From assembly GCA_047967505.1 (NCBI GenBank), contig CM106538.1: a stretch of 64,000 nucleotides of DNA; one strand, written 5' to 3'. The stretch is from Dipteris shenzhenensis (taxonomy: Eukaryota). Shown here one piece after another: positions 1-64,000 of this stretch. Made by a program: the position numbers and the translations under genes. Positions within the stretch are counted from its first letter, which is position 1. Each line of letters starts with the position of its first letter. The notes beneath the pieces are model-generated. The model saw only the letters and a list, made by a program, of their open reading frames with translations. It was not told the origin of the DNA and did no database searches.

Positions 1-2765
1 CATGCTCTATCATTCAGTCATCACTCTCGAAGTCAGTCTACTTGCAGGTACAGGATGGTGTACAGGGTGTAGATTACCATGCATATGAGTTTTATACTCA
101 TATATGCCGGATGTATGACCATGATAGTGTTATGTTACAGCATGATGGGCTGAAATGTACTGATGGGCTGAATTACAGCCTTGATATGCACTCCAAAGGT
201 CGAAACAGGTCATGTTCAAGGGGGAATTCCAAGAGCAAGTCTAGCTCTCGGACTTGTGTTAGATGTTTCTATTGTGGAAAGTATGGCCACATGAAAAAGT
301 ATTGCTGGAAATGGCTGAGAAAATACAAGAAGAAGAGCAAGGTTAAGAATGACAGGAAGAAGGAGAAGAAGCATGTTGAGCTTCAAGGCGTGGATGCCAG
401 GGTTTCCACTGACAGTAGCAGTGATGAAGGCATTCTTTTATCTATGTCTGACACCTCCTTTTTGGCCACTGATGTACCCATTCTCGGTGATTGGATATTA
501 GATCCATGTGCTTCATGTCATATGACCCCTCATAGGTCATGGTTCAGTGCATATCAGGAATGCATTGTGGAGAGTAGTTTGATGGGCATTGATCATTCTA
601 TGGATGTCTATGGTTATGGGGATATCCACCTTGTTATGCCTAGTGGCTCTATTCTTGTTCTACAGAGGGTTAGACATATACCAGGACTTGCTACAAGCAA
701 GATCAGTACTGGACAGTTGGTTGAGGCAGGTTATCATGTCTCTTTGGATGATCGTGCATGGAAGATTGCTAGAGGCAATCTGGTTATGGCTAGGGAATCA
801 CGGGTTGGATTCTCTGATGCATTGCATGTATCAGGTGTCCAGGATAAGATGCTTATGATTAGTAAGCAGCCATTAGCTAGTTTATGGTATGCCAGACTTG
901 GACATATGTCTACTGCAGGTATGGAAGCCCTTATAACATTGAGATACATTCCTGTTATGGATGTCTCTCAAATTTTATGTCATGATTGTAATGATGGTCA
1001 ACAGTCAGGATCCTCCTTTGTGAGGAACACAGTCAGTGAGAGGTATCTTGAGCCATTGCAGTTGGTTCATAGTGCAGTTTGTGGGCCTATGCGTACCGTT
1101 TCACTGGGTGGCGCCTCTTACTTTGTGACATTTATTGATGCTGCTACAAAGTACATATGGGTATATCCGATTCGGCAGAAGCATGATGTATATGATACAT
1201 TTCAGCGCTTCTTGGGTAATGCTAAAAATCAGTCAGGAAAGAAGCTATTGAGCTTGATGACTGATGGTGATGCAGAGTTTACCTCTCCTAGATTTCAGCA
1301 TCTATGTGATACACTTGGTATCAGGAGGGTGTTGACCACTCCTCATCTTTCTGCTCACGATGCCTTGGCAGAAGGCATAAATCGGATTCTATTGGATAGG
1401 ATTGGTAGCTTGCTACGGTATGCAAGTCTTACCGAATGCTATTGGGCTGAGGCATGTAAGATAGCTGCATACTTGCTTAACAGGTCACCCAGGAGATCTC
1501 TGAATGGTAGAGTGCCATTTGACTTCTTGACAGGCAGGGCACCATGTTATGAGCATTTACGTGTGTTTGGCTACGAGGCTTATGCTCATGGTTCCCGATC
1601 GAGGAGGTGTATCTTCCTTGGATATAGTGAGTCCAGTGAGGACTACAGGTTATGGGATTCTTCAACTAGAGAGTTGATACGGAGCCATAATGTCTATTTC
1701 AGAGAGGATGCTATGTTTAGACAGCCCAGGACTGTGGATAGCAGGAGAGTGGTGTTCCAGGAGGGTGTAAGTGCACTGATATCTCCGAATTCTTTGCAGA
1801 GGCAGCCCATATCCCTTGAAGTGGGAGGTTTTTCCCACAGTGAGCAGGTTATAAAGTTGGGACAACAATGATTACTTCCTGATTTTGGTCAGAGACAATC
1901 AGATGTCTCAAGTATTCCACAGGTTTATACTCCTATGGAGATTGTTGATGCATCTTCTATGGAAAGTTACAATTTGCTCCTAGGATGCGGAGTGCCTCTT
2001 GTAGATGAGGATGAGGCTATGCATGGTGAGGAGGATACCTTGGCTAACGATGCCCGGTATGATCCATTGGCTAGTTATGCCAGGACAAATGTGGTTTCTG
2101 CAGTTATTGACTCGGGTCATATTGCGCATGGGTAGGAATCATTGATATGTTTGCTTCGTAAGTGCCTTCATGGCCAGAAGCAATCCCCTCGAGCTTGGCT
2201 TCATAGGTTTGATACCGTTATGAGAGCTCAGGATGTGATGCGCAGTGAGACAGGTTATGGTCTCAGTATTCAGGAGGTTGCTATCCTTCTGAGGTTACTT
2301 GCCATATGGTTCCTTATGGACAGGGATGCTTTGCAGTGGGAGCTGCATGATCTTGATGATGTTTGTCAGATACTTGGTTATTTCAGTATGGACAGGGGGA
2401 AGTTACTGAGTACTCCATTGCCTATATCGGCTCCATACTTGAAACACTGCAGGTTTGACGATCACAGATCAGTTGAGCAGCAAGTTATGGTTGATATGGC
2501 AGCCATAGTACTTCATGCATCCATGACTATGTTGAGACTTGGTTCTCACATGTTTGCCATTGGGGCTACACTTCCGGTTCTTGCTTCCGTTGCAATGGAA
2601 GTTGGTAGCATGATTATGGTAGATTTTGGCAGTAGGGAAGCGGTTGTGGACATCAGGTCCTTATGCTTCCAAGAGCAGCATGCAGGTGATGCAGGTTGGG
2701 TAGACCAGCAGAGGTCTATTGTAGGTTATGTGCTTATGGTCACAGTAACATATTCTAGAAAGAGT
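1..2765 (+). mobile_element. Degenerate Ty1/copia gag-pol fragment (zinc knuckle, protease, GAG-pre-integrase, integrase; RT/RNaseH heavily deleted)
   Basis: ORF 42-1871 has the CFYCGKYGHMKKYC knuckle, the WILDPCASCHMT protease motif, LWYARLGHMS, and integrase motifs LVHSAVCGPM...YFVTFID...HLRVFGYEAYAH. ORF 2142-2771 keeps RT scraps (CLLRKCLHGQKQSPRAW) and RNaseH scraps. The order PR-INT-RT is diagnostic of copia. No LTR seen. Confidence 0.9.
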
Positions 2766-5085
2766 AGTTGAGAGGGAAGCTTACAACTTCCTAGATGGAT
2801 CCTCGGGATATAATCATGTATCCATAGCCCTGGAAGATTAACATAAAACTACCTTTGGAACCAAGTGTGGTGTGTATGTGGCCAAAGTGATGATATTTGG
2901 ACTTACCAATGTGGCCCTTCACATTTCAACAGTTGGTGATCATCGTCTTCAAGGAGTATCTAAGGGACTTCGTAGAAGTCTTCTTGGAGGATGTGCCCGT
3001 GAATCTGACATGGGATGATCATTTGAAATACCTGAAACTAGTCCTTAATAGGTGCAAGTTGTATTGGATATCATTGAATTTGCATAAGTGTCAATTCCAA
3101 GTCAAACAGATGTCATTCTAGTGTTCAAGAATGGCATCTCCATCGATTACAACAACATCAAGCTCATTCTAGAGTTCCCCCCCCCTGAATGCCAAGGGAG
3201 TGCAATGGTTTATAGGCCATATGGGTTACTATCAAAGATTCACCTATCATACGCACACATAGCCCAGCCATTGTACAAGCTGCTAGTAGTCTTTGAGTGG
3301 ACTGAGGAATGTCAGAAATCCTTTGAAACCCTCAAGCTACCTCTGGCCATAGCACTGGTATTGCGGGCCCCGGACTGGGATCTAATATTCCATATCCACA
3401 TAGATGCCTCAAAATTTGCCAACGAGTGTGTGTTAGGCCAACCACATCCTAGCCGACCACATCTCAAGGATTTTCAATGGGGAAGCTCCAACAGGAGTCC
3501 CGAATGACCTCCCCAATGCTCTCCTATTTCTCGTTGACATAATTCCAGAATGCACTACCTGGCAAACGGGTTACCCCTAGACAAAGCCCTCAAGAAGGAT
3601 AGAGCCCATATGCTCATTACGGACGCAACACCGTATCAGCTAATTGCAAGCCAACTCTACCACATGGGCAAAGATGGCATCATGCATAGGTGTGTGTATG
3701 AACATGAATATATCAATGTGCTTGAAGAAGCCCATTTCGAGATAGACAACAATCACTTTGCCGTGCTGATGTTATGGCACGTAAAGTGTTATAGGCAGGC
3801 CTCTCATGGCCAACTCTCTTTAGAGATGAAGTCAAGTTTATCAAGCGATGTGATCCCTACCAAAGAGTGCAAATACCACATAAATCAGGCATGATGCCCC
3901 TAACGGGAATATTAACTGATCAGCCCTTTGAGAAATGGGGCATAAATTTTATTGGTCTAATAAGCCCAACAGCAGCTAAAGGAACAGGGGTCAAATACAT
4001 TATCCTGGCCACAGATTATTTCACCAAACGGGTGAAGGGATGAGCCACGCGAAAAGCTAATGCGTAGTCCACAGCTAAGTTTTTATACAAATAAGTCATC
4101 ACACGATTCGGGTATCCCTTGGAATTAGTCAGTGATCGTGAAACTCATTTCCTCAATGAAAATATAGCAATCCTGTCTAGCGAATTCATCATCATACATA
4201 GGAAATCGATGCCATACTATCTCAGGGAAAAAGGCCTGTCTAAGATCTCGAACCAAACATGCTTTATAACTTCCATCGTTAAAGCCAGTCGTACCAACTG
4301 GGAGCACAAGCTCATCACAACATTGTGGACCTACCAGACGTCTTACAACGTGGTAGCAAAATGCATCCCCTTCAACTTAGCCTTTGGTGTGGAAGCAGTT
4401 ATGCCAATGGAGTATGTAGTACCCAACCTTCGCATTAGGATCAAGTAAAGGCTCACCAAAAATGCTTTGGCGGAGCACTTAATCGATCAGGAATGACTAG
4501 ATGAAATGAGATTGCATGCAACCTATTGCCTTCGAGTGGAGAAGGCAAGGCATAAGAAATGGTTTGACCGCAACCTCAAGAACAAAGAGCTCAAGGAGGG
4601 AGACAAAGCACTCCTCCATGGCATCTATAACACCAAGCACAAACTTAAATATAGGGGCATGGGTCCCTACCATGTAGCGAAGATTACCCCACAAGGTGCA
4701 TGCCGAATAGCTAGGGAATAGCTACCCTAAATGGAGTTGAGATGGATGGCTATCTGAATGGTAGCAAATTGAAAAGATACTATGGCCCCCTCACTCTACA
4801 AACCCTCCAAGCCATACATAGGGAAAAGGAGGTCGAGATCGAGATAGCCCAAATGAAATGCCAAGCCATCGACAAAGCCTAGGCATGTAATACAAAAATC
4901 AAACAATGAAAACAAATGGCCTTGTTTAAGGCAACAATAGAGCACCTAGGGCCAAATCAATGAACTAATAGTAGATCTAGCTAGGTTGAGTGTCCAATCA
5001 TGCAGGGTTCAAGTACAGGCATCGAGGCACTCGTGGATCCAAGAGCGAGTCATAACTTCATCTATCGCAAAGTATGGGAAGTGCT

Positions 5086-6529
5086 AAGGAGTGCCACTAG
5101 CAATCTTCAATTCAAAGAAAGCAATCTTAAGTGACAATTTTGAGATGTGAGAGCTAGCACCAAAAATAATATCAAGCTTCTGCCAAGCTTTAGAAGGAGA
5201 CTCCAAATCAGAAATGTGATGAATATAGTCATCTCCTAAGCCAAGAGCAATGATGCCATAGGCTTTCTCCTCTCTAGCAGGATCTCATGCTGGGTGTGTA
5301 GGAGCTATGGATTCTCCAGCATTAGAGGCTATTGAAGAAGAAGTTGAAGCAGGTTTGACAAACCCCTAGAGGTTTTCCCTCATCAATGCAAACTTAACCT
5401 TCATTTGCCATGTGTGAAAGCCTTTACCATTGAGCTTATCCATATTCAAGAAGGTAGCCATGAGAGGGTCTAACCCAAAATGGGCAGTGTCTACTCTTTT
5501 ACAAGGCTAGAAAGAGTTGAACAGCTTCAAAGTACAAGCATTTAGAGTAGCAAAGACTTGTAACCAAATTCCATACTACAAATCATAATGGAAATGATGC
5601 TTCCACTTGCATGCTTCATAGAGGTGGCTAAATGAAAGTATTCCAAGCAAATCTAGGTATAGCAACTTAAAGGAAAGTTGTAGCCATAGTTGTAATGATG
5701 CTATTCAACACTTTAAAACATCAGAATTGCTAAAGTAGCATCTAATGTAGCATCAAACTCACAACATTGTCAAAACTATCCAAAACAGAGGCCTGAACTT
5801 GGAGGGATTGTATCTCACTCTTCAAAGCAAAGAAAAGAGGGCTTTCTAGGTAGAAAAAAAGCTGATATACCAGAGAAGAGCCACTAAGGAGGAGAAGCTA
5901 AATGCCACGTCATGTCGCCATAGCCAATAGCTTGAAAGTCGACTGGTTTTTTTACTGTTTCTCCCTCCCTGGTGGACCATTTCCCTTCAAATCTGGACAG
6001 GAGCTATCTCATACTGTTGTGCAAGCTTGGCTTAGAGGAATTTTGGAATGGCTACTCCAGCAAGTTGCATTGCAAGAAAAGGTGTCAAGAGGAAGATGAC
6101 TGTTGCGCGGTTTCGTGGGCAGCATTCTCTAATTCCTTTGAAGTGGAAGTTCGCCCATACACGAGGAGTCTATAGCTCAAAGGATTTGGAGAATGGTGAA
6201 AAGACGAGGGAGAACAAGCTCTCACAAGTTTGGGGAAGAAATGGTGAAGATGAAGAAGATGATGGAGAAGAAGAAGATGATGACATGGCATAAATGGGCT
6301 CAAGGAGGATCAGAGTGCTCTGATACCATGTAGAAGAACTGAAAGGAAAGCATGAAGCTGAACATGAAATGAGAATGCTTGCTTGCTTATGGAATGAAGA
6401 AAGGTGAGGTCCATATGTAGGCACCTCTTACATGAGCCACCAAGCACCATGATCATCTCCTTAATCATCTCCTCAATCAACTCCTAGATTCTCTCAATCA
6501 TCCTATGTGGCATCTACCACCACCTAACA
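5086..6529 (-). mobile_element. Truncated Ty1/copia element (5' LTR, PBS, leader, gag N-terminus) inserted in the gypsy element
   Basis: PBS TGGTATCAGAGC (tRNA-iMet) is the reverse complement of 6317-6328. Candidate LTR 6329-6529 has TG...CA ends. Gag starts at 5461 (-): MATFLNMDKLNGKGFHTWQMKVKFALMRENL*...AYGIIALGLGDDYIHHI...KAWQKLD. GTGCT flanks both sides (5081-5085 and 6530-6534). Confidence 0.8.
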
Positions 6530-7499
6530 GTGCTTATGGGCACCAAACTGTGCCTCTAGCACACACACATAGAAACCAAGGTGTGCCTGGGGCATACACC
6601 TTGAGATATCCCATCAGGCTACTATCAAGGCAAGCGATACGTTTGGGTTCCAAATCTTCCAACGACACTGCATGCACAACGTCAACTCATTGGGATTCAT
6701 AATGTAGTAACACAAGAACCAGCGTCAACTCTTGATGCAATCCCACAAGAACCTACCCTCAAGCCCAGCATGATGAACAATTCTGCGAGCTCGAGGAGTG
6801 TCATGATTCCATGTATAGTGCAACTCAATGAGAAAGCCGCCAAGGTCATTGAGGAAGCATCATAAGAACCCCTAAATTTGGGATGGTTTCACAAGAACCT
6901 TCCTCCATGCCCCCGTGCACATGCCATCAAAAGTCACCTCACTCAGGGGGGCACCCATGGTGTCACCCGAACATACCCCGCCTATCAAATCAAATGTCAC
7001 AGTATCACAAGGACTTGTCCTCGCTTCAGTTACAGCCACACAAGAATCCGCATGCCTTATTCTGAGAGAGTTCCATCAAAGTGAATGCCACAGTGTTGAT
7101 ATGGACATGACAACTAGGATGATGCACAAACTCAACGCATGCTCTACTTGGCTGATGACGCGATATGCTATTGTTCGGCATCCAACTCCATTACATTTCA
7201 AATAATCATCAAGTCTAGGACTAGGTGAGTCTGTACGGTAGGCATATCACCCACATGCTCCAGCAGCTCACAAGTCCTTGGTATTCCAATGCACTCACTC
7301 ACATTCACACTCAGAATTAGGTGAATACGACAATACATTTTTGTGTATTTTCTTCATATTTTGCATCGTGGCACACTGATTGCATGAGTCTATGCATCAC
7401 CTAGTCCATCCACCCTTTTTCCCTCTGGACAACACCCTCAGCATCCCCCCCCCCTTTTTTGGGTTCTTTTTTTCCATTTTCCCTCTCAATAATTGTGAC

Positions 7500-7830
7500 A
7501 ACTATCAACCCGATGACTTGTCAAATTACAACTATCCCGTCGAATCATTGCCTTATAGCTAACGCGATGACCCATCACCTTATAGCTATCCCATCAGATT
7601 GTCGCCTTCCTCCCATCCTGCCACGCCTTACAACTATCCCACCAGATCGTCACCTTATAGCTATCCTGGTGGATCACCGCCTTCCTCCCTTCCCATCGGA
7701 TCATCACCTTACAGCTAACTTGACGACCTGTTGCCTTACAGTTATCTCGATGGATCGTCACCTTCCTCCCATCCCATCGGATCGTAGCCTTACAACTATC
7801 ATGCTGACCCGTCACCTTATGCTATCCCCT
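7500..7830 (+). repeat. Degenerate ~22-24-bp tandem repeat in the 3' region of the gypsy element
   Basis: Recurring GATCGTCACCTTA(T/C)AGCTATCC and GATCGTCGCCTTCCTCCCATCC variants. Confidence 0.75.
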
Positions 7831-10800
7831 CGGCCGTTGGATACCAAAACCTATAAAAAGGCACCCTATCCCTCCGGATTGTCACCTTAGCAAAAATAGC
7901 AAAACTCTACCAAATTTTTGCCATATTTTCCACAACCCCCTACCTCTTTCCATACTGCATACCAACCACCCTTTGGATGTCCTCAGCCTTGTCTTCCTCC
8001 ACTAACTCATTTATCACCCACCTGCCTTCTTTCTTCCCCAAGTTTCTTAAATTTAAAAGGGACTTCGGCCTCCAACCCCCGAATTCAGTTCCCACTGGCC
8101 CTTTTGAATCCCAAAGCACACCCTTCGGGACTATTAGAATTCCATCAGACATCCTGATAGAGGTACTTCAAATAGAAGAGGAGATCTCGACCCAACAAGC
8201 CTCCCAAGCACAACCAGTAGCAGCGGCTGTAACCACTCCCCCGAAATCATCCAAGAAGTGCATGGCTAGCTCCAACACAGGGGGAGTACAAGGTCGTGAG
8301 GTCCCTGAAATGCTCACCACTCGGAGAAACATGGCTCTAACAACTCAACAGCTGCATGAATAGTATGTGTATGAGGGGAATGATTATACCCTATACTACC
8401 ATAACACAACCGCATACCAATCTCTCAAGGAGCCAGAAGTACAAGCATCCCAGGCAATGACAAGTCTCAAGCCTATTGCGGACCGTCTGTCATGTCACCT
8501 CGACATGAAGTTGGTCGGGGAATTCGTCAGCAGCCTACAACTCAAACTCCAATGGCGGCATTCTCTCGATGCAGCAGGCACCCTCACTTCCACCACCACA
8601 ATGTGGACGTGGTGTGCTCTTCCTTCGACCTCCCTGTCATTGCAGACAAGTACTCACACAAGAAATACATGCACGAGGCCCACGGCAAGATCTATAAATA
8701 CGACAGAAAGAAGAGAAAGCACCAAATCCACTTCTCTAAGAGAGATAACAAAGCCCGAGATGGAAAAATCGGCAAGAGTGCTCCAGTGGTTGACACAAGT
8801 CAAACACATGGACCACCATCGGTCGATAGTGCCAAACATCCTTGCAAGGTTGGCAGAGGCACGGGTCACCAACTGCGCTGATTACTTTTGCACACAGATG
8901 AGGGAAGACCTCAAGACACATAGTAATATCCTGGGCAATCCAATGTTGTACATGCCTATGCTTTACCATTTGTTGGGGCACTAGCCGCGTATCGGATATG
9001 GGCTGGCTGTCAAGGCAGCCACAGGACTCGTTCCAATAGATGAAGTAGCGACGATGGCCAACCCCAAACAGCTGATATGCAATCTAATCCCCACCCCCTC
9101 CAGCCATCCTGCTCAACAACCACTTGACAGTTAATTGTGGGAACAATACGAAGACCATCAAGTGCAGTAATTTGTAAGGAGGCAGTGACACGTCGAGGCA
9201 TCCACCCAACACCCTAAAGGCAAGGCCCCCATTTTGGACCCCATTGGTGTGGAAGAGTTTCACAAGGATGACAATGTAAATATTGGTCTCCACCCCATGG
9301 TAACAAGCATTCCCCCCACCCCTTCTGCCCCCCAGACTATAGCTACTACTACCCCATTGCAACCCCAAGAACCCACTTCATTCATCACAGTCTCTTCCTC
9401 TTCTCCATGCCATACTCATAGAAGCCCTAAAGTCTGCAGTGCACCGTAGTACCAAAGACCTAGAGGCTATTGGCCGAATAGCTCTCACACTAGTAGGGAT
9501 TTGACTGACAAATCCAAACCCTTCTTGCAGAGGAGCAAGCCCTCACTATCTCTATGCAAGCACAGAATGAGAACCTTTGTACCTCAGGCCACCCAAAGGA
9601 ATCTACGTTGGAAGACAGAGAGCAGTAGGAGTTCTCGATGTACAAGGAGGTCTCTGCACAACTCGCCACCTACACCGTCTCCCCACGCACCATCCCCCAA
9701 ACACTTCGATGCACTCTGTGCAAAAAACCTCATTTTCCACATAGATTTCACCGCCCCTCTGCCACCTAAAACACTCCAGACCATCCTCCGTCGCAACCCC
9801 GACCACTATCGTCCCATCCTCGCCATGTCCTAATTCTCCCTCAACCTTTAGCCTGCCAGTCTAACCTTTCGATCGTTAAACCCTACTCCACCCACCCCAT
9901 CCTCCTAAACTTCCGGGCATGGTCTCGACTAATCACATAGTCCACCGATTGTCCACAGGATGATGAAGTGATGCAGTTAGCCAATCCCAACAAACTTAGC
10001 CCATGCGTCTAGACTCCCGATAGCCTCCAAGCCGATATCAACTGGATGTAGACCTATGTGGCCGGGCTTCAGCAATCCAAATGCAAGGACACCTAGTTGC
10101 ATATCGCTCCATGGCCTACCATCCCCTCGGCATCATCATTTTGTTGAATCGAGTGCTACAAGCTCTCCAGGACTCACTTGAGTCCTTGGTCAGCAATTTT
10201 GAAACAATTCATGTAACATACCCTGAAGATGCCATCGAGGAGGAAGGGCAGGAAGCAATCATTAGCTTTAACTCTACCGCTGCCCCCACAGAAATTCCAT
10301 AGCCATCCCCTATCGATCCCACCCAGCTGCCCCAACAACAACCCACCAATCCCATCCCGCCTCCCCTTCCCTGAACAAATGAGTACTCCTCCAATGCTTC
10401 CAACACTAGCACTACACAGCACGGGACATCTCAATCCATCTCCTCCAACTCTCTTGTCGACCTTCTAGATGAGGCTCTCAATACATTACTGAATCCAACA
10501 CATTTTGTACATATGCCCATTGACCCTTTGTCTGTAGGGAATGTAGAGGAGGAGCCTATGCCAAATGTCGATGATGATGTCCCTCCAGAACCCTCTTCGT
10601 ACCGGCCCGAAAAAAACCAATGGTGGCCGGACCTGCAATCCTTCTAGGACTTGCCCGACAACACCCTCATGCATCACTAGAAGGACTAACTAGAAGACTT
10701 TGGCCTTCATCTATACGAGGTCATGGAAGTTCACCCACTCACTCAGTTTATTACCCAATCTTTCAATGACTAGAGGGCGAACCCACCCAAAGCGCACACA

Positions 10801-11440
10801 TGGTGGTTACCACTTACCCCTAGACGCGCACATTCCCCTCACCCACTTGGACATCAGCCTTCAACCTTGTTGGTGCATCCCCTTTTTGAAAAAGAAGCAA
10901 TTTTGGCTCTACTATCGCAATGCACACCTCAAGCAATGAATCCATCCCCTTTACATGCCCATGGAAAGACGACAGACCCGGGCTCAATTTTGAGAGCTCC
11001 TATAAATGACTCAGGAGGGATTTTTCTTTCGCCTCTATTCATTCAACGATACCTATGGCTCAGGGTTCCCGACCCCACGGTTTTGCAGCAGTACACTTCA
11101 ACCATCTTATCCTTTTTCTGCTCCGTGATCTCCTCACCCACAATCAGTCGGCCTATTGACAACAAACTACATAACCTCAATAACCAGATTATCTTCAACC
11201 CCGACAAAAGTCCGTCCCAATTCCAGGACTTATGCCTCTACCTTCAGATCCGCAACCTCCATGGCCATCACATTCAAACATTCAAGGATATGCATGCCAC
11301 CCACTTTTGGAAGTTCTAATCTTATTTCACGCGGATCACCCCCTGGCAATTGGACACGAAGTCCTCCAGACAGTCCTCTCCACTCACCTACTCTAGTGCG
11401 GCTGTGATCCGAGGGCATCTCAACAACAGGATGGGTGGCA

Positions 11441-11836
11441 TGTTAATAGCCACATTCATGGAGCACGATGATGGATCTGGCCCTATGGGTTTTGAGCCAC
11501 AAATGGCTCAAGATGGATTTAGTCCTGCAAGTTTTGAGCCTCAAAGGGCTTAGGACCAAGGTAGTCACCGCGAGATCATCCAAATTGGCAAGGATAACAC
11601 AAGAGTCATTTGGATCCCGTATATGGATAACACAAGAGCCATTTGAAGACAAAGAGGAGATTGAGAGAATCAGCATATGGGCCCAAGTGGTTGTAACAAA
11701 AGAGAGATGAGAGTGGTATAACGAAAAGGGTTGGCCCTCCCTTGAAAAGGTGACTTGTATAAAAGGCCAAATGGTTGACTTTAGTCTTCATTATTGTATG
11801 CACAAGTTTGGAATACAAGATCCCTCTTCTCTTTCA
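11441..11836 (+). mobile_element. Candidate 3' LTR of the gypsy element
   Basis: The purine-rich tract AGGATGGGTGGCA is followed directly by TGTTAATAG at 11441, and TATAAAAGG lies near 11758. There is no partner LTR in the window, so the right end is a guess. Confidence 0.4.
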
Positions 11837-11899
11837 AGAGTGTCTTTGGGTGTTCTCTTGTTTTCTTTGTAGTGCCTTTGTGTTTGCCACTCCATCCCC

Positions 11900-14424
11900 G
11901 TTCATTCTCATTTTCTCTTCCCCTTGTCCCTCTCTTCTACCTTCTCCCCTTTCCCTCTTTCTCTCGTGGAAACACATTGCAACAATCCAGGAGCCATTTG
12001 AGTGACACTTGCGGATGGCTCGTACTTTGCATTGCTCTCACAAGGAGGAGCTTCGAGTGGAGGCTCCATCGGCATTCCTTCAAGATCCCCATGAAACATG
12101 AGTCATTGTTGAGACTACACCATCTCACCATTTTCGCTCTTCTTAAGAATTGTATGTTTGCCATTGACTTTCTAGTATGTGGTGGGACATACTTTGAAGC
12201 ATGCTTAGTCTCTTGAGCCTTCACAATCTGTAAATCACTCTCTTCATCATGATTTGCATCCTCAATACCCTCTTTCACCTCAACTTTTTGCTTGCCTTTG
12301 TCCACATGCGCTCCCCCTCAATCTACAACTCCATGGGCTCACACTATCAACACTTTCCTCATGTTGTGATGGCCCTGATATCACTTTACTTAAAGGTCCA
12401 GCTTGCTTTAATTTTATCTTTTCAACCTTTAGTATGTGCTCATCCTCTACAACGATTGGTTTGGCATGTGCTCATCCTCTACAAAAATTGGTTTGGACTG
12501 ATACCATTCTTCAAGCTCACTAAACTTTACATTCAACTTTCATATACTTCTTTAGTGATGGGATCATAGCATTTATATCCCTTTCTCTCAACCAAGTATC
12601 CCCAAAATACGCATTTGATAGCCCTTGGCTCCAACTTCTTGCTTATCTCACTTGGCACATGCACATAACAAGCGCAACCAAACACTTTCAAATAAGCCAA
12701 GGTTGGCTTATACCCATAAAGCTTTTCAAAAGGTCTCAACCCATGTATGGCATCCATGGGCATTCTATTCATGATATACATGGCCGTATGCACCACTTCA
12801 ACCCAAAAACTCAATGGCATATTCATCTCATCCATCATAGCTCTAGCCATGTCACCAATCACTCTATTCTTTCTTTCCGCAATGGAGTTTGTTGAGGAGT
12901 GTATCTACAAGTGGCCCATCTCTTAATGGCTTGAGCATATGATTACAGTCGGATGGCATGGGTCTATTTTTTTAAAGCCAAAAGTGATGCCTTTCAAGTA
13001 TTTTGCCAATTCAAAGGAAATGATAGAGAAGGCCCTTGGGTATTATATCAAGTACTTTCATACAAAAAATGGTGGAGATTATATGTCCTATGAATTTGAT
13101 GAGTTTCTATTCAAACTTGTTAAAGCGCACTTGATAGTCATCATCCATTTGACCAATGGTAGCAAGATTTTTTGTGATTGTGGGCACATATAAGACATCT
13201 CCCAATGTATTCTCCACACCATATTTATCCCTCAAGGGAATATTACCAATATGAGTAATCTTGTGCAGAGTATCATCTCCTATAGAAATAAACTCCTCAC
13301 CACCGAGCATCTCATCCTTGTGAATAAACCACTCACCATGATGTGTCAAATGATTCGTGGCTCCCAAATCTATGAACCAATCATCACTAAAAGAGAGGTC
13401 TCACATGCTGCTCATAACACTCTCAATACTCAAGGGGTGAGTGCCATATCCATGCTCATATGCATGCTCTCTTCACCAACATAATGATTGTATCGTGCTC
13501 TGCCACTAGGCCCTCTATATGTGGCATTATACTTGGCATAACAATCTCTTTCAAAGTGCCCATATTTTCCACAAAAGTGACAATTTCCAGCTTGTCGAGT
13601 ATGAGTGGCCCTTCCTCTACCATGAAGCATGACTCTCCCCCTTCCTCTTGGAATGTAACCATGTCCTCTTTGAGAAAACTCATTTCTGTCCATAATGTTT
13701 TGAGGGGCATATGAGGCTCTTCCATGGCCTCTTGGGGGTCCACTTTGCCCTCTAAAATCACCTCTTCCACCCCGATGATAGAACAAATTGTCTCTTCCAC
13801 TACTTGTGGAAGTTTTGAGCCCAAGCTTCAACTCTTCCGTCATGCATAATGGAACTAGCTCCCCAAAATCGGGCATATTGCCTCACAAGAAAATAGAAGG
13901 ATCTAACAATTTGTATTGATGGCCTAAACCATTCAAGGTGATAGACATCAAATCTTCATCTTCCACATTGCAATTTATGGAGGCTAAGTCTTTCATAATT
14001 TGCCTTATCTCAGCCACATAGTCTGTTATGCTTCTATTTCCTCTCCACATTCCATGGAGGCGCTGCTTGAGCTGAATTTTTATTGCCTCTGTGGTTCCAT
14101 ACAATTTGTGAATGATATCTTCATGATATTCCAAGCTTCTTTAGGCATGCTAGCCTTCTTGATGTGAGGGATGAATGTATCAAAAATGCATAAGGAGATC
14201 CAATACAACACCTTTCTTGATTTCTCAACCCATGTTTTGTATTCCAATTTCTGCTCATCCGAGGGTTCATCCCAAGGCAATTCTGGGCATTCATCTTCAC
14301 CTGTGATCAAGCCCCAAACACATTTTCCCATGAGGAAGTTTTCCATTCTATAAGACCAAGTGCTATAATTATCCTTTGTGAACTTTTCACGCACAATTTG
14401 GGTTACTTGAGTAGTCTCACCCAT
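11900..14424 (-). mobile_element. Degenerate Ty1/copia gag-protease-integrase fragment with an internal inversion
   Basis: Gag (EKFTKDNYSTWSYRMENFLMGK), knuckle CHFCGKYGHFERDC, protease (GATNHLTHHGEWF...VLYVPTITKNL), and integrase C-terminus (FWVEVVHTAMYIMNR...LKVFGCACYVHVP...KCVFWGY). Multiple frameshifts. The integrase core at 12939-13108 is on the + strand. Confidence 0.9.
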
Positions 14425-15209
14425 GCTTGATTAACAATATTTGGTTCCAGATGCAACTTAGCAGACCTCAAGGCAATGGCACTTTTTTTATTTTTCTGAG
14501 CACACTCACTTCAAGTGATGCAAGCGGCATCAAAAACTGAGAATTCACCCTCTTTTCAAGTGTTCACACTTGCTCAAATTTTAGGCATCCAAGGAAATCA
14601 AAATTGAGCACTAATAGTCCACTTTTGAGCACAAATTCAAGCATGTACCAATGCACTTATGGCTTTTCCCACTTTCTATAAATGAGCATATTTTGGCATC
14701 AAATAGCCAAAAATTGCCTTCCAAATATGCTCTTGCAATGGCTTATCAAACTGAAAATTTTTCCCACACTTTGGGCATCATACTCATCCATCTATATGAC
14801 ATCTATACATCAACAACATGGTCTTGCCATCACAACCTAGTAATGCCATGTGGTAGTTCCACCTCACACTACCACCTCAGCTACTATGCTTTAGCATGTG
14901 AACACCCTATCCATATCACCATAGTGCACACATAGAGAGATGATGGTGTTCATTAGGACCTGGGATCATCCTGTTTTCTCATGTTACTCCACTTGGGATG
15001 ATGTAGCTTTACAACACGCATGGTTGTTCAATTATATTATAGAGGCCAAGGATAGACCATTGTATACTTAATTAAACGTCCAAACCCCTCCATCCAAGTG
15101 TTTTGGTTTTTTGTAATTGTGTTCAACGCAGCTCTTCCATGATAGTTTTTTATATCAAAGTACATATCTAGATTCATCATCCCCAAAATGTAACTAACTA
15201 CCAAGGGAA

Positions 15210-15591
15210 GGGGTGTGCGTGTGTGTGTGTGCGTGCACGCACGTGCACGTGCATACATGTGTGCTTGTACATGCATGTAAGCATGTGTGTGGATGTGCAC
15301 GCATGTGTGTGTATGCGTGCACAGGAGGTGTGTGCAAGCGAGTAACATGACTTGTCTACAATGGGTTAGAGACCCACTCTGCTAGACTCAATGTGGGATC
15401 TAATTTTAAGAAATAAAATTTGAGTTTCAAGACCCCCTCCACTGTAGGCACCGTTTGGCTTATCTCTTTGCTCAGGTTACTCAACGATCCAACCTAGAAG
15501 AGCGGCCATGGGATGTTGATCTAGGGGCAAAGCATTCACACAAAAAATTCCTAACCCTTTCTCTCTCTCTCCTCCCCCCCCAACATGCACA

Positions 15592-15631
<40 letters not shown>

Positions 15632-15865
15632 CCATATTTATTTTCGCAAGGTAGTATCTATATCCTAGAAAGGTCTCCGAGAAAGTTTCCCTTCACAACA
15701 ATGAGCACTTTTTTCCATTTTCCCTACTTGAGATAGATAAAAGTTTCCTCTTCTAGGCACTCGCACTCGCACTCTCTCTCTCTCTCTCTCTGTTCCCATA
15801 TTTATTTTCGCAAGGTAATATCTATATTCTAGAAAGGTCTCTGAAAAAGTTTCCCTTCACAAAAA
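15210..15865. repeat. (TG/CG)n and (TC)n microsatellites plus a ~90-bp duplicated segment
   Basis: Purine-pyrimidine alternating tract at 15212-15335. The block (TC)n-CCCATATTTATTTTCGCAAGGTA...TTTCCCTTCACAA occurs at ~15593-15700 and ~15772-15862. Confidence 0.8.
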
Positions 15866-16796
15866 TGGGCCCTTTTTGCCTCTGTAAGGGTCCTAAGGGA
15901 TGGAGACATTAGTTTTTTGCTAATCAGGCCCATCCGACTTCTTTCGATTCATTTGGTCAACTTGAGCACTTTAATTTTTGGTTTAGTGGTTGTTTAAGGC
16001 TTTCTATTAAGCTCTCAATGTGTTGTTAGAGTCAAGTTTTTGTCCTCTTGTGGAGGTTCTAAATGCTTTTGTCTTTTACTAGATATTTCTTTCTAGAGAT
16101 GCAAGGCTCTCTTTGTCTCTTATATGACACCACTCTTGCCAAAATAGCCACATCCCCACTTTTATTTAATGGTCCATCTCCCCCCCCCACACACACACAC
16201 CTCTTTTCTCTAGTCTCTTTCACTCATCTACCTAGAGTACAAGATCAACATCATCCTTTTCCAATACACATGTCGTCGATCCATTGACTCAATCTACTCT
16301 ACCAATCACATAATTTCTCTTAGTATTCTATGGCACCACATTTCTCAACACCCCCACCAAACTTCACACTTAAACTTATAATGACATTCTAAAAGGCAGG
16401 GCCTTAGTGGGATCCCCACTTGTTTCCCTTTTTGCTTCTTGAGATGGATATCCAAAAGTTTCCTCTTCTAAGCTGGACACTAACTAGATGTGTATACTCT
16501 ATAAAACAATGCGGTGTATGTAAGATATTTGATCCATTGGCTCAATATCATAGACAATAATAGACTCTTTATAACCATTTTATAGAACTAAAATCTTGAC
16601 TAGGATCCATTATCTACACACATGATTAATTTTATTATCACTGCTTAATTTTCATAATCAATTCTATACATGACCTCAACCAAGGATAATTATGAATCAA
16701 TTCTATACAGGTAAGCATTGCACTTCTAATTATGAATAGGCAAAGGATGTCGCACCCTAAACCCACCTTCAACTCTTAATTGCATCTATTGTTCAG

Positions 16797-19794
16797 GTCT
16801 CACTACATCGGGTTACCATGCATGTCCTGTTTATGGTCCTTCGCTAGTTGCCTCAAAGGCAGACGCATTGAATAAGGTCATCTATGAGAATCACCATGGA
16901 TTTCTCCCACCTGATCATCCTAGATGTGTTGCACCTTGGAATGAAGTCCTCCCACAATCACTCACCGCGGGAGATTGGATGAGAATTTGGGATAATTCCA
17001 CGATGACTCCACCACTTGGCATGAGCCGGTTTGTAACTATTGTGTGCTATATTGACTGGAAATAAAGATTACCCACTGACACTTTATTTTGTTTAGATAC
17101 TCCATCTTTTATCGTTTACCATATTGGTCCCACCTCAAGATCAATCACCTGCTTGATTCCATGCATATCTTCAAGAATGTGGCATCTACCATTTGGGAGC
17201 ATTTGAATGGGACACGAGATTCCGCAGGCATAAGGGAGGATCTATGTACCACAGGGAGGATGCGTGAAGCTTGGCCACAAGAGAGACCAAATGGGCGTGT
17301 TTTTTTACCTCGTGCATCGTGGATGTTATCAAAGCTAGAGATGGCGACAGTGAAGCGCACTATTACTACAATTCGTACTCCCACTGGATGTATGAGGTGT
17401 TTGAAGGGAGCCTTTACAAAGAGCAAGAAAAGAGGTGTAGAGCAATTATATGGCTTGAAATCTCATGATTGCCACAAGATGCTCCAAGTAAGTATTTTAT
17501 GTGCATAACATCTTTTTCCTTTCAAATTTGTGAGTGAATAATTATAAGCAACTAATCAACCACCTCCTCGTGGGTTCAGTTCATACTACCTATTAGCATT
17601 TCACGTAGTGCATCAAAGGACGTGAAAGATTTTATTTACAAGATGGGCGAGCTTATGAGGTACTTTACATGATATAAAATATGATGCGTATCAATGCTCC
17701 ATGCAAGTTTGAATGCATATTGCTAATATGTTGTACTTTTTCATTTCTAGGTATGTGAGCTCAAAGGAAATAGATCCCACCACGCTTGAGAATGCTCGAG
17801 TTATGTCAATGGAGGTGATTTGTTTAATGGAGGAGACATTTCCACGTTCTATTCTCACAAGCCAACTACATCTTATAGTGCATTTGGTGAATGAGATTGC
17901 TATATGCGATACTATACATGCACGATGGTTGTTCTTCCTCGAGCACTTCGTGAAGACCTTGAAGGGCTTCGTGAAACAAAATGCAAGACCCGAAGGTAGC
18001 ATGACCGAGGGTTGGTTGGTACAAGAGCCACTTGTATATATTTCTGAGTTTCTTGTTGATGTGGATAGCTCTCTTCCACGACTATGGAGAGATGATGAGG
18101 ACCTAAGGATGACCTCTATTGTGCCTCAAGGGAAAGGACGCAACAAAGTAATAGACATGGAGTTGCATAATAGCATCAACCTCTTTTGCGTGCTTAATAG
18201 TAATGTGATGAAAAGATGGATGACAAGATACGAGGATGCAAAGACAAGAAGACAAGAAGAAAGGGCCCTCTTTCGTATACACCATGGATCTCGTGTGCCA
18301 TACCCTCAGTATCTAAGAGCACTTCCAAAGGATATTCATGTGGATTGGCTACTTGATGAAATGGAGAAAGCAAAGAAAGACGAGGGGATGCATATCACAA
18401 TGGAAGAATGGGAGTATGCTAGGGGATGCATGAGCAAGGTCGGTATATAGAATGTTATGCATAAGTTAGGAGCTTTCAATAATTTAGATTGCTTATTTAA
18501 TTGATTTTTTCTTGGTGTAGTGCACTATGTTCAATGCTATATGGTGTGAGGACAAGCATTTTCGAACACAACAGATTGATGATAAGAGAAACACACAAGA
18601 TTGCGACGTCATTGCTAGCTTTGAGGGAGCCAATGGAGCCATGGATGATTATTGTAACATAATCCAAGATATTATTATGCTTGACTTTCCACGCTTCTTT
18701 GTGTATGTTTTGGATGTAAAGTGGTTTAAGGACGTGGTGGAAAGAGACCCTAATGCACAATCAAACGCCATGCAAGTGGCTTTGTAACTATTAACTCCAC
18801 AAAGCTTTGGCAAAGTAAGGACACACTAGTACTACCGTAACAATGTGAACAGATACTGTGCACACATATAAAAATACTCGCTTTTTAATATTTGATACAA
18901 GAAAAATAACATGATTGCATTTGTGTTTGAATTAGGTTGTCTATCAACCAATGGTGAATAATACCCGATGGTGACATGTCATACCTATTATGCCACGTTC
19001 CAAAGTGATGTATAGTACATTTACTAATATGGAGCGTATGGAGGATGATCATGACCATGGACGTGATGATGACCGTGATACGAGAGAAAAGGATGATCAT
19101 GAGATAGGAGATACAGATATTCAGGCCATTACTCGTGAGGACGAGCCTACCATTGGTGATGCTGATTTCGATGAGCACATGAGTAGCACAAGTAGTAGTG
19201 GGTTGAATATATTTGTAGATCTAAACACTTGTTTGGATTTTGAAGTAGATAGTTTGGCAAGGATTAATCTCATTGAGGATGAGATTGAACCATAGCCCAT
19301 CATTGGTATTAGCAAAACTATTGTACATATTGTCTCATTCTCCTCACCTCACTTTATTCTTGTATATGTGAGCTTGCAAAAAAGCATTGATGTTTTTGTT
19401 AAAATTATGTGCTTTAATCATGAATAATGTTTGAAAAGCAATGATGTATACGCGTCTAAATATGCGTCTGAGTCCTAGTGTAAACACGCAAATAAACGTG
19501 CTAATACACGCGCAAATAGACGCACTGATAAAACTATGTTGAACGGGCCAATATTTTCTTAATTTAAACGCACAAATAGACGTGTTAATACATGCACAAA
19601 TAGAAGCGCTGATAAACACGATGTTAGACGAGCCCGTATTTTCTCAGTTTAAACACGCAAATAGACGCATTATTTAAACGCGCAAATAGACGAGTTGTTA
19701 GACGCACTTTTAGACGCGCCCATAATTCCTCGACTCAAACAATGCCTATAGACGCGCCCACTATTTTGCACGTCTATAGTTGCTTTGTGTTGTG
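16797..19794 (+). mobile_element. 5'-truncated CACTA/EnSpm DNA transposon: intron-containing Tnp2-like transposase pseudogene, subterminal repeats and a degenerate 3' terminus
   Basis: Motifs GLTTSGYHACPV, SIFYRLPYWSHLKINHLLDSMHIFKNV, LKSHDCHKMLQ and HLIVHLVNEI...RWLFFLEHFVKTLKGFVKQNARPEGSMTEGW match Transposase_21/DUF4218/DUF4216-type proteins. GT-AG introns are present. TAGACGCG-like subterminal repeats lie at 19450-19780. The terminus TTTGTGTTGTG at 19794 reads CACAA on the other strand, one change from CACTA. Confidence 0.88.
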
Positions 19795-20223
19795 CTACTT
19801 GAAAGGGTCTATAGATGAGGAGACGTGCAAGCAAAAAGGATCTAGATGAGGGGACATGTGATCAAAAACCTTGACTACAAGGCAAAAGTACATGTTATTG
19901 AATCATTATATAAATGGAGAAAATCTCCTTGCAAGGCTTTCACTACAATCGAACTCACAACACAAAAATACAAGCATTGGATCATTATCCAATGCACTCC
20001 ACAAAATGCCAATTTTGGATACTAGAAAGAAAGCCTTTGCTTGACAATCTAAAAAGGCTTGACAATCTAATGCACACTACAAAATTATACCAGGTACAAT
20101 CAATCAGTTGAATGCATGATGCTTTAGACAGAGGCCATCACATAATGCACAAACGAAGTCAGAGACATCCTCATCTGCTCATGGAAAAACTAAGTGGCCG
20201 TATACTTACAAAAATTAACCCGA

Positions 20224-23200
20224 TCAACTTTGAGCACCATGAGCACGTTGGATGTTGACAAGGCGAGCGTAAGAGCCGTCAACTTTGGCAATGAGCTGGT
20301 CATGGGATCCTTGCTCCAAGATGTGACCCTCTTGTACCACAGCAATGGTATCCGCATTGCGGATGGTGGTGAGGCGATGGGCAATGACAATGGTGGTGCG
20401 TCCTTGCATCAACCGATCCAACGCCACTTGCACCACCTTCTCGGATTCCGCATCTAAAGCTGATGTGGCTTCATCCAACAAGAGAATGGCGGGGTCCTTG
20501 AGCACAGCACGTGCGATGGCCACGCGTTGCTTTTGTCCACCAGAGAGCTGGACACCACGCTCGCCAACTTGGGTCTGGTAACCATTGGGGAGGCCACTGA
20601 TGAAGCGATGGGCATTGGCCATGTTGGCAGCGGCCTCTATTTCGGTTTGCGAGGCACCTTGGCGGCCGTAAAGGATGTTCTCGTAGATTGACGTGGCGAA
20701 CAGAGCGGGCTCCTGCTGGACGAGGCCAATATGCTGACGAAGCGACCGGAGGTTGAGACGCCGTATATCCTTTCCGTCAACAAAGACGCTTCCGACAATT
20801 GGGTCGTAGAACCTCTCTACAAGCCCCACGATGGAGCTTTTGCCGGAACCGCTAGCTCCCACCAGAGCCAGACTCTCTCCCGCGTTCACTCTCAGCGATA
20901 GCCCCTTGAAGATCCGCACGTCTGGCCTTGTCGGATACGCAAATTCCACATCGCGTAGCTCTATGTCTCCCCGAACTTGCTCCACCTTCTCAGCGTTCAG
21001 ATCGTCTGGATCAATCTCTGTCCGGCGATCCACTATTTGAAAGACGGACTCCAACGCATTCCCCGCCTTGATGATGTCCGGCGTCAGCCCTAGCGTCTCC
21101 GCCACCGCGAATGCCGTCATCATAAGCACTAGGAAGACCTTCATCACAGAGCCAAAGCTGGCATTGCCGTTCTTGACCAGCGTGGAACCATACCAGAGCA
21201 CGAGGCCGTAGCTGCTGTACATGCACATCTGAGACAGGCCGTAGAAGAAGCCGGAGAAGTTTCCGCGGAGGAGGCTGCGCCGCGAGGGCCCGCGCAGGGC
21301 GAGTACGAAGAGGGAAAGGACTTTGTTCTCGGCGTTGAAGGCGGCGACGGTACGGATGTTGCTGACGGAATCGCCAGCGATCATGCTGGCGTGGGAGTGG
21401 GCGGCGTCGACGTCACCACCGAAGCCGGAGACGGTGAGTTGCTGCAAAGGAAGAGGAGAAGAAGCAAATGAGCGAACAACAGAAATTCGTGGACAGTAAG
21501 AAGGGTGAGGGAAGAGGAATTATCGACGGAAGGAGCACATCAACGACGGGAATTCGTCTACGACAGAAATTTAAGACGAATTGTCGACGGACGGGAAGTG
21601 GCATACCTGGCCGACAGCCGCACCGATGAGCAGGGGGAAAGTGGAGAGGAGAACGAGGGCGACACGCCATTGCACGACAAGGGCAATGACGCAGGCGGTG
21701 ACGAAGACCGTGGTATTCTGAACAATCATGGAGAGTCGATCACCGAGAGCTCCCCTCACGTGCGTCGCGTCCGTCGCCAGCCGGGCAGCCAGTCGCTTGC
21801 TATTATTCTCGTCCAAATCGAACCACCCTACCTCGTTCCGTATTATGGCTGCGACAACGGTAAAGAAAACTTTGTAAGTCTCCTTCCATCGAACGAAAGC
21901 GGAAAGACATCCTGTCAGTTTCCGTCGATCGACAGAAGAAAATTCGGTAAGTCTTTCGGATTACGTAGGTCTCCGTCGCTCGAACTCAGTTGCACATGGT
22001 CGATATCGAGCACTAAACCCCAACCATATAAAATCAGGCACAGAACCAACGGTTTCCGATGATCCGATCTACATATGTACACAACAGCTACTACATTGTG
22101 CTAAAACGGAAACGCATCCACAAACGTTCAAACTTTTGCGGCATTCGAAGGGAATTTCGCTTCTTCCCTGACAAACCGCCGGAACGAGCTGCCGAATCAG
22201 CAGCAGAATCGCTTTCGGCAAAATCGGGAAACGCGATTTTCTCAAACACACAACGGAATTGGGAAAGAGTGGAATTCCGTCGGCCAAACCGTAAAGCTTC
22301 AACAACAACAAAACTATCGATGGACGTGAAACCTAAACGTGATTTGGAGCAAGGATGCGACGGAGGCATCAGCTTACCGTCGGAGAAACGTTGCGAAAGC
22401 AAGAACAACGGACGGACAAAAACGTCGCGTTACGACAACGGTTACGACACTCACATCGGAACATCAATTCACGAACTCGAGCAGTGAGATTCTCGCTGAC
22501 GATGCCGAAGTAGTAGTGCTGCAAGACGTAGATGCCGAGCGAGACCACTCCGACGCAGACGTAAAGCAACGCATACTTCTGCACATCCTGTTTCATCTTG
22601 TGAAAATCGGTGTAATAGTAGATCGTCAACAGCTCGCTGATCACCAACGCGAAGATTGGATTCACGAACCCTGCCAGAATTGCTCCGACGCTCCCTAACA
22701 TCGCATACGGCCATTCCGGCGCATTCAGCTTCACCAGCCTCCAAAACGGCGAGCTGAATCTTCGACTTCCCGTCGTTGCCTCGACCTTGCTCCGTCCTAC
22801 TCCGGCTTCCCCTTTTGCAGTGCTGCCGTCCGCCTCTTCTTCATCCCGCTTGCCTTCCGATCCACCTTCGCTCGTGCAATGGCTCAATCTCCTTCCGCTG
22901 CTCATCCGCCGACCGCTTCTTGATAGTAAGCTCGCTTGACTCCCACCTTTCGGCGAGCTCGCACTCGTCCTCCCAAAGGAGCTTGCAACCCTGCACAGAT
23001 TGAGAATATATCACGGCTTTGTTCTCGCGACGAATAATGCATTGCGCAACGACCTTTGCTGTCTTTGCAGCTTCAGAAAACCCACAGCCGAACAGAATCG
23101 TGAAGTTCAAGACAACGCAGCTGTTCGAGTTCTGACGTACTTCGATCGCCTTCCTAAAATCGTTCCGTCGCTTGCCAAAGCCATCTGCTGCAGCTTTACC

Positions 23201-25876
23201 AGAGTAGAGTAGGCTCCCAATTCGCCTTTCGCGATGAGCTCATCGTGCGTCCCCATTTCTATTATCTTTCCTGCTTGTACAACGCCGATTGTATCAACAT
23301 TTCGGATCGTAGAAAGCCTGTGCGCGACGATCACAGTCGTTCTCCCAACCATTATGCGGTCCAGCGCATCCTGGACTACTCGTTCCGAGGCTGCATCCAA
23401 AGCACTTGTTGCCTCATCGAGAAGCAGGACTTTTGGATCCTTCAGCATTGCCCTGGCGATGGCTACCCTCTGCTTCTGCCCGCCTGAAAGTTGAACTCCT
23501 CGGTCTCCCACCTGCATTTACCGACCGAGCCAGTCCTTCCAAATGAGTTCGTCCATCCATAGCGTTCAAGTCCAGCAGCAACGGTTGCATCGAAAACAAA
23601 TTCAGAATTTGTAAAAGCACGGCTCTACAATTACCAGAGTTTTGTAGCCTTCGGGCAGATCAGTTATGAACGCATGTGCATTGGAGGCTTTAGCTGCCGC
23701 CTCCACTTCTTGCATCGAAGCACCCTCCTTGCCGTAAAGAATGTTTTCGAGTATAGAGGTCGCAAAGAGAGCAGGTTCCTGATTGACCAAGCCTATCTGA
23801 TCACGAAGCCATCTGAGCTCCAATGTGGAGATGTCAACCCCATCGAGGAGAACTAGACCTGATATTTTGCATCAACGAAGCGAGAAAGTCAGAAAATTTC
23901 TCAGCGGAACTGTCTTGGCTATGTCTACATCGTGGAAATACGAGCTGGAGAGCTGTGATCAGTGCAACAGACCCTACCTCCAACGGGATCGTAAAACCGT
24001 TCGATGAGCGAGATGACTGTGCTCTTGCCTGAGCCACTGCTGCCAACGAGTGCAACCGTTTTTCCGGAAGGTATCATCAAGTTGAAGTCCTCAAAGATGG
24101 TTACATCAGGTCTCGAGGGGTAGGAGAAGACGACATTGCGCAATTCTATGTCGCCTTTCACTTCGGAGAGAGTAGAACCGTGAGCAGTTTGGCGGTCCAT
24201 CTTGAGGGGTCTGTTCAACATCTCGAAGATGGTGTAAGCTGCTGCCGTTCCTTTACTGAAAGCAGTCATGTTGCTCATAGCTTGTCCTAAAGACCTGCAA
24301 CAGAAAGATCAGCAATTCTCGTAAAGAAACGCTCAAGAAAACCTCAGAAGTTCAGGCCTAAAGATCAGCAAACTCTGAAGTTCAGGTTTTTACATGCCGC
24401 CGACGATCGCAGCGAAGATAGCCGTAATAGCCTTGCCACCATTCGTCTCCCCTCGCCGGATGAGCACACCTCCATACCACAAAACCAATGCCCAGGACAA
24501 GAACATAATGGTGTACGTTACTCCCATACCCAAGCCTTTCGCTAATCCCCCTTTGTACCCCAGCTTCAATGTCGTTTTGATGGCATCTGAAAACGATTGT
24601 GAAGCTTTGTTCTCGCCTGCGAAAGAGTACACCGTCCGTATTTGAGCGATTGTCTGTTCCGTCCTCACAATGACGCATAGTTACCAACAAAATTCCGTCA
24701 GTAACACTTCGCTTGTAAACATTCGGACGTTCTTCCATCCCATATATCACATATAAAATCACATCACTCTAAGTTTGGTTCAGCTTGAATTCCAACACCC
24801 TACCTGTTCTGCAATGGTGCCTGCTTGCCCGTATGCATCTTGGCTTTCGCTTGTCAGGCGCGTTAGAGTGTAGACATACAGACCTCCCGCAAAAGCGATT
24901 GCTGGAACCACGGCGATTGTGACTAGACATATCTGCCATACGGCAGAAAACCCCACTCCGAAACCGCCGATGAAAGTCGCCATGAAACGGAGGAAACTAC
25001 CCACCTGTATCCAAACAGAGTATCCAATCATGTCACTGAAATGCTGGTGCTACGGTCTAACGTTTGTGGAAAGATGAATCAGAAGAGGGGTGCAAGACTC
25101 TACTCGCCTTCTCACTGATTGCGTCTTGCACCAAGATTGAATCTTTAGAAATACTTTCGACTAGCATTCCAGTACGAGCATCGGTATCAAAGAAGCCAAC
25201 ATCTTGGTTTAAGATGGCCTCCAAATACTTCACACGCATCCGACTCGCCTGCCTTTGGCCTGTGTGCATCCAGCAAGCGATCTCTGCAAGCGATCTCTAC
25301 AATCAGTATTCCTGCTCCTTTCATTCTCTGTGTCTCCTCCTGATGCAAACAACATCCTTGCAAACAAAAGCGTACCTGCCCAACTTGCCCCCCAGATAAC
25401 CAGGCCGAGATAGACCAAATAGAGAGCATACTGCACCAGCAAAGCATCAAGAAAGTCTCAGGAACAAACGCTTATCTCCACGAACGTAGGTCCCAAAATG
25501 CAGGTGGGATTAGAGTCTATACCTTTCCGACTTCGTTTGCCATATGGTTGGGGTCGCTCTGATTCTTCCCGAAGCTGTTCACCAGCTTTCCGAAGAAAAA
25601 GAAGAACATGGGGAAAGCCATGCCATGACCGAGAGCACCGATGGTTCCGAGGGTCATCAACAGGTAGTCGAGGCGATCTGCGAAGGAGAAAAGCTGGAAG
25701 AAGCCAACGGTTGGGACGGGGTCTTTCTTGACGAACTCGGCGGCTGCTAGCTTCTCCTTGGAGGGAGATGGGGAAGCAGAGGGCGGGAGGCTTGGTGTCA
25801 TGTTGACGACTTCGACAGATTGGCCATGGGGGAGCTCAGTGTGCTGGGACTGGACTTCAAAGGGAGCTGCTGCCAT
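20224..25876 (-). CDS. ABCB: Full-size ABC transporter subfamily B (P-glycoprotein/MDR, ABCB19/ABCB1-like), 11 exons, ~1317 aa
   Basis: Exons (-): 25876-25523, 25430-25376, 25283-25108, 25004-24804, 24653-24394, 24294-23978, 23858-23635, 23511-23141, 22990-22455, 21848-21607, 21441-20224. The total is 3954 nt with all phases consistent. TMD-NBD-TMD-NBD layout with two Walker A motifs ([18 protein letters not shown]), two LSGGQKQR signatures and two [11 protein letters not shown] Walker B motifs. Confidence 0.95.
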
Positions 25877-26064
25877 GGCCTCCCGGGAAGGCAAACAGGG
25901 AATCTATAGCCTGAAACACAAAGATAACTCGAAACTGCTCAAGGATGGGATTTTGGAGAAGTTTTATGGGGAAGCGTTCCTTGGCGAGCAAGACACGAAA
26001 CGATTTCATTTTTTGCGTGCTCTTTTGCTCTTTCGGCAGTCATTGCGTGCTCTTTACGGCACTT

Positions 26065-26173
26065 AGCCTAACGAGAAGTTTGGGTTTTTTTATCTATCAT
26101 TGAGCCACTTGTCACGGCAAGCAGCCTAGGGAGAAGATTGGGTTTTCTGATCTCTGGTTGAGCCACTTGTCAC
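26065..26173. repeat. Two-copy ~58-bp tandem duplication upstream of the ABCB start codon
   Basis: AGCCTA..GAGAAG.TTGGGTTTT...TTGAGCCACTTGTCAC at 26065-26115 and 26123-26173. Confidence 0.7.
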
Positions 26174-27174
26174 AATCGTGAACCTTGATTTTACGCCAAA
26201 AGTATGAGAAGTTTTTCATCGTATGGGAGAAAAGCATAAAAGTGTTTTTCTCATAAATAGTATTTTCTCTGTTTTGAACTAACGGTGGAGAGGTCTGCTC
26301 CTTGTAGTGTCTTGACCAACCTTGACAAGTTTGCGAGGTAAGATTTTAGGCCAATCTACGAGTGTTAGTTTTTGTAGTTGTTTCAGTATGGTTTTGAGGT
26401 TTCTTTGGTGTCGTTTGTCAATTTTCAGAGCCATCTTGTGCTCAAGGTGCTACAATCCTTTATATGTAAGGAAATTTTGACCCTCGTATATAGTAGATCC
26501 GAGCTAGCACTTGATACTCAGGATGGGAGTCAGAGAAGCAGCCGAGCTTCTATCTCCCTCTACACTCCCACCCCTTCTCCCTATATCTTGATCATCTCCT
26601 TTTCCCTCCCCCGCCTTGCCTCCACCACAATCATTGAACAGTTCCCTTGTCATGTGATACTTCTGCTGCCGTCTACATTTGCGTTTACAAAACGTGGCCT
26701 AGCTACTCCATGGAAGATCTGCTACACTAACTACACAATAGTATTAGATCTGTAGAAAAGTCTCACAACTTCAAGTTCGCAATTCTTAGGGGACTCACCA
26801 ATGGTGATTGGGTAAGTCCTCTTTGGTTTCCGTTGGCACCAAATGTGAGAGGAGGGTGTATTGAAACTGGTAGAATCTATGAATTGGGTGCAACAACAAC
26901 AATAAAAATAGGTAGAGGTGACTTTTTGTGTATGAGTGGGTAAGGCTTTATGACGTAGATGGCGCATTAAGGATGATGAAATTTTCGAAGGGAGAACCGT
27001 AGTCAAAAGTTATTGGTCTTAGTTAGTCAATCTCCACGGCGATTAAATGTCCTTGATACAATTGTGTATACGCTATGCAAGAGGAGGCAACAACCTGGAT
27101 TGATTGAAAGCTGATTGATGCAGGGATAAATTCTACAAAAGGTAACGATACACTTCCTTGGGAACTAGAATAGG

Positions 27175-27372
27175 ATCCCATTTTTTAGGGATTGAAAGGC
27201 ATAGAATGATGACATGTGCCTTGTTTCTACCTCCTAAATGCATGAAATGATGCCATGTGTCCTTGTCCCACCTAACCCATCTTTAGTTCGTTTTAATGTT
27301 AGCACATGATGTGAAGGGGATAGGGTAGAAACACATTTGAATATGGATGGGACCACTTTTCCATATTCCCAT
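27175..27372 (+). repeat. Dispersed ~200-bp repeat (MITE-like), copy 1; second copy at ~43150-43345
   Basis: Shared blocks TTTTTTAGGGATT, ACCTCCTAAA..CATGAAATGATGCCATGTGTCCT, GTTAGCA.ATG and GGGACCAC...TTCCCA appear in the same order in both copies. Confidence 0.7.
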
Positions 27373-28235
27373 TCCTCACATTTGCATGGATGTCCATAAG
27401 AATTTTAATGAAAATCTGTACTTACTCTTTCCAAAACCTCCAAGAATAAAAAGTTGTTGTGAGCTCTACTACAAGACTTAAATGCTTCAAAACACTGGTT
27501 ACTAAGTGTAAAACTTGTCAATTGCAAGGGTCTTGGTTCGCTATCACATACCCTGTCAATTAAGCAAGTTTGCTTGCTACATGGCCTTGAAAAGGCTCAT
27601 CAATCAACTACGCTTGTTTTGTAACATGTGGCTTAATTTAGAAGATCTGAGGTAGTGATCAAAGAGTGGTAGCAAATACCTTAGATACAACATTCTGTAC
27701 ATAATTAACCCCTTGCCAACCCACTATTGTTACATGTGACCCTTGTAAATTGCAAGGATTTTTTATTTGTTGTCACATATCATAGGAGCTAAATAAATTT
27801 GCTTGCTACATGACCTTAAAAAGGCTCAATCAACTACATATTTTTGCTAGTGTCTAGCTTAGCCCTTAAGGGTGGCTTCAATTTAGTGGATCCAAGGTAC
27901 GGATCACAAAGCCACAACAAATATTTCAAAGATGGATCATAGCCCACATTTGGTAGTATAGACATACTAAGTTAACCACTCCTTGCCACCCCAATATGTT
28001 TAACCATGCTTCAATTTTTCTACATAATACTCTAGATTTGACTCAAGCAACCAATTCTCTCATATTAATCAATGTATGAGCAATGTTATTAGGGTTTTAG
28101 TTTGTTGATTAAGAAAATAGAGACGAATGCCTATGTATGTCATATGGAGTGATTGGCAGAATATTACATTGTCTACTTGGGAGTTACATATAGTAGTTAT
28201 TTGAAATTGCAAGTTATTATGTTGTTTCATTACTT

Positions 28236-29860
28236 TGTTGACATGCCTAGTATATGAAAGTCTCTAACAATGATACATTTGGTATAATTGGTAATTGACC
28301 AAGAATCCATGATGGATTGTGTATCAATACTTGCCAAAGTATGACAACTTTTTTATTCAATGCATTTGTATAAGAAAACAATGCATCTGTGCTCAACAGA
28401 TAACAGGATCTCGTATGCAAGAGAGAAAAGCAGATAGTATGGAGAATCAAAATTTTGATTACTGTAAAACTGATACAATAGATGGTGCTGCCTCCTAGCC
28501 ATGCACTCCTGTGTGAGAAGCTTCGATGGCGTGCTGGAAACAGTGGAGGACAGAGGCTGGATGCTAAGGAATCAAGGTTGCTGTAGCCAATGATTCATAT
28601 GGGATTCAGTACGAGCTTGCTCTTATATAGCCACTAGTCATAGTCGGTTAGACCCAATTGGGAGACCGACCAAAACGGTTGATTGGAGGTCGGCGAAATA
28701 GGCCACCGACCACACATTAGAAACGTGGTGCAAAATAGAGCAACTAACGTACGGACTCTGTTCGGCCCCCATCTGGGATCTCATCTGGGGCTCCAAATGG
28801 GCCTCGCAACCTGAGAGTGGGCTGCGCCGGAAAATGCTCCATCTACCCTCAGTGCGGTCAGTCATGGGATGCCTTCCCACACTTGCATGTAGCCTAGTTG
28901 GCAGTGTGTCGACTCTATCTAAAGCTGTCCAGCCATTAGGCCACACATGGCCCCCATTTGGTGTCCAAACCAGGACCTACTGGATAACCGAGCTACTCAA
29001 ATGCCTTCTCCTCATATGGGGGGGCTTACAAGTAGAGTTAGTTGGTTCCCGCGTAGTTACATGAGAGTGGAGCATTGATATCTAGCACCCCCCCTCAATG
29101 TCCACCAGTAAGTGAACTACTTTTTCGGCCCAATGCCAAGTCAATGAAGATGCCTCTCCAGCAAGTCTCTTCCAAGAGCCTTCGTGAAGATGTCCGCAGC
29201 ATTCTCTGTAGTCGGACAGTACACCAAGTCGACCTCTCCATCCATGATGAGCTCGCGTACAAAAAGATATTGAATCTCAATGTGTTTTGTGCAAGCGTGG
29301 AACACAAGGTTCTTTGCAATTGCCATGTAACTCGGATTGTCACATGATAACTGCATAGGCTTGTTCTACACTGCACCGATGTCCCCTAAAATCCTCCTCA
29401 ACCACACTACCTCACAAGAAGCAAAACATGCTAATTTGTACTCAGCCTCGGTAGAAGAAAGAGCAACTGTAGGTTGCTTCTTGCTGACCCATGACACAGC
29501 TCCAGATCCAAGTGAGAAATAGTAACCTATCACTGATCTCCAGTAACCTGTCACTGATCTCCTACTATCCATGTCTCCTACCCAATCCGAGTCACTGAAT
29601 CTGATCAAGATGTTGCCCTTGGTATAGGTGATGCCATAATCAAGTGTGCCTTTGATGTATTTCAGCACCCGTATCCCTGCCCTCCAATGGTTCTCCCAGG
29701 GCTTATTGGAAAACATGCTTAGTACACCAGTCGCAAAGCTGATGTCCGGTCACGTGTTGCACAAGTAAATCAAACTGCCCACTAGCCTTTTGTGCTTCGC
29801 TTCATCCACTAGTAGTGATGAATCCTCATTTGAGAGCTTCACATCAACCTCCATTGGGGT
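28236..29860 (-). mobile_element. 3' part of a Ty1/copia element (RT C-terminus, RNaseH, PPT, 3' LTR); host of the P-like transposon
   Basis: RNaseH motifs FSDSDWVGDMDSRRSVTGY, VSWVSKKQPTVALSSTEAEY, HACTKHIEIQYLFVRE and ENAADIFTKAL. The PPT GAGGGGGGG precedes the LTR start TGCTAGA at 29087. The far end of the LTR (~28236) is uncertain. Confidence 0.88.
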
Positions 29861-30156
29861 CTCGGGGGGTCCATCTGGGAAATGTAAGTATACTATGAGA
29901 GTTCAAAATGAGGGGTATTTTAATTCTCAAGACTTACATAAATATATTTATAGCAGGGGTAATTTTATACACCATTTTTAAATTAACAGGTAGGGTGTGT
30001 TTATTCTCAGATTCAAATTAAAAGTTATTTTTTAAATATTGTCTGATCTAGGATGATGTTTAAGAGCAGTCACAATTTGTTGTTGGGTAGCTGAAAGTTT
30101 TAATGTCTGACTAGCCCCCACAGTTATAATAAGTAGATATTAGTATTGGATTCAGC

Positions 30157-30157
<1 letters not shown>

Positions 30158-30210
<53 letters not shown>

Positions 30211-30249
30211 ACACACACACGCACACACACATAGAGAGAGAGAGAGAGG
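30158..30249. repeat. (CA)n(GA)n compound microsatellite
   Basis: Direct reading. Confidence 0.95.
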
Positions 30250-31599
30250 ACTCAAATTGTATCTTTTAAGCTATGCTTTGAGATAGTGGAAATTTAGTAA
30301 CCTAATGTCAAGCTTTGCAAAGTGGATAAATTGTGTTTGAAAGAACATTTGAATGTGGAATGGGCTTAAGGAAAATTCTACTATAGGATGTTATTGCAAG
30401 CTTCTACTACATTGCGAGCATGTACAGTTTGAATATCCAAAAGTTCTCCCACTTATGTATCTTTTGGGCCCGACAAACTTGACCACTTTAAAGTGGAAAA
30501 AGAGTACCACCTTACCCTATATATAACCTTCTACATAACCTTTTCCTATATTTATAACCTTCTACATTTCAAATGATAAGAAGCACAAAAATTTGTTCAT
30601 ATAACATTGCTTTATGTTACACCACGAATGATTGTAATTACTTGTAAAGAAACATTGAGTTTCTAGTTTGATGGCATAGCCTCCCAGTTCAAAGAATGTA
30701 GACCTTTGTAGTTCACTATTCATGTCCATGTCTATTAGTCTCACTAGCTTGTGCATGATTTGGAACTTTCTTAGACCTGGACATGGCAAGGGAGAGCACG
30801 ATAGTGCAAGGGCCATTATAAATAGAATGCTGACTCATAAAAATATAAAGCAAGGTGGTGTAAAGCTATAACGTGCTAGTGATGTTGTGACATTCCTACA
30901 GGCTAGCATAAAATGTAGGCTCACACTTTATATCTCCTGAAAGACATATATTTTGAATGCTTTTTTTAGGAAGTTGAAGAACAAAATGGAGACAAAATGT
31001 GAATAGAGATGTCTTATGGAGCTATGATTCCATTCCTAACACTCTTTCCCTTCATTTTGTTAATGGGTACTCTTTAACACTTAGCACCACTTAGATCATG
31101 CTACTATAATGCATGCTTTCAAGGTATGTGGAAGATGTGTTCTAACAAAGCACCCCTTTCATGTTGGGAACATATCACACTAGTTCCATCAAGTGATTGT
31201 CATGTTTATGATCCTTCAATCAAAGATGCAACATATCAAGTTCACCATGATGTGTTGAGTGATGCTCTTGAAACTTGTGATGTTGTTGTGATCCTTCAAG
31301 CGATTATAATGTTGGTGATCCTTCAAAGTTCAAGCAAAGATATAGCATATGAAGTTCACTATAATACATTGATCAATGCTCTTGATATAGGCTCGACAAG
31401 TTTTTATGGTGAATGCTGAGGTTCAAAATATTGATGAGCATGCTAGTTCTTCTCCATCTAAAGTGCACTGCTATCAAGCATATGGCTAATCATATTTTGA
31501 AGAATGGATGGAATAATGTTATTGAACGAAATTCACTCTTTGAGAAAGGGTTATGCTACAAGAGCTAAGAGATTTGATGTTTGAATTGCTCGATCAAAA

Positions 31600-31985
31600 T
31601 CCTAAAGGACCTAGATACTCAAATCAATGGCATTTAATGCTATAAAGTTTTCGATGGAGATTGTTGAAGGTGATAGTGTAGTATTCAAGATTTTTGAAAT
31701 TGGATGTGAGGCTACATGGATGAGATAGTTTGTGACAAATCTTGGAGTATGCAGATTCGATGCTAGATCTTAGAGTAGATCCCGTGATGATATTTTTTGA
31801 TGATCAAATTTCCATTACATTGGAAAGAACCCAAGGATTCAACATCAAAACATTATGGAATTGGGATTGTTAACTATTTCTTGGAGAACACATTAGACCT
31901 ATTCCTAAAAGCCTTGCCTTGTGAGAATATTGAAACTTTCTTTGTATGATGTACACCATTGAGTGATGAGGGAGCGTTGATGGTT
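31600..31985 (+). mobile_element. Highly decayed copia RNaseH/PPT fragment inside the P-like element
   Basis: GCEATWMR*FVTNLGV and IFFDDQISITL remnants, followed by purine-rich GATGAGGGAGCG. Confidence 0.5.
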
Positions 31986-33227
31986 GGTCTTTCATGTGTA
32001 TGAACCAGTGCTAGAAAAAACCTCCCTTTAGTGTACTTTGCACCGGTTAAAATTGAAAAAAACTGGTATAAGTTGTGCCAAGTAGGTTATTTATAAGGGC
32101 TAAATTTAATGGCAAAATGTATTTTAAAGGTATTTGAAATATTAACCTTTAAAATTTAAGCTACAATTAAAGTTTCCTATAGAATACGTTAAGATTGCCT
32201 AGGGACTTTGAAAATTAGTAATATATGATAAAATATAAAAGAGATATATGTAATATTTAAAATAACTTAACACTAAAAAGTAGATTAATTTATAGGCGTA
32301 GATCTAATATCTTTGTAGTCGTAGATTAAGCCACCTTATCTTCTCTTAGGGTTTAGAAACTTCTAAGGCCTTTCTTGATTCTTGAACATTTCGTTGTTCA
32401 AGACAAGGCTCCATGTTCAATCCACAGACCCACTTCGTCGTTCGTATACAAAATCCTTGCACAAGTTTCGCTTTTCTGTGCATAGACGAGAATAGGCTGG
32501 CTGCAATGAACGAAATGATCAAAATTTCGTCCGTTCAGCACACAGCCTAGATGTGGAAATCCTTGCTTAACTTGTTGACTGACCGATTTCCCCCTTCTTT
32601 GCAGCCTTTTACGTCCCTTCGCAACCTCCTGATTCGTTTTCTTCGATAGACCTGAGTGCTAAGCCAAGCATCCCGAGTCCTTGGGATGAATTGGGAGTAT
32701 AGTTTCTATTCTAGCCGAAGCTTCCAATTCTAGCCGTTTCACAGTAAAGGTATACCAATTTGGGCAAATGATGGATAGGAAAGGGCAGTATCTAGGTGGA
32801 ATCATAAGGAGACAGAAGGATGGAGATAGCCAAGGAAGACAACTTAGATGTATGGAAAGGAAACCGATAAGGTAGCTAAAAGGGGAAAACAAACAGGTCT
32901 ACTTAATGTCCACACATGCTTGAAACACTTGCTTGGAATATTTTCTTGAAAGTGACATGATGAGACAAAATTTTAACTTTGGAGCTTCTATGAATTTGAT
33001 ATGCAAGAGTAGGAAGGTCCTCCAGAAGCTTGGAGGGCCTCCTCCAAGCCCGTCCTTCTTTTCAAATGCAATGATGACTTAAGCTACCACCTCATCTTTT
33101 GGAAGATGAGGATGATTGTTGGAGCATATAGCATGCAACAAATAATTTCATGTTTATATATGCCTATGCTTCTATGCCATTTATGCTTTATGCTTTAATA
33201 TTTCTATAGTCTTAGTATGTATTAAGC

Positions 33228-34406
33228 AATCAAGTCATGCAATGTATAGTATGTAAGCAATCTAGCCTCGGGAGCACTCCGGTCTCTTGACACGGTCTGC
33301 AATTCCCCTAGCAAAATGCTTATAGAATCAAGTCGTGCAATGTATAGTGTGTAAGCAATCTAGCCTCGGGAGCACTCTGGTCTCTTGACACGGTCTGCAA
33401 TTCCCCTGGATGAATGTTTACAGAATCAAGTCATGCAATGTATAGTATGTAAGCAATCTAGCCTCGGGAGCACTCCGGTCTCTTGACACGGTCTGCAATT
33501 CCCCTGGCAGAATGCTTAGAGAATCAAGTTCTGCAATGTATAGTATGTAAGCAATCTAGCCTCGGGAGCACTCCGGTCTTTTGACACGGTCTGCAATTCC
33601 CCTGGCAGAATGCTTATAGAATCAAGTCGTGCAATGTATAGTATGTAAGCAATCTAGCCTCGGGAGCACTCCGGTCTCTTGACACGGTCTGCAATTCCCC
33701 TGGCAAAATGCTTACAGAATCAAGTCGTGCAATGTATAGTATGTAGCAATCTAGCCTCGGGAGCACTCTTGACATAGTCTGCAATTCCCCTAGTAGAATG
33801 CTTATAGAATCAAGTCATGCAATATATAGTATGTAAGCAATCTAGCCTCGGGAGCACTCTGGTCTCTTGACACGGTCTGCAATTCCCCTGGATGAATGTT
33901 TACAGAATCAAGTCGTGCAATGTATAGTATGTAAGCAATCTAGCCTCGGGAGCACTCCGGTCTCTTGACACGGTCTGCAATTCCCCTGGCAGAATGCTTA
34001 CAGAATCAAGTCATGCAATGTGTAGTATGTAAGCAATCTAGCCTCAGGAGCACTCTGGTCTCTTGACACGGTCTGCAATTCCCCTGGCAAAATGCTTACA
34101 GAATCAAGTCGTGCAATGTATAGTATGTAGCAATCTAGTCTCGGGAGCACTCCCCGGTCTCTTGACACGGTCTGCAATCCCCCTAGTAGAATGCTTATAG
34201 AATCAAGTCATGCAATATATAGTATGTAAGCAATCTAGTCTCGGGAGCACTCCGGTCTCTTGACACGGTTTGCAATTCCCCTGGCAGAATGCTTAGAGAA
34301 TCAAGTCGTGCAATGTAAAGTATGTAAGCAATGTAACCTTGGGAGTACTCCGGTCTCTTGACACGGTCTGCAGTTCCCTTGGAAGAATGCTTAGAAAATC
34401 AAGTCA
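33228..34406 (+). repeat. Tandem array of 12 x ~98-bp units plus a ~10-bp partial unit
   Basis: Consensus AATCAAGTCGTGCAATGTATAGTATGTAAGCAATCTAGCCTCGGGAGCACTCCGGTCTCTTGACACGGTCTGCAATTCCCCTGGCAGAATGCTTACAG. Unit starts: 33228, 33326, 33424, 33522, 33620, 33718, 33808, 33906, 34004, 34102, 34201, 34299. Confidence 0.97.
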
Positions 34407-34458
34407 ATAATTGGAAATGCATCTACATGCTCACAAGAATCAAACCGTTTAGTTGTGT

Positions 34459-34492
34459 GAGAGAGAGAGAGGAAGGGATAGAGAGAGAGAGA

Positions 34493-34535
<43 letters not shown>
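34459..34535. repeat. (GA)n microsatellite
   Basis: Direct reading. Confidence 0.95.
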
Positions 34536-34538
<3 letters not shown>

Positions 34539-34614
34539 AATCTTACAAAAGCAATTAATTTTGTTTTATGTGCAGAAGGTAACATGGACAAGATGAAGAG
34601 TCATAAAAAAACAC

Positions 34615-35967
34615 GTGTTATATGAATATAGATTTAAGGAAGGAATGCGAAAAATATTCTCGAAGTGTCTTTGCATGAGCTTGTTATCAAAAACGCAGGA
34701 AGATTTGGAAAAGTATTTTAACTTAGGGGAAAGAGGGATGGATAAGCTTTGTGTGGATCTTTCCTCTGATGTCATTACCATGATGAAGAATGAAGATCCA
34801 CAATGGAATATGCAATATGAATTTCAAGATAATTTTTGTGTGAGTATTCGCATAGAACTAGGGAGAGTTAAAAGTGTTTATGAAAAGCGGACAAGCACAT
34901 TCAATCTCAGAGATACAAATAATAAAGAAGAGTTGATTGATTGGTTTTCCTTAAAGTGGAAGGCAGTTATGAGTTCAAAGAGGGAAGCATTCAATGCCAG
35001 TTCTTCAAAAGAATGTGTCAATCCCATAGGATTGAAAATGCCATCTTTGTTTTTTCTTGAGAAGCAACAGATTCATGTACAAGAGAAAGATTATGTGCTG
35101 GGTGAAGGCTCATATGGAAGAGTGGTGAAAGGTAACATCATTGGTGTAGACTGCTTTGATCCAAAAGAGACCTTTGCCATTAAGAAACTTAAGGTATCTC
35201 AAAAGCCAAGTGAAAGGGAAGAGAGAAGGTCCATGCGAGAGTTAATGGCAAATATGGAAACAATGCAAGCCCAATTACCTCATAAAGGACTTGTTCGCAT
35301 GATTGCTCGTGTGATAAATCCTCCAAGATTGGTATACCAGTATTGGAATGGGGAGACATTGGACAAATGGTCAAGGTTAAATGCTATGAACTCAGTCTAT
35401 GTGGGAGAGGAGCTAGACCATTTATCTCATGTTCATACTCATGCCGTAAATCTAGCTGGTACTTTGATGGGGACGTTAAAATACATGCATGGAAAAGACC
35501 TTTTGCATAATGACTTGCATCCTTCGAACATTATGCTTCACTTTGATAGTGAGTCTGATAAGGTCTTCATAGGAATTATCGATTGGGGATTAAGCAAGAG
35601 TGATAAATATGTCAATGATGGCAAGGATCGATGTGACCCTCAATTCAAAGAGCGATGCATGCGAAGAAAGTGGTTGGCTCCTGAGTTGTATACTTTTCCA
35701 TATGCAAAGTTTTCCAAGGAAACTGATATTTATGCTACAGCCTTTTCATTGGAAAAGTTGTATCGGCTAGCTTACAAGTACTTTGTTCACATCCAAGATA
35801 CAACTAAGTTAGATCACTTAAAGCATTGGTGGAAGAGAATAGAGGAAATGAGAAATCCTATTCCTAAAGCTAGACCTACTGCAACAGATGTACTCATACA
35901 TTTGAAGTTATATTCAAAGTCACATGTGAAAGTGCATTACGACATGATGCATTGTAACCTTTTGTAG
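34615..35967 (+). CDS. Intronless protein-kinase-domain ORF (~450 aa) carried inside the transposon
   Basis: Glycine loop LGEGSYGRV, FAIKKL (catalytic Lys), catalytic loop LLHNDLHPSNIML, IIDWGLSK, WLAPE, TDIYA and RPTA. The true start is uncertain: either ATG 34645, or ATG 34584 if the A7 run near 34605 carries a 1-nt insertion. Confidence 0.88.
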   Translation: MLYEYRFKEGMRKIFSKCLCMSLLSKTQEDLEKYFNLGERGMDKLCVDLSSDVITMMKNEDPQWNMQYEFQDNFCVSIRIELGRVKSVYEKRTSTFNLRDTNNKEELIDWFSLKWKAVMSSKREAFNASSSKECVNPIGLKMPSLFFLEKQQIHVQEKDYVLGEGSYGRVVKGNIIGVDCFDPKETFAIKKLKVSQKPSEREERRSMRELMANMETMQAQLPHKGLVRMIARVINPPRLVYQYWNGETLDKWSRLNAMNSVYVGEELDHLSHVHTHAVNLAGTLMGTLKYMHGKDLLHNDLHPSNIMLHFDSESDKVFIGIIDWGLSKSDKYVNDGKDRCDPQFKERCMRRKWLAPELYTFPYAKFSKETDIYATAFSLEKLYRLAYKYFVHIQDTTKLDHLKHWWKRIEEMRNPIPKARPTATDVLIHLKLYSKSHVKVHYDMMHCNLL

Positions 35968-36233
35968 CACTACAGTTTCTAAATAATATTCCAAAGATTG
36001 ATGGTTTTCTTTCTAGTACATGATCTATTTATGTATATAAAAAACATTTCAACTTTTTTGTTTTGATATAGTGTTTGTGAAATACTTTATTTTTCTCTCC
36101 TCTTAAGCTAGAATATTGATCTTCAGTAAATATCATTAGTGATTTAGACTATGGCATACCATTTAGAATTTAAAAGTTATGAGTTTATTTATATTTTTCT
36201 CTTATTTTGATTAGGTATACTATTGATCATATC

Positions 36234-39200
36234 ATGGCTTCAAAGACTCACATAAAGGTGTTTGACTATGGATCATCTGAGAAGAAGCTTTTGGGATATG
36301 TTAGAGTGCTTGGTGACTCTACCTATAGCATGATACGTAAGGAGATTATGCAAGATGGAATCATTAATGTTCCTTTTCACTTTGTTATCAAAGATGACAA
36401 TGATGATGAAGGTTGCATACTAAATACAATAAGAAGAACGTTGGAATGTTGAAGAGGATAGGTGTGTTGGTATAAAGAGGTCTCTAAGTACGATTGTCGA
36501 TGAGATCACACCATCAAAACGTGTTTGCAGAACATCAGATAATATTCATAAAGAAGTTGATATTGTAAATGTTGATGAAAGACGTGAGCATGTTTCTTGT
36601 AGTCATGGTTTAAACATGCACAAAAGTAAACTTTTAGCAACGTCTATTCTTGAAGATTGGGATAGTCATTGTGAAAAAGTTCGCAAAAAATTGAGGCAGC
36701 GTAAGACACCTAGAGATGATAAATTTGAGCTCCTCACAGAGGATCTTAATGGAAAGCCTAAAGTTCGAATTTGGTGTGTTGAATGTGGAATGCCATATGG
36801 ATCAGGGTCCATTGAAGGCAAGCAATCAGCTTACACTTGCTTGTCTAATTTTCTAAGAACCCATATTCTAGAAAGCCAGAAACATCAAAAAAGATATGCT
36901 GCCAATCGAGGATTTATCACTGAAGAAGCATGTCTTCGAAAAGATAGCATGAAGGACGCTCAGGACGATGTTGATGATGCAACAATAATTCTTGATGCTA
37001 TTGAGGAAATGCACACTTTCAATAATTCTCATAAAGGTAATCTCCACTAGAAGCATGTAGAGATGACAAAATTCTTTCTTTTGTTAAAATTTTCATAAAT
37101 AGGGTCAAAAAAATATTCTTTTGAAATTTTTCATTATCGAGTATGTTGCAGGAGCAAAGTTTGAGATAGTTGAAGCAACTTTGAATGACTACAAGGATAA
37201 AAATGCTGTAAGTGTGGCATGTGGATATGATGGAAAATGGTTGTTTTTGTGCCCTCGAGGTTTAGATCTACAAACAATTTTATCAGAACATATCAAAGGA
37301 AAAGCTCACATCACTTCTTCCAGCAAGAAATCAATGGAGCCATGTCCAGTATTATCAAGGGTTGTTGGCCGACCTAGGAAGCATTTTGACAAAGATCCAC
37401 GACAAACATCGTTGGGAAGGTTCCTTGTACAAACAAAGGAGTTTAAAGTGTTGCAACCAAAATGTGGTGATACAGGATCTCTTTCTGATTCCTTGACTAA
37501 GTCATTCTTATCTTCATCATCAAATATAAATTTGTTATGTTGGGGATTATGGCAAGCTAATGTTCATGTCAATGGTTGTGAAATTAATATTAAGTCATTT
37601 TTGATGGATCAAAAGATGGGGCATGAATGGTTTTGTGAACCATATACAAAGGCCACTTTACATGATGGGAATATGGAATACAAGATAGATGGATGCTTCA
37701 GGCACATAAATTGTCTTCGTATATCAATCATTGGAGTTCCATTTCAAGGTTTCTCATGTGAACACTGTAAGAAAATTTCAGGTTGTTCTGATTTTCGTAT
37801 GAGAATATATAGGGAGAATCTTGCCGTTCAGAAGAGAGGAACCAGGAAAAGAGGCAAAGGAAGGCGGGTAGACTACCTGACAATTGAAGAGCTAAAAAAT
37901 GCCACTTTTGAGTGTAGGAAAAGTTTGAATGAAGAAAAAAGAAGGCTGTGGTGGGCAACATCAAAAATTGTAATGCTGTCAGTCAGAGTCAAAACTTTGA
38001 ATGAATCAAGTTTTGAATGTATAAATAGGAAAGATGTTCGACGCTTTTGTAACAACATAATTGAAGCTCGTAGACAAGGAAAGTTTGGTGGAAAATCAGC
38101 CTTGTGGGAGTTTTTTCAAGAAGTGGCACAGAACATGTTACGGTCAAAGCAAGGACACAGGTTTAGTGACTCTACAAAAATCATATATGAAGTTATTAAG
38201 CTATGGGGTGGTCCAAGACTACATGAGTTCTTGAGTATAAACCTTGGAGGTCCATCTTTGTCTACCACTAGAAGGCAAGGAAGAAAAGAAATTGAATTTA
38301 TTTGTGGTGAGCACGAATACATATTCGATGCTGTTGGGAAGATCTATATGGATGCAAAAAAAAGATATGGAGTCATTTCTATAGTTCCAGTTATCATAGT
38401 GGAAGATGAGACAACCATTAAGCGTCGAATAAGGTAATTTTAGCTCTCTATGCATTCTACTTTTATCTATATCATCAAGATATTTATAATTGCTATGTTT
38501 GGAAATCTCTCAAAAAGATGAGGAAGTTATTAAACTCTATAATCGTGTTGTGTAGATGGAATGCAAAAGATGACACTCTTATTGGGTTTTGTGGAAAGAA
38601 AGGAGAATATCATCAATGCTCATCAAATGACTCCATTGTTGTTGGTGAAGGCTCACAAGGATACTCGAATATTATAGATGCTTTTCAAAATCATATCATA
38701 GGTCATTATGCTAGACTTTTGATTGTTAATCCTCTTCATGATCTTCTTCCACGTTTGGCTTTGATTGTGCATTGCACATGCAATCGTTTTGATAGTGATT
38801 TTGTAAGGAACCAATGGAATCTTTTGGAGACCATGTGGAATGCAAACCTGAAAGATAAAGTTGGACCCATAATTGGACATGCTTCAGATGGAGATAGTAG
38901 AAGACGAAAGTTGATGCTTGAAGACTATTTGGAGAAAAGCGAACAACCTTTTGCTATCAATTGGTGTGGATGGAATATGAGAGCAAAAATTGTAGGAGGA
39001 AATGTGTATGGCCTTCATGATCAAGACTTTGTACACTGTGGAAAGAAACTTACAAGCCCACTTGATAGTCCTACTCGACAACTAGCAATTGGATGTGTTT
39101 GGATCACACTAAATCATGTATCTATTGTTTACAATTCTTTTTCAATTGAGGAGCACAAGCTACGAGATGGAGATATTCAAAGGAATGATCGACAAAATTG

Positions 39201-40706
39201 GGGAGCAACTCAAAGGATTGCAAGTAGACAAGTACAGAAATGTTTGAGAAAACTTTAAAAAAAAGAAAGAAGTATGAAGGGGACTGAGGCCTATTTGATG
39301 ATTGTTGCTGATTATATTGATATTTTCTTGTCACCATATTTGATCTTGAAGGAGCGTGTGGTGCTTGCAGCCAAGGTAGTCTTCTTTTTCAAAATTTGGC
39401 GACTATGGATTCATCACCATCCAACCTACACCTTGAAGAAAAATTTCATGAGTAAGGAGGCTTATACGGACTGCATACTTTCTTGTCATTTTGTTGTATT
39501 GCTCATAAAGATGTTTTGAGATTTTTATCCTAATCTGAAGTCTCCACTACATCTTACCGGTTCTGATGCTGCTGAAATCTATTTTAGTAAAGTTGGAGGC
39601 ATGATTGGGCAAGAAAGAGCATTTGATCTTGGAGATCTTCTACATAGCATTGGTAGCTTGAATAAAATTGCCATGCATGAGTGTGCTCAAAATGGTCTAA
39701 CTTTCTCTAGGGCTCATAAAAAGCAAGAGCATATATGGAAACATTTGAATAAACAAGAAGGGATGATTGAAGAAAATCTAGGTGACTATGAGAGTGTTTC
39801 TTCTGATGAAAAGATGATTGATGCATTGAAGGAGGGCTTACAACAAGCTCACATACTATGCGAGTCTTTGGATTTGAAACCTAGCAAGGCTGAAGACTTG
39901 AAATGGTGGTTTCAACCTTCGCTGGATACAGGGTCTACATGGTGTAAGCTAGATGCTGAAATGGGAGAAGCTGATGAGAATGATGACTTTGTGGAGCCAT
40001 GTGGTGAAGAAGAATCTATGGACGAGAATAGCAATGAAAGTGAAGAGGTTATTGCACTTAGTGAGATTAGACATGAAATTGATGACATTTTGAAGGAAAC
40101 AAGAAACATGCCCCCTAAGAAAAACATTAGCCCCATTGTAGAGGTGGATGGAAAGTTTATTTTCAAATCAACATTGGTGAGCCAACTCAATGGATGTCCA
40201 ACCTTGTCAAAAGATAGACTCACAAGGATAAAGCAAGGTGTTTACTTCAACCATGAAGCAAAAGCACAATCATCAAATGGAAATTTATTTGGCATAGGTT
40301 GTGATTGTGCTCTGTATACTTTCATGATGACACAAAAGGACAAGGAAATCAACACATGAAAAGAAATGGCAAAGCTACAAACACGAGGAAGATGGATGCA
40401 ACTCATGGTACATGGTACTTAGGAAGAGTTCAAAAGATGAGGAAGAAAGTCGGAGGGAGGTACGTGGATTATAAGCATGGCTTTGATTTAGCAGATAGGC
40501 CCCAAGGTTTGGAAGTTCAGCTTGGATGGTATCAAAGGGCAAAAGGAGCACAAATGTTTACTTATGATTTGACAGACTTAAACATGGTGGACATTGAAAC
40601 AATTATTGCATTAGCAAATTTGACATATATTGTAAGAACAGACAAGTACCAGCTAGATGAGAATGACTACAGAGTTTTTAATGACTTTTTGAAAAGTGCT
40701 AGGTAA
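36234..40706 (+). pseudogene. P-element-superfamily (THAP9/Tnp_P-like) DDE transposase, ~1,400 aa when spliced, disrupted
   Basis: Phase-consistent introns at 37037-37151 and 38434-38555. Motifs GGPRLHEFLSINLGGPSLSTTRR, IIVEDETTIK (D 38405), IGHASDGD (D 38887), DFVHCGKK (DxxH 39025), DRQNWGATQRIAS and GSDAAEIYFSKVGG (E 39574). Lesions: frameshift ~36430, TAA 39256, TGA 39517, 2-nt insertion ~40311. Confidence 0.8.
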
Positions 40707-41439
40707 GTTTACTTTGCATTTTTCATGCAAGGTAAAACTTTCCAAAATGTTTTATAATGAGCTACATCATCTAAGGATCATCCTTGGCTAATTTTGGTTT
40801 CAGATAATGATATGTCACATGTATCGCATAAGGAGTTGGGCTAGTTCTTGAGGCAAAATTCTACATTTTTTTGTAAGTCAAATACCTTAAGATAAACTTG
40901 AACACAAACTTTTCTTCATATATAATTCTATATTTTTTGTAAGTCAAGTAATTTAGATAAACTTGAGTGCAAACGTTTTCTAGCTATATCTAACATTAAT
41001 CATGCAAAATTCTTGATTCTTATTGGTGAATAAACAGGACAATACTGGATGGAGGGTCGAATTTGGAAGCCAAGTGGCCTGTTTTAGGGCCCTCCCTTGG
41101 CTATAATCTTTACACTATAAACAAGACAATTCCACATCCTCTGTGTTATCCAGCTGAGGTCATTCAAGGATCCATCGATGAGGAGGAGAAGTCTGTGTAA
41201 CAACCTTTAGTCTAGCTATCTCTATCTGATTTTTTGCCACGTCTAAGTCTAAGGTTTTGATTAAACTCTTGATGACAAGTCTTGGTTGTAACTTGTATCT
41301 ATTTTTAGATATCAATATGCTTGTACTTTGGATTCAACTCTACCTTTTCATTTGGTACTTTTGATGAAATTTGGCTATAGCTTGCACTACATCAACATAA
41401 TGCTACTACATGCATCATATTTAATATAAAAACTCCCAT

Positions 41440-41971
41440 TAGATTAACACAAGGTTAAAGTTTAAGCCATCTTCTTATAAGTTTGTGCCATTTTATTCAT
41501 AGTTCAATTCAAGTAACTTCATGCAAATCTCTAGTAGGTAGTGACAATTTCGGAGCATGCAAGAGAAACAAAATTGGATAAGGTGGAGTAAATACATGAG
41601 AATTTGAGAATTGAAAAGATCAAAAGTTGAAAATACGTTCTATTAGGTACTAGTATGGATGTAAAGCATGCATCTAGGCGACATACAATTAAAATGGTTT
41701 TATTCAATTATACAATAGATTAACACAAGGTTAAAGTTTAAGCCATCTTCTTATAAGTTTGTGCCATTTTACTTCATGCAAATCTCTAGTAGGTAGTGAC
41801 AGTTTGGGAGCATGCAAGGGAAACAAAATTGGATAAGGTCAAGTAAATACATGAGAATTTGAGAATTGAAAAGATCAAAAGTTGAAAATACGTTCTATTA
41901 GGTACTAGTATGGATGTAAAGCATGCATCTCAGCGACATACAATTTAAATGGTTTTATTCAATTATACAAT
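41440..41971 (+). repeat. Tandem duplication (276 bp + ~256 bp) near the right end of the P-like element
   Basis: TAGATTAACACAAGGTTAAAG...TTATTCAATTATACAAT at 41440-41715 and 41716-41971. The second copy lacks about 21 bp. Confidence 0.92.
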
Positions 41972-42198
41972 ACAATTTCTCAGAAGTAGCATTTGTTTCA
42001 ACTTACACTGAAATGTACAAGAGGAGGGCAAAAAATATAGGCTTCTTAAATTTTGAATTTATTGAAGGGATATAATTATTGATCCAAAAATTCATAGTAG
42101 GGGTATATAAATAGATAAAATGTGGTTACAGAGGGGTTTTTTAAATACCTTTCGAACGCACGTTGTATAGCTGGCTTATGTAAGGTGGACCCCCCGAG

Positions 42199-42296
42199 AT
42201 TGGGGTGCCAAGTGTCTTGCACTCAACCATGCGAAATGCCTTCAGTATCTCTCCATCATACTTCAGCTGTGAGATGAAGATCTGTTTTGGCTCTTG
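42199..42296 (-). mobile_element. Continuation of the host copia RT on the far side of the P-like insertion
   Basis: Reads QEPKQIFISQLKYDGEILKAFRMVECKTLGTP and joins 29860 in frame. Confidence 0.9.
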
Positions 42297-43432
42297 CTTA
42301 AATTCAAGGAGAAAGCCTTTAGTGGATCACTTCAGAGTTTTTGGTTGTGTTGCATATGCCCACGTGCCTGTGGAGTCATGGTTAAAGTGCTATCACCATC
42401 CTAGGAGTAATCATAGTAAATAGACTTCCATCATAAAACCATGTAGTCCCATCCATGACCTAAGGCCCTTATATGAAGTTTTATGTGTGAAGTTTGAACA
42501 TGAGACTTTTATGGTTCAAGTTGTATAAGGGTCAAAGGGAAATTAAAATGAGCACTAAAGACACATGTGCAACTGTTGAATGTATTGCGGAGAGATATCG
42601 ACAGATTTTAGCTTTGCCTTGTCGCTCTGGCCATTATCCAATGATCCAAGTTTCGGTCCACCTAAAGATGCTCAAGAGTCTACTCTTATATAGAATCATC
42701 ATCATCATCTGATAGAGCTTGCTAAATTATAAATTCCAAAATGATGCCAGGCATATCAAGCGACAAAATAAGCGTGTCACCCAAAAGCTGCATCAAGCTC
42801 ACTACTCCTTGTAAAAAGAAGAATGCTCAGCAACCCATACACCTTTGATGTTGAAGTTACCATTCCAAGTGCCAGATGTAATTTTGACTTAGTAATTACA
42901 TGCTCCACGACGGAAAGGCTGCCTGTTGCAAAACTAGTTTAGGGTCACAAGCCACCCACAACCAATTGCCCAAAAGGTCATAGGGCCTTAGCACATGGAT
43001 CGGGCTAGCATGGGTTTAGGATGGGAATCTTTTTGTCATTATTACACCCATCCTAGACCATTTGGTCCAGGATGGATTTAGAATGGAAGTAGCCACTTTT
43101 TCTCCCATCCTGAACCATGGCCTCTACACCCTAGCAACCAAAATGGGTTCCCCTTTTTTAGGGATTCCAAAACATGTGACGAGGACAAGTGTCCTTCTCC
43201 CCACCTCCTAAACACATGAAATGATGCCATGTGTCCTCTTCCACCTAAAACCAGCCCTAGCTCTTTTTTTGTTAGCATATGGTGGGATGGGAATAGGATA
43301 GAAATATGCATGGGACCACTTGGGACCACCTTTTCCCATTCCCATCCTATTTTTTGAAAGCCACCTTCACTTGCCAATTTGTATTAACCAGGTTAAGCGC
43401 TACCCTCAAGGGCAATTCCAATCGTCAAAGCC

Positions 43433-43435
<3 letters not shown>

Positions 43436-43468
<33 letters not shown>
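43436..43468. repeat. (TG)n microsatellite
   Basis: Direct reading. Confidence 0.95.
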
Positions 43469-43472
<4 letters not shown>

Positions 43473-43909
43473 TTTGTTTTGAATGGCCCATCCGGTAAAG
43501 GTAGTGGTGGGTTGAGATCGAATGCATCACACCCGATTTTGAACAGGTACATGCTTGCCCACATGCAAGTACTTAACTAGATCTGCTTGACAAATAAGCT
43601 CAACGCAAAAGACTCCTGGAAAAGCAGAGATGGAAAAGTAGAGAGAGGACATGTCCCTCAAATCTCCACGTAGGGGAATGGCTTTCCTAGCCAGAAAGTG
43701 TCCCAAAATCAGGCTCATGCCATCCATTGCTCAGAAATCATATTTGGAGGCTTGTAAAGGAAATTTACAAACTAGAAAATGCTAAGTATTTAAGGAGAAC
43801 CTTTGCACCAAGTAATTGCAAACAAGAAGTGTCAAATATTGGCCTAGCATTTGAGTCATGTGCAAATCCCTTACATGTGTCTTACTACTCATTTTGTGTG
43901 TCTAATTCC

Positions 43910-45062
43910 CTCTTCTCTTCATGGTTTCCTGTTATGACAAGGTTGTCCACATAAAGGAGCACGATCATACACCTGCCTCCTTCTCTATAGATGTACAAAT
44001 TTGCATCAAATGGGCCCCTCTTGAACCCATTTTGCAGAAAGTAGGCATCAATCCACTAGTACCACGCTCGTGGGGCCTGTTTTAGCCCGTAAAGTGTTTT
44101 CTTCAGTTTACAAACTTTACCTTCTGAACTGGGGATCACAAAACCTAGTGGTTGTTCCATGTATACCTCCTCGAGATCTCCATTCAGAAAGGCAGATTTT
44201 ACATTTATCTGAAATACGGGCAAACTTTCATGTGCTGCTAAAGCCAAAACACTATGAATTGTGGTTAGTCGAGCTGTGGGAGCAAAAGTATCCTGATAAT
44301 CAAAACCATGTACCTGTGCAAATCCTTTTACCACGAGCCGAGCCTTGTACTTATCCAACGTGCCGTCGGACTTGTACTTGGTCTTGTACACCCACTTGGT
44401 GCTGATTACCTTGCGTTTTGGTGGTCGATCCACAAGGTCCCAAGTGTTGTTCTTCATTATGGAGCCATACTCCGACTGCATAGCCTCCATCCACCTATCA
44501 TCACCCTATGCCTCTTCAAGACACTTCGATTCTTCAGCACGGATCACCTCTGTCATCAAAGTGTAGTTGACCAAGTATTCCTGCCCCCTTCTTTGCTCCT
44601 CTCATCTCTTGGACTAGCGGTGTTTGGATGGTTCCTCCTCAATGGTTGGAGGTTCTCTGCCATCTAAAAGCTGCTTTACCCACTCCGGGAATGGCCGTTG
44701 CCATTGTGGTTCTGCAAGCTCTTCTTCCTCTTCTTTATCTTGAATCCTCCCAAGCACCATTGGGGGAGTTCGGTCTGCTGTTGGTGGTTGTACTGGATGG
44801 ATATCCTAGTCCTAATTGTCTAGGAAGGAAGCATCCTCCTCCACTTGATGCGGCTGTTCTAAGAAGAACACGTCGCGACTTACTATTACCTTCTTGGTAG
44901 CAGGATTATAGAGACAATAACCCTTCGCCTCTTCACTGTAGCCTAAGAAAATACACTTCTGGCTCTTCGGTTCCCATTTGTTCCTGTTAGCATCAGGGAC
45001 ATGGACAAAACAGTTACATCCAAAAACTATGAAATGTGCAGCTGAAGGTTTCTTACCAGAAA
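43910..45062 (-). mobile_element. Ty1/copia integrase-end and RT N-terminal fragment, probably the same element as 28236-29860
   Basis: HFIVFGCNCFVHVP, KCIFLGY, EAMQSEYGSIMKNNTWDLV, KWVYKTK...YKARLVVKGF, VKSAFLNGDLEE, LYGLKQAPRAWY and LYVDNLVITG. Confidence 0.88.
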
Positions 45063-45809
45063 ATTAGTGGAGTTGAAGCTTTGCAAGAAAATGTATTCTC
45101 TGACTTGTACAATGGAAGCAAAGGGAAGCCGTACTGATTCTCCAAGTTGTACAATGGAAGCAAAGGGAAGCCATACCAAGCAGCGGGTTCTTCAGACAAA
45201 TGCAAACCACAGTCAAAATTGCCTTGGTGAATTTTATAGAGTGCCAGCTAGTAGTTTAGTGATAGTAGAAGAGATGCATAGCATGTTGACATGTGGAGGT
45301 CTTAACGTTGTGGGCACATTAATGCAGAATCATCATACTAAAGAAAGGGATACTCATGCAGCCATTGATCTAATAGGACATCCTAGTTGTAGATTCGATT
45401 CGGCAACACTCGGTTAGGGGCTCTAATTATCGTCTCCAATCGTATTACTCAGTTTTGTATCGCTGTCATCCACAACATCTTTTTTCTTTTCATTGTCCTC
45501 CCTACCTTCTGTGCTTCCATTGTGCCTGATCATTTTCTATGCTACGCAATCTTCTTCTTTGCCACCCTCATCCCCCCTCAGCTCCTAGGTAGTGTTTGTA
45601 ATCATGGAGGAGAGGAGAGACTGTTATGATTACCAAAGGAGGAAGGCTTCAAAAATGATGTCCTCACAAGGATTTTGTAGGCCAATCAACTTATGAAGTT
45701 CACAAGTCCTGCCACCACGGACAGAGGTATGGGACAAAGTTGGCCAAAGAAATCTTGGATTCCTACGACAAAGAGGACCACATTGTCATCATCAATGACA
45801 CCATGCCTG

Positions 45810-48800
45810 TGAGAGTGCTCTCAACGGAAGCAAGAACGGAAGAAGGAGAGAGAGAGACAGAGAGCCACACAAGTTTGGTGGGTGCAGAACCACCCTAATC
45901 TTCTTTTTCATTCATTTATATATGTGTTTGAGTATTGTACATAACTAGGGTTAAGGCACAGTGACCTTTAACCCCCACAACCTCCCACTTAAAGGACAAT
46001 GTGCCTTTAAGGGAGAACAACCAGTGAGCATACTATCCAATGCCCATCAATACACGACAATACTCAAACCGCTGACTAGGTAGACTCTTCGTCAGCATAT
46101 CTGCAGGGTTATCATCTGTATGAACCTTGACAAGCTCTATGTGCTTGTCCTCAAGTACCTCCCTGATGAAATGGTACCTGACCTCAATGTGTTTGGTCTT
46201 TGCATGAAAGACCGGATTCCGTGCTAGCTGAATAGCACTCATGGAATCACTATGCAATGTCGGTACACCTGTATGAATCCCCAAATCTCCCACTAGCCGA
46301 TCAAGCCATATAGCCTCCTTGCAACCCTCTGTGGCTGCAACATACTCAGCCTCTGTGGTAGACAAAGCAACGCACTTCTGTGCGCGAGACATCCACGACA
46401 CTGCACCACCTGCAAAGGTGAACACATAACCAGAAGTGGATCTCCTACTATCCACATGCCCTGCATAGTCTGAATCTGTGTACCCAAGTACACGCATGTC
46501 TCCTTTACCAAAGCAAATGCACATCTCCTTGGTACCCTTCATGTACCTCATGATGCACTTAACTGCCTCCCAATGCCTCTTTTCTGGATTAGCCATATAC
46601 CGGCTAACAACTCCCACTGCAAATGCAATGTCTGGTCTAGTAGCTATAATAGCATACATAAGACTCCCAACCGCTGATGCATAAGGAACCTTGGCCATCA
46701 TGGCCCTCTCCTCATCTGATTTGGGACTATCTGTATGACTCAGTTTCACATATGGAGGCAATGGAGTACTCATTGCCTTCCCCCCCTCCATATTGAAACG
46801 CTGCAATACTTTTGTAACATACTCTTTTTGTGAAAGCCAAAGGAGTTTCCTACTCCGATCACGCGTGATGCGCATACCAAGAATATGACCTGCAAGTCCC
46901 AAATCCTTCATATCAAAGGCCTCATGCAACTTTTCCTTTAAAGCATCTAGCTCATAAGTATTCTTGCTAGCCAATAGCATATCATCCACATATAGTGCCA
47001 GGATTATGAGGCTATTATCCTTAGCCCTTTTAGTGTAGAGGCAGTGATCAATTTCACTCCTTCTAAAACCCTGGGACCGAATGAAAGCATCAAACTTCTG
47101 ATACCATTCTCTAGGCGCTTGCTTAAGACCATAGAGACTCTTCTTCAGCTTGCAAACTAAATGCTATTTGCCCTTTTCTTCAAAGCCTTCCGGCTGCACC
47201 ATGTAAATTTCCTCATGCAAATCCCCATGCAAGAAAGCTGTCTTGACATCCATTTGCATAAGCTCCATATCCTCTACTGCCACTAGTCCAAGCATGCATC
47301 TAAGTGTGGTCATCTTCACAACCGGAGAGAATATCTCATCAAAGTCCACACCCTTCTCTTGCTTGAACCCTTTAGCAACCAAACGGGCCTTGTACCTAGG
47401 CACATCATCACCTGTGACCTTCATTTTGTAGACCCATTTACATGGCAATGCTTTCTTTCCATGTGGCAAAGAAACCAAGTCCCAAGTCTTATTCTTCATA
47501 AGTGAACTCATCTCTGATTGCATAGCATACTCCCACTTGCGTTGATCCTCACGCATCATAGCCTCTCTGTAGCAAGAAGGCTCTCCGCAATCAGTAAGCA
47601 TCACATAGTCTACCCCTGGAACAAACCTATCAGGCGGTCTAGACACTCTAGATGATCTTCTCAAGGGCATTTCAGCTTGCTGTCCCACCTGCATATCAGC
47701 CACATTTGGCTCATCATTTCCACCAATAGATGATCCACAATCTACCCTTGATTGTATACCTGTGGGAGTACTTGGTTGTACCATTTCTTGCACATTTGGT
47801 GCATGGACAGCTTGCTGTCTATCAACATAGGCAGGTGGATTCACATCCTGGAAAGTGATTCTCCTCATTTCCACATCCCTCATGGGTGCCTTATGCATCT
47901 TCTTCTCATTGAAGACCACATCATGGCTGCGTATGATCTTCTTTGCTTCTGGATCCCAGAGACGATAGCCCATCTCTCCACTTTCACCATAACCTAGAAA
48001 GATGCATTTCCTAGACTTAGGATCTAGCTTCTTTCGAAGCTCTTTTGGCACATGTGCATATGCCTCACACCCAAATATACGCAAATGAGAGTAAGAGGGC
48101 TTCTTGCCACTCCATGCCTCTTCAGGAATACCACCATCCAAACTCTTACTAGGTGATCTATTGATCACATGCACTGCAGTCTTCATTGCCTTAGCCCAAA
48201 AACCACTAGAAAGACTTGCATTGGAAAGCATGCATTGCAACCTTTCTTGAATGGTACGGTTCATCTTTTCTGCAACTGGATTTTGCTCTGGAGTACGAGG
48301 GGATGTGAGCTCCCTCTTAATCCCACGTGTATCACAGAAATGCTGAAAGTCATGAGAGAGATACTCTCCACCATTGTCAGTCCGTAGGCATTTAAGCGTT
48401 TTACCTGACTGATTCTCAACCAAGGCCAGCCATTTCTGAAATACCTGGAACACATCACTCTTCCGAGCTATAGCATAAGCCCACACTTTCCTAGTTGCAT
48501 CATCAATGAATGTCACATAGTATTCAGCCCCGCCTAATGACCGTGTAGGCATGGGATCACATACGTCTGAATGCACCAAATCAAGCATTTCAAACTCTTT
48601 CTTTCCCCTTCTTTTATGGGCTGATTTAGTCTGCTTCCCATAGAGACAGTGCTCACAAAATTCAAAATCAGAGAAACTCAAATGCGGTACATAACCCAAA
48701 CGGCATAAGAGTTTCATTCCATTCTGGCTCATGTGCCCCAACCTGCAATGCCACAAAGAAGTGCTTGGCTGCTCGGTTATTGCAACAACATGATCAAATA

Positions 48801-62214: not shown

Positions 62215-64000
62215 TCACCAATAGTCCCCACACGCACACTTTCCGTCCTTAAACAAATGAGAGCGGTTTGCATCTCTGACAAGAATAGTTCGCTGCTCTA
62301 TCTTTGATATAAGTGCAACGACCCCATGACAGGTATGACACGTCCAGAGATTTTGAACAACACGTATGGGTGTCCCCTTTGGTGTGTTGATTAGGGCACA
62401 CGCAATAGCTAGCTTCTCGCTGTGCCCACATAACCCATGCTTTACATTAACAGACACATAACTTGAGACCCAATGAAAATCAGGGGTGCGACCTTTCTCC
62501 CTCATTTTGAGGTAAAGATCCTCTAGCTTTGCATATATCCTTGAGCTTTGAGAATGCCCTGTGTCCCCCACCGAGAATGAATGCATTGATCCACCCATGT
62601 CAGTCCAACAACTCTGTTCTGGCTACTTCCATGCTTGTTTTTCCATTTTCATTGCCTCAACCTCCTCCTCTTCCTCCTGCATGTGAGCATCTGCATAGAT
62701 GTTAGACATCAAGACATAAGCCGCAGCATCCTTTTCATCTAATTGCACTGCATGTTCAAAGGCCAACCTTCCAAGCTCTACATTACCCCATTTTCGACAA
62801 GCACCCAACAAAGTTTTCCACACCACAATATCAGGATGGAAAGGCATCTTCTTCACCATTTCTAGTGCCTTGTCTAATTGGCCTGAACGGCCAAGGAGAT
62901 CAACCATGCTAATGTGGTGCTCAATAGTTGCATTGACACCATAGTCTTTGCTCATGGCCTCAAAGTACTTCTGGCCATCATCCACTAGACCTGTGTGACT
63001 GCATACAGTAAGAACAGTGAGGAATGTGGCCCCACTTGGATTTATGCCTTCCTCTTTCATTCTCTCAAGCATATGGAAAACATTTTCACTTTCTCCTAGC
63101 TGGGCATAACCTGCAATAAGTGCATTCCATGAGACCTCGTCCCGAGCTGACAGATTGTCGAATGATTCTTGAGCATCTGCAAGCGAGCCACATCTGGCAT
63201 ACATATCCACCAAGGTGCTGCCAACGATAAGATCTGTTTCCAGCCCCTTTATGGCAACCTCTGTGTGTATCTCTCTGCCCTTGTGTATGGCTCCTATGAT
63301 GCCGCAAGCTTTCAAGCTGCAAACGAATGTGACAACAGATGGAAAGACACCCTCCAGTTGCATCTGTTTGAAACTATTCAGTGCTTCCTCGCCAAGACCA
63401 TGCTCAGCATATCCTGCGATCAAGGCATTCCATGAGACCTCATTTCGAACTGGCAGCTTGTCAAATGCTTTCCGTGCTTCTGCGAGGGAACCACATTTGG
63501 CGTACATATCCACCAAGGTGCTGCCAACAACAAGGTCTGTTCCCAACCCCTTTCTGTCAATCTCGGCATGTATGTCTCGGCCCTTGTCTACGGCTCCTAT
63601 GCAGCCACAGGCTTTCAAGCTGCAAACCAATGTGACAGCATCCGGTGAGACACCCTCCAGTTGCATGTGTTCAAAACAGTTAAGCGCTTCCTGACCAAGA
63701 CCATGTTCGGCATAGCCTGCAATTAGTGCAGTCCACGAGACTGTGTCCCGAACAGCAAGTTCATCAAAAACTTTACGTGCTTTTGCAAGCAAGCCACATT
63801 TGGCATACATATCCACCAAGGTGTTTCCAACAAAAAGATGTCTTTGCAACCCCTTTCTAGCAATCTCAGCGTGTATTTCTTGGCCTCGTTCTGCATCTTT
63901 CAGCCTCGTACATGCCTTCAGTAGGGCTACAAACGTATACGTGCTAGGATGTACAGAATCCTCTTGCATTTTCTGGTACAGGTTGAGGGCATGCTGTGAT
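62215..64000 (-). CDS. PLS-class PPR protein with E motifs and a DYW (WW-type) deaminase domain; 5' end beyond the window; in-frame TAG at 62623-62625
   Basis: Repeated P-L-S motifs (GNTLVDMYAKCG, VSWNALIAGYAEHG, TFVCSLKACG) and E motifs (EHHISMVDLLGRSG, VWKTLLGACRKWG). After the TAG the frame continues PEQSCWTD...HSEKLAIACAL...CHTCH...CACGDYW. Confidence 0.93.

Follow-up and report, generated by a model that had tools for sequence, protein, structure and literature searches.

A second gene is already known from several classes of DNA transposon. The two genes of PIF/Harbinger transposons are an ORF1 and a transposase, and MULE or CACTA elements with a ULP1-like protease are known as KI-MULE and Kaonashi. 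Pack-MULEs, Helitrons and Pack-CACTA elements usually hold gene fragments in non-autonomous elements. An 8-bp target duplication and short inverted ends are features of the hAT superfamily, and the ends of the Drosophila P element are 31 nt in length. The two-ORF layout of PIF/Pong elements is described in one published account (PMC5543537). A literature search for a DNA transposon with a complete protein kinase found no report, and a complete kinase gene is a rare cargo for cut-and-paste transposons.

The 64,000-nucleotide stretch of Dipteris shenzhenensis DNA analysed here (the window) contains an element which, from the structure of its ends and insertion site, is identified as a cut-and-paste DNA transposon 12.3 kb long. 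It has two genes, of which the upstream one encodes a protein kinase, and its insertion site is in a copia retrotransposon. The element resembles PIF/Harbinger and KI-MULE/Kaonashi in being of the autonomous DNA transposon type with a second co-oriented protein gene, but here the second gene is a protein kinase, and related elements do without it. Pack-MULEs, Helitrons and Pack-CACTA elements are alike in having non-transposase coding sequence between transposon ends, whereas the gene found here is entire, lacks introns, keeps its catalytic residues and is accompanied by a transposase gene in the same element. The reading we favour, at a probability of about one half, is that the kinase was acquired once and is now a selected, working accessory gene of the element, which would be catalytic and would tune transposition. 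The features of the locus are collected in Table 1.

Table 1. Features of the element and of its insertion site, in window coordinates.
Feature	Position	Strand	Observation
Left target-site duplication ATTGGGGT	29853..29860		8/8 identical to 42199-42206; abuts inverted end
Whole transposon insertion, 12,338 bp	29861..42198	+	Inverted ends, 8-bp duplication and split copia RT frame
5' terminal inverted repeat CTCGGGGGGTCCATCT	29861..29876	+	15/16 bases match reverse complement of 42183-42198
Tandem array, 98-bp unit, 12 copies	33228..34405		Tandem Repeats Finder: period 98, 12.1 copies, 90% matches
(GA)n microsatellite	34459..34535		Repeat scan
Short upstream ORF	34584..34625	+	13 codons, MDKMKSHKKTRVI then stop; out of frame with kinase; its ATG is the start given in the earlier note
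Kinase gene	34645..35967	+	Single exon, 440 codons plus stop; start Met aligned with start of fragment P0003
N-terminal helical domain, residues 1-118	34645..34998	+	Predicted helices; domain shared by family members
Protein kinase domain	35092..35805	+	Pfam residues 150-387; fold continues to about residue 425
Transposase-like gene, dead	36234..40706	+	Exon 1 from 36234 to about 37050 with C2H2-like finger; later exons to stop at 40706
Frameshift lesion, exon 1	36433..36452	+	Overlap of two open frames; intact L002 reads the stretch in one frame, 964-1776
GT..AG intron, 122 nt	38434..38555	+	Skipped by two X1 contigs; splice restores ...IKRRIRWNAKDD..., matching P0001
In-frame TAA	39256..39258	+	Lesion of transposase-like gene
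In-frame TGA	39517..39519	+	Lesion of transposase-like gene
Frame change, 2 extra nt near 40310	40305..40359	+	X1 contig without these 2 nt
Two direct copies of 281-bp unit	41437..41972		89% alike; 3' subterminal region
3' terminal inverted repeat, + strand AGGTGGACCCCCCGAG	42183..42198	-	15/16 match to 5' end
Right target-site duplication ATTGGGGT	42199..42206		8/8 identical to left copy

Ends and insertion site of the element

On the minus strand the sequences flanking the element form one copia RT frame, the right flank corresponding to residues 106-134 of a paralogue and the left flank to residues 133-240. The flanks overlap only in a Thr-Pro pair (paralogue residues 133-134), which is encoded by the duplication. 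The match between the inverted ends is, on its own, at chance level (E 1.2), and counts as evidence only jointly with the target duplication and reconstructable empty site and with the copies at multiple sites and internal-deletion derivatives. A second copy of the 5' inverted repeat was absent from the window at up to 3 mismatches. The 3' end resembles the right ends of related elements (...AGTGGAGTCCCCGGG and ...AGTGGAGCCCCCAAG), and in the four contigs concerned (L001-L004) the related element runs into four different right flanks. The earlier note had placed the kinase within a transposon, in the same orientation as the transposase and a short way upstream; this arrangement was borne out, the kinase being bracketed by the inverted ends, the duplication and the two parts of the copia frame.

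Early searches for inverted ends by repeat finding, self-BLAST and k-mer scans found none, and a local alignment of 31900-33250 with 40700-42250 gave a score of 25, within the range obtained from shuffles (21-35). The true ends proved to be farther out. A 32-nt inverted match (31803/57858) was considered as a pair of element ends and rejected, both of its arms being copia coding fragments. Neither a coding signal nor a match elsewhere in the window longer than 53 nt was found in the 5' 2.5 kb of the element.

The kinase gene and its family

An ORF scan of the window located a stop-to-stop open frame of 456 codons on the plus strand (34597-35967), for which the chance probability is ~1e-16 at the local stop-codon frequency of 0.077. 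The translation matched Pfam Pkinase (PF00069) with an E value of 2.2e-21 and a score of 76.9 bits (cut-off 31.7). The frame is accordingly identified as a protein kinase gene, complete and free of introns; the kinase is of the non-RD type. Searches of the window sequence around it for marks of a retrogene (poly(A) tract, direct repeat) found none. An intronless kinase frame bearing the motifs HNDLHPSN and DWG had been reported in the earlier note and is real, as are the two further properties given there: the gap to the transposase ATG, put at ~270 bp, measured 266 nt from the kinase stop to the ATG at 36234, and the AT-rich likeness of the two genes was reproduced (GC 0.378 in the kinase, 0.368 in the transposase-like gene and 0.426 over the whole window). 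The length of 450 codons from 34584 was wrong; the ATG at that position lies 61 nt upstream of the first ATG of the kinase frame, which is no multiple of 3, and opens the short upstream ORF in another frame.

The kinase motifs are GEGSYG (residues 153-158), AIK with K180, HNDLHPSN (288-295), DWG (313-315) and APE (345-347), and the further catalytic residues are the alpha-C Glu E205, D290, N295, D313 and the subdomain XI R410. The RD arginine is absent, the catalytic Asp D290 being preceded by N289, and the catalytic-loop Lys of HRDLKxxN is replaced by His. The kinase is probably active, as predicted from these residues; the prediction is less than certain because the catalytic-loop Lys is His here. 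The structure model has a mean pLDDT of 83.7 and a two-lobed kinase fold. At least 500 PDB entries matched this fold at E up to 0.001, and the best 50 of these were all kinases; among the matches listed, the nearest solved folds were FES, JAK and FGFR (Tyr and TKL-type), with E about 1e-11 and 16-20% identity. By sequence, the best PDB matches were SOBIR1 (3.6e-8) and FGFR2 (2e-7).

No significant Pfam match was obtained for the N-terminal region, which had gone unrecognised in the earlier note. It is modelled as a helical domain of roughly 120 residues, with helices at residues 2-14, 18-26, 29-50, 58-72, 75-82 and 91-118 and a pLDDT of about 69-93 across the block. The domain aligns with the N-terminal regions of five relatives (P0004, P0005, P0008, P0011 and P0043), of which P0043 matches query residues 22-349. 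Plant non-RD kinases, CK2 alpha, SOBIR1, FGFR2 and FES are like the window kinase in their kinase fold; the Arg before the catalytic Asp is absent in the window kinase, and its DWG is as in CK2. In contrast to plant non-RD kinases and the solved kinases, the window kinase is without a transmembrane segment or ectodomain, has a private N-terminal helical domain, and has His for the catalytic-loop Lys.

Much the nearest sequences to the window kinase are those of an unnamed eukaryotic family (E 6.6e-22 to 8e-18), all solved kinases being far more distant. A grouping with RLK/Pelle kinases would stand on SOBIR1 as the best solved match, at only E 3.6e-8 against 6.6e-22 for the unnamed family. The search covered 1.84 billion representatives; the best full-length relative was 30% identical and, among the matches listed, none was above about 30-35%. 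The close relatives among the matches listed were only three short fragments (P0003, P0009 and P0024; 56-67% identity), one of them frameshifted. A close, intron-containing host parent, which the earlier note had weighed as the source of a one-off capture, was not found in this search.

Members of the family share the signature WNGG, H-N-D-L-x-x-x-N-..-L-H-F and D-W-G, and are built of the N-terminal helical domain followed by the kinase domain. In the family alignment (A3) K180, E205 and R410 were invariant (26/26, 30/30 and 23/23 respectively), while D290, N295, D313 and G315 were each conserved in 31 of 32 members and W314 in 29 of 32. The residue before the catalytic Asp was N in 26 of the 32, C in five, A in one and R in none, and the position of the catalytic-loop Lys was occupied by H (15/32) or S (11/32). 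Pfam Pkinase matched 32 of 35 members of A3. The catalytic-loop motif was present in 28, and D/E-W-G in 27, of the best 41 of 150 listed matches. The variant motifs singled out in the earlier note are, as judged from this alignment, the signature of a conserved kinase family lacking a name, and the family is probably catalytic. In a quick tree, with the careful tree search unfinished, the window kinase lay on a long branch within the family and in none of its three subgroups. A search with protein-language-model features (Atlas) returned generic kinases only. The word-based protein search gave no match with the kinase sequence alone and, with the family profile, only P0043 and two weak kinases. 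Kinase relatives were not found in the viral and prokaryotic genome collections.

The transposase-like gene and other copies

The second gene encodes a zinc-finger protein of roughly 1,380 residues and contains two introns and four lesions. The count of four lesions agrees with the earlier note and is made up of two stop codons and two frameshifts; this copy of the transposon is dead. Deletion of the 2 nt near 40310 places the frames 39520-40359 and 40305-40706 in one. Homology to P0001 and P0002 was detected by tblastn across 37208-40724 (49-56% identity), and the N-terminal piece has homologues in L007 (E 8e-8) and L002. The break at 38434-38555 was considered as a further lesion and rejected, since it is a 122-nt GT..AG intron; L002 has no intron at the corresponding place. 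That contigs of the sequencing run X1 lack it may be due either to splicing or to a DNA copy without the intron, the kind of run being a guess.

Pfam gave no family for the transposase-like protein in the window pieces, P0001 or P0002, with TNP-like matches absent at E up to 1. No PDB sequence match was found, and a profile of A1 gave only a PHD finger (PHF23, E 0.16). The structure model of P0001 (pLDDT 28.6) had no usable fold. At its N-terminus the protein bears C2H2-like fingers, together with an AT-hook-like motif (GRPRK) and a Cys/His cluster resembling that of a PHD finger. The nearest protein-language-model features (Atlas) were those of P-element/THAP9-like clusters, with scores of 0.82-0.89, and 9 of the 10 best feature matches that have a family belonged to TNP-like RNase H and GTP-binding-domain families. 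Kinship with P-element/THAP9 transposases is put forward on these features as a lead only. The two are alike in cut-and-paste movement, short inverted ends, an 8-bp target duplication and a transposase of >1,000 residues; they differ in that the window pieces, P0001 and P0002 are without a THAP domain, in the missing TNP-like match, in the ends, which are 16 nt here, and in the presence here of a second gene, the kinase. hAT elements are alike in their target duplication and short inverted ends, but the hAT dimerisation domain and BED finger were not found by Pfam in this element, the protein has roughly double the size normal for hAT, and the model features favour P-like clusters over hAT. 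Relatives of the transposase were not found in viral and prokaryotic genome collections.

Other copies were read from the contigs of one public sequencing run (X1), two further runs (X2 and X3) holding next to nothing. X1 leaves 30000-32003 and 36513-37013 uncovered, and its contigs cover the 98-bp array upstream of the kinase. Several contigs over the kinase sequence differ by a few per cent; the divergence of kinase contigs, about 2% to 11%, was no lower than that of transposase contigs, about 3-6%, which speaks against the favoured reading given below. Three contigs contained joints within the element, from 34804 to 38033, from 35566 to 38922 and from 34436 to 37170, with shorter sides of 214, 65 and 45 nt respectively. 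Because such joints fuse the kinase ORF to the interior of the transposase gene, the copies in X1 are taken to share the kinase-transposase arrangement, and some are identified as internal-deletion derivatives. The expectation that the kinase would lie beside the transposase in other copies was upheld in these contigs but not in the related elements. No kinase was present at the corresponding place in L002 (49% transposase identity, 966 nt upstream of the ATG) or in L007 (44% identity, >3 kb upstream of the N-terminal exon), and the kinase was matched in none of nine loci by tblastn or by HMM without filters, L002 and L007 being the only informative ones.

Explanations for the presence of the kinase

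Under the favoured reading, an ancestor of this element lineage would have acquired the kinase on a single occasion; the related elements are without it. The gene would then have been carried as a working gene and kept by selection on the element, its product being an accessory protein and no junk cargo. The enzyme would probably be active, perhaps constitutively. In the absence of the RD arginine, activation-loop phosphorylation is probably not needed, and DWG is also present in CK2 alpha, which is constitutively active. The likeliest targets would be the transposase of the element itself, or else host proteins of chromatin or repair, and the kinase would tune transposition. As a candidate, this accessory role is plausible.

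The alternative that survives best, and one that is quite possible without being probable, is that a single sublineage picked up the kinase from the host or from a foreign genome as neutral cargo, with no role in transposition, and that it is intact because the copy is young. The earlier note had read the open kinase beside a broken transposase as a sign of selection. This sign is weak, as the probability of an intact kinase at the lesion density of the transposase is about 0.3-0.4. Selection on this kinase copy was not upheld by the other copies either, in which gaps of 76 and 34 nt break the frame and 6 of 7 classifiable changed codons are non-synonymous (listed X1 differences). Neutral cargo would also accord with the fragmentary state of all three close relatives, with the lack of a kinase at this position in related elements, and with the X1 joints across the kinase, by which kinase-less derivatives exist. 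A parent gene, however, was not found among the representatives searched, and 8/8 checked catalytic positions agree with a family only 20-30% identical, which points to purifying selection until recently. Captured gene pieces are usually fragments, whereas this gene is complete, has its own start and is co-oriented at a short distance upstream of the transposase gene.

It is improbable that the product is non-catalytic, that is, a pseudokinase-like scaffold or nucleotide-binding protein with a role by binding instead of phosphotransfer. The missing Lys of HRDLKxxN, in the window kinase and across the family, and the change of DFG to DWG would fit such a protein, but the VAIK Lys, alpha-C Glu, catalytic Asp and Asn, Mg-binding Asp, APE and subdomain XI Arg are kept, at 23/23 to 31/32. 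Tyrosine kinases likewise do without the catalytic-loop Lys, and CK2 has DWG. The reading of the kinase as an independent host gene, an ordinary plant kinase beside a dead transposon, drew on the first searches for inverted ends and on the related loci without kinases, and is close to refuted by the ends, duplication and split copia frame around the kinase, by the fusions of kinase ORF and transposase in X1 contigs, and by the neighbouring host genes, which are higher in GC and lie outside the element.

The boldest extension of the favoured reading is that the WNGG/HND/DWG kinases are transposon-borne as a family, a P-like transposon lineage in several eukaryotic groups encoding a constitutively active non-RD kinase that is required for activating the transposase or for dampening host silencing or repair; on this view the plant element is one member and may have been horizontally transferred. 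We regard this as a long shot.

These data bring together two protein families. One is a kinase family named in no library: it comprises at least 30 clusters (50% identity), its non-RD, DWG active site is fixed, and its N-terminal domain is private to it. The other consists of large transposase-like proteins in plant-like DNA and is without a Pfam model; for it the ends and the 8-bp duplication are now defined. If the kinase serves the element, this would be a transposon with its own signalling enzyme and, if that is true, control of transposition or of host defence by phosphorylation would be directly testable.

The kinase gene and the element around it

The kinase lies in an open frame of 456 codons at 34597-35967 (+), for which the local stop frequency gives a chance probability of ~1e-16, and the first ATG, at 34645, opens a product of 440 residues. 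The start proposed in the earlier note, 34584, proved to be an ATG in a different frame, which opens a 13-codon upstream ORF. The Pfam protein kinase domain was matched over residues 150-387 (E 2.2e-21; score 76.9 bits, cut-off 31.7). The main kinase motifs described in that note, with the variant forms HNDLHPSN and DWG, were located as claimed, and include the Gly loop, AIK and APE. Its description of the kinase as ending shortly upstream of the transposase ATG and resembling that gene in composition also holds: the kinase stop is followed by a gap of 266 nt to ATG 36234, and GC is 0.378 in the kinase and 0.368 in its neighbour, against 0.426 in the whole window. The kinase structure model is good (mean pLDDT 83.7) and predicts a helical domain (residues 1-118), a disordered linker (116-131) and then the kinase fold. 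Among solved structures it comes closest to kinases of the Tyr and TKL types (FES, JAK, FGFR; E ~1e-11, 16-20% identity).

The element ends in the window were found because L001-L004, contigs with related transposase genes, revealed a terminal motif. These contigs have a common block of 99% identity terminating at ...AGTGGAGTCCCCGGG (...AGTGGAGCCCCCAAG in L004), past which they show four different flanks. A similar motif, ...AAGGTGGACCCCCCGAG, terminates at 42198 in the window, 29861-29876 is its reverse complement at 15/16 bases, and ATTGGGGT flanks both inverted ends (8/8 bases). Aligned on the minus strand to a copia RT paralogue, the right flank corresponds to residues 106-134 and the left to 133-240, the sole overlap being a duplicated Thr-Pro. 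This arrangement is a 12,338-bp insertion into a copia element, bounded by inverted ends and an 8-bp duplication, and the kinase lies well within it, as had been claimed. The copia element at the host site is a third one, fragmentary. Judged by its gene content (a PPR protein with an E motif, an ABC-B transporter, copia elements and a CACTA-type DUF4218 fragment), the window comes from a land plant. The right-end motif reads GTGGA, two variable bases, CCCC, two purines and G, and is conserved though the transposases of these elements are just 49% identical.

Two further parts of the transposon were also observed. Within it, 5' of the kinase, a 98-bp unit is repeated 12 times (33228-34405); this array is covered by contigs of high word depth in X1, a public sequencing run, and could represent either a satellite expanding from the element or a set of repeats bound by the transposase. 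The first 2.4 kb past the left end (29877-32300) has no coding signal, matches elsewhere in the window over at most 53 nt, is without X1 cover at 30000-32003 and could be peculiar to the window copy or its subfamily.

Features of the window, the kinase and related sequences (window nucleotides unless stated; "kept" refers to the kinase family alignment)
Feature	Position	Strand	Remarks
Right-end motif, window	42183-42198
Right-end motif, L001	5751-5766
Right-end motif, L002	6264-6279
Right-end motif, L003	6413-6428
Right-end motif, L004	5636-5651
Frameshift, transposase-like gene	36433-36452		lesion
TAA, transposase-like gene	39256		lesion
TGA, transposase-like gene	39517		lesion
2 extra nt, transposase-like gene	near 40310		lesion
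GEGSYG, kinase	residues 153-158
AIK, kinase	K180		K180 kept 26/26
Glu, kinase	E205		kept 30/30
HNDLHPSN, kinase	residues 288-295		D290 kept 31/32; N295 kept 31/32
DWG, kinase	residues 313-315		D313 kept 31/32; G315 kept 31/32
APE, kinase	residues 345-347
Arg, kinase	R410		kept 23/23
P0003, kinase relative	kinase residues 6-87		92 aa; 62% identity
P0009, kinase relative			81 aa; 67% identity; tail frameshifted
P0024, kinase relative			64 aa; 56% identity
Joint, X1 contig	34804 to 38033		214 nt on shorter side
Joint, X1 contig	35566 to 38922		65 nt on shorter side
Joint, X1 contig	34436 to 37170		45 nt on shorter side
Joint, X1 contig	34572 to 37393		29 nt on shorter side; weak
Copia polyprotein, Ty1/copia	46036-50119	-	nearly intact; single in-frame stop 47164-47166
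Second copia	3-2771	+
ABC-B transporter exons	20227-23010	-	host gene; ABC_tran 2.2e-32
PPR protein with E motif	62626-63999	-	host gene; PPR_2 3e-53
CACTA-type transposase fragment	17713-18447	+	DUF4218, E 1.2e-22

The transposase-like gene and related elements

The downstream gene (36234-40706) codes for pieces of a large protein, to which P0001 (called at 1122 aa) and P0002, both full-length, are related at 49-56% identity. The intact relative in L002 has a first exon of ~245 codons from 967, a short intron and a 1137-codon exon, and judged against it the four lesions reported earlier are all present. A GT..AG intron of 122 nt (38434-38555) is absent from two X1 contigs. The protein has no sequence match in Pfam or PDB; the sole match of the family profile is a PHD-like finger (E 0.16 to PHF23). 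Its protein-language-model features lie nearest P-element/THAP9-domain clusters (scores 0.82-0.89), an affinity to be taken as a lead and not as a test. Target duplications of 8 bp fit the P and hAT superfamilies; the window element shares this with hAT, but the Pfam search found no hAT domain in the transposase-like protein. No Pfam model covers this family of ~1,100-1,400-residue proteins, in which inspection by eye shows a pair of C2H2-like fingers, the sequence GRPRK resembling an AT-hook, a Cys/His cluster like that of PHD fingers, and GH-x-SDGDSRRR as an invariant motif.

The kinase was found in 0/9 related loci by tblastn and unfiltered HMM search, of which only L002 and L007 can be judged, in keeping with the earlier view that it is no standing part of such elements. 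L002 offers 966 nt 5' of the ATG, against the 266 nt at which the window kinase ends, and L007 more than 3 kb upstream of the N-terminal exon; the L002 sequence stops short of the left end, so a kinase farther upstream is possible there. The most plausible reading is therefore that the lineage of the window element acquired the kinase. L007 also holds two partial, decayed transposase copies, adjoining and in opposite orientation (23-2345 (+), 2565-3581 (-)), beside a Ty3/gypsy-like integrase ORF (11065-12345 (-)). In L003 the 5' side of the transposon is truncated by a 673-residue ORF on the opposite strand (5-2023 (-)) with a CCHC zinc knuckle, probably a retroelement gag.

Other copies were sought in X1, kept as contigs, whose kind is uncertain and which may come from the species of the window, perhaps from the source sample itself; X1 contains 23% of sampled words. 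The 116 contigs on 30000-45000 were at least 99% alike (25), 95-99% (51), 90-95% (35) or below 90% (5), contig depth not being equivalent to copy number. Several bridge the element interior, and the joints 34804-38033 and 35566-38922 fuse kinase-ORF sequence to transposase-internal sequence, which shows that other copies have the gene order of the window, with internal parts lost. These losses resemble the non-autonomous derivatives of cut-and-paste elements.

A kinase family with its own signature

The window kinase is distant from known kinases. Its best solved sequence relatives are SOBIR1 (E 3.6e-8) and FGFR2 (2e-7), and when 1.84 billion representatives were scanned in full with HMMER, 364 matched at E <=0.001, 20 at <=1e-10 and zero at <=1e-30. 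The three top matches are short fragments (P0003, P0009 and P0024); those ranked next are full-length (about 440-650 residues, 20-35% identity) and share the layout of the window protein, in which the kinase domain comes after an N-terminal region. Among 41 of 150 matches listed, which include 7 ordinary kinases and the 3 fragments, H-[N/C/A]-D-x-x-x-x-N-..-L-H-[F/Y] occurs in 28, D/E-W-G in 27 and W-N-G in 25. Throughout the family alignment (35 rows) the catalytic positions are nearly invariant, and the position preceding the catalytic Asp is occupied by N (26), C (5) or A (1), never by Arg; the variant motifs are thus a fixed signature of a kinase family without a Pfam name, 32/35 members matching only the general Pkinase model. 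In a quick tree the window kinase sits on a long branch within the family, outside its three subgroups.

Selection on the kinase and its possible role

The contrast between an open kinase and a broken transposase, drawn earlier, was observed, but as proof of constraint it fails: the transposase coding sequence has 3-4 lesions in 4.35 kb, a density at which a 1.32-kb kinase would escape damage with P 0.3-0.4, so intactness proves nothing. X1 contigs have gaps of 76 and 34 nt within the kinase, the 10 kinase differences among those listed (40 of 298) change 7 codons, 6/7 non-synonymously, and local divergence is no lower in kinase than in transposase contigs. This pattern is that of decaying copies and is no test of selection on an active lineage. 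Although its family is only 20-30% identical, the ORF has lost none of the family's catalytic residues, and no close parent gene was found among the matches from the 1.84 billion representatives, which together favour past constraint.

The likeliest reading, to which we give a probability of about 0.5, is an accessory kinase borne by the element: a single acquisition would have been followed by maintenance through selection on the element, for which the kinase would act as an accessory protein, the window copy having since died. That it was neutral cargo, as the uninformative intactness and the decaying X1 copies would allow and the kept catalytic residues would not favour, is a tentative second reading. 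That its product is a non-catalytic protein is improbable; judged by its conserved positions, the family with these variant motifs is probably catalytic, and the kinase probably active without activation-loop phosphorylation. An unrelated host gene is nearly excluded, the kinase being enclosed by the inverted ends, the 8-bp duplication and the split copia RT frame.

The substrate of an accessory kinase could, speculatively, be the transposase itself or host factors of chromatin or repair; in piggyBac, transposase phosphorylation is reported to affect transposition (bioRxiv 10.1101/2022.09.26.509586). Other transposons also have a second gene, such as ORF1 in PIF/Harbinger (PMC5543537). A ULP1 protease is found in MULE and CACTA elements. 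In the window element the second gene is a protein kinase, and the published full texts searched contained no protein-kinase-bearing DNA transposon.
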